Assembly (NCBI GenBank): GCA_029882525.1
Contig: JAOUKO010000001.1
Location: forward strand, 241 to 64,240
Source of the DNA: Candidatus Aminicenantes bacterium
GTDB lineage: Bacteria; Acidobacteriota; Aminicenantia; Aminicenantales; Aminicenantaceae
Length of the DNA: 64,000 nucleotides
Direction: 5' to 3'
This document shows, piece by piece, positions 1 to 64,000 of the stretch. Numbering within the stretch: the stretch's first letter is position 1; every line of letters begins with the position of its first letter. The notes beneath the pieces are model-generated. The model was not told the DNA's origin, searched no databases, and saw nothing but the letters and a program-made list of their open reading frames with translations. Made by a program: the position numbers and the translations under genes.

Positions 1-16
1 GGAGGACTGAGGAGAA

Positions 17-613
17 TTGGTGCGCCGAGTTATTGGGTTACTTTCCAAGCCCCGACAGGAATGGACACGAATTAAGGAAGAATCCCTTCCGGCTTCCCGT
101 CTTTTTTTCTCCTATGCCCTGGCTTTAGCCTCGATTCCCCCCGTGTTTCGGTTCCTGGCGGGTCTCGTCTACGGTCATTACAAGAGACCTTATACGGGAT
201 GGAGCTGGACGATTGCTGGCAGAGAGCTTCTTTTTAGTGCTGCCGTCTACATCTTATCCTTGATGATCGTTTATCTATGGGCATGGATAATCTCCATCTT
301 TGGTACTGTTTTTTCTACCCGCTGCCTGAGAAGCGATTCTCTGAAGCTGGCGGTTTTGAGCATGAGCCCCTATTGGCTGGGAGGCGTGTTTTACTTCATC
401 CCTGAGGTTGGATGGGCCTTAAAGATCCTGGCGGGATCGTACGGATTTTATCTCCTCTATCTTGGTTTTGCTGTCTATTTCTTTGAGACTTCCAGAGGGA
501 AGCTTTTAGGGTATTTTGTGGTGAGCAGCTTGTTCGGCTTGATTCTCGTGGCCTATGTTGAAGTGTTCCTGAGACTCCTTTTTGCCTTCTGGGGAGTCTT
601 AAAGATCGGCTGA
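17..613 (+). CDS. Yip1-domain (DUF1282-like) multi-pass membrane protein
   Basis: 198 aa, about 5 predicted hydrophobic helices, N-terminal motif resembling bacterial Yip1-family proteins; paralog of 16632..17327. Confidence 0.45.
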   Translation: MVRRVIGLLSKPRQEWTRIKEESLPASRLFFSYALALASIPPVFRFLAGLVYGHYKRPYTGWSWTIAGRELLFSAAVYILSLMIVYLWAWIISIFGTVFSTRCLRSDSLKLAVLSMSPYWLGGVFYFIPEVGWALKILAGSYGFYLLYLGFAVYFFETSRGKLLGYFVVSSLFGLILVAYVEVFLRLLFAFWGVLKIG

Positions 614-1321
614 TTCCTCCAGGATTTTCATGAATGCTTCCTGGGGAGAAGGAGCTTCAGTGATCGGACGCCCGATAACCAAGTAGTCAGCGCCTTTCCG
701 GATGGCCAGCCCGGGCGTCATGATCCTCTTCTGGTCGTGAGCGTCTGACCAGGAAGGCCGGATACCAGGAGCAACGACTAGCAATTCCTTTCCTAATTCC
801 TTCTTGAGGATCTCGATTTCTTGAGGTGAACAGACGACTCCGTCCACACCGGCTTTTTGAGCCAGGTGGGCCAGTCTGAAGACCTGGGCAATAGTATCGG
901 GTACCATTCCGATCTCTTCGAGCTGTTCGTTTTTGAGGCTGGTCAGAATGGTCACAGCGAGAAGGAGGGGCTTTTCTGTTTTTTCTTTCTCTGCGGCTTC
1001 GAACGCTGATTCCACAGCCCTCATCATCATCTCTCCGCCTCCAGAGGAATGAAGGGTCAGCATGTGGGCGCCGTGCCTGACTGCGGATTTGACCGCATCC
1101 CCGACTGTGTTGGGTATGTCATGAAGTTTCAGGTCCAGAAAGACTTTTTTCCCCAGGTTTTGGATTACATCGAGCAGTGGAGGCCCTTCTGCTGTGAAGA
1201 GTTTGAGTCCCACCTTAAAGATCTCCACGCCTTCAAGCTTATTGATGAGAGTCAGGGCATCCTTTTTTGTGCCCACATCCAGGGCGACTATTATTCTCCT
1301 GGCCATATCTTCTTTGTTCAT
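599..1321 (-). CDS. pyrF: orotidine 5'-phosphate decarboxylase
   Basis: Motifs IIVALD, KVGLKLF, DLKLHDIPNTV, VIGRPI typical of OMP decarboxylase; ATG at 1321 preceded by GGAAGGAGG RBS (the ORF-track start at 1351 is TTG without RBS). Confidence 0.85.
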   Translation of the reverse strand: MNKEDMARRIIVALDVGTKKDALTLINKLEGVEIFKVGLKLFTAEGPPLLDVIQNLGKKVFLDLKLHDIPNTVGDAVKSAVRHGAHMLTLHSSGGGEMMMRAVESAFEAAEKEKTEKPLLLAVTILTSLKNEQLEEIGMVPDTIAQVFRLAHLAQKAGVDGVVCSPQEIEILKKELGKELLVVAPGIRPSWSDAHDQKRIMTPGLAIRKGADYLVIGRPITEAPSPQEAFMKILEESADL

Positions 1322-1399
1322 CCTGGCCCTCCTTCCAAGATTTTCTTTCAAGCCGTGTACCGATTAAGGTTATGTCTTTATCCTGCACATGGCTGGGGC

Positions 1400-2311
1400 T
1401 CAGGTTCTCAGACTCCCGATGAGTGTCTCGATCCTGTCTATTCCCATTTTCTGGCAGTATCCGTTCAACTCATCGATGATCCTCTTCGTGGCTTCAGGGT
1501 CGACAAAATTGGCTGTACCCACTTCCACGGCTTTGGCCCCTGCGATCAGGAATTCGAGTGCGTCATTTCCCTCCAGGATTCCACCCATGCCGATCACGGG
1601 GATATTTACCCGGCTGGCCACCTGGTGAACCATCCGCAGGGCGATGGGTTTGATGGCTGGACCGCTCAGCCCGCCATAGACATTGGCCAGCTTCGGCCTT
1701 CTTGTTTCTGTATCCACTGCCAAGGCCAGGAATGTGTTCACCAGTGAAATGGCGTCCGACCCTGCCTCTTGAGCGCTGAGGGCAATCTCCAGGATATCTG
1801 TCACATTGGGAGAAAGCTTGGTGATGAGAGGCCGGGAGCTGATTTTCCGGACCAGACTGACCGCAGAAAAGGTCGCTTCAGGACTTAAGGCCGGACAGAG
1901 CCCGTCCTTTTTCACGTTGGGGCAGGAGATGTTCAACTCATAGGCGGAAATGCCTTCTTTCTTATCCAGGAACTCAACAACAGAGCCATATTCTTCTTCG
2001 CTCTCCCCGCAGACGTTGACAATTATGGCTGTGTCGTATTTCCGTATCCGGGGAAGAACCTCCTCTGAGAATCTTTCCACGCCGATTCCCGGGAGCCCGA
2101 TGGCGTTGATCAACCCGCTTGACGCCTCGGCCAGCCGAGGCGGTGCGTTTCCTTCTCTTGGAGAGAAATAAAGGCCTTTGACTACAAATCCTCCCAGAAG
2201 ATTCAGGTCGATGAAAGGCTCGAATTCAAGGCCGTACCCGAAGGTGCCGCTGGCCGCGATCACGGGATTCTTGAGTTTAATAAAGCCGAGGTCGACCGAG
2301 AGGTCTGTCAT
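1400..2311 (-). CDS. pyrD: dihydroorotate dehydrogenase (class 1B) catalytic subunit
   Basis: N-terminus MTDLSVDLGFIKLKNPVIAASGTFGYG and NISCPN FMN-site motif; ATG at 2311 overlaps pyrK stop (ATGA). Confidence 0.85.
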   Translation of the reverse strand: MTDLSVDLGFIKLKNPVIAASGTFGYGLEFEPFIDLNLLGGFVVKGLYFSPREGNAPPRLAEASSGLINAIGLPGIGVERFSEEVLPRIRKYDTAIIVNVCGESEEEYGSVVEFLDKKEGISAYELNISCPNVKKDGLCPALSPEATFSAVSLVRKISSRPLITKLSPNVTDILEIALSAQEAGSDAISLVNTFLALAVDTETRRPKLANVYGGLSGPAIKPIALRMVHQVASRVNIPVIGMGGILEGNDALEFLIAGAKAVEVGTANFVDPEATKRIIDELNGYCQKMGIDRIETLIGSLRT

Positions 2312-3129
2312 CCTTCCTCTTCTTCCCAAACGATTTCTTCGGCGGGAAAGACCGGGCCTTCTTCGCAGATTTTCACCAACTCCTCTCCATCGCCTCTCTT
2401 GATTCTCTTCACACAGCCCCAGCAGGCTCCAAACCCGCAGCCCATCACTGATTCCAGCGAGAATTCCGCCGGTATACTCTTTTGCCGGGCGGTACCAGAG
2501 ATTTTTTTCATCATCGGCTCAGGGCCGCAGGCAAATATGCGCGCGGGGGTGAACTTTTTCAGTTCGGCTTTAAGGAGATCGCTGACAAATCCTTTGAACC
2601 CGAACGATCCGTCATCCGTGGAACAAGAGATATCGAAGCCCTGTTTCTCTAGATTTTCTCTTAGAGGGAGGTCGGCCCGGGTTTTCCCGCCGTAAAATAT
2701 CCTGCTCGCAGCTCCTGAGGACCGGAGTTCCTGAGCCAGAAAGTATAAGGGGGCAATTCCTCGCCCGCCGCCGACCAGAGCCACGGCCTTTCCCTTGAGC
2801 TCTGCCTCAGCTTTAAAACCATTCCCCAGAGGGCCGAGGATATCGAGGGTTTCGTCCGTGTTCTTTTGACTCAAGAGGTCTGTTCCCAGGCCGGCAACCT
2901 GAAAGAAGATCTCGATGGTCTTTCCGTTTTTGGAGTGGATGCTGAACGGACGCCGGAGAAGGGGGTGGTGATGGGCGTTGATCCGGACCATGATAAACTG
3001 GCCGGGCCGGGATCGGTCCGCAATTCGGGGGGATTCGAGTCTCATCAGGAAATAGTCCCTCCAGCTTTCTTTACCGACTATCCGTGCTCGAGGGTCTTTG
3101 ATCATTCGCCCGGGTGAATACCCAGACAA
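2308..3129 (-). CDS. pyrK: dihydroorotate dehydrogenase electron-transfer subunit (FAD/2Fe-2S)
   Basis: PGQFIMV, RRPFSI, GGGRGIAPL, C-terminal CGFGACWGC cluster motif; translationally coupled to pyrD; start uncertain (TTG 3129 or ATG 3105). Confidence 0.8.
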   Translation of the reverse strand: MSGYSPGRMIKDPRARIVGKESWRDYFLMRLESPRIADRSRPGQFIMVRINAHHHPLLRRPFSIHSKNGKTIEIFFQVAGLGTDLLSQKNTDETLDILGPLGNGFKAEAELKGKAVALVGGGRGIAPLYFLAQELRSSGAASRIFYGGKTRADLPLRENLEKQGFDISCSTDDGSFGFKGFVSDLLKAELKKFTPARIFACGPEPMMKKISGTARQKSIPAEFSLESVMGCGFGACWGCVKRIKRGDGEELVKICEEGPVFPAEEIVWEEEEG

Positions 3130-3237
3130 AAATATCAGAATCTCTACCCTATGGCAATAAAAACTTTGACAACATTATTCCGTTTGGATAATAATCAAAT
3201 CTCCCCCGATTCATAATCATACTGGGAGGAATCATCA

Positions 3238-4434
3238 ATGGATATTTCCAAAAGGGGTCAAGAAATCCAGCCTTCCCCCATAAGAAAGCTCAAGCCTTAT
3301 GCGGATGAAGCGCTGGAACGGGGAATTCACGTCTATTTCCTGAACATCGGGCAGCCCGATATTCCCACGCCGCAGCCGATCATGGACGCCTTCCACAATT
3401 ACAACGAGAAAGTTCTGAGCTATGGACCGGCACAGGGATTTCTCGAATTAAGGCAGGCCATTGCTGGCTATTTCCGCTCTTACGACATCCCCATCGACTC
3501 GGAGAATGTGGTCATCACCATCGGCGGCTCTGAGGCCATCCATTTTTCCTTCAGCGCAGTGGCCGACCCGGGAGATGAGATCATCATTCCTGAGCCGTTC
3601 TACACCAACTATAACGGATACGCGGCCTTCGCCAGCGTCAAGATCGTTCCCCTCACCCTGCGGGTTGAGGATGGGTTTCGCCTTCCGCCAACAGAAGAGA
3701 TCGAAGCCAGGATCACTCCCCGGACAAGGGCGATTCTGCTCTGCTCTCCGAATAATCCCACCGGAACCGTATACACGCCTGAGGAACTGGAGAGGGTCAC
3801 TGCTGTTGTGAAGAAGCATGACCTGTTCTTGATCGGAGACGAAGTCTACAAGGAATTCGTTTACGACGGCGGGACGCACAAGAGCGTTCTGGAGTACGAA
3901 GAGATCAAAGAGAGGGTCATTGTCGTCGACAGCATATCCAAGCGTTTCAGCAGTTGCGGTGCCCGGGTGGGCGCGGTCATCACCTGGAATGAGGATGTGT
4001 ACCAGGCCGTCCTCAAGTTTGCCCAAGCCCGTCTCTGCCCTCCTTCAGTTGAACAGAAAGCCGCGCTTGCGGCCTACCAGATGGGCCTGGATTATTTTCA
4101 GCCTGTTAAAGAAGAGTACCAGAAAAGGAGAGATGTTCTGTTCGATGGCTTGAAGGACATCCCGGGGATCGTCATCCATAAACCCCAGGGCGCTTTCTAT
4201 ATCATCGTCAGGCTGCCGATCAAGGATTGTGAGCATTTTGTCCAATGGATGCTTACCGATTTTCACCATAACCAGGAAACGGTGATGGTGGCTCCAGCCC
4301 AGGGTTTCTACTGCACGCCCGGCAGAGGCAAGGATGAGGTGCGCATAGCCTACGTGCTCAAGGAGGAGGATCTGAAGCGGGCCATCGTCGTCTTCAAGGA
4401 AGGACTGAGGAAGTACCAGAGCCTGTTTTTGTAA
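3238..4434 (+). CDS. PLP-dependent aminotransferase class I/II (aspartate aminotransferase-like)
   Basis: 398 aa; PIRKL, LNIGQPD, conserved SKRF lysine region; GGGAGG RBS 8 nt upstream. Confidence 0.75.
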   Translation: MDISKRGQEIQPSPIRKLKPYADEALERGIHVYFLNIGQPDIPTPQPIMDAFHNYNEKVLSYGPAQGFLELRQAIAGYFRSYDIPIDSENVVITIGGSEAIHFSFSAVADPGDEIIIPEPFYTNYNGYAAFASVKIVPLTLRVEDGFRLPPTEEIEARITPRTRAILLCSPNNPTGTVYTPEELERVTAVVKKHDLFLIGDEVYKEFVYDGGTHKSVLEYEEIKERVIVVDSISKRFSSCGARVGAVITWNEDVYQAVLKFAQARLCPPSVEQKAALAAYQMGLDYFQPVKEEYQKRRDVLFDGLKDIPGIVIHKPQGAFYIIVRLPIKDCEHFVQWMLTDFHHNQETVMVAPAQGFYCTPGRGKDEVRIAYVLKEEDLKRAIVVFKEGLRKYQSLFL

Positions 4435-4637
4435 ACCTTGAACCGTTCCTTAGCCGTTAAGTAGCCTGAATGGCACTAGCGGCAGGTTGAATACAGTATT
4501 GAGGGGGCACATAACGACAGGCCCCGTCCCGCTTTCTATCCGCAATTTCGGCTCATCCACTTTACTTGAGAGACCATCTCAAATTCAGTGATAATGGAGT
4601 GCTCGGGCAGAATTCTTACCTCACGAAAGCACCTCTA

Positions 4638-4806
4638 TTTCCGTAATAATTAATAATGAAGGTGCAGTCTGTTACAGCGACGGTTCCCCTCCATCCTTGC
4701 CAAGACCCTCCCCCCCTCCTCCATGGGCTTCGGATGGAGAGGAACCGTCGCTGCACTTCCCCATTAGCTCAGATGTTTTCCTTATCACGGAAACAGAGAT
4801 GCTTGC
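4638..4806 (+). repeat. Family-A intergenic hairpin element, copy 1 (arms 4677-4696 / 4732-4751)
   Basis: Shares >80% identity with elements at 8608-8777, 12140-11779(-), 23905-24156, 37321-37500; inverted repeat gcgacggttcccctccatcc / ggatggagaggaaccgtcgc with conserved loop gccaagaccctccc..ccatgggcttc. Confidence 0.8.
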
Positions 4807-4815
4807 TTACCTTAC

Positions 4816-4844
4816 TTGAATTTTGAAAGCGATGTGTGTATAGT
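4816..4844 (+). promoter_or_regulatory. sigma-70-type promoter for ppdK (TTGAAT-17bp-TGnTATAGT)
   Basis: -35 TTGAAT 4816-4821, 17-bp spacer, extended -10 TGTGTATAGT ending 4844, 30 nt upstream of RBS GAGAGGAG. Confidence 0.5.
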
Positions 4845-4873
4845 TTTGGTTTAATTTAGAGAGGAGATTTAAG

Positions 4874-7603
4874 ATGGCAAAAAGACACGTGTACTTTTTC
4901 GGAAAAGATCGCGCCGAAGGCAACAGGGACATGAAGGAAATCCTCGGCGGGAAAGGAGCGAACCTGGCGGAGATGGCTGGGATCGGCCTGCCCGTTCCCC
5001 CTGGTTTTACCGTTTCCACCGATGTCTGCATCTCTTACTCTAAGCTGGGAAACAAAATCCCGCCTGAAGTGGAAAGAGAAATACTGGACAATTTGAAGAA
5101 ACTGGAGGATCAGACCGGGCAGAAATTCGGAGGAGAAGAGAATCCCCTCCTTGTCTCCGTTCGTTCAGGGGCCAAGTTTTCCATGCCCGGGATGATGGAT
5201 ACTGTCTTGAACCTGGGCCTGAATGACAAAACCCTCGAGACTTTGGCCAACAGGAGCGGTGACAGACGGTTTGCCCTGGACTGTTACCGCCGTTTGATAC
5301 ACATGTTTGGGGATGTCGTGCTGGGAGTCTCCAAAAAGAAATTTGAGGAGATCCTGAAGAAAAAGAAAGAGGAGAAAAAGGTTGTCCAGGATAATGAGCT
5401 TTCAGAGCATGCCCTTCAGGAGGTGATCGCTGACTACAAGCGATTGATTAAAAAAGAAACAGGAAAAGAGTTCCCTCAGGATGTCAAAGAGCAGCTGCTG
5501 ATGTCCATTTCTGCTGTGTTTGAATCCTGGAACAACCCTCGTGCCGTGACTTACCGCCGGTTGAATCACATCCCCGATGACCTGGGCACAGCTGTCAACG
5601 TCCAGCAGATGGTTTTCGGGAATATCGGTGAGGACTCGGCGACAGGAGTCGGTTTCACCAGGGACCCTGCGACAGGGGAAAAGGAACTTTACGGCGAATA
5701 TCTCTTCAACGCCCAGGGCGAAGACGTTGTGGCGGGCGTCCGAACTCCTTCTTCTCTGAAATCATTGGAGAAGGAAATGCCCTCTGCCTACAAGGAGCTC
5801 AGCGAGATCACCACCCGGTTGGAGAAGCATTACCAGGATGTTCAGGATTTCGAGTTCACCATCCAGGAAGGCAAGCTTTATATGCTTCAGACGAGAAGCG
5901 GCAAGAGGACAGGCTTGGCTGCGGTGAAGATAGCGGTGGACATGGTTGAGGAAGGCCTTGTCAGCAAAGAGCAGGCTCTTCTGATGGTGGAGCCCGAGGC
6001 TTTGAACCAGCTTCTTCATCCTGTCTTTGATGTGGCGGAAAAGCAGAAGCATGAAGTCCTTGCCCGGGGATTGGCGGCTTCACCGGGTGCGGCCGCAGGA
6101 CAGGTGGTCTTCACTGCCGAGGAGGCTGTGACCTGGGCCAAACAGGGAAAGAAGGTGATTCTGGTTCGGGAAGAGACATCCCCTGATGATATTCATGGAA
6201 TGAGCGCCTCCCAGGGGATTCTGACGGCTACGGGCGGCATGACCTCGCACGCGGCTGTAGTCGGACGGCAGATGGGAAAGCCGGCAGTGGTCGGATGCGG
6301 AAACATCAAGCCTGATGAGGAACAGAAATTCTTCACTGTGGGGAAGACCCGCTGCAAGGAAGGAGACTGGATTTCCATCGACGGGACCTTAGGGGAAGTA
6401 CTGGAAGGAAAGATCAAGACTCAACCCTCAGAGGTCATCCAGGTTGTCAGAGGGGGAAAAAAACCCGAAGAGTCAAGATTATACCAGGATTTCACAAAAT
6501 TCCTCTCCTGGGCGGATGAGGTGAGAAAGCTGGGAGTCAGAGCGAACTCGGATACTCCTGAGGATGCCCGGACAGCCCTCGCTTTTGGAGCAGAGGGAAT
6601 CGGGCTGGCCCGGACCGAGCACATGTTTTTCGAGAAGAAAAGGCTGCCTTTCATGAAAGAGATGATTCTCTCTCAGGAAGAGAATGAAAGGCGGAAAGCT
6701 CTGGATAATCTTTTGCCCTTCCAGAAAGAGGATTTCTACGGGCTGTTCAAGGCCATGAAAGGCCATCCGGTCACCATCCGCACGCTCGACCCGCCTCTCC
6801 ATGAATTTCTTCCCCGTAAGGAAGACCTCATGGTTGAGATGGCCGAACTGAAAGCCTCTGGAAGCAAAGACGAGAAAAAGATCAAAGAATTAGAGAAACT
6901 GCTCGAGCGGGTGAAAAGCCTCTCCGAGTTCAATCCCATGCTCGGCCACAGGGGTTGCCGTTTGGGAATCTCCTATCCCGAGATCATCGAAATGCAGGCG
7001 ACTGCCATTTTTGAGGCCGTCTGCCAGTTGCTCAAGGAAGGAGAGAAGGTCTATCCCGAGATCATGGTTCCGCTGGTGGGAACGAAGGAAGAGCTCGCTA
7101 ACCAGAAGCAGATCCTTCAGCGGGTGGCTGAAGAGGTGATGAAAAAGAACAAGGTCAAGGTGGACTATTCGATAGGCACCATGATCGAGATTCCAAGAGC
7201 AGCCATCACTGCTGATGAGATTGCCGAGGAGGCCGAGTTCTTCTCATTCGGGACCAATGACCTGACGCAAATGGTTTTCGGAGTCTCCCGGGATGATGGA
7301 GCTGAATTCCTTGCTTACTACATCGCCCACGGTATCTTGAAGAACAATCCCTTTGAGACCGTTGATGTCGATGGAGTGGGTGAGCTCATGAGATGGGCCG
7401 TAGAGAAAGGCCGGAAGACCAGGCCTGACCTAAAGATCGGGATCTGCGGTGTCCACGGAGGTGATCCCCGGTCCGTGTTCTTCTGTCATAAGATCGGCCT
7501 TAACTATGTGAGCTGTTCCGCCTACCAGGTTCCCATAGCTCGCCTGGCTGCGGCCCAGGTTGCATTGATGGAAAAGACCGGAGAAGTTCTGATCGGGGAA
7601 TAG
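4874..7603 (+). CDS. ppdK: pyruvate, phosphate dikinase
   Basis: 909 aa; N-terminal KRHVYFFGKD..GGKGANLAEM, central TGGMTSHAAVVGR phospho-histidine motif, C-terminal PEP-utilising domain. Confidence 0.9.
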   Translation: MAKRHVYFFGKDRAEGNRDMKEILGGKGANLAEMAGIGLPVPPGFTVSTDVCISYSKLGNKIPPEVEREILDNLKKLEDQTGQKFGGEENPLLVSVRSGAKFSMPGMMDTVLNLGLNDKTLETLANRSGDRRFALDCYRRLIHMFGDVVLGVSKKKFEEILKKKKEEKKVVQDNELSEHALQEVIADYKRLIKKETGKEFPQDVKEQLLMSISAVFESWNNPRAVTYRRLNHIPDDLGTAVNVQQMVFGNIGEDSATGVGFTRDPATGEKELYGEYLFNAQGEDVVAGVRTPSSLKSLEKEMPSAYKELSEITTRLEKHYQDVQDFEFTIQEGKLYMLQTRSGKRTGLAAVKIAVDMVEEGLVSKEQALLMVEPEALNQLLHPVFDVAEKQKHEVLARGLAASPGAAAGQVVFTAEEAVTWAKQGKKVILVREETSPDDIHGMSASQGILTATGGMTSHAAVVGRQMGKPAVVGCGNIKPDEEQKFFTVGKTRCKEGDWISIDGTLGEVLEGKIKTQPSEVIQVVRGGKKPEESRLYQDFTKFLSWADEVRKLGVRANSDTPEDARTALAFGAEGIGLARTEHMFFEKKRLPFMKEMILSQEENERRKALDNLLPFQKEDFYGLFKAMKGHPVTIRTLDPPLHEFLPRKEDLMVEMAELKASGSKDEKKIKELEKLLERVKSLSEFNPMLGHRGCRLGISYPEIIEMQATAIFEAVCQLLKEGEKVYPEIMVPLVGTKEELANQKQILQRVAEEVMKKNKVKVDYSIGTMIEIPRAAITADEIAEEAEFFSFGTNDLTQMVFGVSRDDGAEFLAYYIAHGILKNNPFETVDVDGVGELMRWAVEKGRKTRPDLKIGICGVHGGDPRSVFFCHKIGLNYVSCSAYQVPIARLAAAQVALMEKTGEVLIGE

Positions 7604-7618
7604 CTGATCGTGGGACTT

Positions 7619-8473
7619 CTATCTTAATCTCCTCTCCAGCTCCCTGATTTTCGCCTCAGTCTGGATGATGTAGACGGAATAGGAATCCGGAGCGTACTCC
7701 AGAAAATCCTTGAAGTCTGCCAGAGCCTCTTCTAGCTTTCCGAGTTGTTCGTAAGCAAAGCCTCGCCCCGAGTAGGCAAGGGCAAAGCTCGGGTCCAGCT
7801 CAAGAGCTTTGGTGAAATCCGATATCGCTTCTTCAAACTTCCCTGTCATGAAATAAGCATTCCCTCGGTTGTTGTAATTGACCACGACAGTCGGGTCCAG
7901 CTCGAGGGATCTGGTGTAGTCTGATAAGGCATTGTCGAATTGTTGAATGCTCTTATAGGCCAGCCCGCGGTTGCTGAAAGCGTAGATTTGGTCGGGGTTT
8001 ATCTCGATGGCTTTCGTGTAGGCCTTGATGGCTTCATCAAAAAGTCTGGTTTCCAGGTATAAATCTCCCATATAGAGATAGGCGGTGTCGTTCTCCGGGT
8101 TGAGCTTGATGACTGTGGTGTAATCCAGGACGGCTCTATCGTATCTTTGAATATCTTTATAGGCAACGCCCCGGTTGATGTAGACGTCGATAAAGTTAGG
8201 GTCGAGATCGAGCGCCTTGGTATAGTCTGAGATGGCTTCAATATGCTTTTCCAGTTTATGGTAGGCTCCTCCCCTGTTGTTATAGGCGGTGGCGTCATCG
8301 GGATTCTGTTCGATGGACCTGGTGTACTCTTGGATATCCTTGACGACCTGTTCAGCGGTCATTGCTGCTGCATCTTCTGTGTTGCTTTTCTCGGATTTGC
8401 TTCTGCATCCAGAAGAAATAGACAAAAGGATTGTGGCGGTCAGGATCAGAAGGAAAAACGTGAATTTATTCAC
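7619..8473 (-). CDS. TPR-repeat lipoprotein
   Basis: GTG start; signal peptide with lipobox ISSGC; about 7 tandem 34-aa TPR units (AYNNRG.AY...A..DY..AL.L.P). Confidence 0.6.
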   Translation of the reverse strand: MNKFTFFLLILTATILLSISSGCRSKSEKSNTEDAAAMTAEQVVKDIQEYTRSIEQNPDDATAYNNRGGAYHKLEKHIEAISDYTKALDLDPNFIDVYINRGVAYKDIQRYDRAVLDYTTVIKLNPENDTAYLYMGDLYLETRLFDEAIKAYTKAIEINPDQIYAFSNRGLAYKSIQQFDNALSDYTRSLELDPTVVVNYNNRGNAYFMTGKFEEAISDFTKALELDPSFALAYSGRGFAYEQLGKLEEALADFKDFLEYAPDSYSVYIIQTEAKIRELERRLR

Positions 8474-8607
8474 TCATTCCTCTATTACAAGGAATCTCTG
8501 CTTGGAGTCTATCATATCGTTCCTGTGTGTTCAATTCTATACGGTTTTAAATAGTTTTCACCAGTGTTCATTTCGAATCCGCGATTCTCGTTTTCCGGAA
8601 GCATCTT

Positions 8608-8777
8608 TTTTTCCGTGACAGTTAATAATGAAGGTGTAATCTGTCACGGTGCCGGTTCCCCTCCATCCTCGCCAAGACCCTCCCACCCTCCTTCATGGGC
8701 TTCGGATAGAGGGGAACCGGCGCCGCACTTCTCAATTGGTCGAATATTTCCCTCATCACGGAGATAGAGATGCTTTC
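8608..8777 (+). repeat. Family-A intergenic hairpin element, copy 2
   Basis: Aligns along its length with copy 1; stem mismatch displaced relative to copy 1 (stem preserved). Confidence 0.8.
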
Positions 8778-9207
8778 TCGTTTTCCTTGAAGTTTGACGT
8801 CCATCCAGGAGTGTGCTATTTTTCTTATTCTGAAGGATTTCCTCAGACCCGAGTTCCAAAAGGCCATGAACAGGTTTTTTTCCATGCTCTTAAACCTGAC
8901 ATCTTTAAGCAAGTCACTCCCTTGGAACAAAATCACTGCTCCTGAACTGGACTCCAAGCTGATCGAACGACTTAAGTCCCTCGGCTGCATCAAGGAGAGA
9001 TGAACGGGAGCAGCCCCCGAGAAATTTGATTTTAATTGATCTGCATCGTTTATTATTATAGAGATGTATGGAATGCGGGCTTGGACGGGTTGCCCAGACT
9101 GATGAGCGGCCTGAAATTCATCCTTTATCAGGTTGATTGATATAGATTCATCAAAATTTAAGCTTAGCTTTACGACCGCTGGTTTTTTTGTTATTTAATA
9201 TTGTCAC

Positions 9208-10164
9208 ATGTTAAACCCGAAACGCATATTCCGGTTTTTCCGCAAGCCCGGATTCCTCTTCAAGCTTGTCTACAGTGACGATTACTGGACGGTCGACCTG
9301 GGACAGCATGTCTTTCCCGTACAGAAGTACAGACTCATCTTCGAAGCTCTCCTCCGGATGGGAGCCAGGAAGGAGGATTTTCTCCTTCCCCCTCTTCCTC
9401 GAGATGAGGACCTTTTTCTGGTTCATACTTCCAAGTACATTAAGAAATTGAAAACAGGAAACCTTTCCCATTCGGAGATCTTGACTCTGGAACTTCCTTA
9501 CTCTGAGGAGCTCTTGGAATTCGCGTTGCGGTTTGTCGGCGGAACCATTCTTACCGCCGAAAAGGCTCTGGAGGACGGGTTGGCAGTCCATATCGGAGGC
9601 GGCTTCCATCATGCTTTTTCTGATCATGGTGAGGGCTTCTGTGTCTTGAATGATGTCGCTGTTGCCCTGGAAAAGATGAAGCATGAGGGAAGGATTCAAA
9701 AAGCCATGGTGGTCGATTGCGACCTCCATCAGGGAAATGGAAATGCCTTCATTTTTGCCAAAAAGGATTATGCTTTTACTTTTTCCATCCACCAGATGGA
9801 TATCTATCCTGCTCAAAAGCCCTCGAGCTCAAAGGATGTAGGGTTGTGGTCGGGGGATGGAGATGAACAATACCTGAAAGAGCTGCGCTCTCACTTTCCT
9901 CTTTTATACGAAGAATTTCAGCCGGACCTTGTTTTTTATCTCGCCGGAGCTGATCCCTATGAGAAAGACCAGCTTGGCAGCTTAAAACTGACTCTTGAAG
10001 GGCTAAAAGAGCGGGACAGGATTGTGATCGAATCAGCCAGAAGGCTTCGTCTTCCTGTGGCGGTGATGTTTGCGGGTGGTTATGCTTGGGATGTGCATGA
10101 TACCGTCACCATTCATCTCAACACCATTAAAACGGCCCAGAAGATTCAGGGGAAATATCCTTAG
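9208..10164 (+). CDS. histone deacetylase/acetoin-utilisation (AcuC-like) family deacetylase
   Basis: HIGGGFHHAFSDHGEGFCVLNDVAVA and DCDLHQGNG motifs of arginase/deacetylase fold. Confidence 0.7.
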   Translation: MLNPKRIFRFFRKPGFLFKLVYSDDYWTVDLGQHVFPVQKYRLIFEALLRMGARKEDFLLPPLPRDEDLFLVHTSKYIKKLKTGNLSHSEILTLELPYSEELLEFALRFVGGTILTAEKALEDGLAVHIGGGFHHAFSDHGEGFCVLNDVAVALEKMKHEGRIQKAMVVDCDLHQGNGNAFIFAKKDYAFTFSIHQMDIYPAQKPSSSKDVGLWSGDGDEQYLKELRSHFPLLYEEFQPDLVFYLAGADPYEKDQLGSLKLTLEGLKERDRIVIESARRLRLPVAVMFAGGYAWDVHDTVTIHLNTIKTAQKIQGKYP

Positions 10165-10481
10165 CTTTTTGTTTCCTTTTCGATCCAGCCCAAATAATCT
10201 TTCAAACCTTGATGCACATCCAGGGCTATGATTTCTGGGATTTCATAGGGGTGGATCTCTCGTATCCTTTTTTCCAGCTCCTGATAGAGTGCCGTTCTGG
10301 TCTTAATGAAGAGGATATGTTCAGTCTCTCTGGCAATCTTTCCCTGCCACCGATAGAATGATAAGGAAGGAGCGGAGACTGTCACGCACGCAGCCAGCTT
10401 CTCTTTAACGAGTTGTTCAGCAATTTTTTGTCCGATTTTTTCCTCCGGGACCGTTGTCAAAACCAAGATGCATTTTTTCAA
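10161..10481 (-). CDS. cutA: divalent-cation tolerance protein CutA
   Basis: 106 aa, LAACV...YRWQG...E..L..KT motif pattern of CutA1. Confidence 0.7.
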   Translation of the reverse strand: MKKCILVLTTVPEEKIGQKIAEQLVKEKLAACVTVSAPSLSFYRWQGKIARETEHILFIKTRTALYQELEKRIREIHPYEIPEIIALDVHQGLKDYLGWIEKETKS

Positions 10482-10499
10482 TAAAAACCTCGCTTGCGC

Positions 10500-11729
10500 T
10501 TATTCCTGGAGGAAGATGTGGGCAAACACTTTTGCGTCCCCGACCATGTTGTCGATTATGCAGTATTCGTTGGGCTGATGGGCTGTCTCATCGAGTTTGG
10601 CCCAGCAGGCGGCTTCAAAATTGGCTCTTCGAAAAAGAGCCGCGACGGTTCCGCCGCCAATCCCGATGGCCTTGCCTTCCTTTCCGTAGATGGCCTTGAT
10701 CGCTTTTTTCAGGGCATGGACAACCGGCGCCTCTGCTGATGTCGGGGGGGCTGCAGGGGCTTTCTGGGTTTCTTTCACCTCAATTTTCACCTTGAACTCT
10801 TTTTCGATCTTGGCCGTCAGCTTTTCGATTTCGGCTTGGACTTCTTCTGTCGTGTACCTGGGCAAAATGCGGCTGTCCATGTAGAAAACATCTTCTCCGG
10901 GGATGGTGTTGATGTTGGGAACGTTGGGCTCTTTTTTTGTGGGCTCGAAAGTGGAGATGTCCGGGTCAAAGAGAGGATCCTTATAGGGGAAAATCTTATA
11001 GAGTTTGTTCAGCTCCGTGATGAGGAACGAGGCAGCCTTGAAGCTGTTGACTCCCTTTTCAGGAGTCGATCCGTGAGCCTGTTTGCCCAGTGTCTTGAAT
11101 TTCAGCCAGAGGATGCTTTTTTCAGCGACTTCGATCATCGTCCCCTCCTCGTTCCCGGCGTCCGGAACGATGATCAGGTCATTTTTCCGGAAAGCGTCGG
11201 TCTTGTTGAGGACATAATCGATTCCTTTCTCACTTCCTGTTTCCTCGTCAGCCACAAGAGCGATGCCGATATCATAGTTGGTCTTTATCCCTTCCTCAAA
11301 AAAAGCCTTTATAGCGAAGAGCGAGGCAACCATGTCCTGCTGGTTGTCTTCCACTCCCCGGCCGTATATTTTGCCTCCTTCCACCCATGCTTTGAAAGGA
11401 TCCCCTCTCCATAAAGCCAGCTCTCCAGGAGGAACAACATCCATATGGGTCATCACCCATATGGTTTTGGATGAATTTTTTCCCCTGAAGAATGCGAGAA
11501 TGTTCGGCCGGCAGCCGGCAGGAGCATCCAGGTCTGGAGCTTTGATGACCTCTATCTCGCTAAAGCCGTTTTTTTTCAGGAAGTCTAGCAGGACATCTGC
11601 TTTTTCGCCTTCCCCTTCTCCTCCGCTCGATGGTGCGATGGCTGGAATGGAGCTGAGTTTGATCTGTAAATCGATCATCTCATCGCGGAAGCTGTCGATT
11701 TTATGGAAGATTTTTTCCAGCTCAGTCAT
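10500..11729 (-). CDS. M20-family metallopeptidase (ArgE/DapE-like)
   Basis: 409 aa; MTHMDVVP, VADEETGS, dimerisation-domain pattern of M20 peptidases. Confidence 0.7.
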   Translation of the reverse strand: MTELEKIFHKIDSFRDEMIDLQIKLSSIPAIAPSSGGEGEGEKADVLLDFLKKNGFSEIEVIKAPDLDAPAGCRPNILAFFRGKNSSKTIWVMTHMDVVPPGELALWRGDPFKAWVEGGKIYGRGVEDNQQDMVASLFAIKAFFEEGIKTNYDIGIALVADEETGSEKGIDYVLNKTDAFRKNDLIIVPDAGNEEGTMIEVAEKSILWLKFKTLGKQAHGSTPEKGVNSFKAASFLITELNKLYKIFPYKDPLFDPDISTFEPTKKEPNVPNINTIPGEDVFYMDSRILPRYTTEEVQAEIEKLTAKIEKEFKVKIEVKETQKAPAAPPTSAEAPVVHALKKAIKAIYGKEGKAIGIGGGTVAALFRRANFEAACWAKLDETAHQPNEYCIIDNMVGDAKVFAHIFLQE

Positions 11730-11778
11730 GGGGATTCTCCTTTTGGTGAGAATAGTAGCACTTGCCTGAGCTTAAGGC

Positions 11779-12140
11779 AAGCTTTTTGCGTGTTCTCTAT
11801 TTCCGTGATGAGGGAAACATCCCACCTAATGTAAACGCAGTAAATAAGGGTACAATCTCTGTGCGGCCTGGATGCCGCCCTCAACCCCCGGACCCCGAGG
11901 GAACCTGTCCCGTCGGTTCCCCCCGTCGGATAAGCCGACGAGTCCCCCCTCCGCTACGGGGGCGCAGGGGCGGCATCCAGGCCCGCTCAATAGAGGATGT
12001 CACACGAATTATTGCGTTAATATGAGTTGAGAAGTGCGGCGGCGGTTCCCCTCTATCCGAAGCCCATGAAGGAGGGGGGGAGGGTCTTGGCTGGGATGGA
12101 GAGGAATCGGAGTTTTAACAGATTACACCTCCATTAAAAC
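11779..12140 (-). repeat. Composite repeat: family-A element (copy 3) interrupted by GC-rich B-module (approx 11829-12020)
   Basis: Reverse complement aligns with copy 2 up to cacttctcaa, then with the 37120-37313 B-module, then with the family-A tail ...gggatgtttccctcatcacgg. Confidence 0.75.
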
Positions 12141-12152
12141 CTCAAGAGCATT

Positions 12153-12734
12153 CTAGGCTTCCTTAGGGCGGCTAAGCATCCTGATCCCGACAAAAGAGTA
12201 ATCCACTGCAGAGAGAACGGTGAAAATAAGTGTCAGGAGATAGAGCCAGATGAGCAGCGGGAATGAAACCTGTCTGGTGTTGAGGAAAAGGACGATGAGA
12301 ATGACCATGACCTGGAGGACAGTGCAACTTTTTCCGAGAAGGGTGGGCAGAAAGCTTTTTTGGCCTCTAAGTAAATAGAGGATGAAGGCGGCAGAGACGA
12401 TGAGCAGATCCCGGCCGATAACAGTTAGGGTCAGCCAGAGAGGAATGACGTTCGGAGAGTTCAGGGAAGGGATGGTCAGGATAATGAAGGAGGCGGTCAT
12501 CAGGAGTTTGTCCGCGGCTGGGTCCAGGAAGGCTCCTATTTTTGTTTTCATATGCCAGATCCGGGCCGTGAACCCGTCCAGGACGTCCGTGAAGCCAGCA
12601 AAAAGAAAGACAACGAATGCTTCGGGAGTCTTCCTCTTGACCATCAAGAACAGGAAGACGGGAATGAGGAGTATTCTCAAGATGCTGAGAAGGTTGGGCG
12701 GGTTAAGGACTGTGTTTTTCTTTTCTCTATTCAT
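12153..12734 (-). CDS. pgsA: CDP-alcohol phosphatidyltransferase (phosphatidylglycerophosphate synthase-like)
   Basis: 193 aa, DG..AR.....T..G...D...DK motif, 4-6 TM helices. Confidence 0.65.
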   Translation of the reverse strand: MNREKKNTVLNPPNLLSILRILLIPVFLFLMVKRKTPEAFVVFLFAGFTDVLDGFTARIWHMKTKIGAFLDPAADKLLMTASFIILTIPSLNSPNVIPLWLTLTVIGRDLLIVSAAFILYLLRGQKSFLPTLLGKSCTVLQVMVILIVLFLNTRQVSFPLLIWLYLLTLIFTVLSAVDYSFVGIRMLSRPKEA

Positions 12735-12770
12735 CTCAGGAATATCTTCAATCTAGATAGCTCGCTTGAT

Positions 12771-14093
12771 TCATTTTATCAAAGCCAGGATGATATCCAA
12801 TAGTTTTATCGCCTCCTCTCCGGAAACAGTCGAGTCGGGCTCGAACGTCCTATCCAGGGAGAGTTCCATGATGCTATAAGAAAGCATCTTGAGAATCGGT
12901 TGATAGTAGTAATTCTGGGGAGAGACATCAGAGATTTCGATCCTGTCCGGGGGGATTTGCTGGATGAATTTATATCCTTTCTTTTCGAGATAGACAGTGA
13001 ATTGGGAGAGTATATTTGCCATTTCTGCTCGAGTGACAGTCTTTTTTGGCTGGAAAGTATGATTCGGGTATATCCCCATGATCTGAAGTGACGAGATTTG
13101 AAGGATGAATTTTGAAGCCCAGGAGGCGGAAATATCGATGATGATGGGTGGTGAATCCGTCATCTCGTCCACGATTCCCTTGAACTTGACAGCCAGAAGA
13201 GCGGCCATTTCCTCCCGGGTTATGGAATCAGAGGAAGGGATGGATTCATACTTGCTGGGAAGTTCGAATATATCGAGCCTTTTCCTTAAGCCTTGGATTT
13301 GATCCTCTGCCTCTTTATTTTCCGGGTCCAGCTTCTGCAGCTGCTCGTAGATGGCCAGGCTTTTAGTGTGCTGGCCTGCCTGCGAGAGGGTTTCAGCGTA
13401 TTTTTTTAATATTTCCTTGTTCCCCGGTTCACTGGTGCTCGCCGCTTTCAAGTGGACTAAAGCGTTTTGAAGCTTGTTTTCCTTTATGTAGATATCGGCG
13501 AGAGTGAGATGGGATTTGGTGTGCTGAGGGGAATAGTAGAGAGCCTTGAGCAGCGCGGCTTTGGCTCTTTTGGTGTCGCCTTCAGTCAGAGAAGTCTGGG
13601 CTTCTTCCTCGACCTCCTCCATTTTTCTGTTCTTCAGGGCTTCATACTGCTCCTTCGCCCAGGGATTTTCCGGCTCTGTTTTAAGCACTTCCCTGAAAGC
13701 AGCGAACGCCTGGTCATCTCGCCCTGTCTCCTGGTAGATCTGGGCCAGACCGGCGTGAGCGAGTGCAAGCTCGGGTCGTTCTTCAAGAGCCTTTCTGAAG
13801 AATTTCTCAGCAGACTGCAGTTTATTCGTAAGAAAATTGATGTAGCCTAGGCTTACATTGTAGATCGGGCTGTCCATGCCCAGTCTGGAAACTGTCTTTT
13901 CGGCCCTGCTTCCTCTGCCCTGTTTCAGGTCGGTCCACACTTCTTCGGCGAGGATTCTCTCTTCCAATGTCAGTTCAGCCGCGATTGAGGGTGGGAGACT
14001 TCCAATGTATAGAGAAGGCGGAGGGGCTTGATAGGTTGCACATGACCAAAGCCCTGTTAAGAGCAAAAAGACGATGAATGCTTTTTTTACCAA
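12771..14093 (-). CDS. TPR-repeat protein with C-terminal S-layer-homology (SLH) domain
   Basis: Signal peptide; TPR units in residues about 60-260; C-terminal SWASKFILQISSLQIMGIYPNHTFQPKKTVTRAEMANIL matches SLH consensus. Confidence 0.55.
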   Translation of the reverse strand: MVKKAFIVFLLLTGLWSCATYQAPPPSLYIGSLPPSIAAELTLEERILAEEVWTDLKQGRGSRAEKTVSRLGMDSPIYNVSLGYINFLTNKLQSAEKFFRKALEERPELALAHAGLAQIYQETGRDDQAFAAFREVLKTEPENPWAKEQYEALKNRKMEEVEEEAQTSLTEGDTKRAKAALLKALYYSPQHTKSHLTLADIYIKENKLQNALVHLKAASTSEPGNKEILKKYAETLSQAGQHTKSLAIYEQLQKLDPENKEAEDQIQGLRKRLDIFELPSKYESIPSSDSITREEMAALLAVKFKGIVDEMTDSPPIIIDISASWASKFILQISSLQIMGIYPNHTFQPKKTVTRAEMANILSQFTVYLEKKGYKFIQQIPPDRIEISDVSPQNYYYQPILKMLSYSIMELSLDRTFEPDSTVSGEEAIKLLDIILALIK

Positions 14094-15349
14094 TTCTCTT
14101 CTCCTCTTTTTATATAGGGTGAATAATTCACCATGGCCTGAGGATTGGCCATGATTTTCAATTCAGAATAATCTCCGTTCTTTCTTCTTTTTAAGACCAC
14201 CGTCCATTTGGAAAAAGACTGGATCAGGTCTCTCTCGGAGTTTGGGATACGCAGATAGAACAATTCCATCTCTCTAAAAAGGACTGCCCTCAGACGTGAC
14301 TTGAGGTCTGGGATTCCGTCCCCTGTTTTTGCGGAAGTGTACAGGGAAAGGCCGTTAGAGAGCCGGTTTCTTTTTAACAGCTCTTCCTTATCAGGAAGAA
14401 GGTCGATTTTATTGCAGACGTTGATGATTGGAACGTCAGGCACACCAATATCTGAGAGTGTCGATTCCACTGCTTCGACCTGACCCTCATAGTTGGGACG
14501 GGTTATGTCTATTACGTGAAGAATACAATCCGCTTCTTTGAGCTCCTCAAGCGTGGCGCGAAAGGAAGTGATCAGCTCGACCGGGATTTTTTTGATGAAC
14601 CCGACTGTATCACTCAAAAAGAAATAGAGGCCGTCAGCAAAGCTCACTCGGCGGAGGATGGGGTCCAGAGTCGCGAAGAGCTGAGGCGATGTGAATATTT
14701 TTTCCTGGGAAAGGCAGTTGAATAGAGTGGATTTGCCTGCATTCGTGTATCCGACGAGAGACACGAACGGGATGGGGCTTTTTTTTCTTCTTTCTCTCTG
14801 GTCGGCGCGTCTTTTTTGAATATTCGAGATTTCCTTATTGATTTTGGAGATCCTGTCCTGGATTCTTCGTCTGTCTTCTTCCAGCTTTTTCTCTCCAGGT
14901 CCGCGGGTGCCGATGCCGCCTCCCAGCCGCGAAAGGGCTGTTCCCTTTCCCAGAAGACGCGGCAGGTAATAGATGAGCTGGGCCAGCTCAACCTGAAGCT
15001 TCCCCTCTTTGCTCATGGCGTGTTGGGCGAATATATCAAGGATCAACTGTGTCCGGTCTATGACTTTCGCCTTTATATCGTCCTCCAGATTTTGCTGCTG
15101 GACGGGGCGGAGGTTATTGTCAAAGATGATCAGGTCGGCTTCAGTCTCTTCTTTTAAAAGGCTGATCTCAGAGACCTTTCCTTCGCCTATGAGGTATTTG
15201 GGGCTGATTTCTGTTCGGAACTGGAAGACTTCCGCGACAACCTCAGCGCCGGCTGTGCTGGCCAGCCCTTTGAGTTCTCTCATGGATTCTTGCGCTTCTG
15301 ATTTTTCCTTTTTATTCGTGGAGAGGTGGATAAGGATTGCCTTTTCCAT
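14087..15349 (-). CDS. hflX: GTPase HflX
   Basis: N-terminal HflX domain, GYTNAGKST G1 motif, DTVGF, NKID. Confidence 0.85.
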   Translation of the reverse strand: MEKAILIHLSTNKKEKSEAQESMRELKGLASTAGAEVVAEVFQFRTEISPKYLIGEGKVSEISLLKEETEADLIIFDNNLRPVQQQNLEDDIKAKVIDRTQLILDIFAQHAMSKEGKLQVELAQLIYYLPRLLGKGTALSRLGGGIGTRGPGEKKLEEDRRRIQDRISKINKEISNIQKRRADQRERRKKSPIPFVSLVGYTNAGKSTLFNCLSQEKIFTSPQLFATLDPILRRVSFADGLYFFLSDTVGFIKKIPVELITSFRATLEELKEADCILHVIDITRPNYEGQVEAVESTLSDIGVPDVPIINVCNKIDLLPDKEELLKRNRLSNGLSLYTSAKTGDGIPDLKSRLRAVLFREMELFYLRIPNSERDLIQSFSKWTVVLKRRKNGDYSELKIMANPQAMVNYSPYIKRGEENW

Positions 15350-15350
15350 T

Positions 15351-16274
15351 TTATTCGAGGTTGTCCTTGATGAATTTCAAGACCGCATCAAAATCATTGG
15401 GAGAGAACCAGTTTATCCCTTCCATTTTCCTGAACCAGGTCATCTGTCTTTTGACATAGCGTCGAGTATCCCTTTTCGTCAATAAGATCGCTTCTTCCAG
15501 CGGCATTTCTTTTCTGATGAACTTCAGGACATTTTTATAGCCTAAGGCCCGGAATGGGGGGGAATTCTCATCCACTTCTTGCTTGAGAAGATTCTCCACT
15601 TCTCTGATCATACCCTTTTCGAACATTTTATCGGTTCTCTTTTCTATCTTTTTATAGAGTACCTGTCTTTCTAATTTTAACCCAATTCTTATTATATTGA
15701 AATCGTCCACATGGGATCTTGTGTTTAAGAAGTGCTGAGAGAGAGGTTTTTGAGTGGAGAGAAAGATCTCGAGCGCGCGGATGATCCTGACTTTATCGTT
15801 ATCATGGATTTTTTGACAGGAGGCCGGGTCGACTTCCATGAGCTTCGCCCTCAGGCTTTCCAGGCCCTTTTCCTGCGCTTCCTTCTCCAGTTTCTGTCGA
15901 AGCTCGGGGTCTCTCTTTCCCTCAGGGAATAGACCATCAAGGAGAGCTTTCAAGTAGAGACCTGTTCCTCCCACGATGATAGGGATTTTCTTTCTTCTCA
16001 GTACGTCTTTTATGGCTTTTAGAGCCTGGTCGACGAAATCCGCAGCCGTGTATTGGGTAGAGAAGTCGGCAACATCAAGGAGATGATGCGGGATGCCTTC
16101 TCTCTTTTTAAGGGGAATTTTATCTGTGCCGACATCAAACCCTTTGTAGACCTGCATGGAGTCGCAGTTGATGATTTCACCCCCCAATTTCTTGGAGAGC
16201 CTCACAGCGATGGAGCTTTTGCCCACCCCTGTAGGACCCAGGATGACGATCAGGTTCTTGGCTTTAGAGTGCAA
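15351..16274 (-). CDS. miaA: tRNA dimethylallyltransferase
   Basis: GPTGVGKS P-loop, DSMQVYKG.D.GT.K, IIVGGTGLY. Confidence 0.85.
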   Translation of the reverse strand: MHSKAKNLIVILGPTGVGKSSIAVRLSKKLGGEIINCDSMQVYKGFDVGTDKIPLKKREGIPHHLLDVADFSTQYTAADFVDQALKAIKDVLRRKKIPIIVGGTGLYLKALLDGLFPEGKRDPELRQKLEKEAQEKGLESLRAKLMEVDPASCQKIHDNDKVRIIRALEIFLSTQKPLSQHFLNTRSHVDDFNIIRIGLKLERQVLYKKIEKRTDKMFEKGMIREVENLLKQEVDENSPPFRALGYKNVLKFIRKEMPLEEAILLTKRDTRRYVKRQMTWFRKMEGINWFSPNDFDAVLKFIKDNLE

Positions 16275-16631
16275 TTTTTACCAGAAGAAGAACAAAGAGA
16301 AGCGTTAGGAAGAGGAGAAGAGCAAGAATCTGTTTCCTTTTCAATCTATTTCTCCAATTCTTTCTGTGCTTTTGCTAAGCGCGGCTTCGAGTACTTTCCC
16401 CAAGGTTTTTTTATGAATGTGTCCAGGTTGATGTTCATCTCGCCCCTTTTCGAGATGAAGGCTCTTTTCCTCATCCTCATTTTTAGGCTCAAGTTTCCGG
16501 GCTTCTTTTTCCGTCGGAGGACAAAACAGAGATGAGTCAAGGGAGTGTTGGCGAGACTTTCCTCGGGGAGGCGTTCTTCCATACAGATAATGTATAGATG
16601 AAGGAACTCACTGTCAAACGGAAAGCGATCT

Positions 16632-17327
16632 CTACCTGCCCAGGAATCCCAGGCCGACGTAGAGAAGGCTCTTGAGGAACCAGAAACCGTAAGAAATGAA
16701 GAGGGCTTTCTTCAGCTCTACCTTGAAGACAGAAGAGAGGCCGTAGCCAAGAATTCCAAAGAGCCAGAGCTGGAAAAAGTCAAACTGGCTCAATACCCTG
16801 AAAGCAGTCGAGGTGACTTCCAGGCGGGGGAAGAAGACGGCGAGTGAGGTCGTGGTCTGGAAGATGGATTTGCGGCGGAGAATCAGGACAAGCCGGACTG
16901 CGTTCCCCAGGATTTTATCCACAAAGCTGGCATGGATGTAGACGGATAGAAGCTGCTTGTAGTTTCCTTCGGTTGAGAACATCCGGCCCATAGCCAGAAG
17001 AATCAGTGGTGGAAGGAAGAAGCCGATGAGGTTCGCAAAAAGAGGACTGATAATCGTTAAAAAGATCCGGAACCATGGTGGAGGGTTTTCCATGAATTCA
17101 AGCTGTCTGTTGAACGCCTCTTCTCCCATTCTTTCCTGTCGCCTGACGTCATTTTTCAGGGTTTGAAGCGAATCCTGGAGAAGGTAAGGCCCGATAACCG
17201 CACTAAAGATGATTAAGAGGACGAGAAGAATGATCAGCGCATCAATCCAGACAGGTTTTTCAGAGACTGCCTTAAGGGTTTCCTTAGGACTGAAAAACAC
17301 TCCCTGCAATCGGTTAAAAAAGTTCAT
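16632..17327 (-). CDS. Yip1-domain membrane protein (YknW-like), last gene of ABC/MFP operon
   Basis: 231 aa, 5 hydrophobic helices, N-terminal [18 protein letters not shown] typical of bacterial Yip1 proteins; 4-nt overlap with upstream ATPase gene. Confidence 0.5.
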
Positions 17328-18031
17328 GTCAGCCCTCCTTTGCGTTCGTCCTGGATTATCCTTCCATCTTTGAGATGGATGATTCGCTGGGCTCGTGCGG
17401 CGATATCCCTGTCGTGAGTGACGATGATGATGGTGTTTCCCTCGGAGTGAATTTTGTGGAAAAGGGAAAGGATCTCCTGACCTGTTTTGGAATCCAGGTT
17501 TCCTGTAGGCTCATCTGCTAAGAGTAAGGATGGATCGTTGACCAGGGCGCGGGCAATAGCCACTCTCTGCCTTTCGCCGCCCGAAAGCTCTGAAGGCCGG
17601 TGGTTCATCCTGTCGGTCATTTCCACCATTTGCAGCGCCTTCTTGGTCTTTTCCTCTCTTTCTTTCTTCCTGGCTCCTTTGTAGATAAGCGGGATTTCTA
17701 CGTTGTGGAATGCAGTTGCTCGAGGAAGGAGGTTAAAGACCTGGAAGACGAACCCGATCTCTCTGTTGCGGATGAAGGCCAGTTCGTTGTCGCTGAGCGT
17801 ACTCACCAGTTTTTTTTTGAGGTAATATTTTCCTTTTGTGGGAGTGTCCAGACAGCCTATGATGTTCATCAGGGTGGATTTGCCTGAGCCGGAAGGGCCC
17901 ATGATGGCCACAAATTCATTCTGATAGATGGTGAACGTGGCTTCGCGGAGAGCATTGACTTCCTGTTTTCCCAGCTGGTAGACCTTCCACAGGTCTTCTG
18001 CGGAGATAATGATGTTGTTTTCGCTGGTCAT
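17324..18031 (-). CDS. ABC transporter ATP-binding protein (MacB/LolD/YknY type)
   Basis: Walker [25 protein letters not shown] signature, Walker B LLLADEPT. Confidence 0.85.
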
Positions 18032-18036
18032 GATTT

Positions 18037-19263
18037 TTATTTTTCCTCTTTCTTTTCTTCCTGTTTGATGAGGGTGTCATCTTTGAGCTGGCGAAGGGCG
18101 CTGTAGGGCCCGACTACGATCTCCTGTCCTTCTTCCAATCCGGAGGTGATCTCGATATTCATCTCGCCCATGATTCCCTTCTTCACGGGATAGAACTTTA
18201 CGCGGCTGTTCTCGACGACATAGACTCCCTCTTCCTGCCCGTCACCTTTCTCTTTTTCTTTCTCCTCTTTTTCCCGGAGGATCAGGGCAGAGATCGGCAC
18301 AGCCAGAATGTCTTTTTTCTCCGCGGTGATGATGTCTGCCGAGGCGGAAAGACCGGGCTTGAGGCTATTGGGAGGATTCTCGAGGGTGATGACCACCTTG
18401 AAGTCCTTGGACTCCTGGGAAATGGTTGTCGTCTGCAGGGCAGAGCTGCCGATTTCGGTGACCTTCCCCTCTAGGGTCTGGTCTGGCAGGGCGTCAACTC
18501 TCACTTCTGCTCGGTGTCCGAGCTCAACTCCGATGACATCCGTTTCGTCGACTTCCACTTCAACTTCCATCACGGAGAGGTCGGCAATGGTCATCAGGAC
18601 GGTACCGGGATTGTTCATGGTGCCGATGATGGCCACCTCCCCTTCCTCGACTCGGAGACTGGTGATGATTCCATCAATCGGAGAGTTGTAAACGGTTTTG
18701 CTGAGTGTATCCAGGGTGCTCTCAAGGGAAGCTTGCGCCTGTTCGATTTGGTAAATGATAGCCTTGTGCTGGGCTTTCGATATATCATACTGGGCTTCAG
18801 CCGCTTCCAGCTGCTCTTCTGAAATGAGGTCTTCTTCGAAAAGCTTTTTTTGTCTTTGATAAAAGCTTTCATCTTTTTTCAGTGTGGCTTCAGCACGTAT
18901 GAGTTCAGCTCTGTGGGAGGAGATAAGAGCACGGTCACGGTTAGCCATGGCCTCGAATTGGGTCGAGTCAAGCTTCAGGAGGAAATCATCCTTCTTGACT
19001 CTTTGCCCTTCCTCTACACCTATCTTGACGATTCTCCCCGAGACATGGGCACTGATGTTCACGTTTTTTTTGGGCTTGACTTCCCCTGAGGCTGAGATCT
19101 TCGAGGTCAAGTTGTCTTTTTTGACCTTCTCCACAGTCACTCGTATGGATTTTTCTCGCTGTGATTGAAGGTTGAAGATGACGATGATAGCGATAAAGAC
19201 GATGACGGCGGAAATGATGATTGCTTTTTTTCTTCTCTTAAAGAAGCTCTTTTTTTCACTCAT
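18037..19263 (-). CDS. periplasmic adaptor / membrane-fusion protein (HlyD/MacA/YknX family)
   Basis: N-terminal TM anchor, biotinyl-lipoyl-like hairpin GEVKP...[11 protein letters not shown], long coiled-coil, beta-barrel C-terminus. Confidence 0.75.
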
Positions 19264-19326
19264 CTCTTGTGCCTCTCTGGATTTGTTATCTTATTATATT
19301 ACGGAATAAAAGGCAAAAAGTTTAGG

Positions 19327-19606
19327 AGGAACATTTCCAAATCCGTGATGAAAGAATGATTTTGGAAATCCCCTCGCTCCCTTCAGATTTTTAACGCCAT
19401 TCCTTCACCGCCCTCTGCGGCGGTCTCAAAACTGCGCACTTCAACGTTAAGCTCAAAAGGAATATCCGAACTATCATCTCACATCTCCCTTTGATTCTCT
19501 TCTGCTCAAACATTTCGACCGGCCGGAAGGCTTCCCTTGAGGGCGTTTCAGTAAGGCTAAATCTTCAAGGTCGCTTCGGATTTTTCCAAAATCATTTCCA
19601 TCCGTC
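19327..19606. repeat. Family-B MITE copy (TIR GGAAC..GGAAATC..CGCTCC..GATTTTTAACGCC)
   Basis: Ends match the 40-bp terminal inverted repeats of the 31705-32103 element; internal similarity to 31740-31990. Confidence 0.6.
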
Positions 19607-19705
19607 TTTACTATAATAGATTTGCCAATGCTTACAGATTACGGGGAGTCTACCCTAATATGTGGCTTGAAAAGGGAGAGGTTGGTAATGTAATATGGAA
19701 GGATT

Positions 19706-20533
19706 ATGAAACCCGGTGAGTACTTGATGGTTTCAGAAGAAGCCGCACGGAAAGCAGGCAGGCTGCTTAAAGAGAATATAAACAAGTCAAATGAAATATT
19801 TTATAAAGGTGCTGTTGACCTTGTGACTCCTTTCGACACCAAGGCCCAGAGGACGATTTTTGACCATCTGTCCTCCTTTTTCCCTGATCATGATTATCTC
19901 GCAGAGGAAGGATTGAGCCAAAATAAGGGAGCAGAGACGCGCTGGATAATCGATCCTCTGGATGGCACCACAAACTACGCTCACCACTATCCGGTGTTCA
20001 CCATATCCATCGCCTTGGAAAGAAAATCTAAAATCGTCATGGGATTGGTTTATGATCCCATGAGGGAAGAAATGTTCTCGGCGCTTAAAGGAAAAGGGGC
20101 CTTCCTCAACGGAAAGAAAATCAGTGTTTCGGATATAGACGAGTTGGACAAGAGCCTCCTGGCAACAGGCTTTCCCTATGATGTTCGCGTCAGCCAGGAG
20201 AACAACATCTCTCATTTTAATAATTTTATTATTCGAGCCCAGGGGATCAGGCGCTGTGGCTCAGCAGCCATGGACCTCTGTTATGTGGCCTGCGGGCGGT
20301 ATGATGGCTTCTGGGAATTGAAGCTTAAGCCCTGGGATATGGCTGCGGGAACCCTTATCGTTCAGGAAGCAGGAGGACAGGTGTCGGACTTCAGGGGTGG
20401 TGTGTTCAGCGTTTTCGGCTCCGAGATTTTGGCCACAAACGGGTCTATACACCAACAGATGGTGGATATCCTGGAGCTGAAAGAATTCCGGCCGTTAAAC
20501 AAAAAACAAGAGCCTGAGGCGGAAAATGAATAA
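19706..20533 (+). CDS. inositol monophosphatase family protein (SuhB-like)
   Basis: EEG motif region, DPLDGT, WDMAAG motifs of the IMPase/FIG superfamily. Confidence 0.75.
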   Translation: MKPGEYLMVSEEAARKAGRLLKENINKSNEIFYKGAVDLVTPFDTKAQRTIFDHLSSFFPDHDYLAEEGLSQNKGAETRWIIDPLDGTTNYAHHYPVFTISIALERKSKIVMGLVYDPMREEMFSALKGKGAFLNGKKISVSDIDELDKSLLATGFPYDVRVSQENNISHFNNFIIRAQGIRRCGSAAMDLCYVACGRYDGFWELKLKPWDMAAGTLIVQEAGGQVSDFRGGVFSVFGSEILATNGSIHQQMVDILELKEFRPLNKKQEPEAENE

Positions 20534-20578
20534 CTCTTGAGTTGACTCGATGAGATAAATAGAATACAAAAAAAGCAG

Positions 20579-21958
20579 ATGAGGAAAGAGAAAAAAATGA
20601 GGATGAAACCCGGAAGGAGAAAAGGCAAGCTCCTCTCTCTGGGCTTATGGATGTCCGGCCTTTTTGTATTCGCATCTTTTTTATTGATCGGCTTGGCTCC
20701 GGGTCAGGGCCTCAGCTCGAATCCGCAGGAAGAGGAGAGCGAAAGGGAATTCGATTTTATTCCTGAGAGAGATGAGATCATCTATGCCCGGAGAATCGCA
20801 GCTGGGATAGAAGAGGAGGCAGACGTCATAAAAAATGAATCCTTGAATGACTTCCTGGAAGGAATCGGGAGAAGAATTGTTGACCAGAACAACCTCAAGG
20901 AGCTGGTCGGGGATTGGGAGTGGTCTTTCAGGATCATCGATACTCCAGGTATGAATGCTTTCGTCACCCTAGGAGGGCAGGTCTTTGTGAGCAGCGACCT
21001 GGTTGAGGCCATGGAGACAGAGTCCGAGCTGGCCGCGGTTCTGGCTTTTGAGCTGGGGCATCTCGCTGCCCGTCATATTCATCAGCACATTTTCGAGAGG
21101 CTGACTCGACAGAGTGATTTCTTACCTGAGGAGACAATCAGCGGTGAGAGAGGCTGGGAGATTCTTTCCAGGATTTTCATGTCTGAAGGAGGCATCCTGG
21201 CCTTTTTTTCAGGACTGCAACACAACTCTCTCCAGGTAGAGAAGGCCGATGAGCTCTCTCTCTTAAGCTGCTTCAATGCTGAGTACAATCCCCAAGACCT
21301 TCTTATCTTGCTCAGCCGGATGGGAAGAAGAGAAAGGCCGCTATCTCCCTGGTTGAGGAGGAATCCCTGGAGCGAGAAAAGACGAAGGGAGATGTCCTCC
21401 AGCCTGAGTATGCTTCCGTCTTCCACCTTTCCGACCGAGCCTTCAAGGTTCAGGGAATTCAAATCCTTGCTCAGGTCGTTGGCCAGCCTTTCCCTTCGGC
21501 GTGACCTGCGTATGCCTCAATCAGGCAGAGAAATATTCCTGGATGTCACCGTGATGGGCAACAAGGACTGGACGGATACCGGCGTTGAGGTCTATGAAGG
21601 ACAGGAAATTTCATTCCAGGCCTTCGGGACCATATACCTCCAGAAGGGGAATCCCGCCCGCTGCAGTCCGGACGGTTATGACCTCAGGACAATGCAACAG
21701 CCGTTTCCCGATAGAAACATTGGGGCCCTTATCGGCAAAGTGGCTGTTCTCATTTCCATGGAGGTCGATGAGGAATCAGGAAAAGAGACTCGTTACGAGA
21801 TCAAGGAGAAGTTTTTTATCGGAGCAGAGAGTCAGATGAGAATGCCCATCAGCGGACGGCTTTTTCTGGGGATCAACGAGAACCTTGTGGGCGATAATGA
21901 CGGGGCCTTCAGTGTCAGTATCGTTTCTGTGCCTGTCAGGCAGAATCCTTCCCGTTAG
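20579..21958 (+). CDS. M48-like metallopeptidase homolog with degenerate zinc motif (FELGH) plus C-terminal PA-IL-lectin-like beta domain
   Basis: Signal/TM anchor; M48 (BepA/HtpX-like) core with FELGHLAARH where HEXXH is expected, EKADELS third-ligand region; C-terminus ...ALIGKV...GAFSVSIVSV resembles PA-IL/LecA fold. Confidence 0.5.
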   Translation: MRKEKKMRMKPGRRKGKLLSLGLWMSGLFVFASFLLIGLAPGQGLSSNPQEEESEREFDFIPERDEIIYARRIAAGIEEEADVIKNESLNDFLEGIGRRIVDQNNLKELVGDWEWSFRIIDTPGMNAFVTLGGQVFVSSDLVEAMETESELAAVLAFELGHLAARHIHQHIFERLTRQSDFLPEETISGERGWEILSRIFMSEGGILAFFSGLQHNSLQVEKADELSLLSCFNAEYNPQDLLILLSRMGRRERPLSPWLRRNPWSEKRRREMSSSLSMLPSSTFPTEPSRFREFKSLLRSLASLSLRRDLRMPQSGREIFLDVTVMGNKDWTDTGVEVYEGQEISFQAFGTIYLQKGNPARCSPDGYDLRTMQQPFPDRNIGALIGKVAVLISMEVDEESGKETRYEIKEKFFIGAESQMRMPISGRLFLGINENLVGDNDGAFSVSIVSVPVRQNPSR

Positions 21959-23297
21959 ATTTTTTCTTGAGGAACTTTTCCATGAACTGGATGTCGTAGT
22001 TTCCTCTGACAAAGTCCGAGTTGGAGAGAATACTCAAGTGGAGGGGGATGTTCGTCTTGATGCCCACGACAATGGTTGTTTCCAGAGCAGTGAACATTTT
22101 CTTTATCGCTTCTTTTCGTGAAGGCGCCCTAACGATGATCTTAGCCACAAGGGAGTCATAATCAGGGGGAATCTGCCAGCTGCTGTAGGCGGCGGAGTCC
22201 ACCCGTACTCCTTCGCCTCCCGGGAGCACCAGGAACTCGATTTTCCCGGGGGAAGGGATAAAGTTTTCTGGGTCTTCGGCATTTATCCGGCATTCTATGC
22301 TGTGGCCGCTCAGCTTTGTATCATGGGGGATGGAGAGCTTTTCCCCTGCAGCGATTTTAATCTGTTCCTTGATCAGGTCGATATCGTAAACCATTTCTGT
22401 GATCGGGTGTTCGACTTGGACTCGGGTATTCGCTTCCATGAAATAGAAATGTTTGTTGTCGTCCACCAGGAATTCAAACGTCCCCAGACTCTCATAGCCT
22501 ATGAACTGAGCTGCGTCTTGGACGGCTTTGGTGAGCTTTCTCCGGAATTTCTCGTCTATGAAAGGCGAAGGCGTCTCCTCCAGGAGCTTCTGGTACTTTC
22601 TCTGGATGGAACATTCCCTTTCTCCGAAGGCGAGGATGTTCCCTTTTTTATCGCCGATGACCTGGACTTCAATGTGATGGGCTCCAGGGATCACTTTTTC
22701 TATATAGAGAGAAGGATCTCCGAAAGCGGCCTTAGCCTCGTTCTGGGAGATGGAAAATTGCTCCTCCAGCTTGACTGCTGAGCGGACGATTCTCATCCCC
22801 TTCCCGCCTCCCCCGGCTGCTGGCTTGAGAATAATGGGATAGCCGATTTTTTGAGCGATGCTCTTGGCTTCAGCAAAGTCTTCGATAATGGTATCACTGC
22901 CTGGGATAATCGGCAGTTTGGCCGCCCTCATCTCCTGGCGGGCTCTGTTCTTGTCGCCCATCAGCCTGATGAGAGATGCCGAGGGGCCGATAAAGGTGAT
23001 TCCGTGGGTTTCACAGGTTTCAGGGAAACGGGGGTTTTCGGCCAAGAAGCCGTAGCCCGGATGAATGGCGTCAGATTTTGTGATCTCAGCCGCACTGAGG
23101 AGGTTGGGAATGTTGAGGTAGCTTTCCGAGGCTTTGGCTGGTCCGATGCAGATTTTTTCATCGGCAAACATGGTGTGAAGGCCGTTCTTGTCCGGTTCAG
23201 AATAGACGGCAACGGTCTTCAAGCCCATTTCCCGGGCAGCACGGATTATCCGCAGGGATATCTCACCCCGATTGGCGACTAAGATCTTTGAGAACAT
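21936..23297 (-). CDS. accC: acetyl-CoA carboxylase biotin carboxylase subunit
   Basis: 453 aa; ATP-grasp motifs, KILVANRGEI, GGGGKGMR, EMNTR-like region. Confidence 0.9.
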   Translation of the reverse strand: MFSKILVANRGEISLRIIRAAREMGLKTVAVYSEPDKNGLHTMFADEKICIGPAKASESYLNIPNLLSAAEITKSDAIHPGYGFLAENPRFPETCETHGITFIGPSASLIRLMGDKNRARQEMRAAKLPIIPGSDTIIEDFAEAKSIAQKIGYPIILKPAAGGGGKGMRIVRSAVKLEEQFSISQNEAKAAFGDPSLYIEKVIPGAHHIEVQVIGDKKGNILAFGERECSIQRKYQKLLEETPSPFIDEKFRRKLTKAVQDAAQFIGYESLGTFEFLVDDNKHFYFMEANTRVQVEHPITEMVYDIDLIKEQIKIAAGEKLSIPHDTKLSGHSIECRINAEDPENFIPSPGKIEFLVLPGGEGVRVDSAAYSSWQIPPDYDSLVAKIIVRAPSRKEAIKKMFTALETTIVVGIKTNIPLHLSILSNSDFVRGNYDIQFMEKFLKKKSNGKDSA

Positions 23298-23303
23298 AGG
23301 TGG

Positions 23304-23795
23304 TCAGGAGAGTGGTTTGATCGAGAATAGCTTCTGCCCGTATTCGACGGGTTTCCCGTTTTCGACGTATACTTCTTCGAGTACTCCGTCCAACTCTGAC
23401 TCGATTTCATTCATCAGCTTCATGGCCTCGATAATGCAGAGGGTCTGGTTTTTCTTTATCTGATCTCCCTCCTCAACGAAAGGAGAAGAAGATGGATCAG
23501 AAGCGCGGTAGAAAGTTCCGACCATGGGCGAGGTGATGTAATAGATGTCATTCTTTCCCTTTTCCAGCTCCGTTTCTTGAGGAAGCGCCGTCTCTTCTGC
23601 CTTGGGTTCTCCGGATTCCTGGAGGGGGATGGCCGTTTCTGAAGGAGGAAGGATGCTCGGGTTTCTGCTGACCTTGACTTTCAACCCCTCCACTTCCAGC
23701 TCAAAATGGGATAATTTCTTCTCTTCCATGAATTGGACAAGCTTGTTTATTTCTTTGTAATCTATTTTCGGGCTCATTTTTCCTCTCCTCTGCAA
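23304..23795 (-). CDS. accB: biotin carboxyl carrier protein
   Basis: C-terminal biotinyl domain with EAMKLMNEI (AMKM lysine motif); directly upstream of accC. Confidence 0.85.
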   Translation of the reverse strand: MQRRGKMSPKIDYKEINKLVQFMEEKKLSHFELEVEGLKVKVSRNPSILPPSETAIPLQESGEPKAEETALPQETELEKGKNDIYYITSPMVGTFYRASDPSSSPFVEEGDQIKKNQTLCIIEAMKLMNEIESELDGVLEEVYVENGKPVEYGQKLFSIKPLS

Positions 23796-23904
23796 TCAGG
23801 AGTGAGAAGCTTCTTCTATAAAAAAGAAATGGAAAAAATTATTACTACCTTAATCGCAATCATCAGAAATGTCAAGTTGAGGCATTGGCATGTCAGCATC
23901 TCTC

Positions 23905-24156
23905 TCTCCTTGACAGCTGATTATGAAGGTGTAGTCGTTAGCAGCGCCGGTTCCCCTCCATTCAAGCCAAAATCCTTCCCTCCTTCATGGGCTTCGGATG
24001 GAGAGGAACCGCCGCCGCCCTTCTCAACTCATATTAATGCAATCATTCGTTTGACATCCTCTACTGAGTGGACCTGGATGCCGCACAGAGATTGTAACCT
24101 TATTTACTGCGTTTACATGAGGCCAGATGGTTCTCTCACCAGGGAAATGCTTCCGA
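23905..24156 (+). repeat. Family-A element copy 4 with truncated B-module insertion (approx 24037-24113)
   Basis: Hairpin arms ccggttcccctccattc / ggatggagaggaaccg; B-module ends catattaatgcaat...ttactgcgtttacat inserted at same point as in the 11779-12140 copy. Confidence 0.75.
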
Positions 24157-24362
24157 TTCGCATTTCAAGATTCCCGATCATGCTCTCTTCGCTTGTGACT
24201 TCAGGTTGGATTGACTTTGAATCGATCATCGCGTAACATGAGTGGGAGTCAGGTTTCGGGGCTACACTGGGATCAGTCCTTATCATCCAGAAGCCTGGAA
24301 ACTCAGCGCCTGATAAGGTGTTGACTTTATCGGCCAAGCCCGACCTCAACGGAGATAAAAGG

Positions 24363-25694
24363 ATGTTTGATCAGTTGTCGAGCCGTCTTCAAAAAGTGAT
24401 GAAGTTTCTCCGAGGTGAGGGGAAAATCACTGAAAAAAATATGGCTGAAGCGCTCAAGATGATTCGTATGGGCTTTCTGGAGGCTGATGTCAATTATCGG
24501 GTGGTGAAAGAGTTTGAGGAAAGCATCAAGGTCAAGGCTTTGGATCAGAAAGTCCTCATGAGCCTGACTCCGGCCCAGCAGGTCATCAAGATCGTTAGGG
24601 ATGAGCTGACTTTCCTCTTGGGACAGGATGTTAAAAAGCTGACATTTGCCAGCCATCCTCCCTCCATCTTCATGCTGGTCGGGCTTCAGGGCTCGGGCAA
24701 AACCACTACCTGTGGCAAGCTGGGCAAGTGGGTACTGACTTTAAAGAAGAGTCCTCTTCTCGTTTCTTTCGACCTGAAAAGGCTGGCTGCTCAGGAGCAG
24801 TTGAAGATGATCGCCAGCATGCTCAAACTTCCTTTTTATGAGATGACCAAGGAGCAAATGGCTTCACCTTCTGATGCGCTTAAAGAGCTATTGAAGTTCA
24901 CTGAGAACAGAGGTTATGACACCCTGATCGTGGATACTGCCGGGAGACTCCATATTGATGAAGAGCTCATGAATGAGCTCTGGATGGTGAAAGATGTTCT
25001 CAAGCCCACTGAGTTGATCTATGTGGGAGATTCTATGACTGGTCAGGATGCTGTGAAAAGCGCCCAGCTTTTCGAGGAAAAAATAGGGTTGACATCGGTC
25101 ATTTTGAGCAAGCTAGACGGAGACGCCAGGGGGGGTGCTGCCCTGTCCATCGTGTCCGTGACCGGGAAGCCCATCAAATTTATCGGGGTAGGTGAGAAGT
25201 TCGACAAACTCGAGGTTTTTCACCCAGACCGGATGGCATCACGAATACTGGGGATGGGAGACATCTTGAGCTTAATCGAGAAGGCTGAGGAAGAAGCTGA
25301 CCTGGAAGAGGCAGAAGCCCTGGCTCGCAAGTTGAAAAGACAGGAACTGACCTTCGAAGACTTTAAAAAACAGCTTGTTCAGATGAAAAAAATGGGATCT
25401 TTGTCCCAATTCTTGAATCTTTTGCCTCAAAGCGGACCTTTTAAGAAGATGGCCCAGGTCAGCATCGATGACAGGAAGATAATTCATTTCGAAGCCATCA
25501 TCAACTCGATGACCAAGGAAGAGAGAGAAAACCCGAAAATAATAGACGGGAGCCGCCGATCCAGGATAGCAAAGGGCAGCGGGAGGCCTGTTTCTGAAGT
25601 CAACCAGTTGCTGAAGCAGTTTGCCGAGATGAAAAAAATGATGAAAAGATCTCAATTCCAAAAGCTTATTTCTTCTTTACCCTCATCTCATTAG
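24363..25694 (+). CDS. ffh: signal recognition particle protein Ffh
   Basis: N domain MFDQLS.RLQ, G domain GLQGSGKTT, DTAGR, M domain Met-rich C-terminus; upstream in-frame Met at 24318 less likely. Confidence 0.9.
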   Translation: MFDQLSSRLQKVMKFLRGEGKITEKNMAEALKMIRMGFLEADVNYRVVKEFEESIKVKALDQKVLMSLTPAQQVIKIVRDELTFLLGQDVKKLTFASHPPSIFMLVGLQGSGKTTTCGKLGKWVLTLKKSPLLVSFDLKRLAAQEQLKMIASMLKLPFYEMTKEQMASPSDALKELLKFTENRGYDTLIVDTAGRLHIDEELMNELWMVKDVLKPTELIYVGDSMTGQDAVKSAQLFEEKIGLTSVILSKLDGDARGGAALSIVSVTGKPIKFIGVGEKFDKLEVFHPDRMASRILGMGDILSLIEKAEEEADLEEAEALARKLKRQELTFEDFKKQLVQMKKMGSLSQFLNLLPQSGPFKKMAQVSIDDRKIIHFEAIINSMTKEERENPKIIDGSRRSRIAKGSGRPVSEVNQLLKQFAEMKKMMKRSQFQKLISSLPSSH

Positions 25695-25734
25695 AAAACC
25701 TCTCCAACTCCGTAATAACGATCACACATAAAGG

Positions 25735-25825
25735 TGAGGGCTAAAGGTTCGGAAGCACGCTGATTTTCCCCAGCGAGCGGAAGCGAGCGTTGGAAGGGGG
25801 AAATCAGTTCCCCCTCCAAGTTGAC
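25735..25825. repeat. Family-B MITE internal fragment
   Basis: gcgagcggaagcgagcgttggaagggggaaatcagttccccctccaag matches 31978-32030 core including the ggaaggggg/ccccctcc hairpin. Confidence 0.5.
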
Positions 25826-25879
25826 TTTAGCTGAAAATTTTTATATTATCACACTTCATCTTAAAGAAAGTGGTTTAAA

Positions 25880-26149
25880 ATGATTTCAATACGACTTATG
25901 CGACTTGGAGCGAAGAAAAAACCTTTTTATCGAATCGTCGCTGTTGATTCGAGAAAACCGAGAGAGAGCAAAGCGAAGGATATTCTCGGTTATTATAATC
26001 CATTAAAGGAACCTCCTGAGATCGAGGTCGATCTGGAAAAAACAAATTATTGGCTGGAAAGAGGAGCTCAAGCTTCCAAAACAGTTCGTTCTCTTTTAAA
26101 TAAAGTCTCCAAGACTGAGAAAATTTCCAATCAACATTCTAAAACTTAA
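25880..26149 (+). CDS. rpsP: 30S ribosomal protein S16
   Basis: [25 protein letters not shown]... canonical S16 N-terminus. Confidence 0.9.
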
Positions 26150-26160
26150 AGGAGGTTACA

Positions 26161-26397
26161 GTGAAAGAACTCGTAGAATTGATTGCCAAATCGTTAGTTG
26201 ACAATCCGGAAAAGGTACAGGTTTCCCAGCTCGAAGGGGAACAGACCACAATTTTGGAACTCAAGGTTGCTCCGGAAGATTTGGGAAAGGTTATCGGCAA
26301 ACAGGGAAGAACAGCACGGGCCATAAGAATCATTCTCGGTGCTGCAGGAATGAAGTTGAAGAGGAGATTTAATCTCGAGATAATCGAAAAAGGGTAG
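26161..26397 (+). CDS. KH-domain RNA-binding protein (YlqC/UPF0109 family)
   Basis: 78 aa; [19 protein letters not shown] loop; conserved position between rpsP and rimM. Confidence 0.7.
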
Positions 26398-26398
26398 C

Positions 26399-26906
26399 TT
26401 GATCACTATAGGGAAATTTATCAGGATCCAAGGCAAGAGGGGCGAATTAAGGTTCAAGCCTTATTTCGAACACTCCCTGAAACATTTTTTTTTCAAGGGT
26501 ATTCCTTCAGGTCAAAGGATCTTTTAAAGAATATCGAGTTGAATCCTTACGCTCCTATAAGGAGTTTTATAGAATCAAGCTTGAGGGAATAGACACCCTT
26601 CCCCAGGCACGTGAGATGGTCGGTCTGGAAGTCCTGCTTCCAGATGAAGGGTTCCAGGATCTCGAAGAAGATAATTACTACGTCTTTCAGATTATCGGCT
26701 GCTCTGTTGTCACCAAAAGCGGAGAGGAAGTCGGAACAGTCACAAATTTATGGCTTGTCCCAGAGAATGACCTTCTCGTTGTGACAAAAGGAAAGACAGA
26801 GATCCTCATCCCCTTTTCGCATTCTGTGTGTTTAGAAGTCGACCTGGAGCTGAAGAAAATCAAGATTGACCCGCCTGAGGGTCTTTTAGACTTGAATGAG
26901 ATTTGA
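26399..26906 (+). CDS. rimM: 16S rRNA processing protein RimM, interrupted by +1 frame change in T9 run (26485-26493)
   Basis: TTG start; N-terminal part IGKFIRIQGKRGELRF reads in frame 2 to 26527; C-terminal PRC-barrel part (...KEYRVESLRSYKEFYRIKLEGIDTLPQAREMVGLEVLLP...) reads in frame 0 from 26481; removing one T restores a full RimM. Confidence 0.7.
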
Positions 26907-27648
26907 TATAATCACCATATTCCCCGAAATTTTTGGAAGCGTTTTCTCTGGAGGAATAATAAATAAAGCCCTGGAGAAGGGCTTGATTGAAGTGCGTGTT
27001 CACGATTTGAGGGCATTCACCCTCGACAAGCACAAACAGGTGGATGACCGCCCTTATGGAGGCGGCCAGGGCATGGTCCTGAAGCCAGAGCCGATATTCG
27101 TTGCTGTAGAGAAGATCAGGCAGAACGAGGAAACGCCGGTATACCTTCTTTCACCGCAGGGAAGAAAGCTCGATTTCCGGTTCGCAGAGGAGCTAGCCCA
27201 GAGGAAGCAGATTATCCTTATCTGCGGCCGCTATGAAGGAGTCGATGAAAGAGTGATTCAGCACCTTGTGACTGGCGAGATTTGCATCGGTGATTACATC
27301 CTCACCGGAGGCGAGCCGGCGGCTTTTGTCGTTGTTGATGCAGTCTCAAGGTTTGTCCCCCGGGTAGTAGGGAAGGAAGATTCGGTGAAGGATGACTCAT
27401 TTTTTGATGGCCTCCTGGAGCATCCCCAGTACACGCGACCTCGTGACTTCAGAGGAATGAAAGTTCCAGAGGTCCTGTTCTCTGGGGACCATAAAAAGAT
27501 TGAGTCCTGGAGGAGAAGAAGATCTTTGGAAAAAACTTGGCGGATGAGACCCGATCTTTTGGGGGATCGGGCTTTATCTGGAGAAGAGAAGAAGATACTG
27601 AATGAAATAAAAACAGAAAAGAAAGGAAAGAGCGATGAACCTGATTGA
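26896..27648 (+). CDS. trmD: tRNA (guanine37-N1)-methyltransferase
   Basis: [21 protein letters not shown], trefoil-knot SPOUT motifs. Confidence 0.9.
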
Positions 27649-27994
27649 CTTGGTCGAAGAAAAACAGTCATCGAAGGATGCAGATTCCTTTAGGGTGGGA
27701 GATACGGTTAAAGTCCATGTGATCATCAGGGAAGGCGATAAAGAGAGAATTCAGATTTTCCAGGGAAACGTGATCGCCCAAAGAGGCACTGGACTAGGAG
27801 CGACATTCGCTGTGCGGAAGGTATCTTTCGGAATCGGGGTAGAAAGGATTTTTCCTGTTCATTCCAAAATGATCAAGAAGGTTGAGGTTGTGAGACATGG
27901 AAAGATCAGAAGAGCCAAATTATACTACCTTCGGAAGCTCAAGGGGAAAGCAGCCAAATTGAAGGAAAAGAGATATATAGAAGATCTAGAGTGA
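27635..27994 (+). CDS. rplS: 50S ribosomal protein L19
   Basis: FRVGDTVKV...IQIFQG.VIA..G....TF.VRK...G.GVER.FP.HSP canonical L19. Confidence 0.9.
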
Positions 27995-28180
27995 TCGCGT
28001 TGTATAGGCAATAAGGAGTGGCTCGGGATCATCGGGAGCGCTCTTTTTGAGGGGAAAAAAGACTTTGCAATTAATAAAGGAAGGAGAAAGATTGAATCTT
28101 TGTCCCCAAGCATAAGGGCTTTTTCCTTTGTCCGTCGCACATCTCAGCGTTAAAACCATCTTTTCCTGCTAAGGTACCAG

Positions 28181-28798
28181 ATGGCAGATTTCAGGATTGA
28201 GAAGAGGATTCTGGGCCGGGGATTCAGAACTATAGCCGGTGTCGATGAGGTAGGAAGAGGAGCGCTTTTTGGTCCCGTTGTCTCTGCTGCTGTCATTCTC
28301 CCTGATGAGCTGATCAGGAAGAGGTTGTCTGGCTGGGTGAGGGAGGTCGATGACTCTAAAGTCATTTCCCCTGGCAAAAGATGGAGACTGGCCAGAGAGA
28401 TTCTTTTTCATGCTGTTTCAGTAGGAGTCGGTCTATGCTCGAATTTTGAGATAGATGAAGAGAATATTTACTGGGCTTCGATCTGCGCCATGAAGAGAGC
28501 TGTGGAGAATTTGTCTTGTGAACCGGATTTTGTCTTGGTTGACGGATTTGGCTTAAATAATGTAAAGTATCCTCAGATTTGTGTGCCCAGAGGCGATAAA
28601 AAGAGCACTTCAATCGCAGCCGCCTCCATCGTTGCGAAGGTTTTGAGAGACGAGATGATGATCCTTTTAGATAAAGTGTATGGAGGATATTTCTTATCCA
28701 AAAACAAAGGATACGGGACAGAAGAGCATTACAGAGCTTTGAGAGAAAAGGGGCCAACTCCATTGCACAGGTTCACTTTTAATCTCAGGTGTAAATAA
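28181..28798 (+). CDS. rnhB: ribonuclease HII
   Basis: IAGVDEVGRGALFGPVV catalytic DE motif, DDSK, KGY.TE.. Confidence 0.85.
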   Translation: MADFRIEKRILGRGFRTIAGVDEVGRGALFGPVVSAAVILPDELIRKRLSGWVREVDDSKVISPGKRWRLAREILFHAVSVGVGLCSNFEIDEENIYWASICAMKRAVENLSCEPDFVLVDGFGLNNVKYPQICVPRGDKKSTSIAAASIVAKVLRDEMMILLDKVYGGYFLSKNKGYGTEEHYRALREKGPTPLHRFTFNLRCK

Positions 28799-28799
28799 G

Positions 28800-31664
28800 A
28801 TGGGGACTGAAAGAGAGAGAGTTAAAATCCTGGAGCAAGCGGAGAGAAGCGTAAAGCGGGGAAAACTCCAGGAAGCCATTAATGAGTACTTGAAGCTCTT
28901 AGACTTCGATGCCCAAGATGTAAACGTCAGGAACCTCCTGAGCGACCTCTATCTCCGGGCAAATCAAAGGGACAGAGCGATAGAGGAAATGTATAAAGTG
29001 GCCAGCTATTACGAAGGAAGAGGCATGTATTCCCAGTCCATGGCCGTTTATAAAAAGATCAACAAATTGAATCCCGGAAACATTGAATCCAGCATGAAAC
29101 TCGCCGACCTTTACTATACCCAGGGATTTCTCTCTGAAGCCAAGGCAGAATATTCGAAGATTGCCAGGGGCTTGATGAAGAATCACCGGACAAAGGAAGC
29201 CATTTTTCTGTATGAGAAGCTCCTGAAGCTGGATAGAAAAGATGTTCAGACATGTTTGACTTTGGCCGATCTTTATACTCGAGGGGGAGAAGTTGACAAA
29301 GCCGTGGACAGGCTCAATGACGTGGCCGAATTCAGGATCCGGGATAATTCGCTGAAGGAAGCCCATGAAATCCTTAAAAGAGCCCAAAAGATTAAAGCTG
29401 AGGATTCGAGGACTTTTTCCAACCTGGTGTCCATCCTTAAAAAAGAGAAAAAGACCAAGGAGGCTCGCAAGCTTATCGATGAAGTCCTTCAGAAAAAAAA
29501 GGAAGATGTGACTGCACTCAGGCTTTTGGGGAACCTGCATTTTGATGAGGGTGATTTTGAGAGGGCTGAAGTCGTATTCTCTCAGGTCATCGCCCTAAGG
29601 TCTAAAGATGTCGAAGCAAGAGTGAAGCTGGGCCGAATCTCCATCTTCAAAGACAACCTTGATAAGGCTTTTAAATTTTACGAACCTTTGGTTGAGAGCT
29701 TGATCAAGAAAGGGAAGCCGGAAAAGGCCATCGGGCTTCTCGGGCTCATTCTTGCTTCCAAGAAAGCTCATCTGCCGACTTTAAAATCCTTGGCTTCTAT
29801 CTATAAAACGATAGACCAGAGAAAGAATCTCGAGATCGTTTACCGCGTTCTTCTGGATGAATACCGGAGAGATAATAATAAGAAAGAATATGCGTCTATT
29901 CTGGGTGAGCTTGTCGAGATAAATCCTGAAGATAAGGAGTTAGCGAACCAGTACACACTCTTGAAGGGAGGCGGTGCAATCCCTGAGGTGGCGAGAGAGC
30001 CTGAGGTGGAGAAGGCAGCGTTAGAGGAGGAAGCGCGAAAAGCCGCCGAAGAGGACGCCAAAAAAGCAGAAGAGGAACGTTTGAGGGCTGAGGAACAAGT
30101 CAGGCAATTGGGTGAAGAAAAGAGACGTGCTGAAGAAGAGCGGTTGAAAGCCGAAGATGACGCTAAAAAAGCAGAAGAGGAACGTTTGAGGGCCGAAGAG
30201 GAGGCTAAAAGAGTAGAGGAGGAGCGGTCGAAAGCTGAAGGGGAGGCGCGAAAAGCCGTCGAAGAAGAAGCCCTGAGAGCCGCCGAGAAGGAAGCGAGGA
30301 AGAGAGTCGAAGAAGAGGCCCGGAAAGCAGAAGAAGCTGCCCAGAGGGCAGAGCAGGCGGCCCGAAAGGCTGCCGAAGAGGAAGCCAGACGTGCAGTCGA
30401 GGAAGAAGCCAGGAGTCGGGCCGAGGAGCTAGCCGAACGAGCCGAAGCAGAAAAGAAACGTGCGGAAGAAGAACGTTTGCGTGCTGAGGAGGCAGTGAGG
30501 AAAGCGGAGGAAGAGAGAAGGAGAGCGGAGGAGGAACGTTTTAAGGCCGAGCAAGAAGCAAAGCGCTTGGAGGAAGAAAAAAGAAGAGCCGAAGAAGAAC
30601 GAAGAAAAGCCGAAGAAGGAGCCCCGAGAGCCGAAGAGGAGCGGATGCGGATCGAGGAAGAGACCAGGCGCATGGCCGATGAGGAGGCGCGAAAAGTCGC
30701 CGAAGAAGAAGCCCGGAGAGCCGCCGAAGACGAAGCCAAACGAGCCGCTGATGAAGAACGAAAAAGGATGGAAGCTTTGGAAGCGGCCCACGTGTCCACC
30801 GAAGAGATAAGAGAGTTAGAGGAGATTATCGAGGAGGAAAAGGAGGAAGAACCTGCCGCAGCTCCAGAGGGGTCTGATGAGATGCTGGAGATGAACCTGG
30901 CCCAGGCAGACCTCTACATTAACCAAGGTCTACTCCGGAATGCGAAGAGAATCCTCGAGAATTTGCGCATAAATTTTCCCAACAATCCGAGAATAGAAGA
31001 GAAGCTTTCAGCACTGGGACAGGTGAGCACTCAGGTCAGCGTCGACGAGATTCTTCAACGGGTGACCGAGGTTTCTGAGAAGGAAAGCGAATTAATTGGC
31101 AAGAGAGGAGTGGCTAAAGAGATTCCAGAGCAACCAAAAGAGGCAACGAAGGAAACGGCTGCTCCAGCAGAGAAGGCCTCAATCCCGGAGGAAAAAGAGA
31201 GGAAAGTTGAAAAGAAAGAAATCCCCCTTAAGAAATTAGAGGATAAAGAGGAAGAAGTCAAGAAGACAGCCGAGAAGGAGGTAGCGGCCAAAGAGGATAA
31301 GATGGACCTCTTTCATTCTGGATTTTCATTTCTTGAGAAAGGCGAGTTTGACCAGGCCATCGAAATATTTAAGCAGGCGTCCAAGGATGAGAGCTTAAGA
31401 GAGGAATGTTTCCATGCCCTTGGTCAGTGTTACAAACAGAAAGATGAATATTTAGAAGCAGCAAAATGGCTGAAGAAAGCCCAGGAGCTGACCGTCGAAG
31501 GATCCGATCAATTTCTGGCTTTGAGTTATGAGTTGGCGTCGCTCTATGAAGAAGCCAAGGAACTGGAGAAAGCCTTGGATCTCTACGAAGATATAAAGGA
31601 ATGGGATGCGAAATACAGGGATATCAGGAAGAAGACCAAGGCTTTAAAAAAGAGCATTAAATAA
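28800..31664 (+). CDS. TPR-repeat protein with central ~250-aa E/R/K/A-rich single-alpha-helix region
   Basis: 954 aa; N- and C-terminal TPR units; residues about 395-650 almost entirely AEEERLRAEEEAKR-type repeats; start overlaps rnhB stop (TAAGATG). Confidence 0.6.
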   Translation: MGTERERVKILEQAERSVKRGKLQEAINEYLKLLDFDAQDVNVRNLLSDLYLRANQRDRAIEEMYKVASYYEGRGMYSQSMAVYKKINKLNPGNIESSMKLADLYYTQGFLSEAKAEYSKIARGLMKNHRTKEAIFLYEKLLKLDRKDVQTCLTLADLYTRGGEVDKAVDRLNDVAEFRIRDNSLKEAHEILKRAQKIKAEDSRTFSNLVSILKKEKKTKEARKLIDEVLQKKKEDVTALRLLGNLHFDEGDFERAEVVFSQVIALRSKDVEARVKLGRISIFKDNLDKAFKFYEPLVESLIKKGKPEKAIGLLGLILASKKAHLPTLKSLASIYKTIDQRKNLEIVYRVLLDEYRRDNNKKEYASILGELVEINPEDKELANQYTLLKGGGAIPEVAREPEVEKAALEEEARKAAEEDAKKAEEERLRAEEQVRQLGEEKRRAEEERLKAEDDAKKAEEERLRAEEEAKRVEEERSKAEGEARKAVEEEALRAAEKEARKRVEEEARKAEEAAQRAEQAARKAAEEEARRAVEEEARSRAEELAERAEAEKKRAEEERLRAEEAVRKAEEERRRAEEERFKAEQEAKRLEEEKRRAEEERRKAEEGAPRAEEERMRIEEETRRMADEEARKVAEEEARRAAEDEAKRAADEERKRMEALEAAHVSTEEIRELEEIIEEEKEEEPAAAPEGSDEMLEMNLAQADLYINQGLLRNAKRILENLRINFPNNPRIEEKLSALGQVSTQVSVDEILQRVTEVSEKESELIGKRGVAKEIPEQPKEATKETAAPAEKASIPEEKERKVEKKEIPLKKLEDKEEEVKKTAEKEVAAKEDKMDLFHSGFSFLEKGEFDQAIEIFKQASKDESLREECFHALGQCYKQKDEYLEAAKWLKKAQELTVEGSDQFLALSYELASLYEEAKELEKALDLYEDIKEWDAKYRDIRKKTKALKKSIK
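30040..30640 (+). repeat. Imperfect ~105-bp tandem repeats inside CDS 28800..31664
   Basis: aaaaaagcagaagaggaacgtttgagggc recurs at 30061, 30166, variant at 30461 and 30531; generates the Ser/Ala-rich antisense ORF artifact. Confidence 0.6.
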
Positions 31665-31704
31665 ATTGGCTTTCTTCCATTTTGTGTGGGTTTTCATTAG
31701 TATC

Positions 31705-32103
31705 GGAACGACAGGGAAATCGAATCGCTCCAGTCGGATTTTTAACGCCATTCCCTCCCCATCCTTCTCGGTCCTGCGGAACTCCGCATGTCTATCTTAT
31801 CTCACGCCTGAAGCTCTATCTTTTTTCAATCCCGCTTGATCAACCACTCCGTGCTCAAACAGTCCTCGGACCCGACTGTGTCGGTTTCCCTCGAAGGACA
31901 ACATCGTTGCGGAGAAACGATGTTGGGGGGATCCAAGGGGGTATGTCCCCTTGGTCGCAGGACGCATGTCCGAGAAGGGGAGGCAGCGAGTCGCAAGGAA
32001 GCGAGCGAGCGTTGGAAGGGGGAAGGCAGAGCGCTTTCCCCTCCAAGGAGGCTCGGGAAGGCTAAATCCTCCGATGTCGCTCTGGTGATTTCCCTGTTGT
32101 TCC
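31705..32103. repeat. Family-B MITE, full-length copy with ~40-bp terminal inverted repeats
   Basis: Left end GGAACGACAGGGAAATCGAATCGCTCCAGTCGGATTTTTAACGCC; right end reverse complement GGAACAACAGGGAAATCACCAGAGCGACATCGGAGGATTTAGCC; no coding capacity. Confidence 0.7.
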
Positions 32104-32162
32104 TAATATCGAATATATGTGTATGTTACCCACACAAAATGAAAGAGAGTCAATGAAATAAA

Positions 32163-32262
32163 TAAAGGGACAGGCTAGTTATAAGGGACTGTCCCTTTCA
32201 GTCCTTTTGATATGATAGAGAGGGACTGTCCCCTTTCGCAAAATTAGCCTGTCCTTTTTTTC
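32163..32262. repeat. Family-C nested palindrome element (GGGACAGGCT - 2x GGGACTGTCCC - AGCCTGTCC - T7)
   Basis: Read directly; a second copy with same architecture at 59260-59385. Confidence 0.7.
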
Positions 32263-32411
32263 TGGCTTTTTATTTGAGAAAAAATGATGCAAGGATTCGT
32301 TATCTTTACTGAAAAAGCGACTCGAAAATCCGGGCTAAAAAGTCATAGAGCCGTTTCGCTTAAGGAAAGGAAGAGAATCTCGGGTTTATTTGAAATAAAA
32401 GGGAGCTATAT

Positions 32412-33827
32412 TTGAAACGTCATCTTCTTCTCGATATTCTCAGCATGATCAAAAAGGAAATACAATCGGACAATGTAAAGGTTCTCGTGTTGAACGAGAA
32501 AAAAGAAATCATCTTTCGGAAAGGGCTCGGCAGCTCCCAGAATGAGAACGAGCACCTCGACCATGCTGTCATCCAGAAATGCATTGAGGAGAAGCAACCG
32601 GCTAACATCTATGGAGGCCGCGGGCTTTCAGGATGGGAATGTTCTAAAAATGGCTCAAAGAATATCCTCTGCCTTCCTTTTATCATTGAAGGAAAACCGG
32701 CCGGAGTTCTCTATCTGGATAGAAGTGACAGCCCCGATCCCTTTACTCTTCAGGATTTGGAGCTCCTGATCGTGCTCTCCAAGCCTATCCAGTGGGTGTT
32801 GAAGAATGGACAGAAATTCCAGGAGGCCGCCACCGGAAAAAATGGATTAGCCGGGTCTTTGCTGAGGGGCCGGAGTGGAGCTTTGAAGAGGATCATCACC
32901 TTGATTGACAGGGTGAAGGATTGCGAAACTCCTGTTTTTATCTGTGGAGAGAGCGGTACAGGAAAGGAGCTCGTCGCCAGAGCCATTCATCAGAACGGCA
33001 CAAGAAGGAACGGTAAATTCGTTGCGGTGAACTGCGGGTCCTTGCCTGAGCATCTTCTGGAGAGTGAGCTGTTTGGCTATGTGAGAGGAGCCTTTACCGG
33101 GGCCTTGAGGAACAGACCGGGATTGGTTGAAGAGGCCAATGACGGCACTTTCTTCTTGGATGAGATCGGGGACTTGCCTCTTTTTCTCCAAGCGAAACTC
33201 CTTCGGCTTCTCCAGGAAAAGGAGATCAGGAGGATTGGCGCTAACAGGGTTTTTACAGTGAATGGGAGGTTCATTAGCGCTACAAATAAGGATATTGAGC
33301 GAGAGGTTGAATGTGGGAATTTCCGTAAAGACCTGTATTACCGCCTCAAGATCATTACCATCGAGATTCCTCCTTTGAGGGAGAGGAAGGAAGACCTTCT
33401 TTTTCTGCTGGATTATTTTCTCGAAAGATACTGTGGGGATATGAAGCGGGAGAGGGTCTATTTTTCCCCAGGGGCGCTAGAGCTACTGATGGACTATTCT
33501 TGGCCGGGAAACGTAAGAGAGCTTCAGAACGAAATCCAAAGGTGTCTGGTCTTGACGGGGGAGGATAGTCTTATCAAAGAGGAATATCTTTCTCCGAAGA
33601 TCAATCCCGGGGCAGTGAAGTTCTCCAAGTCAAATTATGAATTCTATCAGGCTAGAGCCGAGTTTGAGAAAAGATTTTTAAGCCAGGCTCTTGCCCGCTG
33701 GAATTACAGCAGAACGAAAACGGCTGAAGAAGTGGGCTTGAGCAGGCAGGGTCTGTTTAAGTTGATGAAGAAATACAGGATAGATGCCAATAAGCGCAGA
33801 GAGACAGGCAATCAGAAGAAAAGGTAG
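32412..33827 (+). CDS. sigma-54-dependent transcriptional activator (GAF domain + AAA+ + Fis-type HTH)
   Basis: TTG start with AAGGGAG RBS; GESGTGKE Walker A, GAFTGA sigma-54 contact motif, C-terminal HTH. Confidence 0.85.
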   Translation: MKRHLLLDILSMIKKEIQSDNVKVLVLNEKKEIIFRKGLGSSQNENEHLDHAVIQKCIEEKQPANIYGGRGLSGWECSKNGSKNILCLPFIIEGKPAGVLYLDRSDSPDPFTLQDLELLIVLSKPIQWVLKNGQKFQEAATGKNGLAGSLLRGRSGALKRIITLIDRVKDCETPVFICGESGTGKELVARAIHQNGTRRNGKFVAVNCGSLPEHLLESELFGYVRGAFTGALRNRPGLVEEANDGTFFLDEIGDLPLFLQAKLLRLLQEKEIRRIGANRVFTVNGRFISATNKDIEREVECGNFRKDLYYRLKIITIEIPPLRERKEDLLFLLDYFLERYCGDMKRERVYFSPGALELLMDYSWPGNVRELQNEIQRCLVLTGEDSLIKEEYLSPKINPGAVKFSKSNYEFYQARAEFEKRFLSQALARWNYSRTKTAEEVGLSRQGLFKLMKKYRIDANKRRETGNQKKR

Positions 33828-33917
33828 ATGCTTCTCTTCTCTGAGCGTAATGAGTTGATTTTTGCAGCATAAAATGGGAGAGGACCAGGTTGGTTATGGG
33901 TTTGGAATGGAAGGAGT

Positions 33918-34235
33918 ATGACTTGTCTGGAATGGTTTTTTTTGGTAAATTTTTCTCAAATGAAAAACATGAAGAAAAAGGGAGTCTTCCAGGTTGTCTG
34001 TCCCTGCTGCCATTCTCTTCTCTGGCTGGATCCTGTCTCTCGGGAGGTGATTCAATCCAAAAAGGGGGGAGGAAAGAAGAAGCAGACGCTGGATGATCTG
34101 CTCTTGAAGGAGAAAAAGAGAAAGAGCGCATTCGAGCGTAGATTTGAAGCCACTGCAGAGTTAGAAAAAGAGAGAAAGAAAAAGGCAGAGGAAGGATTCA
34201 GGAAGGCCCTGTCAAAGGTTGAGAAGGAAGACTAA
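33918..34235 (+). CDS. small lysine-rich protein with CPCC..(zinc-ribbon-like) motif, hypothetical
   Basis: 105-aa ORF (possible alternative start at 33960 MKNMKKK); VVCPCCHS motif; charged C-terminal tail; no recognised family. Confidence 0.3.
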   Translation: MTCLEWFFLVNFSQMKNMKKKGVFQVVCPCCHSLLWLDPVSREVIQSKKGGGKKKQTLDDLLLKEKKRKSAFERRFEATAELEKERKKKAEEGFRKALSKVEKED

Positions 34236-34280
34236 AAATGAGCAACATCGGATTTCAAGCCTGAAGTCCATTCCTTCCCA

Positions 34281-35708
34281 TTAACTCCCGATCTGTGTTT
34301 CGTCCTCTCGGATTTTCGAAGCCATGGTGAATCCCGTAAAGCCAAACAGGATAAGGATTATGACAGCTGCATAGTTCATTATGGCCCATGGAAGATAAGT
34401 GATGGGGGAAACTCCGATGGCCCCTGTGATAAAAGCGCCGGCCATGCTCCAGGGGATGAGAGGAACGATGATCGCGCCGCTTTCCTCGATAATCCGGGAC
34501 AGGTTTTTGGCTGCAAGGCCTTTTTTCTTGTAGATTGGTGAGAGAAGTTCTCCGGGAATGATCATCGACAGGTAAGAGCTTGCCGTCATCATGGCTGTGA
34601 CTATTGAGGAAGCGATGGTCGTCAGCACAATGCTCCATGTTTTGTTGGCGAATTTCATCACCCGGTCAAGAATGATTGAGAGAAGCCCCGTGCGCTGCAT
34701 GATTCCCCCGAAGCTGAAGGCGGTGAAAGCGATGAGTTGTGTTTCCATCATGCTCATCAGCCCTCCCCGGGAGATCAGCGCATCCACTTCAGCGACTCCG
34801 GTCTGAGCTTGATATCCGGTGTTCATGGCCGTCGCCACATCCGTGACCGAAGCACCCTGGAAGATAATGGCCAGGATTCCGGCCACGAAGGAGGAGAGGA
34901 GCATCCCTGGTATGGTCGGCTTTTTGGTAAAGGCGAAGTAGAAAACAATAGCCATGGGCAGGAGCAAGAGGATATTGAACCTGAAGTTGTCTTTCAATGT
35001 TTGGATGATGAGAGTCATGGTCTCGGATTCCACTTTTTCTCCACCGTACCTCAGCCCGACAAAAAAATAGATCAACAGACCCAGGAGCCAGGCTGGAGTC
35101 GCTGACCAGAGCATGTGCTTGATATGGTCAAAGAGGTTCGACCCTGCCGCAACTGGAGCAAGATTGGTCACGTCTGAGAAAGGAGACATTTTATCTCCGA
35201 AATAAGCTCCCGCGACTATGGCTCCTGCGGCTGGACCGAGCGGGATTCCCAGGCCCATGGCAATGCCGATGAAAGCCACTCCCAGAGTGCCTATGGTGCC
35301 CCAGGACGTTCCCGTGGCCAAAGAGGTGAGTGAACAGACAAAACAGGCTGTTACCAGGAAATATTGAGGCGATATGAGTTTTAGGCCGTAGTAAATGACC
35401 ATGGGAATGGTTCCGCAGGCGATCCAGGAACCGATGAGAATACCGACACAGAGCATGATCAGGATCGCCGGCATCGCTTTATGGATGCTGTTGACGATGC
35501 CCTCTTCCATTTCTTTCCATTTGAAACGGAGGATGAGTCCGAGGATACCCGTGATAAAAGCAGCTGTTACCAGGAGAACCTGGGCTGCGATTTTGTAGAC
35601 TCCGTAGCCGACTCCGAGAAGGAGCCCCATGGCGATCAGCGGGATCAAAGCTATGATGAGGCCGGGTTTTTTGTCTCTTTGTTTTTGGTTGTTTGCTTTC
35701 TCTTTCAT
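34281..35708 (-). CDS. Na+/H+ antiporter NhaC-family transporter
   Basis: 475 aa, about 11-12 TM helices, architecture of NhaC family. Confidence 0.7.
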   Translation of the reverse strand: MKEKANNQKQRDKKPGLIIALIPLIAMGLLLGVGYGVYKIAAQVLLVTAAFITGILGLILRFKWKEMEEGIVNSIHKAMPAILIMLCVGILIGSWIACGTIPMVIYYGLKLISPQYFLVTACFVCSLTSLATGTSWGTIGTLGVAFIGIAMGLGIPLGPAAGAIVAGAYFGDKMSPFSDVTNLAPVAAGSNLFDHIKHMLWSATPAWLLGLLIYFFVGLRYGGEKVESETMTLIIQTLKDNFRFNILLLLPMAIVFYFAFTKKPTIPGMLLSSFVAGILAIIFQGASVTDVATAMNTGYQAQTGVAEVDALISRGGLMSMMETQLIAFTAFSFGGIMQRTGLLSIILDRVMKFANKTWSIVLTTIASSIVTAMMTASSYLSMIIPGELLSPIYKKKGLAAKNLSRIIEESGAIIVPLIPWSMAGAFITGAIGVSPITYLPWAIMNYAAVIILILFGFTGFTMASKIREDETQIGS

Positions 35709-35746
35709 CTTTTACTCTCTTTGATTCATGCCTCCGTTCATGTTTT

Positions 35747-36931
35747 TCAAGCCTGAGGGGAGGCGGAAAATGTACCCCTGGTGATGAGTTTTTTATCGGA
35801 CATCATCGGCTTTCCCTTGGCGAAGGAATCCGTGAGATGGAGGTCTTTATCGAGCAGGATGAGGTCAGCGTCCTTTCCGACTTTGATTTCTCCCTTAGAT
35901 TGAAGCTTGTAAAAGACAGCAGGACTGGTGGAAAATAGCTTGACTGCATCCTGGAGCTCAATTATGTTTTTATGCACCAGGTGGCGGAAATTTTTCAGGA
36001 GACTTTTCTGGGTAGCAATAGCCAGGCCCTGAAGATTGCCTTTATCGTCGAAAACGGGGATGCTTCCGTTGCTGTCAGAGCTGACTGTAATCCGGGAAAG
36101 GGATGCCTTATTCTTCAGACAGAGCTGGATGGCTTTTCCGATGCTCACTTCACGATCGGCTTGAGCCTCGGGATCATCACCCGCTGTTAAGTCAAAACAG
36201 CCTCCTTCCTTGTTGAAAGCAATGGCCTCCTCGAGGAGTTCGGGATTGCGGTTGACATGGGTCGGGATAACCTGAGTGCAGGGGATTTCTGTTTCTTTCA
36301 TCATTCGAAAGAGCATTTCCAGCCTGCGCGGTCCGTCACCCAGATGGAGGTGGAGAATCCCTGCTTTTCCACCGAGCATTCCTCCGACCCGGCATTCTGC
36401 AGCCAGACGGGAGAACTCTTCGAAAGTGGGCTGGGAAGAGCGGTGGTCAGAGATGGCGATTTCACCGGCCCCGATGACTTTATCAATGAGGATCAGGTCG
36501 GAGCGAATGCTGCCTGTGAGTGTCACCGGCGGAATTTGATAGGAGCCAGAGTAGATATAGGTCGTGATCCCTTCCAACTCAAGGCCTCTTGCTTTGGCTA
36601 AAAGGGATTCCATATGGCGGGTTGTTCCATCCGTTCCCAGGCAGCCTATGACAGTCGTCACTCCGCTGGAGATGATGTCTTCTACTGTGATTTCAGGAGC
36701 CCTGGTTGCCGGCCCTCCTTCCCCGCCGCCGCCCAGGATGTGGACATGGCTGTCGATCAGACCGGGAATGATGATTTTCTCAGAGGCATCGACGACTTCA
36801 TATTCCATTCCTTTGATCTCAATCTGGCCGGGCTCATTCACGGCACCGATCTTATCGCCTAAAATGAGGACATCTTTTTTTCCCTCGGGTTCGGGTGAAA
36901 ATACCAAACCCTGGCTGATGAGAGTCAACAT
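35747..36931 (-). CDS. iadA: isoaspartyl dipeptidase (beta-aspartyl peptidase, amidohydrolase superfamily)
   Basis: PGLIDSHVHILGGGGEGG metal-binding motif and overall IadA-like length/pattern. Confidence 0.75.
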   Translation of the reverse strand: MLTLISQGLVFSPEPEGKKDVLILGDKIGAVNEPGQIEIKGMEYEVVDASEKIIIPGLIDSHVHILGGGGEGGPATRAPEITVEDIISSGVTTVIGCLGTDGTTRHMESLLAKARGLELEGITTYIYSGSYQIPPVTLTGSIRSDLILIDKVIGAGEIAISDHRSSQPTFEEFSRLAAECRVGGMLGGKAGILHLHLGDGPRRLEMLFRMMKETEIPCTQVIPTHVNRNPELLEEAIAFNKEGGCFDLTAGDDPEAQADREVSIGKAIQLCLKNKASLSRITVSSDSNGSIPVFDDKGNLQGLAIATQKSLLKNFRHLVHKNIIELQDAVKLFSTSPAVFYKLQSKGEIKVGKDADLILLDKDLHLTDSFAKGKPMMSDKKLITRGTFSASPQA

Positions 36932-37117
36932 CTTTTCCTCCGATTAAAGACTCCATGGGTGAGTATCATATTTTACTGGCTAAGTTATCATGGAATATTC
37001 TTATTTTCAAGATGAGTGACTCGACTTTTCATTCCTCAGGCCCTTTTAATTCAGGAAAAGAACATTCATAAGGAGCGAATGGAAACATCACAAATGCCGT
37101 AAAAGAAAGAAGCTAAT

Positions 37118-37500
37118 ATTAACGCAATAATTCATGTGACATCCTATCTTGGGCGGCATGAATGCCGCCCTCAAGCCCCCGTAGAGGAGGAGGGACCCGT
37201 CGGTTTATCCGACGGGGGGAACCGACGGGACAGGTTCCCTCGGGGGCCGGGGGCTGAGGGCAGCTTCAGGCCGCCTAGAGATTGTAACCTTATTTACTGC
37301 GTTGACATTAGTAAATGGAGCCTCTCGATCTCCCGTGACTTTTAATAATTAAGATGTAATCTGTTACCGCGCCGGTTCCCCTCCATCCAAGCCAAGACCC
37401 TCCCACCCCCCCACCATGGGCTTCGGATGGAGAGGAACCGTCGCCCCACTTCTCCCTTAGGTCAGATGTTTCCTTCATTGCGGAATTAGTGACGCTTGCA
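37118..37500 (+). repeat. Composite repeat: GC-rich B-module (37120-37313) followed by family-A hairpin element copy 5 (37321-37500)
   Basis: B-module bounded by ttaACGCAATAATTC ... TTATTTACTGCGTTGACAtta (imperfect TIR AACGCAaTAA / TTAtTTacTGCGTT, TTA flank both sides); A part aligns with copies 1-4. Confidence 0.75.
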
Positions 37501-37564
37501 GAGTGAATTAGGTTTTTGAATTTTAGTGAATTTTCAATTAAAATAATGGTGCGGGATTTCCAGA

Positions 37565-38323
37565 ATGGAAATGTATGAGAAAGAGCTGAAAAGATTCGAG
37601 CCCATCATTCAGAGGCTCAGCGATATTGCTCTGGTCGGGAAGAAAATCGTGATACAAGGAAAGGAGAATTTTATCCAGCACGGCCCGAATATCATTATCG
37701 GGAATCATATCGGCACATTCAAAGACATCGCCATCCTGTTGAAAGTGGTTCCCCGCCCTGTTTTTTTCACGGCCAACAAAATGCTTTTCGACAAGCACGA
37801 TTTCAATTTTCTCATCCGGAAGCATCTCCAGAGACACCTGAAGAATTTCGGGCTTTTTATGGATTTGATCCTTAGCCCTTTGAAATCCCTTTTTGTCAAT
37901 TATTTCGTGGCAAACATCAGGAAGGTCGGGGCCATTCCAGTGGACTTGGAGAATAAGAAAAGGATTGCCATGGAAAAGTGCCATGAATACCTGAAGAGGG
38001 GGAGAGCCATCATCGCCCTCCAAGGCTGGGGACGGGTGATGAAAAAAGCACCCAATCCTTATGTGCATAATTTCAAGAAAGGGACAGCCATCCTTTCCTA
38101 CAACCTGCAGATGGATGAAGGGATATCTGTTCCAGTGACGCCTATTGCTATGTTCGGAACACAGGTCCCCTTCCTGGTTCCCACCACTATCAAGGTGAAC
38201 GTCGGCAGGCCGATGTATATCTCCGATTATCTGGGAAGGGATTTTTCTGAAAGCGTGGAGAGATTCAGAGAAGCTCTTGAGGGAAGTGTGAAAACGCTTA
38301 TCTTCGATATTCTCAAGTGGTAG
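37565..38323 (+). CDS. putative acyltransferase (PlsC/lysophospholipid acyltransferase-like), weak
   Basis: 252 aa; GNHIGTFKD resembles HX4-5D acyltransferase motif; otherwise weak. Confidence 0.35.
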   Translation: MEMYEKELKRFEPIIQRLSDIALVGKKIVIQGKENFIQHGPNIIIGNHIGTFKDIAILLKVVPRPVFFTANKMLFDKHDFNFLIRKHLQRHLKNFGLFMDLILSPLKSLFVNYFVANIRKVGAIPVDLENKKRIAMEKCHEYLKRGRAIIALQGWGRVMKKAPNPYVHNFKKGTAILSYNLQMDEGISVPVTPIAMFGTQVPFLVPTTIKVNVGRPMYISDYLGRDFSESVERFREALEGSVKTLIFDILKW

Positions 38324-38383
38324 GCCTTCCTCCCTCAGTATCTTCCTGATCTAGGAAAGGGGGAGGATTTGCTTTCAATCCTT

Positions 38384-39331
38384 CTAGAGAAGGAATTTTC
38401 CGTCTTTAGCGATCCATTTTCCTTTAACGCGGATGGTGACTCTATCCACCAGGGCATCATAATGATGCCGGCTGACATTTTGGCCCAGCCCGTAGGAGTC
38501 GCCCAGGGCAAAGTGGGCTGTCCCGAAGGCCTTTTCTGCTTCCAGCATGTTGGGGCAGATGCGGGCCCTCCTGTTCGTCCCGATGCCAAATTCGCCTATG
38601 ATCTTTCCTGAGTCATCCGGGCCGATGTTTTTGATGATGGCTTCTATCCCTTTTCCTTCATATCTCTTCAACCGTCCCTTCTCAAACTCCATCACTCCCC
38701 GACCAAGCTTGTCGTCGATGAGACTGATCGCCAGTTTTCCTCTAAAGGTCTCCTCCACCGGCGCAGTGAAACACTCGCCTGCAGGAAGGTTTCCATGCAT
38801 TCCCTTCCGGCTTATATCTCCGGTGTCGCTGCTCCATTTTCTTCCTTTTACACTGAACTCGATTTGGGTGCCTTCCGGATTCTCCACGAGGACATCTTCC
38901 GCATCCTTCAGGGCCTTTATTACTTTCCGAGTGAAGAGGTCCATTTGTCTGAAATCGACGTTCACTAGGCGCTCCATCATGTCTTTTGTCAGGCCTGGCA
39001 TCATGCATATCCGGCCGTGTTCCATCCCGACTTTGACCATATAGCCTCTGAAAGGCTTTTCTTCGATGCGTGCATCCAGCATGTAGGCGATAGCGCTTGC
39101 TTTTTTGGCCATTTCCATGAAGAGCTGCGTGGGCTCCGTAATAGGCCTCAGAGTCTCGGTCATAAGATATGTTGTGGTTTCGGCACCGGCCTTTTTTGCC
39201 CAGTAGGCGAATGTTTCCGCGATTTCCATCTTCTCTTTATCAGTCACCAGCAGGAATTTTTCCCCTTTGCGGAGACGTAGAGAGTGATACACGGCCTTTT
39301 CTCCGGCCTTAAGAAGTTTTGTCATCCTCAT
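38384..39331 (-). CDS. aminopeptidase-like protein (M29/AmpS-like fold), tentative
   Basis: 315 aa; N-terminal pattern resembling thermophilic aminopeptidase family; assignment from pattern only. Confidence 0.4.
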   Translation of the reverse strand: MRMTKLLKAGEKAVYHSLRLRKGEKFLLVTDKEKMEIAETFAYWAKKAGAETTTYLMTETLRPITEPTQLFMEMAKKASAIAYMLDARIEEKPFRGYMVKVGMEHGRICMMPGLTKDMMERLVNVDFRQMDLFTRKVIKALKDAEDVLVENPEGTQIEFSVKGRKWSSDTGDISRKGMHGNLPAGECFTAPVEETFRGKLAISLIDDKLGRGVMEFEKGRLKRYEGKGIEAIIKNIGPDDSGKIIGEFGIGTNRRARICPNMLEAEKAFGTAHFALGDSYGLGQNVSRHHYDALVDRVTIRVKGKWIAKDGKFLL

Positions 39332-39460
39332 TCTGGCACCTCGGTATTAATCTGGGGTTGAAGTCAGTCTTTTCCTTTTATAGAAGGGAGGAATGAATAA
39401 AAGACTGTGATGATGGATAGCCGCGTGTTTGGGACCTGATGGATAACTCAGCAGCGGTGG

Positions 39461-41392
39461 CTATTCCTCCCCTTCGAACCCGGAAAGAATCTCCGAGCTG
39501 ATTTTCAGGAACAGGTCGTATTTTATCTTGACACCGTATTCCTGCCTCAATTTAGCCAAATAAGATAGGAAGAATTTGTTCCTTTTGGCTTCCAACAGGT
39601 CTTCCTTCTCCGTTTCCTTATCCTTCTCTAAATCCTCCTGGGTCACTTCTTTCCGGCCCAGCACTTTGATCAAGACATAACCACCTTCGAATTCGACCGG
39701 GTCGCTGGGCTCTTCCAGGGGAAGGGAGAAAGCCAGCCGGTCGATGGTGGCATTCTCTCCGATGATGCTCAGGTACTGTTCCCGTTTGTGTTCGTTGGAG
39801 GTCTTGTATTCAAGGCCATATTTTTCAGCAAGTTCTTCAAGGCTTTGACTTTTTAGCTCCTCTTTAACCTTTCTCATCTTTTCTGCAGCGCGCTCTTTTT
39901 TCATTATGGCCGTGAGCTCTATTTTAACATCGTCAGCTACTTCCTCGTATTTTGCCGGTCGCGGAGGCTCGATCTTTTGGAGCTGAGCCATCCCCACTCC
40001 TCTATAGGTATAGATCGGAGAGGAAATCTCTTTTTCCTTAAGCTGGAATAGAGTGGTGCTGATGGTGCCGGAGGGGTCTATGTCTTTGAACGGCTCTTTC
40101 TCTTTGAGAAGACCTGTGTTCATGATCTCCCTGCCAGCTGTCTGGGCTGCAGCCTCAAGGTTTTTCTCTTTTGTTGCGTCTTTTTCAATTCCGGAGATTC
40201 TCTTTTCAGCCAGTTCTCGAGCTTTCTGGTCTTGGAGTATGCTCTGAATTCTTGCTCTGACTTCGTCCAATGGCTTCATTCGGGGAGGCTTTTTCTCCGT
40301 GACTTTAAGGATGGATATCCCTTCTTCGGTCTCTATGGTATCAGAATACTCGCCTTCAGCGAGCCTCTCTACCTCTTCTTGTTCCTGGGAAGAGAGGGAT
40401 CTCCATTCGAAGAGGCCCCAATCTCCTCCATCCTGAGCCTTGCGGTCCTTGGAATAGAGTTTCGCCAGTTTGCTGAAATCTTCTCCCATCCTGATTCTCT
40501 CCAGGATATTCCGGCCTTCTGCCCGGACAAGCTCTTTGTCTTTGTCTTCGTAGGGAAGAAATATCCGCCTGACATTTGTCCTCTCAGGGTCTTCGAACTG
40601 GGACTCGTTCTCTTTGTAGTAACTCTCGATTTCTGCTTCGGTCAGTTCGATCTCGTTCTTCAAGTCTTCAGTCCTGAAGAAAACCACAGCGGCTTCTCTT
40701 CTCTCTGGGATTGTGTATTTCTCTTTGTTATTCTCGAAATGCTCCTGGGCCTCGCTGGAGGAAGGCTCTGCTTCCAGCTCTATTTTGTCAGTCTCAGCGA
40801 TGGCGTACTCCATCTTGGCGGACTCGTTCTTGTTCTTGTAGGTTTCCCAGAGCTCCTCTGGAGTGATGGTGATTCCTGCCGTGATGACTTTAACCACCTT
40901 CTCGATGACGATATCCTGTTTGATGCTTTCCTCGAACCTGGAGACGGATATGCGGTTCCACTCAAGGATTCTCTTGTAATTTTCATATCCGATGAACTTT
41001 CCGTCTTTCTGAAAGACCGGATAGCTGGTTATTTTTTCACGTAATTCCTCTGGGGTGACATCTATCCCCATTTCTCTTGCCTTTTGAAGCAGGATGGTTT
41101 GCTGGATCATCTGTTCGAGCACCTGCTGGGGGATGTTGAGCTGCTGGATAAGGTTTCTGTTGATCTCTTGAAACTCGTTTTTCATCATCTCCAGCCTCTG
41201 CATGAGATTCTGATAGTAGTAATCTGCAGAGATCTTTTCTTTTTTGACAGTGGCGATGGTTCTTGTAGCCCTGGCTTCGCCGAGGTGTCCGGCTCCGCCC
41301 CAGACGGCAAAGATGGTTATGATGAAGGCGGCAATCACCAACCATAGGGTCGGGGCCAACGACTTGACGTTTTTTCGCATTGCTTTAAGCAT
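39461..41392 (-). CDS. periplasmic chaperone PpiD/SurA-family peptidyl-prolyl isomerase
   Basis: 643 aa; N-terminal membrane anchor, SurA-N-like domain, parvulin-type PPIase region. Confidence 0.65.
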   Translation of the reverse strand: MLKAMRKNVKSLAPTLWLVIAAFIITIFAVWGGAGHLGEARATRTIATVKKEKISADYYYQNLMQRLEMMKNEFQEINRNLIQQLNIPQQVLEQMIQQTILLQKAREMGIDVTPEELREKITSYPVFQKDGKFIGYENYKRILEWNRISVSRFEESIKQDIVIEKVVKVITAGITITPEELWETYKNKNESAKMEYAIAETDKIELEAEPSSSEAQEHFENNKEKYTIPERREAAVVFFRTEDLKNEIELTEAEIESYYKENESQFEDPERTNVRRIFLPYEDKDKELVRAEGRNILERIRMGEDFSKLAKLYSKDRKAQDGGDWGLFEWRSLSSQEQEEVERLAEGEYSDTIETEEGISILKVTEKKPPRMKPLDEVRARIQSILQDQKARELAEKRISGIEKDATKEKNLEAAAQTAGREIMNTGLLKEKEPFKDIDPSGTISTTLFQLKEKEISSPIYTYRGVGMAQLQKIEPPRPAKYEEVADDVKIELTAIMKKERAAEKMRKVKEELKSQSLEELAEKYGLEYKTSNEHKREQYLSIIGENATIDRLAFSLPLEEPSDPVEFEGGYVLIKVLGRKEVTQEDLEKDKETEKEDLLEAKRNKFFLSYLAKLRQEYGVKIKYDLFLKISSEILSGFEGEE

Positions 41393-41493
41393 CTAATCAC
41401 CTCATATGGGATGAGTTCCTTGCCAGGATCGAAAAGACAGCATTTTTTTGTTCCTTGATTTTTCTCCTAGCCACGAAACCGATATCCATCCGT

Positions 41494-42639
41494 TTATTTT
41501 TCTTTTAGAAGATGTCTGGAAATGACCAGGCGTTGAATTTCTGAGGTTCCTTCGTAAATAGAGAGCACTCTGGCATCCCGGTAGAGCTGCTCGATAAAGA
41601 ATTCTTTTGAATATCCGTAGCCACCATGGATCTGCAGCGCTTGGTAGACAATCTTATTGGCGGCTTCAGAGGCGAAGAGTTTAGCCATAGCTGCTTCTTT
41701 AGAAAAGGGCTTGCCTCTATCCTTTAGGTTCGCTGCTTTATAGGTGAGTAAACGAGCGGCTTCAATGAGAGTTGAAATATCCGCTATCATGAATTGAATA
41801 GCCTGGAATTCAGAGATTTTTCTGCCGAAGGCTTCCCTTTGTTTGGCATACTGAACCGCTTCCTTTAAAGCGCGTTCAGCCAGTCCAATGGATTGGGCTG
41901 CGATGCCGATCCTCGAGCCGTCGAGGCTGTTGAAAGCGATGGCCGCTCCATTTCCTTCTTCCCCGAGAAGGTTCTCCTGAGGAACTTGGCAGTCCTCGAG
42001 GACGATTTCTGCAGTCGGGGAACAATGAAGGCCCAGCTTTTCTTCGATTCGAGAGATTTTAAAACCCGGAAAGCCTTTCTCAACAATGAAGGCGTTCAAT
42101 TTTTTGTTGCCTGAGTCAGCCCCGGCTGCAGTGAACAGGATCATGGCTATAGCGTCGTTTCCGGTGGTCACCCAAGCCTTTGTTCCGTTTAAAAGATAAA
42201 AATCACCTCTCTTTTCGGCTTTTGTCTTGAGGTTAGTGGCATCCGAACCAGCTCCAGGCTCTGTAAGGGAGAAAGCTCCTATGATTTCCCCTTTGGCGGC
42301 TTTGGGAAGGTATTTTTTCTTCTGCTCTTCAGTCCCAAATTCCAGGATGGCATGGCAGAAGAGCGCACAGTGCACGCTGACGATGACCGCGACTGCGGAT
42401 GAGACCTTGCTGATCTCTTCCAGAGCAAGCATGGTTGAGAAGTAGTCTGTTCTAGAACCCCCGTATTCAGGGGGGACGGTCATACCCAGAATTCCGATCT
42501 CGCCAAGCTTGGCCAGGATTTCATCAGGAAATTCTTTATTATCTTCCAGGTGTTTGACTTGAGGGGCAATCTCCTTTTGAGAGAAATCCTTCACCATCTC
42601 TTTGAGCAACCTTTGGTCTTCTGTGAGTTCAAAGTCCAT
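41494..42639 (-). CDS. acyl-CoA dehydrogenase (short/medium-chain type)
   Basis: 381 aa; FSLTEPGAGSD, catalytic-base region YEGTSEIQRLVI, FAD-binding motifs. Confidence 0.85.
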   Translation of the reverse strand: MDFELTEDQRLLKEMVKDFSQKEIAPQVKHLEDNKEFPDEILAKLGEIGILGMTVPPEYGGSRTDYFSTMLALEEISKVSSAVAVIVSVHCALFCHAILEFGTEEQKKKYLPKAAKGEIIGAFSLTEPGAGSDATNLKTKAEKRGDFYLLNGTKAWVTTGNDAIAMILFTAAGADSGNKKLNAFIVEKGFPGFKISRIEEKLGLHCSPTAEIVLEDCQVPQENLLGEEGNGAAIAFNSLDGSRIGIAAQSIGLAERALKEAVQYAKQREAFGRKISEFQAIQFMIADISTLIEAARLLTYKAANLKDRGKPFSKEAAMAKLFASEAANKIVYQALQIHGGYGYSKEFFIEQLYRDARVLSIYEGTSEIQRLVISRHLLKEK

Positions 42640-42714
42640 TATTGGTTTGATCCTCCCTTTAAAAGTCTATTTGCCTCTTCATCATGAGGATAAAGATCCT
42701 TGAATTCTCGGACC

Positions 42715-43212
42715 TCAAGGATTCGATTTTGCCCGCTGGAAGAGAGGAAAAAGCTGGCCATAAGTCGTTTCCAGGTCTGAGATAACCACCTTTGTCCTGC
42801 CCACTAGAGGCATGAAATTGGAGTCTCCGGTCCAGCGAGGAATGACATGAAGATGGAAGTGGTCAGCCACGCCCGCTCCTGCGCTGTGGCCGAGATTCAT
42901 GCCTGTGTTAAAGCCGTGGGGACGGTATTTCCTCTTCAGGATCCTCAAGCTTATCTTGAGGAGGTCAGCCATTTCGTCGGTGGATTTTTTCTCGGCTTGC
43001 TCGAACGATGCCAGATGCTCGTAAGGAGCGATCATCAGGTGACCCGGCGTGTAGGGATATTTATTCAGCACAATGAAATTTTTTTTGCCTCTATAGAGTA
43101 TGAAAGCGTCTTTATCATTTTTCGCCTTAAGGGCATGACAGAAGATGCATTCACTCATTTTTGAGAGTTTTCTCACGTATTCTTCTCTCCAGGGAGCAAA
43201 GATGTATTCCAT
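42715..43212 (-). CDS. HIT-family hydrolase
   Basis: HFHLHVIPR histidine-triad motif, CIFC zinc-binding N-terminus. Confidence 0.7.
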   Translation of the reverse strand: MEYIFAPWREEYVRKLSKMSECIFCHALKAKNDKDAFILYRGKKNFIVLNKYPYTPGHLMIAPYEHLASFEQAEKKSTDEMADLLKISLRILKRKYRPHGFNTGMNLGHSAGAGVADHFHLHVIPRWTGDSNFMPLVGRTKVVISDLETTYGQLFPLFQRAKSNP

Positions 43213-43214
43213 CG

Positions 43215-43490
43215 TTATTTATTGATCATGTTCTTCAGGATTTTGCTCGGTTTAAAGTAGAGTACTTTTTTAGGAGGAACAGTCACAGGCTCGCCAGTGC
43301 GTGGATTTCTACCTGACCGGGAATTTCTTTGACGAAAACGGAAACTTCCGAAACCTCTGAGTTCAATTTCTTCACCTTTCAGGATCGCCTCTTTGATCGT
43401 TTGGAAAAAAAGATTCACGCCAGTCTCTGCCTCTTGTTTGGAGATGTTCATTTCCTTCGCAATTTTGTTGATTAAGTCGGCTTTAATCAT
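43215..43490 (-). CDS. HU/IHF-family DNA-binding protein (IHF-beta-like, downstream of rpsA)
   Basis: 91 aa; GFGSF..R.R..R.GRNP.TGE beta-arm motif; conserved rpsA-ihfB arrangement. Confidence 0.8.
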   Translation of the reverse strand: MIKADLINKIAKEMNISKQEAETGVNLFFQTIKEAILKGEEIELRGFGSFRFRQRNSRSGRNPRTGEPVTVPPKKVLYFKPSKILKNMINK

Positions 43491-45231
43491 CTTTGTCCTC
43501 CTTTTTTTTGGCCTTTCGAATAGGCCGTATTTTTTTAAGCTGGTCTTTCATGAGGTCGCCCAGAGTCAATTTATCATCCTGGCTTTGGATATATTTCTGA
43601 TATTCCAGTTTTTGAAGCTCGAACTGGGCCAGTTTGAAGCTGAGCGATATCTTCTTCTCCCTGGGACTCATCTTAACGATTTTTGCAATGCGCTCTTCTC
43701 CGATGGAGAAGGCTTCCTCCGGTTTCTCGATTTTCTTCTCATCCAACTCGGAAAGGAAAACGATGCCTTCAATCCCTGGTGTTATCTCGACGAATACTCC
43801 AAAATCAGTGATGCGGACGATCTTGGTTTTGACGAGGTCTCCTGTCTTTTGCCGTTTGAAAAAATCCTCCCAGATATCACCTTCAAGCTGCTTGATGCCG
43901 AGAGAGAGTTTCTGCTTTTCTATATCGATATTGAGAATGATGGCTTCCACTTCCTCGCCGACTTTTAGCTTGTCAGAAGGGTGCTTGATTTTTTCCCAGG
44001 AGATATCAGAAATATGGATGAGTCCCTCAATCCCTTTCTCCACCTCCATAAAGGCGCCAAAGTCGGTGATGCTGGTTATTGTACCCATGATCCTGGAGCC
44101 GGGGCTGAATTTCTGCTTCAGGACTTCCAGCGGATGCGGTGTCGCCTGTTTTAGTCCTAAGGAGATTCTTTTAGAGGAAGGATTGATATCCAGGATATTG
44201 ACCGTGACTTCCTCTCCAGGTGAGAGGACTTTTTTCGGATGAACGATCTTTCGGGACCAGGTCAGATCCGATACATGGACCAGCCCCTCAACTCCTTTTT
44301 CCAGTTCAACAAAGGCGCCGAAATCGGTCAGGCTGACCACAGTTCCCTTGACTTTTGTGCCAACTTTATATTTTTCTTCCACGCTTTCCCAAGGGTCAGG
44401 GGTCAACTGCTTATACCCGAGAGAGATCCTTTCCTCCTTCTCGTTGAAATCAAGCACGACCACTTCCACTTCCTGCCCGACCTGGAAGACTTCAGAAGGG
44501 TGGGAAGTTTTTCCCCAGGAAATGTCTGAGACATGAAGGAGACCTTCCACGCCGCCCAAATCGATGAACGCTCCGAAGTTTGTCAGTGATTTGACCTTTC
44601 CTTTGATTTTCTGTCCTTGACTGATCTGGTTGAATACCCGTCTTCTTCTTTTTTCCCTCTCGTCCTGGAGAAAAAGCTTCCTGGAGAGAACGGCATTCTC
44701 GCTTTTTCGGTCAAATCTGATGACTTTGAATTTATAATTATTTCCGATGAGCTCTTGGGGTTCTTTGACAGCCCTCACATCAGCATGGGAATCTGGGAGG
44801 AAAGCTCTGATTCCCACGTTGACGGTATATCCGTTCCTGATTTTTTCTATGATTTTTCCCTTTACCCAGGAATTGGTGTTGAAGGCCCTGTCAAGGTCGT
44901 TAAGGGCCTTGAACGCCATGGCCTTCCTGTGAGAAAGCAGTACGTAGCCTTCCTTCGAGTCGCTCTTTTCAAAAGTCGCTTCGATTGTGTCTCCTGGACG
45001 AATTTCGGTGATGTCCAGGCTCTGGATAATGTCCTCCTTAGGAATGATCCCTTCGGACTTGAATCCGATGTCCACAAGAACATGGGTGGGCGTGACCTTG
45101 ATCACTTTGCCTTTGATGATTTTACCCGGGACGATTTCTTTGGCACTGAATTGATATTGATCAAGCAGGCTTTCGTAGTCTTGAGATGAGATGTGGTCTT
45201 CGTTGTCTGCGTCTTTTGTTATCTCTGACAT
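43483..45231 (-). CDS. rpsA: 30S ribosomal protein S1
   Basis: 582 aa with six S1 domains (repeated G.V..I..FGAFV..-type motifs). Confidence 0.9.
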   Translation of the reverse strand: MSEITKDADNEDHISSQDYESLLDQYQFSAKEIVPGKIIKGKVIKVTPTHVLVDIGFKSEGIIPKEDIIQSLDITEIRPGDTIEATFEKSDSKEGYVLLSHRKAMAFKALNDLDRAFNTNSWVKGKIIEKIRNGYTVNVGIRAFLPDSHADVRAVKEPQELIGNNYKFKVIRFDRKSENAVLSRKLFLQDEREKRRRRVFNQISQGQKIKGKVKSLTNFGAFIDLGGVEGLLHVSDISWGKTSHPSEVFQVGQEVEVVVLDFNEKEERISLGYKQLTPDPWESVEEKYKVGTKVKGTVVSLTDFGAFVELEKGVEGLVHVSDLTWSRKIVHPKKVLSPGEEVTVNILDINPSSKRISLGLKQATPHPLEVLKQKFSPGSRIMGTITSITDFGAFMEVEKGIEGLIHISDISWEKIKHPSDKLKVGEEVEAIILNIDIEKQKLSLGIKQLEGDIWEDFFKRQKTGDLVKTKIVRITDFGVFVEITPGIEGIVFLSELDEKKIEKPEEAFSIGEERIAKIVKMSPREKKISLSFKLAQFELQKLEYQKYIQSQDDKLTLGDLMKDQLKKIRPIRKAKKKEDKDD

Positions 45232-46097
45232 TGGATGATTTTCTCCCTTTGAAATGGATGTTTAAAGCTGGTTTTGATTTTGTCCACAGCTTCCTGGATG
45301 GCTTCAGGAGGTGTAGAAGCACCCCCAGAAAGGCCTATTTTTTTTGATCCTTTCAGCATTTCGTGATTTATTTGATTTGCGCTTTCGATAAAATGCGTGT
45401 TGGGCAGTATCCTTTTTGAAATCTGGAAGAGCTTGTTCGTGTTGGAGCTGTTTTTCCCCCCGACTATGAAGAGGGTGTCCACGCAGGATGCCAGTTCAGA
45501 GGTCGCTTTCTGCCGGGTTTGGGTGGAATGGCATATTGTGTTAAAGACTTTCAACTCTTCTGTTTTTTCGATGAGAGCAGCCACGATTTTTTCAAAGAGG
45601 TAAAGGTCCTGGGTGGATTGGGCGAGGACCGCCCTTTTCTTTTTTCGCGGCAGTTGCCTCACCCGGTCCTCGTTCTCGACGATGATTCCTTTTCCCTGGC
45701 TATACCCGATGAGCCCCTGGATCTCAGGATGTTCCCTGTTTCCGACGATGATGATTTCTTTCTTCTCCTTGGCCAGCATTTCGACCAGCCTCTGGATTTT
45801 TTTTACGATCGGACAGGTGGCATCAACAATCTTGATGTTCTTCTTCTGGAGCCGTCTGTAGATGTCGGGAGAGACTCCATGGCTTCGAATGATGACCCAT
45901 CCCTGATCGAACTCATCCAGGTCAGTGACGGATTGGATTCCCTGTTGCTTCAGGTCTGCAATGACCTGGGGATTGTGGATCAAGTCACCGAGGGTATAGA
46001 CATTCCCGGTTTTCTTCTGCCGTGTTTCCCGGGCGATGTTCAAAGCCCTTTTGACTCCGTAGCACAATCCTGAATTCTTGGCGATGATGATTTCCAT
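45219..46097 (-). CDS. ispH: 4-hydroxy-3-methylbut-2-enyl diphosphate reductase
   Basis: MEIIIAKNSGLCYGVKRA, three conserved Cys, ...HNPQV.. Confidence 0.9.
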   Translation of the reverse strand: MEIIIAKNSGLCYGVKRALNIARETRQKKTGNVYTLGDLIHNPQVIADLKQQGIQSVTDLDEFDQGWVIIRSHGVSPDIYRRLQKKNIKIVDATCPIVKKIQRLVEMLAKEKKEIIIVGNREHPEIQGLIGYSQGKGIIVENEDRVRQLPRKKKRAVLAQSTQDLYLFEKIVAALIEKTEELKVFNTICHSTQTRQKATSELASCVDTLFIVGGKNSSNTNKLFQISKRILPNTHFIESANQINHEMLKGSKKIGLSGGASTPPEAIQEAVDKIKTSFKHPFQREKIIQCQR

Positions 46098-46331
46098 TTT
46101 TTGGACTCGAATGAAGCAAATATACTACCCTAGTCGAACCTTTTTGTCAATTCTAAATATAGATAAAATCTAAACTTAGCTCGATTTTGCCCCACTTATA
46201 GAGAAGATTTTCCATTTTATTGAGCAGAAGAAGAAGAGGATTCTTGGGGCTGTTATAACTCCGAGATCTCCGGTTCTTTGAGCCTTTGGAGAGGCAAGAA
46301 GGGGAGATATAAAACAGATACTCCGATTATT

Positions 46332-46898
46332 CTACTGCTCAGCAATATCTTCTTCCTCGGGAATATCCTCCTCGTCGAGGATTTTGGACAGCTCCTCTGG
46401 AGAAGGAAGGTCCTTTATGGTATTCAGCCCGAAATAGGTCAAGAATTTTTCCGATGTCCTGTAGATCAGCGGATTCCCTGGACTTTTTTTTCGGCCAACG
46501 ATCTTAACCAGTCTTTTCTGGAGAAGGGTCTTCAGGGTAGAGCTGGAGTCCACGCCTCTTAAGGCCGAGATTTCAGCCAGGGTTATGGGCTGGTGGTAGG
46601 CGATGGCGGACAGAGTCTCGAGAGCTGCGGAGGAGAGCTTGCCTTTCCTCTCTATCTTCAGAAGACGCTTGATGAACGAATCATGCTCCGGCTTTGTGGA
46701 GAAGAGCAAACCTCCCCCAGAGTGGATGATCTGAATTCCCCTCTCGTTCGACACGTACGTATCCAAGAGTTCCTTTATGGCCTGCTCGATTTCCTCTTGT
46801 TTGAATTCGGTAAGGACGCTCTTGATTTTTTCCAGGGTGAGCGGCTCCAGGGATATGAATATCAAGGATTCGATGATCTCTTTCAGGCGGTTTTCCAT
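46332..46898 (-). CDS. scpB: segregation and condensation protein B
   Basis: IESLIFIS..PL...I; tandem winged-helix pattern; overlaps scpA stop. Confidence 0.8.
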   Translation of the reverse strand: MENRLKEIIESLIFISLEPLTLEKIKSVLTEFKQEEIEQAIKELLDTYVSNERGIQIIHSGGGLLFSTKPEHDSFIKRLLKIERKGKLSSAALETLSAIAYHQPITLAEISALRGVDSSSTLKTLLQKRLVKIVGRKKSPGNPLIYRTSEKFLTYFGLNTIKDLPSPEELSKILDEEDIPEEEDIAEQ

Positions 46899-47632
46899 CA
46901 GTTATTCGTCAAGCGCTCCTTTCTGCGGAGCCAGACTTTAATCGGCTGAAAATGACTTTCCTGGAGGGCGATAACGATCCTGGCCTTGATCAATTCCAGA
47001 AGCCCTAAGAAGGAAACCAGAGCTTCCTCAAAAGATTCCGCCTGGCTGAAATAATCCAGAAAATCGAGAAACTCGTTCGCTTCCAGAAAGGCCAGAATTT
47101 CCTTCATCTTCTCTTCCAGCGAATATTCCTTCCCTTTGATCGTTTTGATCCCTTCCCTTTCCTTCTTTTTCATCAGGACAAAGAAGGATTCACCTAGGTC
47201 GAACAGGGAGATCTCGATGTAGTCCATGGCATCTTCCTGGAGAAGATGAGGAAGGAACGATCTTTTCCATTTCAGCAGCTCCTCTTCCTCTTTTTCTCGG
47301 AGCAGCGAGCTGGCTGCTTTTATTCTCTGGTAATCCAGCAGCCGGTTGACAAGGATCTGGCGGGGATCCTTTTCATCCTCAAGAGGTTTTTCCCGGGGAA
47401 GGAGCATCTGGGATTTAATGTAGATGAGGAGAGCGGCGATGAGCAGGAATTCTGCCTCCCGGTCGAGGTTTATTCTTTCCTTCTGGTTGAGGTATTTCAG
47501 ATATTCTCTGGTGACGGTTGCGATGGGGATGTCATGAATGTCGATCTTTTTCTTTCTGATCAGGAAGAGAAGAAGGTCCAGGGGGCCTTGAAAAACCTCC
47601 AGTTTCACCTGATAATCTGTCGATGCGTCCAT
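46898..47632 (-). CDS. scpA: segregation and condensation protein A
   Basis: FQGPLDLLL.LI...K.DI..I.I..VT.QY. Confidence 0.8.
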   Translation of the reverse strand: MDASTDYQVKLEVFQGPLDLLLFLIRKKKIDIHDIPIATVTREYLKYLNQKERINLDREAEFLLIAALLIYIKSQMLLPREKPLEDEKDPRQILVNRLLDYQRIKAASSLLREKEEEELLKWKRSFLPHLLQEDAMDYIEISLFDLGESFFVLMKKKEREGIKTIKGKEYSLEEKMKEILAFLEANEFLDFLDYFSQAESFEEALVSFLGLLELIKARIVIALQESHFQPIKVWLRRKERLTNN

Positions 47633-47658
47633 TGAGTTTGGATTATACTCACATATAA

Positions 47659-48651
47659 CTAGAGGCCAATGGCCGCTCTGACTTCCTCCATGGTCTGCTG
47701 AGCCACGCGGCGCGCTTTTTTGTTCCCTTCTTCCAGAATATCCCAGACAAGCTGGGGATTTTTTTCGTACTTGCTCCTCTTTTCCCTGAAGGGAGCAAGA
47801 AGTTCGATCAGCCTGTTAATGACCACTTCTTTGCATTCCAGACAGCCAATTCCGGCAGTCCGGCATCCCTGGGCCAGTTCCTCTCTTTTGGTTTTGTCCA
47901 CGAAGGCCTTGTGGAAGGTAAACACCGGGCAGTCTTTCGGCTCTCCTGAGTCTGTCTTGCGCTTGCGCCGGGTATCGGTCACCATAGGTGATATTTTCTG
48001 CCGGATGACTTCTGGTGGGTCCTTAAGGAAGATGGAATTCCCGAGAGACTTGCTCATCTTGCGACCATCTGTTCCGGCAAGCTTCGGGACTTCAGTGAGG
48101 ATGGTCTGAGGTTCAGGAAATACGTTCCCATAGAGACGGTTGAAGCGCCGTGTGATCTCACGGGCAAGCTCCAGATGATAGGCTTGGTCTTCACCGACAG
48201 GGACGGCATTGGCCTTATACATGAGGATGTCCGCTGTCTGAAGCACCGGATATCCCAGGAACCCGTAGGTGTTCAGATCCTTATCCGGAATCTCCCTCTG
48301 CATCTCCTTTAAAGTCGGGACTCTCTGCAGCCAGGGAAGAGGAATTATCATTGACAAGAGCAGATGGAGTTCTGCATGTTCCTTAACCTCGGCTTGATTG
48401 AAGATAACGCTTTTTTGCGGGTCCAACCCGATACTCAGCCAATCCGCTCCCACTTCAAAGATGAAGTTCTTGATGATTTTCGAATTCTGGTATTCAGAGC
48501 TCAAGGCATGCCAGGTCACGATGCTGTAGAAGCAGGTGTGCTCTTCCTGGAATTTTAGCCAGTTGCGCAGTGCTCCGGCCAAGTGGCCGAGATGGCAGGG
48601 ACCTGTCGGCCTCAAACCGCTCAAGACGACCTTTTTCTTTTTACCGCTCAT
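47659..48651 (-). CDS. trpS: tryptophan--tRNA ligase
   Basis: SGLRPTGPCHLGHLAG (HIGH-type), KMSKS; ATG at 48651; the 5' 250 codons of ORF 47659..49401 overlap the M50 gene out of frame and are not coding. Confidence 0.85.
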   Translation of the reverse strand: MSGKKKKVVLSGLRPTGPCHLGHLAGALRNWLKFQEEHTCFYSIVTWHALSSEYQNSKIIKNFIFEVGADWLSIGLDPQKSVIFNQAEVKEHAELHLLLSMIIPLPWLQRVPTLKEMQREIPDKDLNTYGFLGYPVLQTADILMYKANAVPVGEDQAYHLELAREITRRFNRLYGNVFPEPQTILTEVPKLAGTDGRKMSKSLGNSIFLKDPPEVIRQKISPMVTDTRRKRKTDSGEPKDCPVFTFHKAFVDKTKREELAQGCRTAGIGCLECKEVVINRLIELLAPFREKRSKYEKNPQLVWDILEEGNKKARRVAQQTMEEVRAAIGL

Positions 48652-48653
48652 TT

Positions 48654-49334
48654 TTAAAGAAACACTATAGTATGGATGACCAGGGCTATCGGATACATCA
48701 GAATCCGGAGAAGCCCGAGATAGATCAGCGCCAGAAGTATGATGAACCCGAAGGGGCGGATCCGCTCGTATTTCTGGCCGGCCTCTTCCGAGAGGAAACC
48801 CATCAGGATACCGCTTCCGTCCAGGGGAGGAATCGGAATGAGGTTGAAAACAGCAAGCAGACAGTTGACGTAGGCGAGATAATAGAGGATAAGGGCCAGT
48901 ACTCCCAAAGGAAAAAAGCCGCGGTTCAGCCCTCCTATTTCGGAGAGGGAGGCTCTCAGGAAGAAAACAACATCGGGGCTGATAATCTTCAGAAAAACGA
49001 TGACAATGAGAGCAATGGTGGCCACGGTCAGGTTGGAAGCTGGACCGGCCGCCGATATCCAGAGATTGTCCCGACGGGGATTTCTCAGGTTGAGAGGATT
49101 GACAGGAACAGGCTTGGCCCAGCCGATAGGGACCAATCCCATGATCAGCATGATGAACGGAAAGATAACCGTTCCTATGGGATCGATGTGGGCGATGGGA
49201 TTGAGGGTAACCCTTCCCAGGGCGTAAGCAGTCGGGTCTCCCAGTTTGTATGCGGCCCAACCGTGAGCGGCTTCGTGCACGGTTATGGCGAAGAGCAGTA
49301 CAAAGACCACGATGATGATAGTAGAAACAGCCAT
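48654..49334 (-). CDS. M50-family (site-2-protease-like) membrane metalloprotease
   Basis: HEAAHG zinc motif in TM helix, LDG motif (NLIPIPPLDGS), about 6 TM helices. Confidence 0.75.
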   Translation of the reverse strand: MAVSTIIIVVFVLLFAITVHEAAHGWAAYKLGDPTAYALGRVTLNPIAHIDPIGTVIFPFIMLIMGLVPIGWAKPVPVNPLNLRNPRRDNLWISAAGPASNLTVATIALIVIVFLKIISPDVVFFLRASLSEIGGLNRGFFPLGVLALILYYLAYVNCLLAVFNLIPIPPLDGSGILMGFLSEEAGQKYERIRPFGFIILLALIYLGLLRILMYPIALVIHTIVFL

Positions 49335-49394
49335 TTTTCTTCCAGAGGTATTTATACCATATGAGGGGAACCTCGTAAAGCAAAAAGGGAATAA

Positions 49395-49435
49395 ATCTCA
49401 TGAAACGACAGGGAAATCGCTTCGCTCCAGTCCAA
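49395..49435. repeat. Solo terminal-repeat fragment of family-B MITE
   Basis: gaaacgacagggaaatcgcttcgctccagtcc matches the 31705 TIR. Confidence 0.4.
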
Positions 49436-49505
49436 TGGGGAAGATGATCAATAAAAAAGGCCCCATCACTGGTGACAGGGCCTTTGAATATCTGATCTAA
49501 AATGG

Positions 49506-51086
49506 TCAGCTTTTCAGGATTTTCTCGACTTCCTCTTTGTCCACTTCGGTGATGAAGGATATGCCGCTGATGTTCGCCGCATCTTGGGTCAAAGAGGCTA
49601 TATCGTCGCGGGTGATGTATTTCAGGGAGAACTTCCTGTTACCAGCCATGAGCTGACGCAGTCCTTGGCTGAGCCTGTGGAAGTAAGTGTAGAGCCCCAT
49701 CGCTCCTGTGGGGATGTTGTTGAACCTTTCCTTGTATTTCTTCTTCAATTCAGGTGCTGTAACGAATATTTCTTCGGCTGTATTGCCAAAGCGCTCCACA
49801 TAAACAGGGATCTGACCTTCGTCGATTCTCTTTCCGATCGTCTTGCCTACCATTGTGGCGGCCATAGGTCCTCTGGCCATGCCCACGACTTTGAAATACG
49901 GAGCACCCAGGGCAAGAGCTTTATAGATCTGGTCTTCGAAAGTGATTCCGCCAGCAGCCGCAACATCAGGAATATGTTCTCCTTTTTCGTCCAGCTTCTT
50001 GAGGTACTGATAGAGCAGGGACCAGATCTCCACACTCGGGATTCCCCATTCGTTCATCATTCGCCAGGGACTCATTCCTGTCCCGCCTCCGGCTCCGTCG
50101 ACTGTCAGGAGGTCGAGCCTTGCTTTGGAAGCGTACTTGACTGCCCGGGCCAGGTCTGCCGGCCTGTAAGCGCCTGTTTTCAAGAAGACGTACTTGGCTC
50201 CTGCCTTTCTCAATTCCTCGACTCTCTTCATGAAGCTTTCTTCTTCGACCATGCCCAGTCGAGAATGTCTTTCAAACTCCTTGAAGCTTCCCTTTTCAAA
50301 GGCCTTGATGACATCGGGATCATCGGGATCGGGAAGGACGATGTAGCCTTTTTTCTTCAGCGCTTGTGCTTTTTCGAGGCTCTTGATCTTGACCTCGCCG
50401 CCGATATCCTTGGCGCCCTGCCCCCACTTCAGCTCGACGACTTCGACACCGAGCTTTTCGATGACGTATTCATGGACTCCCAGCCTCGTGTCTTCCACGT
50501 TCGCTTGGACAACCACTGTCCCGTAGCCGTCCTCTTGGAATTCTTTAAAGAAGTTTACCCGTCTTTCCATGTCAGGCGACCGGACGACTTTCCCGTTCTT
50601 GATCTCTGATTCATCATCCATGCCGCAGACGTTTTCCCCGACAGTCAGGATGCTCCCTGAAAGAGCCGCACCCTTGGCCAGTCCTTCCCAATTCTGTTTG
50701 GCAACATTCGTCGAGCCCATGCCGGAGATAATAAAAGGGACTTTGAGCTTGATCCCTTTATCGTGGCCGATTGCGGTTTCGATGGTCACTTTAGGGAAAG
50801 TGGCTTTATCCGAGTCAGCCTCAACGCCATGGGCGCCCACGGCTGTTCCCATGATCGTGAAATCAGAGAGGTCGACAGGATATTCCTTTTCAGAGGCCGC
50901 GGTGATGATCCCGAAAGGCTGAGGATAGAGAACTTCATGCCCTCTGTAGGCTGATTTTCCTATCTCGCACATTCCGATACAGCCATCGACACACGTCACG
51001 CACATCCCGCTGAAGGGACTGATGGAACCTTCTGTCCTGTTCTTTGTCAGAGTAGCTGCGCTTCTGTTGAGTTTTGTATAGGCCAT
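49506..51086 (-). CDS. glutamate synthase-like FMN-binding catalytic-domain protein (archaeal-type GltB domain 2) with N-terminal Cys cluster
   Basis: 526 aa; CVTCVDGCIGMC N-terminal Cys motif; central TIM-barrel motifs of Glu_synthase family (GMGST, AGGGTG). Confidence 0.75.
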   Translation of the reverse strand: MAYTKLNRSAATLTKNRTEGSISPFSGMCVTCVDGCIGMCEIGKSAYRGHEVLYPQPFGIITAASEKEYPVDLSDFTIMGTAVGAHGVEADSDKATFPKVTIETAIGHDKGIKLKVPFIISGMGSTNVAKQNWEGLAKGAALSGSILTVGENVCGMDDESEIKNGKVVRSPDMERRVNFFKEFQEDGYGTVVVQANVEDTRLGVHEYVIEKLGVEVVELKWGQGAKDIGGEVKIKSLEKAQALKKKGYIVLPDPDDPDVIKAFEKGSFKEFERHSRLGMVEEESFMKRVEELRKAGAKYVFLKTGAYRPADLARAVKYASKARLDLLTVDGAGGGTGMSPWRMMNEWGIPSVEIWSLLYQYLKKLDEKGEHIPDVAAAGGITFEDQIYKALALGAPYFKVVGMARGPMAATMVGKTIGKRIDEGQIPVYVERFGNTAEEIFVTAPELKKKYKERFNNIPTGAMGLYTYFHRLSQGLRQLMAGNRKFSLKYITRDDIASLTQDAANISGISFITEVDKEEVEKILKS

Positions 51087-51157
51087 AATGATTACCTCCT
51101 TATTGACTCATTGATTTATTTGCAGCAAGAAGCACGAATATCATTTGTTTTCATTCC

Positions 51158-51868
51158 TTATTTGGTGTTGCTGACCTGCTCCTTACCGTCTTTTTTTTCT
51201 CTCACACACGTCCCGCAGCGGCCGGCGTCATACATCCAGCACTGAAGGTCGTCGTAATGGTCCAAACAGGTTGGCTCCATAGTCAAGCAGGCATTGCAGA
51301 CTGCCGTATCTGCTTCGGGGCCCTGGCACCTGAGCTGGCAGGCTGGGCAGATATAAATGCAGCCTCCGCAGAGGCGGCATTCTTCGGAGCGGATGTCGAA
51401 GGGGGTCGAGATTTTCCGCTTGAATCCTCGGTTTTGAAAGCCGATCGCCCGTCCGTCCATCTGCTCGGCGCACATCCGGACGCATAATCCGCACAGGATG
51501 CATTCTTCGTTCCGGACCTTGAAACGGACTTGAGTGACACCGAATTTCGAGGCCAAGTCCTGAATGACCTTAGAATTGGGAGCGATGGAAAGCATCAGCT
51601 CTATCATCATCTTTCGCGTCTCGATAACTCTTTTTGTATCCGTCCTGACGATCAAGCCTTCTTCCACGGGATAGGTACAGGATGAGACAAGTTTGGCTTT
51701 AGGGCCCTCGCCGATCTCGACCAGACAAAGACGGCAGCCTCCGTACGGGCTTAAGCCATCTTTATAGCAAAGGGTTGGAATCTCAAGCCCATAAAACTTG
51801 GCTGTTTCAAGAATGGTCCAACCCTCTTCAGCCTTGACTTCCAATCCATTCATGATTAAATTAATCAT
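51158..51868 (-). CDS. NuoG/HydA-N-terminal-like ferredoxin (2Fe-2S + two 4Fe-4S motifs), no catalytic domain
   Basis: 236 aa; plant-type 2Fe-2S Cys pattern near the N-terminus, then CILCGLCVRMC and CRLCGGCIYICPAC. Confidence 0.7.
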   Translation of the reverse strand: MINLIMNGLEVKAEEGWTILETAKFYGLEIPTLCYKDGLSPYGGCRLCLVEIGEGPKAKLVSSCTYPVEEGLIVRTDTKRVIETRKMMIELMLSIAPNSKVIQDLASKFGVTQVRFKVRNEECILCGLCVRMCAEQMDGRAIGFQNRGFKRKISTPFDIRSEECRLCGGCIYICPACQLRCQGPEADTAVCNACLTMEPTCLDHYDDLQCWMYDAGRCGTCVREKKDGKEQVSNTK

Positions 51869-54800
51869 TTCGTCCTTCCCATTGCGTTTTTGCCGTCTTT
51901 GGTTTCCAAATCACATCTTAGGCAGCGTCTTGCTTCCTCGACGGCTTTCTCTTCGGTTAATCCTAACTCAACTTCTTTAAAGTTCTTTTTTCTTGCGTTT
52001 AGAGATAACCTCGGCATTTTAGCTCTTTTTGCTTTTTGTATTTCTTCTTCAGTCAGCTCTACTGGCTCAACATAGAGGGATGGTCTGCTGAGCTTGTAGT
52101 CTCTGGCTAATCTTTCTCCTTCGAGATACTTTTCGATGGATTCTGCAGCTATCTTTCCTGCGGCGATGGCTTCGACCACTGTTTTAGGCCCGGAGACTGC
52201 GTCACCGCCGGCGAAGACGCCTTCTCTACCCGTCGAAAGAACTTCCTTATCAGCAATGATAGTCCCCCATTGGGTGACCTTCAGGTTATCTCCCTCTTTA
52301 ATGAATGAAATATCTGGCCTTTCTCCTATGGCAGGAATGAGTGTGTCTAATTCGACCGAGAACTCTGAGCCATCGATAGGAACAGGCCGTCTTCTGCCGC
52401 TTTCATCGAGATCGCCCAGCTTCATTCGTATGCATTCCACGCCGACTACCTTCCCGTTTTTTGTTAAAACCTTCTTGGGCGCCACTAAATACTGGATTTC
52501 GATGCCTTCCTGGAGTGCACTGTCGATCTCTTCTTCAAATGCGGGCATTTCTTTTCTTGTTCTTCTGTAGAGTATCGTCACCTTTTGGCAATCCTTACTT
52601 CGGATAGCGACTCGGGCTGCATCAACAGCTGCATTTCCGCCGCCGATAATGCCTACTTTTTCACCCAGCTTGACTTTTTCACCCAAATTGACTGCATGAA
52701 GAAGTTCCATGGCCTGAATAACGCCTTCTGCATTTTCTCCTGGAATCTTCAAATCCATCGATTTGTGAGCGCCAGTGGTAATAAATACAGCTCGATAGCC
52801 CTCTTTGAACAGGTCGTCGATAGTAAAATCTTTTCCCAAAGCAGTGTTTGTTTTAATGGTAACGCCAGATTTTATGATATTTTCAATGTCAGCATTTAGG
52901 ATTTTATTAGGCAACCGGTGCTCTGGAATCCCTATTGCCAGCATTCCTCCGGGCACGGAAAGGGATTCAAAGATGGTTGCTTGATATCCTTTCAGGCACA
53001 GATTGTATCCAGCTGTTAATCCTGCTGGGCCTGCACCTATGATCGCTACTTTTTCTTTATCGGTCTTGACGCGTTGGGCAGGTATTTGATAACCATTTTG
53101 TCTTGCCCAATCCATGACAAACCGCTTCAGGTCCCGAATGGCAATTGGCTCTCCTATTTCTCCGGCTCTACAAACTGTTTCACATGGATGATGGCAAACC
53201 CGACCGCAGACCGAAGGCAAAGGATTATCCTTGATGATGACTTTTAAAGCCTCTTCGAATTTTCCTTGAGCGATGAGAGCAATATAGACCGAAGCTTCCT
53301 GATCAATGGGACAGATGTATTGACATGGAGCAGAGACGATTTCTTTACAGACCAGAGCAGGGCATTTCTTAGAGAAGATGTGGCTTTCGTATTCATGTCG
53401 AAAATATCTAAGCGTCGACAGGACAGGGTTTGCGGCGGTCTGGCCCAGCCCGCAGAGTGAGGCATCTTTTGTGGTCCGAGCCAATTGTTCAAGCAACTGG
53501 ATATCTTTTTCTGTTCCCGTTCCTTCGGATATATCCTTGACGATTTCCCACATTCTTTGAGTTCCTTCTCGACAGGAGAGGCATTTGCCACACGATTCGT
53601 CTCTCAGAAAATTCAAGAAGTATTTCGCCACATCGACCATGCACGTGTTTTCGTCCATAACGATCATTCCGCCAGAGCCCATTATCGATCCTGCTTGAGT
53701 CAAGCTTTCATAATCTATCGGCAGATCCAACTTTTCCTTCGGGAGGCATCCTCCTGAAGGTCCGCCGGTTTGAACGGCTTTAAACTCTTTTCCTCCGGGA
53801 ATTCCTCCTCCGATATCAAAAATGATCTCTCTAAGAGTGATCCCCATGGGAACCTCGACTAACCCCGTATTATTGATTTTACCGACCAAAGAAAATATTT
53901 TGGTTCCCTTGCTTCCTTTGGTTCCTATATTGGAAAACCAATCGGCTCCTTTTTCGATGATAAGAGGAACATTGGCCCAGGTTTCGACGTTGTTGATGTT
54001 AGTTGGCTTGTTCCAGAGGCCTTTTACAGCGGGGAAAGGCGGTCTCTGCCTGGGTTCTCCGACTCTTCCTTCAACCGAGGCTATAAGCGCTGTTTCCTCG
54101 CCGCAGACAAAAGCCCCCGCCCCTTTAGAGATATGAATCCTGAAATTAAAATCCGTGCCGAGTATTTTTTTGCCGATCAGCCCGAATTCTTCTGCTTGGG
54201 AAATGGCTCTGGAGATATGTTTCACGGCAAGTGGATATTCGTCTCTGACATAGATAAACCCTTCCTCGGCACCGATGGCATAAGCACCGATGACCATTCC
54301 TTCCAATACGCGATGAGGGTTTCCTTCCAGCAAGCTGCGGTCCATGTAAGCCCCTGGATCTCCTTCATCAGCGTTGCAGATGATGTATTTTGTGTCGCCT
54401 TTTGCTTTCCTTGCGAATTCCCACTTGTAACCCGCCGGAAAACCGGCTCCTCCCCGGCCTCTAAGTCCAGACTGCTTTACAGTTTCAATGACTTCTTCTG
54501 GAAACATACCGCCTAAAACTTTGGCCAGGGAGCTGTATCCTCCGATAGAGAGATAATCGTTGATTTTGGTCGGGTCAATAAGGGCATTGTCGCCAAGAAG
54601 CAGGCGTTTTTGTTTCCTGTAAAAGGAAATGTCATCTTCTTTTAAAACAGTCTCTCCCGATACCGGGTCTGAATACAGAAGCCGCTCGATGGTTTCATTC
54701 TTGAGGATAGTTAGTGAAGCGATGTCTTCAGCATCCTTGGGGTGGACTTTCTGGTAGAAGATGTTTTCAGGCTGAATGATTATGTTGGGTTCAACCTCAC

Positions 54801-55026
54801 AGAAGCCGTGACATCCTGTTACCTTAATCTTTACTTTATTGGCCAGGTTTTTTTTCTGAATGGCTTTTTTCAAGGATTCAATGACTTTTAATGAACCGCG
54901 GGCTTGACCGCATGTTCCGGCAGACACGGTGAGGACATGCTTTTTTTCAGATTTTCTCTTCTGGATTTCGCTCTGAATAGTATGCTTCAAATCTTCGATT
55001 TTTTTTATTTTCTTGATTGCTTTCAT
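51865..55026 (-). CDS. fusion protein: thioredoxin-like 2Fe-2S domain + NuoF/HydB-like FMN/NADH subunit + GltD/NfnB-like FAD/NAD(P)H oxidoreductase
   Basis: 1053 aa; GRGGAGFPAGYKWEF FMN/NADH site, ESCGKCLSCREG 4Fe-4S, then dicluster CQYICP/CGRVCHHPCE, AIIGAGPAGL FAD and IIGGGNAAVD NAD(P) Rossmann motifs. Confidence 0.8.
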   Translation of the reverse strand: MKAIKKIKKIEDLKHTIQSEIQKRKSEKKHVLTVSAGTCGQARGSLKVIESLKKAIQKKNLANKVKIKVTGCHGFCEVEPNIIIQPENIFYQKVHPKDAEDIASLTILKNETIERLLYSDPVSGETVLKEDDISFYRKQKRLLLGDNALIDPTKINDYLSIGGYSSLAKVLGGMFPEEVIETVKQSGLRGRGGAGFPAGYKWEFARKAKGDTKYIICNADEGDPGAYMDRSLLEGNPHRVLEGMVIGAYAIGAEEGFIYVRDEYPLAVKHISRAISQAEEFGLIGKKILGTDFNFRIHISKGAGAFVCGEETALIASVEGRVGEPRQRPPFPAVKGLWNKPTNINNVETWANVPLIIEKGADWFSNIGTKGSKGTKIFSLVGKINNTGLVEVPMGITLREIIFDIGGGIPGGKEFKAVQTGGPSGGCLPKEKLDLPIDYESLTQAGSIMGSGGMIVMDENTCMVDVAKYFLNFLRDESCGKCLSCREGTQRMWEIVKDISEGTGTEKDIQLLEQLARTTKDASLCGLGQTAANPVLSTLRYFRHEYESHIFSKKCPALVCKEIVSAPCQYICPIDQEASVYIALIAQGKFEEALKVIIKDNPLPSVCGRVCHHPCETVCRAGEIGEPIAIRDLKRFVMDWARQNGYQIPAQRVKTDKEKVAIIGAGPAGLTAGYNLCLKGYQATIFESLSVPGGMLAIGIPEHRLPNKILNADIENIIKSGVTIKTNTALGKDFTIDDLFKEGYRAVFITTGAHKSMDLKIPGENAEGVIQAMELLHAVNLGEKVKLGEKVGIIGGGNAAVDAARVAIRSKDCQKVTILYRRTRKEMPAFEEEIDSALQEGIEIQYLVAPKKVLTKNGKVVGVECIRMKLGDLDESGRRRPVPIDGSEFSVELDTLIPAIGERPDISFIKEGDNLKVTQWGTIIADKEVLSTGREGVFAGGDAVSGPKTVVEAIAAGKIAAESIEKYLEGERLARDYKLSRPSLYVEPVELTEEEIQKAKRAKMPRLSLNARKKNFKEVELGLTEEKAVEEARRCLRCDLETKDGKNAMGRTK

Positions 55027-55499
55027 TTTCTTTCTCTTTTTGTCATGTACTTCTTGAGGATTGGAACGACCTTCCGGATGGTTGTCTGAGCGTGGTATTT
55101 GTCGTCAATAACGACTACTGGACCGATGGCACAACACCCTAAACAGGCTACTGTTTGCAGGCTGAACTTTCCGTCTTCTGTGGTTTCTCCAGCTTTGATA
55201 TTCAGTTTTTTTTCGAATTCTTCCAGAATTTTTAGGCCGCCTCTGACGTGGCAGGCTGTTCCCAGGCAGACTGTTACGAGGTGTCGTCCTCTTGGTTCGA
55301 GGCTGAAGGCGCGATAAAAGGTTGCGACGCCAACGATATCGATGAGCGGAATTCCCGTCGTTTCGGATACGATTCTCAAAGCATCCTGAGGAAGATAGTT
55401 GTACTCTTCCTGGATGTCCTGCAGGATGGATATGAGGGCTTTTTTTTCGCTGTTGTATTTTGTTACGAATGATTTGATTTTAGATTCTTGAATTTCCAC
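55023..55499 (-). CDS. NuoE/HydC-like thioredoxin-fold 2Fe-2S subunit
   Basis: 158 aa; VCLGTACHVRG ... ACLGCCAIGPVV four-Cys motif. Confidence 0.8.
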   Translation of the reverse strand: MEIQESKIKSFVTKYNSEKKALISILQDIQEEYNYLPQDALRIVSETTGIPLIDIVGVATFYRAFSLEPRGRHLVTVCLGTACHVRGGLKILEEFEKKLNIKAGETTEDGKFSLQTVACLGCCAIGPVVVIDDKYHAQTTIRKVVPILKKYMTKRERK

Positions 55500-55724
55500 C
55501 CGTTTTCCTCCGAATCGTATTATTGTTCTATTCTATTCAAAGATACTTTTCTCTCGGTTTGAGTGGCCTGAATTCGAGATTTCTCTGTGGGGTCATGATG
55601 AGTCTGACTGAATTTTATATTAGTGACCTGAATTGGAACGTTGAGGTGGACTTGAGAGAGAAAAGCGGATTGAGGTTATGAAGTTTATGATTCCTCCTCT
55701 TAACTTATGAATTTAAAAATTATT

Positions 55725-55738
55725 ATGAATTAATTCAT
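55725..55738. promoter_or_regulatory. Perfect 14-bp AT palindrome ATGAATTAATTCAT in divergent promoter region
   Basis: Read directly; adjacent direct repeats TTATGAATT(55706/55723) and ATTGTCAAT x2 (55794-55814). Confidence 0.3.
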
Positions 55739-55872
55739 TAAAACGTATTAGAATTTAAATTATTAACAAGGTTTTATAACAGATAAATATCATTATTGTC
55801 AATATTGTCAATGATTTTTCATTTCTCATAAGCCAGTGAAGTCAACCCGGGCCTAATCCCCAAGATTCCATC

Positions 55873-55901
55873 TTGACAGACAGGGAGAATGTGCCATAAT
55901 T
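55873..55901 (+). promoter_or_regulatory. sigma-70-type promoter for speH (TTGACA-16/17-cATAATt)
   Basis: Consensus -35 TTGACA at 55873-55878; -10 CATAAT at 55895-55900; RBS AAAAGGAG follows. Confidence 0.5.
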
Positions 55902-55931
55902 AGGTTCATTCTGTCTAAAAGGAGAAGAACA

Positions 55932-56369
55932 ATGCCCCAGAAGATACACCGCTCCATAGGGCATCACTATATCGTGGAAGCCTCGGGATGTGACCCAGAA
56001 ATCATAAGCAGTGTAGAAAAAGTGCAGCAGATATTGGTCAAGGCGGCTGATATTGCGGGAGCCAAAGTCTGGTCAATCTCCGTAAACCGGTTTCCGCCAA
56101 ACGGTGTCAGCGGAGTGATCGTGATCTCTGAATCCCATATATCCATCCATACCTGGCCGGAATACGGATACGGTGCCTTGGACTTTTACACCTGCGGTGA
56201 TGAGACAGACCCGGAAAAAGCTGTCTTCTTTGCTGTCGAGGCTTTTGGTGCCCAGACTTCACACATCACTGAGATCACAAGAGGAATCGAGGAAGGAGAT
56301 AAAATTTTCTATCATAGTTTTGTCACCTGGGAAGAAGATTTCGTCAGCTCCCCGAAAGATGATAAATAA
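55932..56369 (+). CDS. speH: S-adenosylmethionine decarboxylase proenzyme (small bacterial/archaeal type)
   Basis: 145 aa; ESHISIHTWPE self-cleavage/pyruvoyl motif. Confidence 0.85.
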   Translation: MPQKIHRSIGHHYIVEASGCDPEIISSVEKVQQILVKAADIAGAKVWSISVNRFPPNGVSGVIVISESHISIHTWPEYGYGALDFYTCGDETDPEKAVFFAVEAFGAQTSHITEITRGIEEGDKIFYHSFVTWEEDFVSSPKDDK

Positions 56370-56605
56370 TTCATTTTCAGGTAAGTGCTGGTCCCGGGAG
56401 TGTTAAATATTTTTACACTTTGTCTTGCGGGATTCAGGAAAGCCTCCTTTTGAAACCCCCTGCTCCTCTCAAGACGGCATTTTTCTGGATATGTTTAAGA
56501 TGGCATGAAAATTGCTGATGTTTTTTAACACTGGAGCAGTGAAGAGAAAAGAGCCATTTCGAAGACGAATTTTGCCTGATGCCTTGTTCGAACTCTTAGC
56601 CTGTA

Positions 56606-56614
56606 TGTTATAAT
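56606..56614 (+). promoter_or_regulatory. extended -10 element TGTTATAAT, 6 nt upstream of ATG 56621 (possible leaderless transcript)
   Basis: Read directly; no Shine-Dalgarno between it and the start codon. Confidence 0.35.
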
Positions 56615-56620
56615 AGATAA

Positions 56621-59251
56621 ATGAAAAGTAAGCATATTCATCTGTTTCTTATCCTCATTCTTCTCGCTTTTGTCCTCAACCTTGAGGCGAAACCTGGACC
56701 CCAGAATCTGAATGAATTCATCGCCCAGATTCAAGACTCCATCATGAAAAGAGATCTGGCGGCTTATCTGGAGAATTTTGTCTTTGAGATCAGGGAGATA
56801 GAGGAATCGAAATTCAAGAATATATTCGACCTCTTCGGGATGGAGAGAGTCGTTCTATTCAAGACATCTGAGTTGTCCCAGACAGGAGATGCAGCAGAAA
56901 TCTACCTCCAGGCCTTTTTTCAGAACTCCTTTTCTGTGATCATCGAAACCTGGCATTTGAGCCTTGTCAAGGTTGATGACCTCTGGAAGGTAAAAGAGAA
57001 AAAGATCATGGGCAACATCAGCTCGTTGTACAGGGTTCACATCCCTTCAGATAGAGTGGAAAAGGTCAAATCTTTCGATGTGGAACACAAGGACATTAAA
57101 ATTTCCTTCAGGGATGCTCTGCTCTTTTATGACAACATCCCTGAAATGGAGACAGCTTTGATCGTTGTGGGCAAGGGGCGCCTCCGCTTTTCTCCTTCCA
57201 ATCCAGTAGAAAGATATCAGCTTAAATTATCATACAAAAAAGAATATCTTGAAGACGAGCTGAATTATGTCTACCTCAGGTTCTCGGATCATTTTTTCAG
57301 GGAAAACATAAAAATAGTCAAAGATGCAGACGGGAAAAGCGTGCTGCTGCCTCCTGAAAGAGACGAAGCACAGTCCATATTCGAGAGGCATTACTCTCGT
57401 TCATTCACTGTTGAAAATTCCCTGAATAAAGAGCTGCTTTCGACCCTTCCCCAGGGAGACGAAGTGGTTTTCGAGTTTAAAGGGAAAAAGCTGGGAACTT
57501 TTACCTATATCTATTCTCCCTTCTCGGATGAAGAGATCAATTTGTTCCGCTGGAGAGATGAGAAGATCGTCAATCTCTACTCCCCTGACTCTGGAGAGAA
57601 GGGGAAAAGGATGTTTCTCTCTTTTGTCCAGATGTTCGAAGTTAAGGACTACCAGATTGACCTGGATTTTAAGCCCGATCAGTACTTTCTTTCCGGAAGA
57701 GCAAGGATCATAGTGGAATCCAAGGTCGAATCTCTTGATAGGTTGAAATTCAAGCTGAATCCTGGACTCAGCATTCTCCGTATCACCGATAATGAAAGGC
57801 GGGTTTTGTTCTACAGCCAGGACAAGCTGAGAGAGACACTGTATGTCTATTTTCTCCAGCCTCCTCCCCAAAACGAGCCTTATGCCATCGAGGTTTACTA
57901 TCGAGGAAAGCTCGAGCCGCCCGAACAGATCGCAGATGTGGTTGCTGCTGCTCAGATTTACAAGTGGGGAGGTCGATTCGGTCAGAATATTGTCTTTCTT
58001 CCTCCTGAATACGAGACCTATCTTTTTAGCCGAAGTGCCAACTGGTACCCTGCCCCGTCCGAAAATGATTATTTTCAGGCTCGTTTGAAGATCAGCGTTC
58101 CTTCTCAGTTTCAGTGTATCTCCAACGGAGAGTTGGTAGAGGAAACTTTGTGGAGTGGTCCAGAGAAGGTAAAAAAGTTAGAAAATGCCAAAAGTGCTGT
58201 CTTTGTCTATCAGACGACGCAGCCGGTTAAATACCTGTCTTTTATAGTCGGGAAATTCACCAATGCTGGCGAAGACGCGCAGTCGATTCCCGTCCAGCAT
58301 CTGTATTCATCTGGAATCAATTTCTCTCGAAAGGAAATCCTCAAGGAAGCCAAGAATATCGTGCACTTTTTCGAGGACAGATTCGGACCCTATCCTTACG
58401 GAAAGTTGAGCGTTGTCCGCAGATTATGGATAACCGCTGGGGGGCACAGCCCAGCTTCATTCATCATATTGAATGAGCTGTTTCAGTCCCAGGATGGCTC
58501 TGTGCTGGTTCCAGCGAGGAGTCCTGTTGACCTTTCCCGCTGGAGGGAATATTTCATTGCCCATGAGATCGCTCATCAGTGGTGGGGACAAGCCGTTACC
58601 TGGAAATCCTATCATGACCATTGGCTTAGTGAGGGCTTGGCCCAGTTTGCCGCAGTGCAGTACTTAGCCGAGAAGAACGGAAGGCAAGTATACTCTTCCA
58701 TCTTCGGGAAATTTTCCTACTGGACGGAAAGGAAATCGAAATGGGGACCGATTTCTCTGGGAGCCAGGCTAAGCCTGCATGACCCGTTTGCCTACCACGC
58801 CCTTATCTATAATAAAACAGCTTTGGTCCTGAATATGCTGAAAGACATGCTCGGTGAAAATGCGTTCTATGAGGGATTGAAAGGATTCTATCTCAGGCAC
58901 AGATACAGCGCAGCGAGCACGAGGGATTTCATCAAAGCCATGGAGGATGTGTCAGGTAAAGAACTGGATGTTTTCTTCAAGATGTGGTTCGACTCCTATC
59001 TTCTTCCCGAGGTCGGGGTTTCATACTCTGTACACAAATCAGAAGAGGGGTATATCCTGAAGTTGAAAATCAACCAGAGAAAAGAAACTTTTGTATTCCC
59101 GCTTTGGATAGAATGGCTCGAAGACGGAACAAAAGTTGAGAAGATGGTAGTCATCGACGAGCCGAATGAGGAGTTTGAGATCAAGGCTCAAGGCCACCCA
59201 AGGAGAATCAAGGTCAACCCGGACAAGGCTGTCCCCGGAAAATTCCGTTGA
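56621..59251 (+). CDS. secreted M1-family (aminopeptidase N-like) zinc metallopeptidase
   Basis: 876 aa; signal peptide; HEIAHQWWG followed 18 residues later by WLSEGLAQF (HEXXH-X18-E gluzincin motif). Confidence 0.7.
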   Translation: MKSKHIHLFLILILLAFVLNLEAKPGPQNLNEFIAQIQDSIMKRDLAAYLENFVFEIREIEESKFKNIFDLFGMERVVLFKTSELSQTGDAAEIYLQAFFQNSFSVIIETWHLSLVKVDDLWKVKEKKIMGNISSLYRVHIPSDRVEKVKSFDVEHKDIKISFRDALLFYDNIPEMETALIVVGKGRLRFSPSNPVERYQLKLSYKKEYLEDELNYVYLRFSDHFFRENIKIVKDADGKSVLLPPERDEAQSIFERHYSRSFTVENSLNKELLSTLPQGDEVVFEFKGKKLGTFTYIYSPFSDEEINLFRWRDEKIVNLYSPDSGEKGKRMFLSFVQMFEVKDYQIDLDFKPDQYFLSGRARIIVESKVESLDRLKFKLNPGLSILRITDNERRVLFYSQDKLRETLYVYFLQPPPQNEPYAIEVYYRGKLEPPEQIADVVAAAQIYKWGGRFGQNIVFLPPEYETYLFSRSANWYPAPSENDYFQARLKISVPSQFQCISNGELVEETLWSGPEKVKKLENAKSAVFVYQTTQPVKYLSFIVGKFTNAGEDAQSIPVQHLYSSGINFSRKEILKEAKNIVHFFEDRFGPYPYGKLSVVRRLWITAGGHSPASFIILNELFQSQDGSVLVPARSPVDLSRWREYFIAHEIAHQWWGQAVTWKSYHDHWLSEGLAQFAAVQYLAEKNGRQVYSSIFGKFSYWTERKSKWGPISLGARLSLHDPFAYHALIYNKTALVLNMLKDMLGENAFYEGLKGFYLRHRYSAASTRDFIKAMEDVSGKELDVFFKMWFDSYLLPEVGVSYSVHKSEEGYILKLKINQRKETFVFPLWIEWLEDGTKVEKMVVIDEPNEEFEIKAQGHPRRIKVNPDKAVPGKFR

Positions 59252-59259
59252 GGAAAAAA

Positions 59260-59385
59260 GGGGACAGGCTCTTTTTTCAAAAGAAATGGGACAGTCCCTA
59301 TTTTTCCTAATAAAGGGATTAAAAGGGACAGTCCCAAAAAAAGAGCCTGTCTCCTTTTCTCCAAAAAATTAGCCTGTCCCCTTTT
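59260..59385. repeat. Family-C nested palindrome element, copy 2, between convergent genes
   Basis: GGGACAGGCT, GGGACAGTCCC x2, AGCCTGTC, AGCCTGTCCCC in the same order as 32163-32262; abuts stop codons of both flanking genes. Confidence 0.7.
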
Positions 59386-60769
59386 AAACGATTTCTGTCA
59401 CGTCTATCTTCAGCCTTTTGATCATCTCGTTCAAGGTCGTGGCCTTGACTCCCAAGAGGCTGGCCGCTTTTTTTTGGATTCCGTTGCTCTGCTTGAGAGC
59501 TCTGAGGATAGCCTTTTTCTGAATGGTTTGGAGGTTTTCTTTGAGGTTGAGATCCTGATTGGACAGAGTAAGAGCCAGACCTTTATCCGGGGCGGAAAGG
59601 AGGAAAGGAGGAAGATTGTCTCTGGTGATGAGTTTGGTTTTTGTCAGGACGACCGCTCTCTCGATAAGGTTTTCCAGCTCTCTGATGTTTCCCGGCCAAT
59701 CATAGCTGATCAGGATCTCCATGACATCCGGGGTAACACCCTCGATTTCTTTATTGTTTTCCTGACTGTATATATCCAGAAAGTGTTTGACGAGAAGCGG
59801 AATGTCTTCTTTTCTTTCCCGCAAAGAAGGCAGCTCAATCTTGATGACGTTCAATCGGTAAAAGAGGTCTTGCCGGAATCTGCGTTCCTGTATGAGCACC
59901 TCCAAGTCTGAGTTGGTGGCTGCGACGACTCTCACATCGACCCTGATCGTCTTTGTTCCTCCGAGCCTCATGAATTCCCTCTCCTGCATTACCCGCAGCA
60001 GCTTGGATTGAGTCTCTATGTTGAGAGTGGAGATCTCATCGAAAAAAATGGTCCCGTATTCAGCCGCTTCAAACAGCCCTTTTTTTAAGCTGACGGCGCC
60101 TGTGAACGCTCCTTTGACATGTCCGAAGAGATGACTCTCGAGAAGGTCTGGAGGAAGAGAGCCACTGTTGACGATGATGAAGGGAAAGCTCGCCCGGTCA
60201 CTGTTCTGGTGAATGGCCCTGGCAACAAGTTCTTTACCCGTACCGCTTTCGCCTTGAATGAGGATAGTGCTGCGCGTGGGAGCAGAGGCCTTGATCGTTT
60301 CAAAGACATTCTGCATGACTTTACTTTTTCCGATGATGTTCTCGAAGCTGTATTTTCTTTTGAGCTCGTCCTTTAACTTCAGGTTTTCTTCCTGAAGGTT
60401 CTTATGTTCTATGGCTCTCTTCACCGTCAGCAGTAGCTCATCATGTTTAAAGGGCTTCTGGACGTAGTCGAAGGCCCCTATTTTCATGGCGGAAATCGCT
60501 GATTCCACCGAGGCGTAAGCGGTGATGATGATGATGACAGAACGAGGGTCCCTTTTTTTTAATAATTTCAAAACTTCAATCCCATCCATTCCAGGCATGA
60601 GCAGGTCCAGAAGGATGAGGTCGAACGTCTGGGAGGGATGCTTCTCCAGAGCCTCTTCCCCGTTTGCCGAGTTAACAACGGCGTATCCCTCAGAGGTTAA
60701 GAGTTCACCCAGAACCTCGTGGATGATTGGCTCATCGTCGATGATGTGAATCTTTCCTTTGTGTTCCAT
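59384..60769 (-). CDS. sigma-54-dependent two-component response regulator (NtrC family)
   Basis: REC domain (DDEP...D LILLDLLMPGMDG), GESGTGKE, GAFTGA, C-terminal HTH. Confidence 0.85.
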   Translation of the reverse strand: MEHKGKIHIIDDEPIIHEVLGELLTSEGYAVVNSANGEEALEKHPSQTFDLILLDLLMPGMDGIEVLKLLKKRDPRSVIIIITAYASVESAISAMKIGAFDYVQKPFKHDELLLTVKRAIEHKNLQEENLKLKDELKRKYSFENIIGKSKVMQNVFETIKASAPTRSTILIQGESGTGKELVARAIHQNSDRASFPFIIVNSGSLPPDLLESHLFGHVKGAFTGAVSLKKGLFEAAEYGTIFFDEISTLNIETQSKLLRVMQEREFMRLGGTKTIRVDVRVVAATNSDLEVLIQERRFRQDLFYRLNVIKIELPSLRERKEDIPLLVKHFLDIYSQENNKEIEGVTPDVMEILISYDWPGNIRELENLIERAVVLTKTKLITRDNLPPFLLSAPDKGLALTLSNQDLNLKENLQTIQKKAILRALKQSNGIQKKAASLLGVKATTLNEMIKRLKIDVTEIV

Positions 60770-60775
60770 TTTAGA

Positions 60776-63658
60776 TCAGGATGCCGAGATTTTATTGGTT
60801 TTTCTTTTATTCAAATCCATCGGTATATGTATGGAAAATAAAGAGCCTTTACCGCTCTCGCCTTCCACTGCAATGTGCCCTTCATGCTCTTTGATGATGG
60901 CATAGCTGATGGATAGTCCGAGGCCGGTGCCCTTTCCGAATCCTTTGGTTGTGAAGAAGGGGTCGAAGATATGGGGCCGGTCCTGCTCCTTGATCCCTGT
61001 TCCGGTATCCTCTATCCTTATCACAGCTTCGGTATCCGTTTGATCCAGTTCGATTTTCAGTGTTCCGCCTTCAGGCATGGCATCGATGGCATTGAGGATG
61101 ATATTGAGAAAAACCTGCTGGAGCCTTTCGCCATCAGCCCAGATGAGTTTCAACGGATTCAAACTCAGCTCGAGGTTGATGCTCAGGTTTTTCAATTTGT
61201 ACTCGATCAGAGATATGATCTCTTCGAGGCTTTCTTTAAGGTCGACCTGATGGAAGACGGCCTCGGAAGGATTCCGGGCGAAGTTGAGCAGGTTTTTGAT
61301 AATGCGGGTGACTCTTTCCGTTTGGGCTTCGATCTTTTCCAGAATCTGGGAGTGATGGCCGTCACTCAGCTTTTTCTGGAGGATCTGAACATAGCTTGAG
61401 ATTCCTGTCAGAGGCGTGTTGATCTCATGTGCCACACCCGCTGAGAGGAGCCCGATCGATGCCAGTTTTTCTGAAGTGAGGAGCTGTTGCTGAAGGGAGA
61501 TCTTCTCTGTCACGTCTTCAAAAGCGATGACAGTTCCGTAGGGGTTCATCTGGTTGTCCAACAGGGGTGTTTTGGCGATGTCGAATATTTTCTCTCCTCC
61601 GGCCGGCATTTTTAAAGTGATCTCGCTCAGGAGGCGGAAATCCTTTTGAGAGTCCAGCGGGAAGAGAGCCATGTAGTTTTTCTTCCCCAGGACATCATTC
61701 AACGATTTATTCATGACATCTTCTTTTCTCTTGGAGAAGGTCTCTTCCAAAACGCGATTCCAGCCTATTATCTTTCCCGCCTGGTCGATGACCGCGACTC
61801 CCATGGTCAGACTTTCGATGATGTTCTCGCTGTAGTCTTTCAGCCTTTCCAGCTCTGTAGCTCTTAAACTGGCCTGATTGTACAGGTAAGCGTTTTCCAG
61901 GGCCAAAGCCACTGGAGATGAAATGGTCGAAAGGAGCTCCCAGTCTTCGCTGCCGAGGAAAGTGTTATCCATCTTTTTCCCCATTCCCAGGCAGCCGATG
62001 AGCTTGTCTTCGACTTTCAGCGGCATGTAATGGAAAAAACATGAAGAGGAGAGTTCTTCAAATTTTTTTTGAAGCTCTGTCTTTTCACCAAAAGAATATA
62101 AAGAGAGAAAGTCCTTTTCTTTGAGCTGGTCATAAATTGTGTCATTAAAAGTGATTTTGGTGCCTGCGAAGGATAGTCTTCCCCGGGACTTCAGAATATA
62201 AAAGGTTTTTTCTTCGTTTTCTGCAGGGAGAAGAAGAGCAATGCATTTGAGGGAGAGAGCGTTGGCGATCAGATCCAGCAGAGATTGGGAGAGTTTCTGA
62301 AGGTTTCTTTCCCGGCTGAGCTCTTTGCTGATGGATAGAAGCGTCTTCCTGTATTTGTAACTGCGTTTATAAAATGCCCTATCCAGGACGGATTGGAAGA
62401 GCTTTTTCAAGGGCTGGAAAAGAGTCGCACCCAGGATTATGGCCAGGATCCCGAGGATGAGGGCATAATATCTGTTTTCAGCAAATCCTCTGGTTTGGGA
62501 ACCGACGATGAAATAGATGATGGCCAGAACCACAGAAGAAGATATCAGTGTGATCGCCTTTTTGAGTATCAGCTCAAAATCCATCAGTCTTTGTCTGGAG
62601 ATGGCGTAGGCGAAGGTCAGGGGTATAAGGGCCTGGAGGATGACAGTGAGTTCGGCAGCTTTTGAGGGTATCTGTCCGAACAAAAAGGGCATGATGTAGA
62701 AAAGAATGAAGGGGATGATGCCCGCGCCAAGTCCGTTGACGATCCACTTCAGCTGCTTTTTGACCGTAAGGTTGGCCGGTTCACGCGTGCTGTGAAAGAT
62801 GCTCAGCAGGGTCAGCACGGAGAAGAGGGCAAAATGGCTGAGGTCCAGTTTTTCTGATATGAGCTGCAAGCGGAGCATGAGAGAATCCCTCAGGCTGTTG
62901 AGCAGCGGAAGGTGAAGAATGATCTTTCCTAAAAGGAGAACACCAGCGGGAATGTACAGAATAAAGATGGAGAAGGATCTTTTTTTGAATAATTTTTTTC
63001 TTCTGGGGAAGATCAGGAAGAAATGAAGGAGCAGGGGAGGGAAGACCAGGAAGGCGGATTTATCCAGCCAGTAAAAGACACAATCCAGAGTGTCTAATTT
63101 TCCTGTTGGAGAGAAGATAAAGAAGGAATAGAAGGCCAAGGAAATGAGATAGAAGTAGAGGTAGGGCAGGGACAAGGGTTGCTTGGATGTCAGAAGCACA
63201 ATCAATCCGATGACCAGGGTTCCAAACCCGATAAAAGCAAGGTAGAAATAGATGGGATCAGTGGCTTTTTGTTGGAGGTTGAAAGAAGGGAAAAAGCTTT
63301 CCCCGCCTCTGGCGATTTCATAGGTCACCCTTTGATCAGAAAGGCCTGCCAGCCACAGGCTCTTGGCAATGTCTATCTTGTTTTTTATCGGATTGTTATT
63401 GATAGAATAGAGAACGTCCCCTTTTTTTATGTTGCACAAATAAGCAGGGCTCTTGAATTCGACTTTCAAGGCTGTCAAACCCTCTGACTTGGCTATCCAG
63501 ATGACGCCGTCTGTGTACTCTCTCCAGGCGATTTTTTGGGAGATATTCAAGCCACCTAAGCCAAGCAGAAGAAGGATGGGCAGGACGGCCAGGATGATGT
63601 TTATTCTGTTGGAGATTTTTTCCCGGGGCTTTTTTAAAAATCCAAAAAATTGAATCAT
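60776..63658 (-). CDS. multi-pass membrane sensor histidine kinase (N-terminal periplasmic domain, about 8 TM, GAF, PAS, HisKA, HATPase)
   Basis: 960 aa; H-box GVAHEINTPL, N/G-box motifs near C-terminus; immediately upstream of sigma-54 RR. Confidence 0.8.
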   Translation of the reverse strand: MIQFFGFLKKPREKISNRINIILAVLPILLLLGLGGLNISQKIAWREYTDGVIWIAKSEGLTALKVEFKSPAYLCNIKKGDVLYSINNNPIKNKIDIAKSLWLAGLSDQRVTYEIARGGESFFPSFNLQQKATDPIYFYLAFIGFGTLVIGLIVLLTSKQPLSLPYLYFYLISLAFYSFFIFSPTGKLDTLDCVFYWLDKSAFLVFPPLLLHFFLIFPRRKKLFKKRSFSIFILYIPAGVLLLGKIILHLPLLNSLRDSLMLRLQLISEKLDLSHFALFSVLTLLSIFHSTREPANLTVKKQLKWIVNGLGAGIIPFILFYIMPFLFGQIPSKAAELTVILQALIPLTFAYAISRQRLMDFELILKKAITLISSSVVLAIIYFIVGSQTRGFAENRYYALILGILAIILGATLFQPLKKLFQSVLDRAFYKRSYKYRKTLLSISKELSRERNLQKLSQSLLDLIANALSLKCIALLLPAENEEKTFYILKSRGRLSFAGTKITFNDTIYDQLKEKDFLSLYSFGEKTELQKKFEELSSSCFFHYMPLKVEDKLIGCLGMGKKMDNTFLGSEDWELLSTISSPVALALENAYLYNQASLRATELERLKDYSENIIESLTMGVAVIDQAGKIIGWNRVLEETFSKRKEDVMNKSLNDVLGKKNYMALFPLDSQKDFRLLSEITLKMPAGGEKIFDIAKTPLLDNQMNPYGTVIAFEDVTEKISLQQQLLTSEKLASIGLLSAGVAHEINTPLTGISSYVQILQKKLSDGHHSQILEKIEAQTERVTRIIKNLLNFARNPSEAVFHQVDLKESLEEIISLIEYKLKNLSINLELSLNPLKLIWADGERLQQVFLNIILNAIDAMPEGGTLKIELDQTDTEAVIRIEDTGTGIKEQDRPHIFDPFFTTKGFGKGTGLGLSISYAIIKEHEGHIAVEGESGKGSLFSIHIPMDLNKRKTNKISAS

Positions 63659-63682
63659 TTTTGCAAAAAATATATGGTGGAT

Positions 63683-63964
63683 TTAGTCCAAAACGTGTTT
63701 TGCTCCGGCTCGGATGGCCCATTTGATGCTGGGCTGCTTCAACAGTTTTTCCAGCATCGGGTCCATTTTTAACCCCAGAGTTCTTGCATTTCTGGATAAA
63801 ATGGTGTTCATGTAGTCATATTTGGGCTTTTTTTCGGGAACATTCTGGGGATACGCCGGATTCTTGGTCAGAGAAACCCCCTTTGAGGAGAGAGTACTGG
63901 GAGGCGCGAAAACCAGCGCCATGAAGAAAAAGAAAACGATTCCCAGGGTTATTTTTTTCCGCAT
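63683..63964 (-). CDS. small exported protein, hypothetical (first gene of HK/RR operon)
   Basis: 93 aa with N-terminal signal peptide; 24 bp upstream of HK gene. Confidence 0.3.
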   Translation of the reverse strand: MRKKITLGIVFFFFMALVFAPPSTLSSKGVSLTKNPAYPQNVPEKKPKYDYMNTILSRNARTLGLKMDPMLEKLLKQPSIKWAIRAGAKHVLD

Positions 63965-64000
63965 TTACTCTTTAAAAATAAATCTTTCATCCTCATTTGT

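What the first reader, a model, noticed from the sequence alone, without database searches (positions are those of the whole stretch)
37118..37500. Nested repeats: GC-rich B-module MITE with TTA/TA target duplication inserted into family-A elements at two different positions
A ~195-bp GC-rich module appears at 37120-37313. It starts aacgcaataattc.tgtgacatcct, has a GGCGGCATgaATGCCGCC hairpin and G/C-rich helices, and ends cagagattgtaaccttatttactgcgttgacat. It is flanked by TTA on both sides and lies just upstream of family-A copy 5. The same module sits inside the tail of family-A copy 3 (12020-11829, minus strand) and, internally deleted, inside copy 4 (24037-24113). Its ends are imperfect inverted repeats (AACGCAaTAA ... 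TTAtttaCTGCGTT). That points to a non-autonomous TA-targeting (IS630/Tc1-like) MITE that has repeatedly landed in or next to family-A elements. The pattern implies an active transposase elsewhere in the genome and some insertion-site preference.
Basis: seen in the sequence. Interest (0 to 1): 0.55.

Follow-up and report, generated by a model that had tools for sequence, protein, structure and literature searches.

The report
TA-duplicating MITE nested in another MITE
The GC-rich "B module" is an ordinary small non-coding jumping element that inserts at the TA of CTAG sites in uncultured sediment bacteria. One copy landed inside a second small mobile element and has since been carried around with it.

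Summary
Three B copies lie in the window: 37116-37308 (193 bp), 12023-11829 on the minus strand (195 bp) and 24031-24118 (88 bp, internally deleted).

With about 29 further insertion sites from public metagenomes, the ends resolve to 5'-ATATTAACGCAATAA...TTACTGCGTTTACAT-3'. This is a 15-nt terminal inverted repeat with 12 matches. It is flanked by a duplicated TA inside a CTAG target (C at -3 in 28/32 copies, G at +3 in 28/32). That is the published IS630 target signature, so the MITE reading holds.

- The duplication is TA, not TTA. The 5' TTA lies inside the inverted repeat.
- Copies 3 and 4 are one insertion, not two. They share the same position and the same mutated flank (CTC), and the A::B composite then moved as a unit. 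A related genome has the empty site with a single copy of its 9-bp duplication.
- B prefers CTAG, not family A. 24 of 29 sites have no A within about 1 kb.
- No transposase was found, and there is no sign of current activity.

Family A is itself a MITE, with a ~20-nt inverted repeat and a 9-10-bp duplication. The host is a Candidatus Aminicenantes MAG. This is a new member of a known kind, of low to moderate interest.

The parts
37116..37308 (+). B copy 5: full-length MITE, 193 bp, GC-rich palindromic core
   Evidence: It is 95-96% identical to copies in L033, L019 and L049. It folds into a rod-like hairpin.
37113..37115 (+). 5' half of the CTAG target: C plus the 5' copy of the TA duplication (37114-37115)
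   Evidence: C at -3 in 28/32 copies.
37309..37311 (+). 3' copy of the TA duplication (37309-37310) plus the G of the CTAG target
   Evidence: TAG follows the element in 28/32 copies. This end was not imposed by the search pattern.
37116..37130 (+). 5' terminal inverted repeat, ATATTAACGCAATAA
   Evidence: Consensus of 32 copies; 12 of 15 positions match the reverse complement of the 3' end.
37294..37308 (+). 3' terminal inverted repeat, TTACTGCGTTGACAT
11829..12023 (-). B copy 3: full-length (195 bp), inserted in the tail of family-A copy 3. The 5' duplication is mutated, TA to TC (12025-12024); the 3' TA is at 11828-11827.
24031..24118 (+). B copy 4: 88-bp derivative with about 107 bp deleted from the core at a GCCGC microhomology. 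Same position in family A and same CTC flank as copy 3.
37317..37498 (+). Family-A copy 5 (182 bp), not occupied by B. B5 ends 8 nt upstream, within the 10 nt that form A5's likely 5' duplication copy.
   Evidence: A5-empty sites in L082 and L086.
11788..12162 (-). Family-A copy 3 carrying B (A::B composite, 375 bp)
   Evidence: It is 93% identical over 299 nt to the composite in L032, which lies in an unrelated context.
23892..24154 (+). Family-A copy 4 carrying the deleted B (A::B composite, 263 bp)
   Evidence: Orthologous empty site in L079 and L080.
23883..23891 (+). 5' copy of the 9-bp duplication of the A4::B composite (CATTGGCAT). The 3' copy, GATTCGCAT, is at 24155-24163.
   Evidence: The empty site in L079 holds a single CATTGGCAT.
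4625..4805 (+). Family-A copy 1 (181 bp), unoccupied. 10-bp duplication CTTACCTCAC (4615-4624) / CTTACCTTAC (4806-4815).
8597..8776 (+). Family-A copy 2 (180 bp), unoccupied. Perfect 10-bp duplication CTCGTTTTCC at 8587-8596 and 8777-8786.

Best explanation
B is a miniature inverted-repeat transposable element (MITE): a 193-bp non-coding DNA transposon with no transposase of its own.

**Mechanism (inferred).** A DDE transposase of the IS630/Tc1-mariner type, encoded elsewhere, binds the ~15-nt terminal inverted repeats (ATATTAACGCAATAA / ATGTAAACGCAGTAA). It cuts the element out and pastes it into the TA of a CTAG site. Repair of the staggered cut duplicates the TA.

**Core.** The GC-rich interior is a near-palindrome. 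It makes the element fold back on itself and makes it prone to internal deletion (88-bp and 150-180-bp derivatives) and possibly inversion.

**History in this window (inferred).** There were two B insertions.
- One went into a CTAG in the tail of a family-A element. Family A is itself a MITE, with a ~20-nt inverted repeat and a 9-10-bp duplication. The A::B composite was then copied by A's own transposition, giving A3, A4 and a copy in L032. B later lost its core in A4.
- The other went into a CTAG 6 nt upstream of A5.

**Shown:** copies, ends, target consensus, TA duplication, paralogous empty sites for B, an orthologous empty site for A::B, and in-situ deletion.

**Inferred:** the transposase family and the order of events.
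For: 1. **Dispersed copies.** One copy each was found in two GTDB genomes. 47 metagenome stretches matched the 5' end. These give 32 usable complete copies at about 29 distinct sites. They share nothing with the window except the repeat.
2. **Ends and target.** The consensus ends form a terminal inverted repeat, 12/15 matches. C is at -3 in 28/32 copies and TAG follows the 3' end in 28/32. The 5' TA was imposed by the search pattern for the metagenome loci; the flanking C and the whole 3' TAG were not.
3. **IS630 signature.** IS630 has a 2-bp duplication in a CTAG target (PMC2577343, Table 1, citing Tenzen & Ohtsubo 1991).
4. **Empty-site test.** Deleting B and leaving one TA makes A3, A4 and the L032 composite align across the junction with the unoccupied copies A1, A2, A5, L049 and L014. 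The base count between CACTTCTC and GG(T/C) fits only if one TA belongs to the target.
5. **Shared ancestry of the composites.** A3, A4 and L032 share the CTC flank mutation. A4 and L032 share further variants.
6. **A::B moved as a unit.** L079 and L080 have the empty site, and the window has a 9-bp duplication there.
7. **In-situ deletion.** L004 (86 bp) and L012 (193 bp) have identical flanks.
8. **Non-coding and strand-neutral.** Copy lengths differ by non-multiples of three. There is no orientation bias toward flanking genes: 12 sense vs 14 antisense downstream of genes, 12 vs 15 upstream. There is no Rfam match.
9. **Subfamilies.** Sequence subfamilies typical of transposon bursts are visible.
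Against: - No autonomous element was found. No TA-flanked inverted-repeat pair 0.8-1.8 kb apart surrounds an ORF, no second matching end lies at IS distance, and there is no Tc1/IS630 'YSPxLNPIE' motif in about 700 kb of held sequence. No transposase is among the window's genes. The family assignment therefore rests on the target and duplication signature alone.
- No clean orthologous empty site was obtained for B by itself. At the B5 locus, related lineages carry larger rearrangements.
- The 75-80% GC core in a 48% GC genome is unusual for a MITE.
- There is a weak excess of double-sided changes that keep the hairpins: 6 pairs against 2.2 +/- 1.2 in shuffles. Plain neutral decay does not explain this.
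Confidence: 0.85

Rival explanations
1. B is a MITE, but it is mobilised by a transposase outside the IS630 family. One candidate is an IS5-family subgroup with short TA- or TNA-type duplications at YTAR-like targets.
For: No cognate transposase was found, so the family is inferred only from the TA/CTAG signature. From my own recollection of ISfinder, not checked here, some IS5-family subgroups make 2-4-bp duplications at CTAG-like sites.
Against: The duplication is strictly 2 bp (TA) in a CTAG context across about 29 sites. That is the documented IS630 pattern (PMC2577343). A 3-bp or 4-bp duplication is excluded: the flanks read CTA...TAG, and the base count at paralogous empty sites fits one TA.
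Confidence: 0.1
2. B, or at least its GC-rich core, is a functional structured RNA or regulatory module. It might act as an mRNA-stabilising or processing hairpin, or as a protein-binding site, with its spread favoured by selection rather than being purely selfish.
For: Folding is very stable. The core is GC-rich in a 48% GC genome. Six base pairs show double-sided changes that keep pairing, against 2.2 +/- 1.2 in shuffles, with 0 of 500 shuffles reaching 6. Every B copy is intergenic or abuts a stop codon.
Against: - There is no orientation bias relative to neighbouring genes.
- There is no Rfam match, even at E <= 10.
- The RNAalifold covariation term is about zero.
- The core is repeatedly lost: 84-88-bp derivatives at six sites, including an in-situ case.
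- The tested structure was derived from the same sequences, which inflates the pairing statistics (control b).
Confidence: 0.07
3. B and family A are parts of one larger conserved element or ncRNA, not one element inserted in another.
For: In the window every B copy touches an A copy.
Against: - A occurs without B at A1, A2, A5, L049 and L031.
- B occurs without A at 24 of 29 sites.
- B lies at two different positions relative to A.
- Excising B restores a standard A copy.
Confidence: 0.01

Closest known systems
RUP (repeat unit of pneumococcus), the MITE attributed to IS630-Spn1 in Streptococcus pneumoniae
   Same: A small non-coding element with terminal inverted repeats that inserts at TA. 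It is attributed to an IS630-family transposase and is often found inside other mobile elements (PMC2229807). B likewise inserts at TA and sits inside another mobile element, family A.
   Different: RUP is 107 bp with short repeats, and its ends match a known IS in the same genome. B is 193 bp with a GC-rich palindromic core. It shows a strict CTAG context. No partner IS has been identified. B comes from an unrelated phylum (Aminicenantes). I made no sequence comparison between RUP and B.
Correia / NEMIS elements of Neisseria
   Same: TA duplication, terminal inverted repeats, whole-element stem-loop, and long and short size classes that differ by an internal segment (about 155 vs 107 bp) (PMC2229807). 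B has 193-bp and about 86-bp classes.
   Different: Correia elements have about 24-bp repeats and an IHF site in the long form. I did not test B for these. B's short form arises recurrently by in-situ deletion (L004 vs L012).
IS630 (Shigella sonnei) and the IS630/Tc1-mariner superfamily
   Same: 2-bp TA duplication within a CTAG target (PMC2577343, Table 1). ISY100, a bacterial member of the same Tc1/mariner/IS630 family, needs only its transposase and its terminal inverted repeats to transpose in vitro (PMC2170065 abstract).
   Different: B encodes nothing. No matching transposase gene is available, so membership of the family as a derivative is inferred, not shown.

Membership tests
IS630/Tc1-mariner-derived MITE | 2-bp TA target-site duplication | tested here: met
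   TA flanks both ends in 29-31 of 32 copies. Leaving one TA after in-silico excision restores colinearity with empty A copies. The 5' TA was imposed by the query for the metagenome loci; the 3' TA was not.
IS630/Tc1-mariner-derived MITE | Target preference for TA inside CTAG, as for IS630 itself | tested here: met
   C at -3 in 28/32 copies and G at +3 in 28/32. IS630 target CTAG with a 2-bp duplication is listed in PMC2577343, Table 1.
IS630/Tc1-mariner-derived MITE | Terminal inverted repeats at the very ends | tested here: met
   ATATTAACGCAATAA against ATGTAAACGCAGTAA, 12/15 matches, with weaker similarity further in (24/34).
IS630/Tc1-mariner-derived MITE | Small, non-coding, many dispersed copies at unrelated loci | tested here: met
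   84-216 bp; lengths are not multiples of three; about 29 sites. No synteny with the window.
IS630/Tc1-mariner-derived MITE | A cognate IS630-family (DDE) transposase whose element has the same ends | tested here: inconclusive
   None was found in about 700 kb held or among the window's genes.
IS200/IS605-derived palindrome-associated element (PATE) | No terminal inverted repeats and no duplication. Insertion occurs 3' of a fixed tetra- or pentanucleotide on one side only (from my general knowledge of the family). | tested here: not met
   B has terminal inverted repeats, a TA duplication and symmetric CTA...TAG flanks.
REP/BIME elements (RAYT-associated) | 20-40-nt imperfect palindromes with a conserved GTAG head, usually in arrays of alternating orientation (PMC2817692 abstract and my general knowledge) | tested here: not met
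   B is a single 193-bp unit with terminal inverted repeats and a duplication. Its internal GTAG lies in a hairpin loop, not at the head of a palindrome.
Described structured RNA family (Rfam) | A match to a covariance model at or near its gathering score | tested here: not met
   No match at gathering thresholds over the window. The best permissive hits have E >= 0.23 and score far below threshold.
Family A as a MITE (the host element of the nesting) | Terminal inverted repeats, a duplication, and presence/absence polymorphism | tested here: met
   - About 20-nt repeat: GGAAGCATCTCTATTTCCGTGA / TCACGGAAATAGAGATGCTT.
- 10-bp duplications at A1 (9/10 match) and A2 (10/10).
- Orthologous empty site for A4 in L079 and L080.

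The most novel reading that the evidence does not exclude
The GC-rich hairpin core of B, and perhaps the similar GC-rich hairpin of family A, may be a selected cargo rather than junk. It could be a stable RNA or DNA structure, or a protein-binding site, that these MITEs seed next to promoters and stop codons in Aminicenantes, so that the nested A::B composites spread ready-made regulatory modules.

Hints in favour:
- An excess of double-sided pair changes.
- The contrast between the GC-rich core and the 48% GC genome.
- A copies abutting -35-like hexamers.
- B conserving stop codons on insertion.
Probability: 0.08. Interest if true: 0.5.

Novelty: new member of a known kind. Interest (0 to 1): 0.3.

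Why it matters
The practical value is mainly for annotation and assembly.
- This MITE family and its host family A break metagenome assemblies. Many contigs end inside them.
- They generate spurious gene calls, such as the 69-aa ORF at 37136-37345 and the 144-aa ORF called across A4::B in L053 and L055.

Biologically, the finding documents an IS630-type MITE with a strict CTAG target in an uncultured phylum. It gives a clear bacterial example of one MITE hitch-hiking inside another. It also shows a neat neutrality trick: the element starts and ends with A/T, so insertion into a C-TAG stop codon leaves a TAA stop. None of this changes what is known about how such elements work.

Tried and rejected
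1. **Known RNA family.** Rfam gathering and permissive searches over B and A found nothing meaningful. No tRNA or tmRNA is present.
2. **TTA as a 3-bp duplication.** Rejected. With TTA as the duplication the inverted repeats would not be terminal, and ATA upstream of the 5' TTA is conserved at all unrelated sites.
3. **Search for the parent IS.**
   - Second matching ends at IS distance: only chance hits. L020 3099 lies inside an ordinary ORF and L018 lies inside an MFS transporter.
   - TA-flanked 14-nt inverted pairs around ORFs: none.
   - Tc1/IS630 YSPxLNPIE motif screen over 700 kb: one chance hit, in an M1 peptidase.
   - IMG/VR scan with the 5' end: one chance match.
   - Literature search for the end sequences and for Zixibacteria MITEs: nothing.
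   - Fetching an IS630 protein seed from Shigella plasmid pCP301: none in the first 50 kb, so I abandoned this route.
4. **Orthologous empty site for B5.**
   - Near-identical strains all carry it.
   - The L073 lineage has a 288-nt deletion between CTTTTAAT repeats that removed B together with A5's 5' end.
   - The L082 and L086 lineages lack A5 altogether.
   - So there is no clean B-only empty site.
5. **Strand-specific function.** No orientation bias was found.
6. **First look-up of Ffh.** It failed because the GTG start was wrong. The ATG at 24363 is the recorded start.

Full report
**1. What is in the sequence**

The region 37113-37311 reads C-TA-[ATATTAACGCAATAATTCATGTGACATCC ... AGAGATTGTAACCTTATTTACTGCGTTGACAT]-TA-G. 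Both end motifs occur three times in the window: at 37119/37277 (+), 12020/11860 (-) and 24034/24087 (+). No match is expected in dinucleotide shuffles.

Family A is recognised by CATGGGCTTCGGATGGAGAGGAACCG. It has five copies, at 4722, 8694, 12068 (-), 23986 and 37415 (repeat families D3-D5 and I1-I9).

An alignment of the five A loci shows the following.
- B is a block present after ...CACTTCTCAAC in A3 and A4.
- B is absent at that point from A1, A2 and A5.
- B is present upstream of A5.

**2. Copies elsewhere**

A scan of one genome per species found the B 3' end in two White Oak River estuary MAGs, labelled Zixibacteria SM1_73 and 'Bacteroides sp. SM23_62'.

A scan of JGI metagenomes with the 5' end plus TA found 47 stretches, mostly estuarine or sulfate-methane-transition-zone sediment contigs. 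About six are chance or unrelated matches.

Pairing 5' and 3' end motifs gave 35 non-redundant complete copies. Three of these are palindromic double hits in L034. The remaining 32 represent about 29 distinct insertion sites.

None of these loci shares anything with the window except the repeats.

**3. Ends, target and duplication**

The consensus of the 32 copies is:

- 5' end: ...a-C-TA | ATATTAACGCAATAATTCGTGTGACATCCTCT
- 3' end, reverse-complemented: ...C-TA | ATGTAAACGCAGTAAATAAGGTTACAATCTCT

Twelve of the first 15 element positions match. That is a terminal inverted repeat, with weaker similarity further in.

Outside the element, position -3 is C in 28/32 copies and +3 is G in 28/32. TA follows the 3' end in 31/32. 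The 5' TA was part of the metagenome query, so it is uninformative for those loci. The C, and the entire 3' TAG, were not imposed.

The target is therefore CTAG with duplication of the central TA. This is the pattern listed for IS630: 2-bp duplication, CTAG target (PMC2577343, Table 1, citing Tenzen & Ohtsubo 1991).

The 5' TTA is positions 4-6 of the inverted repeat, and the ATA before it is conserved at unrelated sites.

**4. Empty versus filled sites**

Unoccupied A copies read:
- A5: CACTTCTCCC-TTAGG-TCAGATG
- A1: ...CCATTAGC...
- L049: ...CCATTAGG...

A3 reads CACTTCTCAAC-TC[B]TA-GGTGGGATG. Keeping one TA gives AACTAGG, exactly colinear with CCTTAGG. Removing both TAs would leave it 2 nt short.

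Flanks joined through a single TA align across the junction with A1, A2, A5, L049 and L014 at 81-87% identity over 120-146 nt, with at most a single 1-nt gap.

I could not obtain a clean orthologous empty site for B alone.
- All strains at least 99.4% identical to the window carry B at all three places.
- More distant lineages have larger differences at the B5 locus.

**5. One insertion into A, then propagation of the composite**

A3, A4 and a third composite in L032 (4410-4708, 93% identical to window 11801-12097, in an unrelated context) all have B at the same A position. All three have the 5' duplication mutated to TC (CTC instead of CTA). A4 and L032 also share internal variants (AATCATTCGTTTGA).

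Family A is itself a MITE.
- Its ends are GGAAGCATCTCTATTTCCGTGA... and ...TCACGGAAATAGAGATGCTT.
- A2 is flanked by a perfect 10-bp repeat, CTCGTTTTCC.
- A1 is flanked by CTTACCTCAC / CTTACCTTAC.

Two related genomes (GCA_975969015.1 and GCA_975902005.1; L079, L080) have the same accB-ffh intergenic region without A4::B. They read ...GGCATTGGCAT|TAAGCC.... The window has CATTGGCAT-[A4::B]-GATTCGCAT.

The simplest history is one B insertion into an A copy that happened to carry CTAG, followed by spread of A::B through A's transposition. The window thus records two B insertion events: the A tail, and the CTAG 6 nt upstream of A5. It does not record three.

**6. Decay of the core**

B lengths cluster as follows.
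- 190-197 bp: 18 copies.
- 150-180 bp: 7 copies.
- 84-88 bp: 6 copies.
- One copy is 216 bp.

L004 (86 bp) and L012 (193 bp) have identical flanks and the same upstream ORF. So the short form can arise in place. In A4 the deletion joins CCTGGAT|GCCGC... at a GCCGC microhomology.

L041 has the central ~125 bp inverted relative to its ends. This could be recombination between the internal inverted repeats, or an assembly artefact.

The whole element folds into a rod: RNA -100.9 kcal/mol, z = -7.4; DNA z = -6.3.

**7. Is it an RNA?**

- There is no Rfam hit.
- The RNAalifold covariation term is about zero.
- Orientation relative to neighbouring genes is random: 12 vs 14 and 12 vs 15.
- A pair count gives 6 pairs with double-sided changes against 2.2 +/- 1.2 in shuffles (0 of 500 shuffles reach 6), and 0-3 in slid controls. 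This is a weak hint that the hairpins are maintained. However, the tested structure came from the same sequences.

I keep a functional-structure reading as a low-probability rival.

**8. Host and context**

Window proteins are recorded in NCBI as Candidatus Aminicenantes bacterium MAG proteins. The window matches ENA contig ERZ27296342:k141_515853 (73 kb) at 99.9-100%.

All sizeable genes in the window are housekeeping genes: pyrimidine synthesis, PPDK, Ffh, ribosomal proteins, LytB, TrpRS and others. No transposase is present.

No IS with matching ends, and no IS630-type motif, was found in about 700 kb of held sequence. So the transposase family is inferred from the TA/CTAG signature only.

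**9. Comparison and verdict**

B works like RUP and Correia/NEMIS elements: TA duplication, terminal inverted repeats, whole-element stem-loop, long and short forms, and insertion into other mobile elements (PMC2229807). It has the IS630 target signature.

It is a new family in a poorly studied phylum, not a new kind of element. The nesting and hitch-hiking, and the preservation of stop codons on insertion into C-TAG, are tidy but unsurprising consequences of the mechanism.

- Interest: 0.3.
- Confidence that B is a TA-duplicating MITE: about 0.85-0.9.
- Confidence that its transposase is IS630-family: about 0.75.

Noticed in passing
window 4625-4805, 8597-8776, 11788-12162 (-), 23892-24154, 37317-37498: Family A is itself a MITE of about 180 bp. 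It has ~20-nt terminal inverted repeats (GGAAGCATCTCTATTTCCGTGA) and 9-10-bp target duplications, and it is absent from the orthologous ffh locus in L079 and L080. I did not identify which IS family mobilises it.
   Followed up: partly
window 4806-4850, 8777-8830, 37499-37545, 11790-11740 (-): All five A copies point toward the downstream gene. Their 3' duplication abuts or lies within about 10 nt of a -35-like hexamer of a good sigma-70-type promoter (A1: TTGAAT-17-TATAGT; A2: TTGACG-17-TATTTT; A5: TTGAAT-17-TAAAAT; A3: TTGCCT-17-TACTAT). A4 is about 50 nt away from one. Only three A copies (A1, A3 and the L032 composite) lie between tandem genes, where orientation is informative, so the bias is unproven.
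   Followed up: partly
L012 4489-4491, L016 4132-4134, L021 6636-6638, L025 5326-5328, L030 8811-8813, L040 4035-4037: At six independent sites an ORF of 245-947 aa ends in a TAA made of the TA duplication plus the first A of B. B therefore inserted into a C-TAG stop codon and left a stop in place. In five of the six the gene runs into B's 3' end.
   Followed up: yes
L041 4697-4891: The central ~125 bp of this B copy is inverted relative to its ends. This is either recombination between the internal inverted repeats or an assembly artefact.
   Followed up: no
L073 2174-2310; L012 about 5600-5700: A third GC-rich intergenic repeat (GGAGGGGGGAGTCAGTTCCCTCTCC...) occupies the amidohydrolase-acyltransferase spacer in the L073 lineage and recurs in L012. 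These genomes seem to hold several GC-rich hairpin repeat families.
   Followed up: no
window 36931-37565 compared with L082 1335-1501, L086 1263-1501 and L073 2081-2501: The same intergenic spacer is 166, 238, 420 or 633 nt long in four related lineages. The differences are all insertions and deletions of repeat elements. They include a 288-nt loss between CTTTTAAT direct repeats in L073.
   Followed up: partly
window 30021-30760 (inside ORF 28800-31664): A coding tandem repeat with 21-nt periodicity (Glu/Ala/Lys/Arg-rich) lies in a TPR protein. The protein is 919 aa in L051 and 954 aa in L052, so repeat number varies between strains. There is also a 34-nt difference at 31940-31975 between the window and L052.
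   Followed up: no
window 24165-24362: The ~200 nt between A4 and the ffh start codon are conserved in the L079 and L080 lineage and follow a TTGACT-17-TAACAT promoter. This may be a leader or a small RNA. It had no Rfam match at gathering thresholds.
   Followed up: no
window 19364-19414 and 31715-31765; 32164-32237 and 59256-59385: Further short dispersed or inverted repeats are present (GGAAATC...TTTTTAACGCCATTCC; AAAAGGGGACAGGCTC...). They are unrelated to A or B.
   Followed up: no
window 37136-37345; L053 9440-9874; L055 1164-1598: ORFs that run through B or A::B are called as genes in public annotations (a 144-aa 'protein' across A4::B). These are almost certainly spurious.
   Followed up: no

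What the first reader, a model, noticed from the sequence alone, without database searches (positions are those of the whole stretch)
49506..55499. HydABC/Bfu-like electron-transfer module wired to a glutamate-synthase FMN subunit instead of a hydrogenase/FDH domain
Four co-directional, overlapping genes form the cluster. The first is a NuoE/HydC-like subunit. The second is a 1053-aa fusion: thioredoxin-like 2Fe-2S domain, NuoF/HydB FMN-NADH subunit and ferredoxin dicluster, joined to a GltD/NfnB-type FAD/NAD(P)H oxidoreductase. The third is a 236-aa NuoG/HydA N-terminal-like ferredoxin carrying only the 2Fe-2S plus two 4Fe-4S motifs and no catalytic domain. The fourth is a stand-alone archaeal-type GltB FMN domain with an N-terminal Cys cluster. 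No glutamine amidotransferase domain is present. The subunit logic matches flavin-based electron-bifurcating Bfu (HydABC / NfnABC) enzymes, but the substrate-reducing subunit is a glutamate-synthase TIM barrel. That predicts an NADH plus ferredoxin-linked, ammonia-dependent glutamate synthase, or a related 2-oxoacid/imine reductase. The divergent AT-rich promoter region with palindromes suggests regulation.
Basis: partly seen in the sequence, partly recalled or inferred. Interest (0 to 1): 0.8.

Follow-up and report, generated by a model that had tools for sequence, protein, structure and literature searches.

The report
Bfu-type NAD(P)H module feeding glutamate-synthase-like flavoprotein
A four-gene operon joins the NADH-oxidising core of electron-bifurcating "Bfu" enzymes to a divergent glutamate-synthase-family flavoprotein; the same module occurs in hundreds of anaerobic bacteria and archaea next to nitrogen-assimilation genes, so it is probably an undescribed kind of glutamate synthase.

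Summary
The four minus-strand genes are real. They are a NuoE/BfuC-like protein (158 aa), a NuoF/BfuB core fused to a GltD/NfnL-type NADPH-FAD module (1053 aa), a small WorA-like BfuA (236 aa) and a divergent Glu_synthase-family FMN protein (526 aa) with an invariant N-terminal 4-Cys motif.

The association is not chance. At least 593 species genomes carry the fourth gene. In the 80 best loci, from about 15 phyla including archaea, the gene order is kept: g3 in 77/78 assessable loci, g2 in 64/66, g1 in 56/58.

The window's BfuB lacks the ferredoxin-like C-terminal domain (B3/B4), which is the ferredoxin-binding domain in solved Bfu enzymes. The GltD module sits exactly in its place. Relatives with a 616-aa BfuB keep that domain and have no GltD, and the two forms intermix on a NuoF-core tree.

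Recurrent neighbours are glutamate dehydrogenase, glnA, NtrC-type sigma-54 regulators and NrpR. No amidotransferase domain was found among the window's ORFs of 150 aa or more.

Best reading: a Bfu-derived NADH/NADPH (in relatives NADH/ferredoxin) glutamate-synthase-like complex. Substrate, nitrogen donor and bifurcation are inferred, not shown. I found no published description in the searched library.

The parts
55023..55499 (-). g1: NuoE/HydC/BfuC-like subunit (158 aa). It carries the thioredoxin-like [2Fe-2S] 'C1' domain with motifs CLGTAC...CLGCC.
   Evidence: PF01257 5.8e-51; NCBIfam HoxE/NuoE models 1e-43 to 1e-44; sequence. Present upstream of g4 in 56/58 assessable loci.
53332..55026 (-). 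g2, residues 1-565: BfuB/HydB/NuoF core. It comprises a weak N-terminal thioredoxin-like domain, the FMN/NADH Rossmann domain, SLBB, the four-helix bundle with the B1 [4Fe-4S], and the H...CPxxxC 'B2' (Zn) site. It ends just before the point where canonical BfuB has its 2x[4Fe-4S] C-terminal domain.
   Evidence: Complex1_51K 2.8e-48, NADH_4Fe-4S 4.1e-34, TIGR01959 4e-153. PDB: A. mobile NiFe-HydB 7t2r_B 3e-227 over residues 29-565, also HydB, NfnB and WorB. Junction mapped.
51865..53331 (-). g2, residues 566-1053: GltD/NfnL-type module. It has Fer4_20 with two [4Fe-4S], FAD, and a second Rossmann fold with 'LYRRT'. The C-terminal CLRC probably completes the first cluster. The module is fused in place of the BfuB ferredoxin-like C-terminal domain.
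   Evidence: Fer4_20 9e-27, Pyr_redox_2 2.2e-29, NF009410 1.1e-147. Best PDB matches are the GltD-like inserts of StnC/NfnA (9bov_A 2.7e-126, 9n5u_A, 8oh5_C, residues ~102-567), then NfnB 4ylf_B and GltD 7mfm_I / 6s6s_G.
51158..51868 (-). g3: small BfuA (236 aa). It has the A1 [2Fe-2S] (C34, C45, C48, C64), two ferredoxin-type [4Fe-4S] (C123-133, C164-174), and seven further invariant C-terminal Cys (C177-C218). There is no catalytic domain and no His-ligated NuoG N5-type cluster.
   Evidence: Fer2_4 9.8e-15, Fer4_7 4.4e-07. Best PDB hit is WorA 9mqx_A (247 aa) at 6.3e-36. Cys conservation 77-81 of 77-81. Directly upstream of g4 in 77/78 loci.
49506..51086 (-). g4: divergent Glu_synthase-family FMN TIM-barrel protein (526 aa). 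It is the proposed catalytic (third-substrate) subunit. Motifs: ELKWGQGAKDIGGE and VDGAGGGTGMSP.
   Evidence: PF01645 1.2e-20 for residues 279-410 against profile 185-310. The N-terminal half alone matches PF01645 at 27.7 bits, residues 109-233 against profile 60-156. 13/16 family members hit PF01645. The AF2 model (pLDDT 81.9) is an FMN TIM barrel. 68-92% identity in 80 loci of ~15 phyla.
50967..51002 (-). g4 N-terminal C29-x2-C32-x3-C36-x3-C40 motif. It is the predicted Fe-S cluster that would receive electrons from g3, playing the role of the [3Fe-4S] of canonical GltS.
   Evidence: All four Cys are conserved in 84/84 homologues. No cysteines lie where an unverified, from-memory E. coli GltB segment places the internal Cx5Cx4C motif.
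49456..49485 (-). Intrinsic terminator closing the four-gene operon.
   Evidence: 13-bp stem followed by a T-run (sequence). No terminator-like site in the 71-nt g3-g4 spacer.
55500..55931 (-). 432-nt AT-rich promoter/leader region shared with the divergent AdoMet decarboxylase gene. It holds TTGACA-17-TTATAA, palindromes (55705-55766, 55792-55815) and direct repeats (55562-55577 / 55622-55637).
   Evidence: Sequence; repeats. No Rfam family and no sigma-54 site. Function not tested.
59384..63658 (-). NtrC-type sigma-54 response regulator (59384-60769) and PAS/GAF histidine kinase (60776-63658), on the same strand 3.9 kb upstream. They are candidate regulators. The link is by analogy only in this window.
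   Evidence: Pfam. A sigma-54 response regulator lies upstream on the same strand in 26 loci and a histidine kinase in 17 loci of many phyla. Sigma-54-like promoters occur upstream of g1 in 13/64 loci, against 0.009 per kb background.

Best explanation
The four genes encode one soluble iron-sulfur flavoprotein complex derived from the Bfu (HydABC-type) family.

- g1 (BfuC) and the first 565 residues of g2 (BfuB core) form the NADH-binding FMN/B1/C1 'flavobicluster' unit.
- g3 is a Type-2, WorA-like BfuA wire. It carries electrons between cluster B1 and the catalytic subunit.
- g4 is the catalytic 'third-substrate' subunit. It is an FMN TIM barrel of the glutamate-synthase family. Its invariant N-terminal 4-Cys cluster replaces the internal [3Fe-4S] of classical GltS.

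The most likely reaction at g4 is the GOGAT half-reaction: reduction of 2-iminoglutarate (2-oxoglutarate plus NH3) to L-glutamate. No glutaminase domain is encoded nearby, so nitrogen would come from free ammonia, or from an amidotransferase encoded elsewhere.

In this window the ferredoxin-like C-terminal domain of BfuB (clusters B3/B4, the ferredoxin docking site) has been replaced by a GltD/NfnL-type FAD + 2x[4Fe-4S] module. I therefore expect the second redox partner to be NADP(H), not ferredoxin. Relatives with a 616-aa BfuB keep B3/B4 and should use ferredoxin.

The 2-oxoglutarate+NH4+/glutamate couple is about -0.12 V, computed from my own textbook value for the GDH equilibrium. That is far above NAD+/NADH. 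The energetically sensible coupling is therefore NADH oxidation at the BfuB FMN, split between exergonic glutamate formation and endergonic reduction of ferredoxin (short form) or NADP+ (long form). Simple co-donation by both nucleotides is the alternative.

Shown: domain content, operon structure, conserved gene order, cysteine conservation, the domain swap and the genomic context.
Inferred: complex formation, substrate, nitrogen donor, direction and any bifurcation.
For: Domains:
- Pfam, NCBIfam and PDB hits for each gene.
- g3 is closest to WorA, the Type-2 BfuA that wires a separate catalytic module to BfuBC (PMC12318220).

Operon:
- 4-nt overlaps at g1/g2 and g2/g3, an RBS before g4, and a single terminator after g4.

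Conservation:
- At least 593 species-representative genomes carry g4.
- In the best 80 loci, g3 is adjacent in 77/78, g2 in 64/66 and g1 in 56/58, across about 15 phyla including three archaeal lineages.
- The module is kept as a unit where the downstream flank differs.
- All 19 Cys of g3 and the 4 N-terminal Cys of g4 are invariant or nearly so.

g4 family:
- PF01645 matches collinearly in both halves: residues 109-233 to profile 60-156, and 279-410 to 185-310.
- 13/16 family members hit PF01645.
- The AF2 model is an FMN TIM barrel.

Nitrogen and glutamate context:
- Glutamate dehydrogenase is adjacent in 14 loci of at least 7 phyla, often 130-330 bp away on the same strand.
- glnA plus an AsnC-type regulator is adjacent in 8 Aminicenantes-type loci.
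- An NtrC-type sigma-54 regulator is adjacent in 26 loci and NrpR in 3.
- Sigma-54 promoters are enriched about 30-fold upstream of g1.

Domain swap:
- Short BfuB ends with H..CPAGVC plus 2x CxxCxxCxxxC. The window's g2 switches to the GltD module right after CPALVCKEIVS.
- Long and short forms are intermixed on a NuoF-core NJ tree.
- The C-terminal domain is the Fd site in solved Bfu enzymes (PMC12018979).

Precedent for modular electron input to GltS-type subunits: F420-dependent GltS gene clusters (PMC9012536).
Against: - No biochemical data exist for any member.
- g4 is very remote from characterised GltS. phmmer finds no PDB hit. A family profile reaches the GltS large chain only at E 0.04. 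A profile of the 'QGAK' region hits nothing in the PDB.
- The amidotransferase, central and GXGXG domains of GltS were not found in the window or among recurrent neighbours.
- I could not check whether these genomes also have a canonical GOGAT.
- Co-transcribed GDH could equally point to glutamate catabolism.
- The window variant fails one defining Bfu feature (B3/B4), so bifurcation in this form is especially uncertain.
- Complex formation between g3 and g4 is inferred from synteny only.
- The NJ tree has no support values.
Confidence: 0.55

Rival explanations
1. Same complex, opposite physiological direction. It would be a catabolic, confurcating glutamate (or amino-acid) dehydrogenase. Glutamate oxidation at g4 (about -0.12 V) is too weak to reduce NAD+ by itself. 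It would be pulled by co-oxidation of reduced ferredoxin (short form) or NADPH (long form), giving 2 NADH. This is analogous to the Ldh-EtfAB lactate dehydrogenase of acetogens.
For: Carriers are mostly anaerobic peptide and amino-acid fermenters or syntrophs: Aminicenantes, Zixibacteria, Ignavibacteria, Syntrophaceae, Smithella. Peptidase genes (M1, M50, M29, M20) surround the locus. GDH is often co-transcribed. The energetic scheme is the exact reverse of the best explanation, so all structural evidence fits equally well.
Against: Linkage to glnA, NrpR and NtrC-type sigma-54 control is more typical of assimilation. A catabolic FMN glutamate dehydrogenase of the GltS family has no precedent that I know of. 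An ordinary GDH is already present in the same operons.
Confidence: 0.15
2. g4 is not a glutamate-forming enzyme. It would be an FMN/Fe-S oxidoreductase for another 2-oxo acid, 2-hydroxy acid, imine or enoate, for example 2-hydroxyglutarate/2-oxoglutarate or lactate/pyruvate. The Bfu module would supply or accept its electrons.
Against: PF01645 is the only Pfam family above threshold, and it matches both halves collinearly. FMN_dh is below threshold at E 0.0097. The glutamate and nitrogen gene context recurs in many phyla. A GltD module, the natural partner of GltB, is fused into the complex in 44 of 64 loci.
Confidence: 0.2
3. g1-g3 alone form a Stn/NfnABC-like NADH/NADPH (±ferredoxin) transhydrogenase. 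g4 is an independent enzyme that merely shares the transcript.
For: g2 contains every redox module of NfnABC except the B3/B4 domain. Its GltD part is most similar to the GltD insert of StnC/NfnA. There is a 71-nt gap before g4.
Against: 20 of 64 loci have no GltD module at all, yet keep g1-g2-g3-g4. g3-g4 adjacency is the most conserved feature, at 77/78. g3 lacks the Fdh-like domain of StnC/NfnA, and it has seven extra invariant Cys with no partner unless it docks to g4. A BfuA of the WorA type is known only as an adaptor to a separate catalytic module.
Confidence: 0.07
4. Chance or lineage-specific juxtaposition of unrelated genes.
For: None beyond the fact that a single window cannot exclude it.
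Against: The same order occurs in about 15 phyla of Bacteria and Archaea, with 68-92% identity of g4.
Confidence: 0.01

Closest known systems
Bfu-type transhydrogenase NfnABC / StnABC (Sporomusa ovata, Caldicellulosiruptor saccharolyticus, Thermococcus sibiricus; PDB 8oh5, 9bov, 9n5u)
   Same: It has a BfuC and a BfuB core with FMN, B1 and C1. It has a GltD/NfnL-like FAD + 2x[4Fe-4S] NADPH module of the same subtype, with best PDB matches 1e-114 to 1e-126. It has the BfuA N-terminal [2Fe-2S]/[4Fe-4S] wire.
   Different: In NfnABC the GltD module is inserted into BfuA, which also carries an Fdh-like domain, and BfuB keeps its Fd-binding C-terminal domain (B3/B4). Here the GltD module is fused to BfuB in place of that domain, BfuA is a 236-aa stub, and there is a fourth, Glu_synthase-family subunit. 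One-third of relatives have no GltD module at all.
WorABCSL tungsten aldehyde oxidoreductase-Bfu (Acetomicrobium mobile, PDB 9mqx) and other 'Type 2' Bfu enzymes (Schut et al. 2022, PMC9304861)
   Same: A small BfuA (WorA, 247 aa) is the best PDB match of g3 at 6e-36. It has A1, A2 and A4 clusters and a Cys-rich C-terminus, and acts as an adaptor between BfuBC and a separate catalytic subunit. The short-form relatives satisfy the full BfuABC cofactor pattern.
   Different: The catalytic partner is an FMN/Fe-S TIM barrel of the glutamate-synthase family. This is not among the third substrates listed for the family: H2, formate, NADP+, F420, aldehydes, CO, pyruvate, aryl-CoA, quinone, H2O2.
NADPH-dependent glutamate synthase GltBD/GltAB (Azospirillum brasilense 6s6s, B. 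subtilis 7mfm, E. coli)
   Same: A GltD-type NADPH-FAD-2x[4Fe-4S] module is paired with an FMN + Fe-S subunit of Pfam family PF01645. It is linked to glnA and nitrogen regulators.
   Different: No class-II amidotransferase, central or GXGXG domain was found. g4 has no cysteines where a from-memory GltB segment places the internal Cx5Cx4C [3Fe-4S] motif; an N-terminal 4-Cys motif is present instead. Sequence similarity to GltS is marginal (E 0.04 by profile). An extra NADH-binding NuoEF-type unit and a BfuA wire are present.
Split or alternative-donor glutamate synthases: Geobacter GSU1235-1239 split GOGAT with an RpoN promoter; F420-dependent GltS gene clusters of methanogens/ANME
   Same: These are precedents that the GltB FMN subunit can be a separate polypeptide, can take electrons from interchangeable input modules, and can be sigma-54/nitrogen controlled (PMC2725144; PMC9012536).
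   Different: The input module here is a Bfu-type NuoE/NuoF/BfuA set. The Geobacter operon lists two extra hypothetical genes upstream; I only presume these are the amidotransferase and GXGXG parts. Nothing comparable accompanies g4.
HydB-GltA(GltD) fusion in Thermoplasmatota hybrid [FeFe]/[NiFe] hydrogenase clusters (Greening et al. 2024, PMC11216029)
   Same: A NuoF-like HydB carrying a fused GltD-type domain has been noted before. It was modelled with 7mfm chain I.
   Different: There it accompanies hydrogenase subunits and was proposed to serve a low-potential acceptor. Here it accompanies a Glu_synthase-family subunit. I did not test homology of the two fusions.

Membership tests
Bfu (BfuABC/HydABC-type) electron-bifurcating family (Schut et al. 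2022) | BfuC subunit with thioredoxin-like [2Fe-2S] C1 | tested here: met
   g1: PF01257 5.8e-51 over the full profile. Cys pattern C-x4-C...C-x3-C present.
Bfu (BfuABC/HydABC-type) electron-bifurcating family (Schut et al. 2022) | BfuB core: NADH/FMN site and B1 [4Fe-4S] | tested here: met
   Complex1_51K 2.8e-48 and NADH_4Fe-4S 4.1e-34. HydB/NfnB/WorB chains match at 1e-183 to 3e-227 over residues ~29-565.
Bfu (BfuABC/HydABC-type) electron-bifurcating family (Schut et al. 2022) | BfuB N-terminal thioredoxin-like domain (B5 site) and the His/Cys B2 (Zn) site | tested here: inconclusive
   The N-terminal PF01257 match is below threshold (23.2 bits against 24.8), with only three Cys visible (C39, C72, C76). 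The H...KKCPALVC segment aligns with the HydB region preceding the C-terminal domain. Metal content is not testable.
Bfu (BfuABC/HydABC-type) electron-bifurcating family (Schut et al. 2022) | BfuB C-terminal ferredoxin-like domain with B3/B4 [4Fe-4S], the ferredoxin docking site | tested here: not met
   The window's g2 has no 2x CxxCxxCxxxC domain. The GltD module starts at residue 566, where 616-aa relatives have it. The feature is met in the 20 short-form loci.
Bfu (BfuABC/HydABC-type) electron-bifurcating family (Schut et al. 2022) | BfuA-type subunit feeding electrons from a third substrate | tested here: met
   g3: Fer2_4 plus two ferredoxin-type clusters. Best PDB hit WorA 6.3e-36, also HydA, StnC and NuoG N-termini.
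Bfu (BfuABC/HydABC-type) electron-bifurcating family (Schut et al. 2022) | Coupled reduction/oxidation of NAD(H), ferredoxin and a third substrate | not testable with these tools
   Needs enzyme assays.
Stn/NfnABC transhydrogenase | GltD/NfnL-like NADPH module inserted in BfuA, together with an Fdh/NuoG-like domain | tested here: not met
   The module is on g2 (BfuB). g3 is 236 aa with no Fdh-like domain.
Glutamate synthase (GltS/GOGAT) alpha-type subunit | FMN-binding domain of Pfam PF01645 | tested here: met
   74.5 bits against a cut-off of 20.4. The two halves match collinearly: residues 109-233 to profile 60-156, and 279-410 to 185-310. 13/16 family members match.
Glutamate synthase (GltS/GOGAT) alpha-type subunit | Internal [3Fe-4S] Cx5Cx4C motif in the FMN domain | tested here: inconclusive
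   g4 has only five Cys: four in the N-terminal motif plus C154.
Glutamate synthase (GltS/GOGAT) alpha-type subunit | Class-II glutamine amidotransferase, central and GXGXG domains, fused or as neighbouring genes | tested here: not met
   None was found in g1-g4, among the window's ORFs of at least 150 aa, or among recurrent flank families of 82 loci. The rest of the genome was not searched.
Glutamate synthase (GltS/GOGAT) alpha-type subunit | GltD-type NAD(P)H-FAD-2x[4Fe-4S] partner | tested here: met
   It is fused to g2 in the window and in 44/64 loci, and absent in 20/64.
Glutamate synthase (GltS/GOGAT) alpha-type subunit | 2-oxoglutarate + Gln/NH3 -> glutamate activity | not testable with these tools
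   Only context supports it: GDH, glnA, NrpR and NtrC-type neighbours.
FMN-dependent alpha-hydroxy-acid oxidases/dehydrogenases (PF01070) and IDI-2 | Family HMM above threshold | tested here: not met

The most novel reading that the evidence does not exclude
This would be a flavin-based electron-bifurcating, amidotransferase-free glutamate synthase. NADH oxidised at the BfuB FMN/B1/C1 site sends one electron branch downhill through g3 to g4. There 2-oxoglutarate + NH4+ becomes glutamate, at about -0.12 V. The other branch goes uphill to ferredoxin (short form) or, through the swapped-in GltD module, to NADP+ (the long form in this window). Nitrogen assimilation in many anaerobes would then conserve energy or generate low-potential reductant. 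The interchangeable ferredoxin-domain/GltD cassette would show that the low-potential outlet of Bfu enzymes can be re-plugged.
Probability: 0.2. Interest if true: 0.9.

Novelty: new variant of a known kind. Interest (0 to 1): 0.72.

Why it matters
Glutamate synthase is the gateway of nitrogen into biomass. Its known electron donors are NADPH, NADH, ferredoxin and, putatively, F420.

A Bfu-type input module would be a new way of powering this step. It is present in at least 593 species-level genomes across about 15 phyla of anaerobic bacteria and archaea.

It would also add 2-oxoglutarate/glutamate to the list of 'third substrates' of the Bfu family. The founding survey of that family left 17 of its 57 clades without a function.

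The repeated swap between a ferredoxin-binding domain and an NADPH-binding GltD module at one position of BfuB is a natural experiment. It bears on how the low-potential branch of these non-canonical bifurcating enzymes is wired.

In practice, metagenome annotation currently calls these genes 'NuoE/NuoF/hydrogenase-like'. That can inflate inferred complex I or hydrogenase capacity and hide a nitrogen-assimilation enzyme.

Tried and rejected
1. Sequence search of g4 against the PDB. phmmer found nothing at E<=0.01. Family profile A1 hit mostly de-novo TIM barrels, with GltS only at E 0.04. A 58-column profile of the 'WGQGAK...' region found nothing at E<=10. Equivalence of this motif with the GltS QGAKPGEGG loop therefore rests only on the Pfam alignment and my memory.
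I treat this as a lead only, because the sequence is unverified.
4. Sigma-54 promoter upstream of g1 in the window: none found. The only good site (56501-56516, +) precedes the M1 peptidase gene.
5. Riboswitch or leader RNA: no Rfam hit in 55400-56000.
6. The first alignment (A1) was too diverse for the genome scan. The trimmed alignment A2 worked.
7. Literature. Ten full-text searches gave no description of a Bfu or NuoEF module with a GltB-like subunit. Terms included Bfu/NfnABC/StnABC + glutamate synthase, 'Glt-Bfu', NuoEF + GOGAT, and Aminicenantes + glutamate synthase. The library lacks most subscription journals, so this is not proof of absence.
8. The 580-aa ORF downstream (47659-49401) looked like a fusion. 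It is a TrpRS gene (from about residue 251) with a spurious out-of-frame extension over the separate 226-aa ORF at 48654-49334. That ORF sits where relatives encode an M50 peptidase; I did not scan it.

Full report
**Observation**

The region holds four minus-strand ORFs:
- g1, 55499..55023, 158 aa
- g2, 55026..51865, 1053 aa
- g3, 51868..51158, 236 aa
- g4, 51086..49506, 526 aa

g1/g2 and g2/g3 overlap by 4 nt. g3 and g4 are separated by 71 nt that contain an AAGGAGG ribosome-binding site and no terminator. A 13-bp-stem terminator follows g4 at 49485..49456. The four genes therefore look like one operon.

g4 is 100% identical to a protein named from a Candidatus Aminicenantes MAG. The window is therefore from that phylum.

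**Domain content**

- g1 is a full-length thioredoxin-like [2Fe-2S] NuoE/HoxE/HydC protein.
- g2 carries Complex1_51K, SLBB, NADH_4Fe-4S, Fer4_20 and Pyr_redox_2.
- g3 carries Fer2_4 plus a 4Fe-4S dicluster.
- g4 matches Pfam Glu_synthase (PF01645) at 74.5 bits against a cut-off of 20.4.

Against solved structures, residues 29-565 of g2 match the BfuB subunits of bifurcating enzymes. These are A. mobile NiFe-HydB (3e-227), FeFe-HydB, NfnB and WorB. Residues 566-1039 match the GltD-like insert (residues ~102-567) of StnC/NfnA of the Bfu-type transhydrogenases (1e-105 to 1e-126). They match NfnB of NfnAB and GltD less well.

The best solved relative of g3 is WorA (9mqx_A, 247 aa, 6e-36). WorA is the small 'Type 2' BfuA that plugs a separate catalytic module into the bifurcating core.

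**A correction that changes the interpretation**

It is not there.

In solved Bfu enzymes the C-terminal domain of BfuB carries two [4Fe-4S] clusters, B3 and B4. They receive the low-potential electrons from the mobile C1 cluster and dock ferredoxin (PMC11829005; PMC12018979).

In g2 the BfuB homology stops after '...HIFSKKCPALVCKEIVS' at residue 565. The GltD-type sequence starts at 'APCQYICP'.

Relatives with a 616-624-aa g2 continue at this exact point with two CxxCxxCxxxC motifs, the canonical C-terminal domain. So the NADPH/FAD/2x[4Fe-4S] GltD module replaces the ferredoxin-binding domain.

**Is the association with g4 real?**

The 80 best span:
- Bacteria: Aminicenantes, Zixibacteria, Planctomycetota, Bacteroidota/Ignavibacteria, Latescibacterota, Fibrobacterota, Desulfobacterota (Syntrophaceae, Smithella, Syntrophorhabdus), Bacillota (Dethiobacter), Riflebacteria and Eisenbacteria.
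- Archaea: Altiarchaeales, Thermoplasmata and Methanobacteriota.

g4 is 68-92% identical across these loci.

Using the window proteins as BLAST queries on all ORFs of these loci:
- A g3 homologue lies directly upstream of g4 in 77 of 78 assessable loci.
- A NuoF-like g2 lies upstream in 64 of 66. Of these, 44 are the long fusion and 20 the short form.
- A NuoE-like g1 lies upstream in 56 of 58.

In a complete Aminicenantes genome the four genes are kept while the downstream flank differs. All 19 cysteines of g3, including seven C-terminal ones beyond the three recognisable clusters, are essentially invariant. So are the four N-terminal cysteines of g4.

Chance association is excluded. The g3-g4 pair is the most constant feature. 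That argues that g3 wires g4 to the BfuBC core, as WorA does for the tungsten enzyme.

**Long and short forms**

On a quick neighbour-joining tree of the NuoF core the two forms are intermixed. One Aminicenantes locus with the short form sits among long-form Aminicenantes. A long-form planctomycete sits among short-form ones.

The tree has no support values. Even so, it suggests that the ferredoxin-like domain and the GltD module were exchanged more than once. The simplest reading is that they are alternative outlets (or inlets) of the same branch: ferredoxin in the short form, NADP(H) in the long form of this window.

A HydB with a fused GltD-type domain has been noted before in archaeal hybrid hydrogenase clusters (PMC11216029).

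**What is g4?**

Sequence evidence:
- PF01645 matches both halves in order: residues 109-233 to profile positions 60-156 (27.7 bits on its own), and 279-410 to 185-310.
- 13 of 16 diverse family members hit PF01645, and no other family passes threshold.
- The family keeps 'ELKWGQGAKDIGGE' and 'VDGAGGGTGMSP'. From memory, these resemble the QGAKPGEGG and DGGTGASP loops of GltS.

Limits of that evidence:
- g4 is far from characterised GltS. There is no phmmer hit in the PDB, and a family profile reaches GltS only at E 0.04.

The fold is therefore not decisive. A different 2-oxo/2-hydroxy acid or imine substrate cannot be excluded.

**Genomic context favours glutamate and nitrogen metabolism**

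In Aminicenantes-type relatives, glnA and an AsnC-type regulator sit immediately upstream of g1.

Clustering of all flank ORFs of 82 loci gave these recurrent neighbours:
- An NtrC-type sigma-54 response regulator in 26 loci, with a histidine kinase in 17, upstream on the same strand.
- Glutamate dehydrogenase in 14 loci of at least 7 phyla, often 130-330 bp from the module on the same strand.
- NrpR, the archaeal-type nitrogen repressor, in 3 loci.

Sigma-54-type promoters occur within 700 nt upstream of g1 in 13 of 64 loci, against a background of 0.009 per kb.

In the window itself the sigma-54 regulator and kinase lie 3.9 kb upstream. No sigma-54 site precedes g1, and the 432-nt leader matches no Rfam family.

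No amidotransferase, central or GXGXG domain was found among the window's ORFs of at least 150 aa or among recurrent neighbours.

**Mechanism proposed**

Shown: domains, order, cysteines, domain swap and context. Everything below is inferred.

NADH binds at the BfuB FMN. The B1-A-cluster wire of g3 connects to the N-terminal cluster and FMN of g4, where 2-iminoglutarate is reduced to glutamate. The mobile C1 domain of g1 connects the FMN to the C-terminal module of g2. In this window that module is the GltD clusters, FAD and NADP(H). In short-form relatives it is B3/B4 and ferredoxin.

The 2-oxoglutarate+NH4+/glutamate couple lies near -0.12 V. I computed this from my own textbook value for the GDH equilibrium. 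NADH could therefore act as the bifurcation donor, with glutamate formation as the exergonic branch and Fd or NADP+ reduction as the endergonic branch. Plain co-donation, or the reverse catabolic reaction, are alternatives that only biochemistry can separate.

**Comparison with the known**

The closest systems are:
- NfnABC/StnABC, which has the same modules in a different arrangement and no g4.
- WorABCSL, which has the same adaptor logic.
- GltBD glutamate synthase, which has the same GltD + PF01645 pairing. g4 differs in its cysteine pattern (no internal cluster motif by the from-memory comparison, an N-terminal 4-Cys motif instead), and no amidotransferase, central or GXGXG domain was found.
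- Split or F420-linked GltS clusters.

The founding survey of the Bfu family lists ten kinds of third substrate, none of them glutamate or 2-oxoglutarate. It leaves clades 1-17 unassigned. Its search required a ferredoxin-type domain on BfuB, so I expect it would have missed the long form.

Ten full-text searches found no description of this module. The library lacks most subscription journals.

**Verdict**

This is a real, strongly conserved, apparently undescribed variant of the Bfu family, coupled to a divergent glutamate-synthase-family subunit.

- Its 'ferredoxin-linked' prediction fits the short-form relatives, not this window.
- The glutamate-synthase function is likely but unproven.

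Noticed in passing
L034 3727-4182, L044 3820-4173, L038 3682-4044, L062 3853-4128 and 8 other loci (not in the window): In 12 loci from Zixibacteria, Bacteroidota, Fibrobacterota and Desulfobacterota, a small ORF (~90-150 aa) lies immediately upstream of g1. It has no Pfam match (the L044 and L047 examples were scanned) and carries two repeats of C-x2-C-x5-C...(W)HCEE[YF]. Where a sigma-54-like promoter was found it lies upstream of this ORF, so the ORF may be a fifth subunit or a metal-binding accessory protein.
   Followed up: partly
L044 4229-5077, L034 4237-5085, L036 322-1173, L069 5556-6410 (g1 homologues): In many non-Aminicenantes lineages the NuoE-like subunit is ~280-340 aa. It carries a ~130-aa C-terminal extension with four CxxC-type pairs that look like a zinc ribbon and have no Pfam match. 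The window's g1 (158 aa) lacks the extension.
   Followed up: no
L017 1444-10581: One Aminicenantes locus carries both sets in tandem: NuoE, NuoF-GltD (1038 aa), a second NuoE, a short NuoF (616 aa), a second BfuA (259 aa, 48% identity), then g3 and g4. This may be a snapshot of the cassette exchange, or of a complex using both outlets.
   Followed up: no
L013 8489-10578 and L015 2-2100: Two Aminicenantes loci have g4 preceded only by a g3 that lacks the N-terminal [2Fe-2S] domain (160 aa). No g1 or g2 lies upstream in L013. This is either a reduced version or a decaying one.
   Followed up: partly
L022 3129-4712, L064 10270-11859, L073 1997-3643: A second, more divergent g4 paralogue (49-61% identity) sits in or next to the operon in Dethiobacter, Altiarchaeales and Desulfatiglandales loci.
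   Followed up: no
window 56501-56516 (+): A near-consensus sigma-54 promoter (TGGCATGAAAATTGCT, 1 mismatch) lies ~105 nt upstream of the M1 peptidase gene (56621-59251). That gene sits between the operon and the NtrC-type regulator/kinase pair (59384-63658).
   Followed up: no
window 55562-55577 / 55622-55637, 55705-55766, 55792-55815: The g1 leader has a 16-nt direct repeat (AGTGGCCTGAATTCGA / AGTGACCTGAATTGGA, 60 nt apart) and two AT-rich palindromes, one overlapping a doubled TTGACA. These are candidate operator sites. Conservation in relatives was not checked.
   Followed up: no
window 47659-49401 (-): The 580-aa ORF is a TrpRS-type gene starting near residue 251. Its N-terminal extension is spurious: it is Arg/Pro/Ser-rich and overlaps, in another frame, a separate 226-aa ORF at 48654-49334. 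That ORF sits where relatives encode an M50 peptidase, but it was not itself scanned. Gene order here matches relatives L002/L004.
   Followed up: yes
window 32412-33827 (+): A second sigma-54-dependent activator (471 aa) has no receiver domain detected at E<=1e-6. It lies next to a Na+/H+ antiporter-family gene and an amidohydrolase.
   Followed up: no
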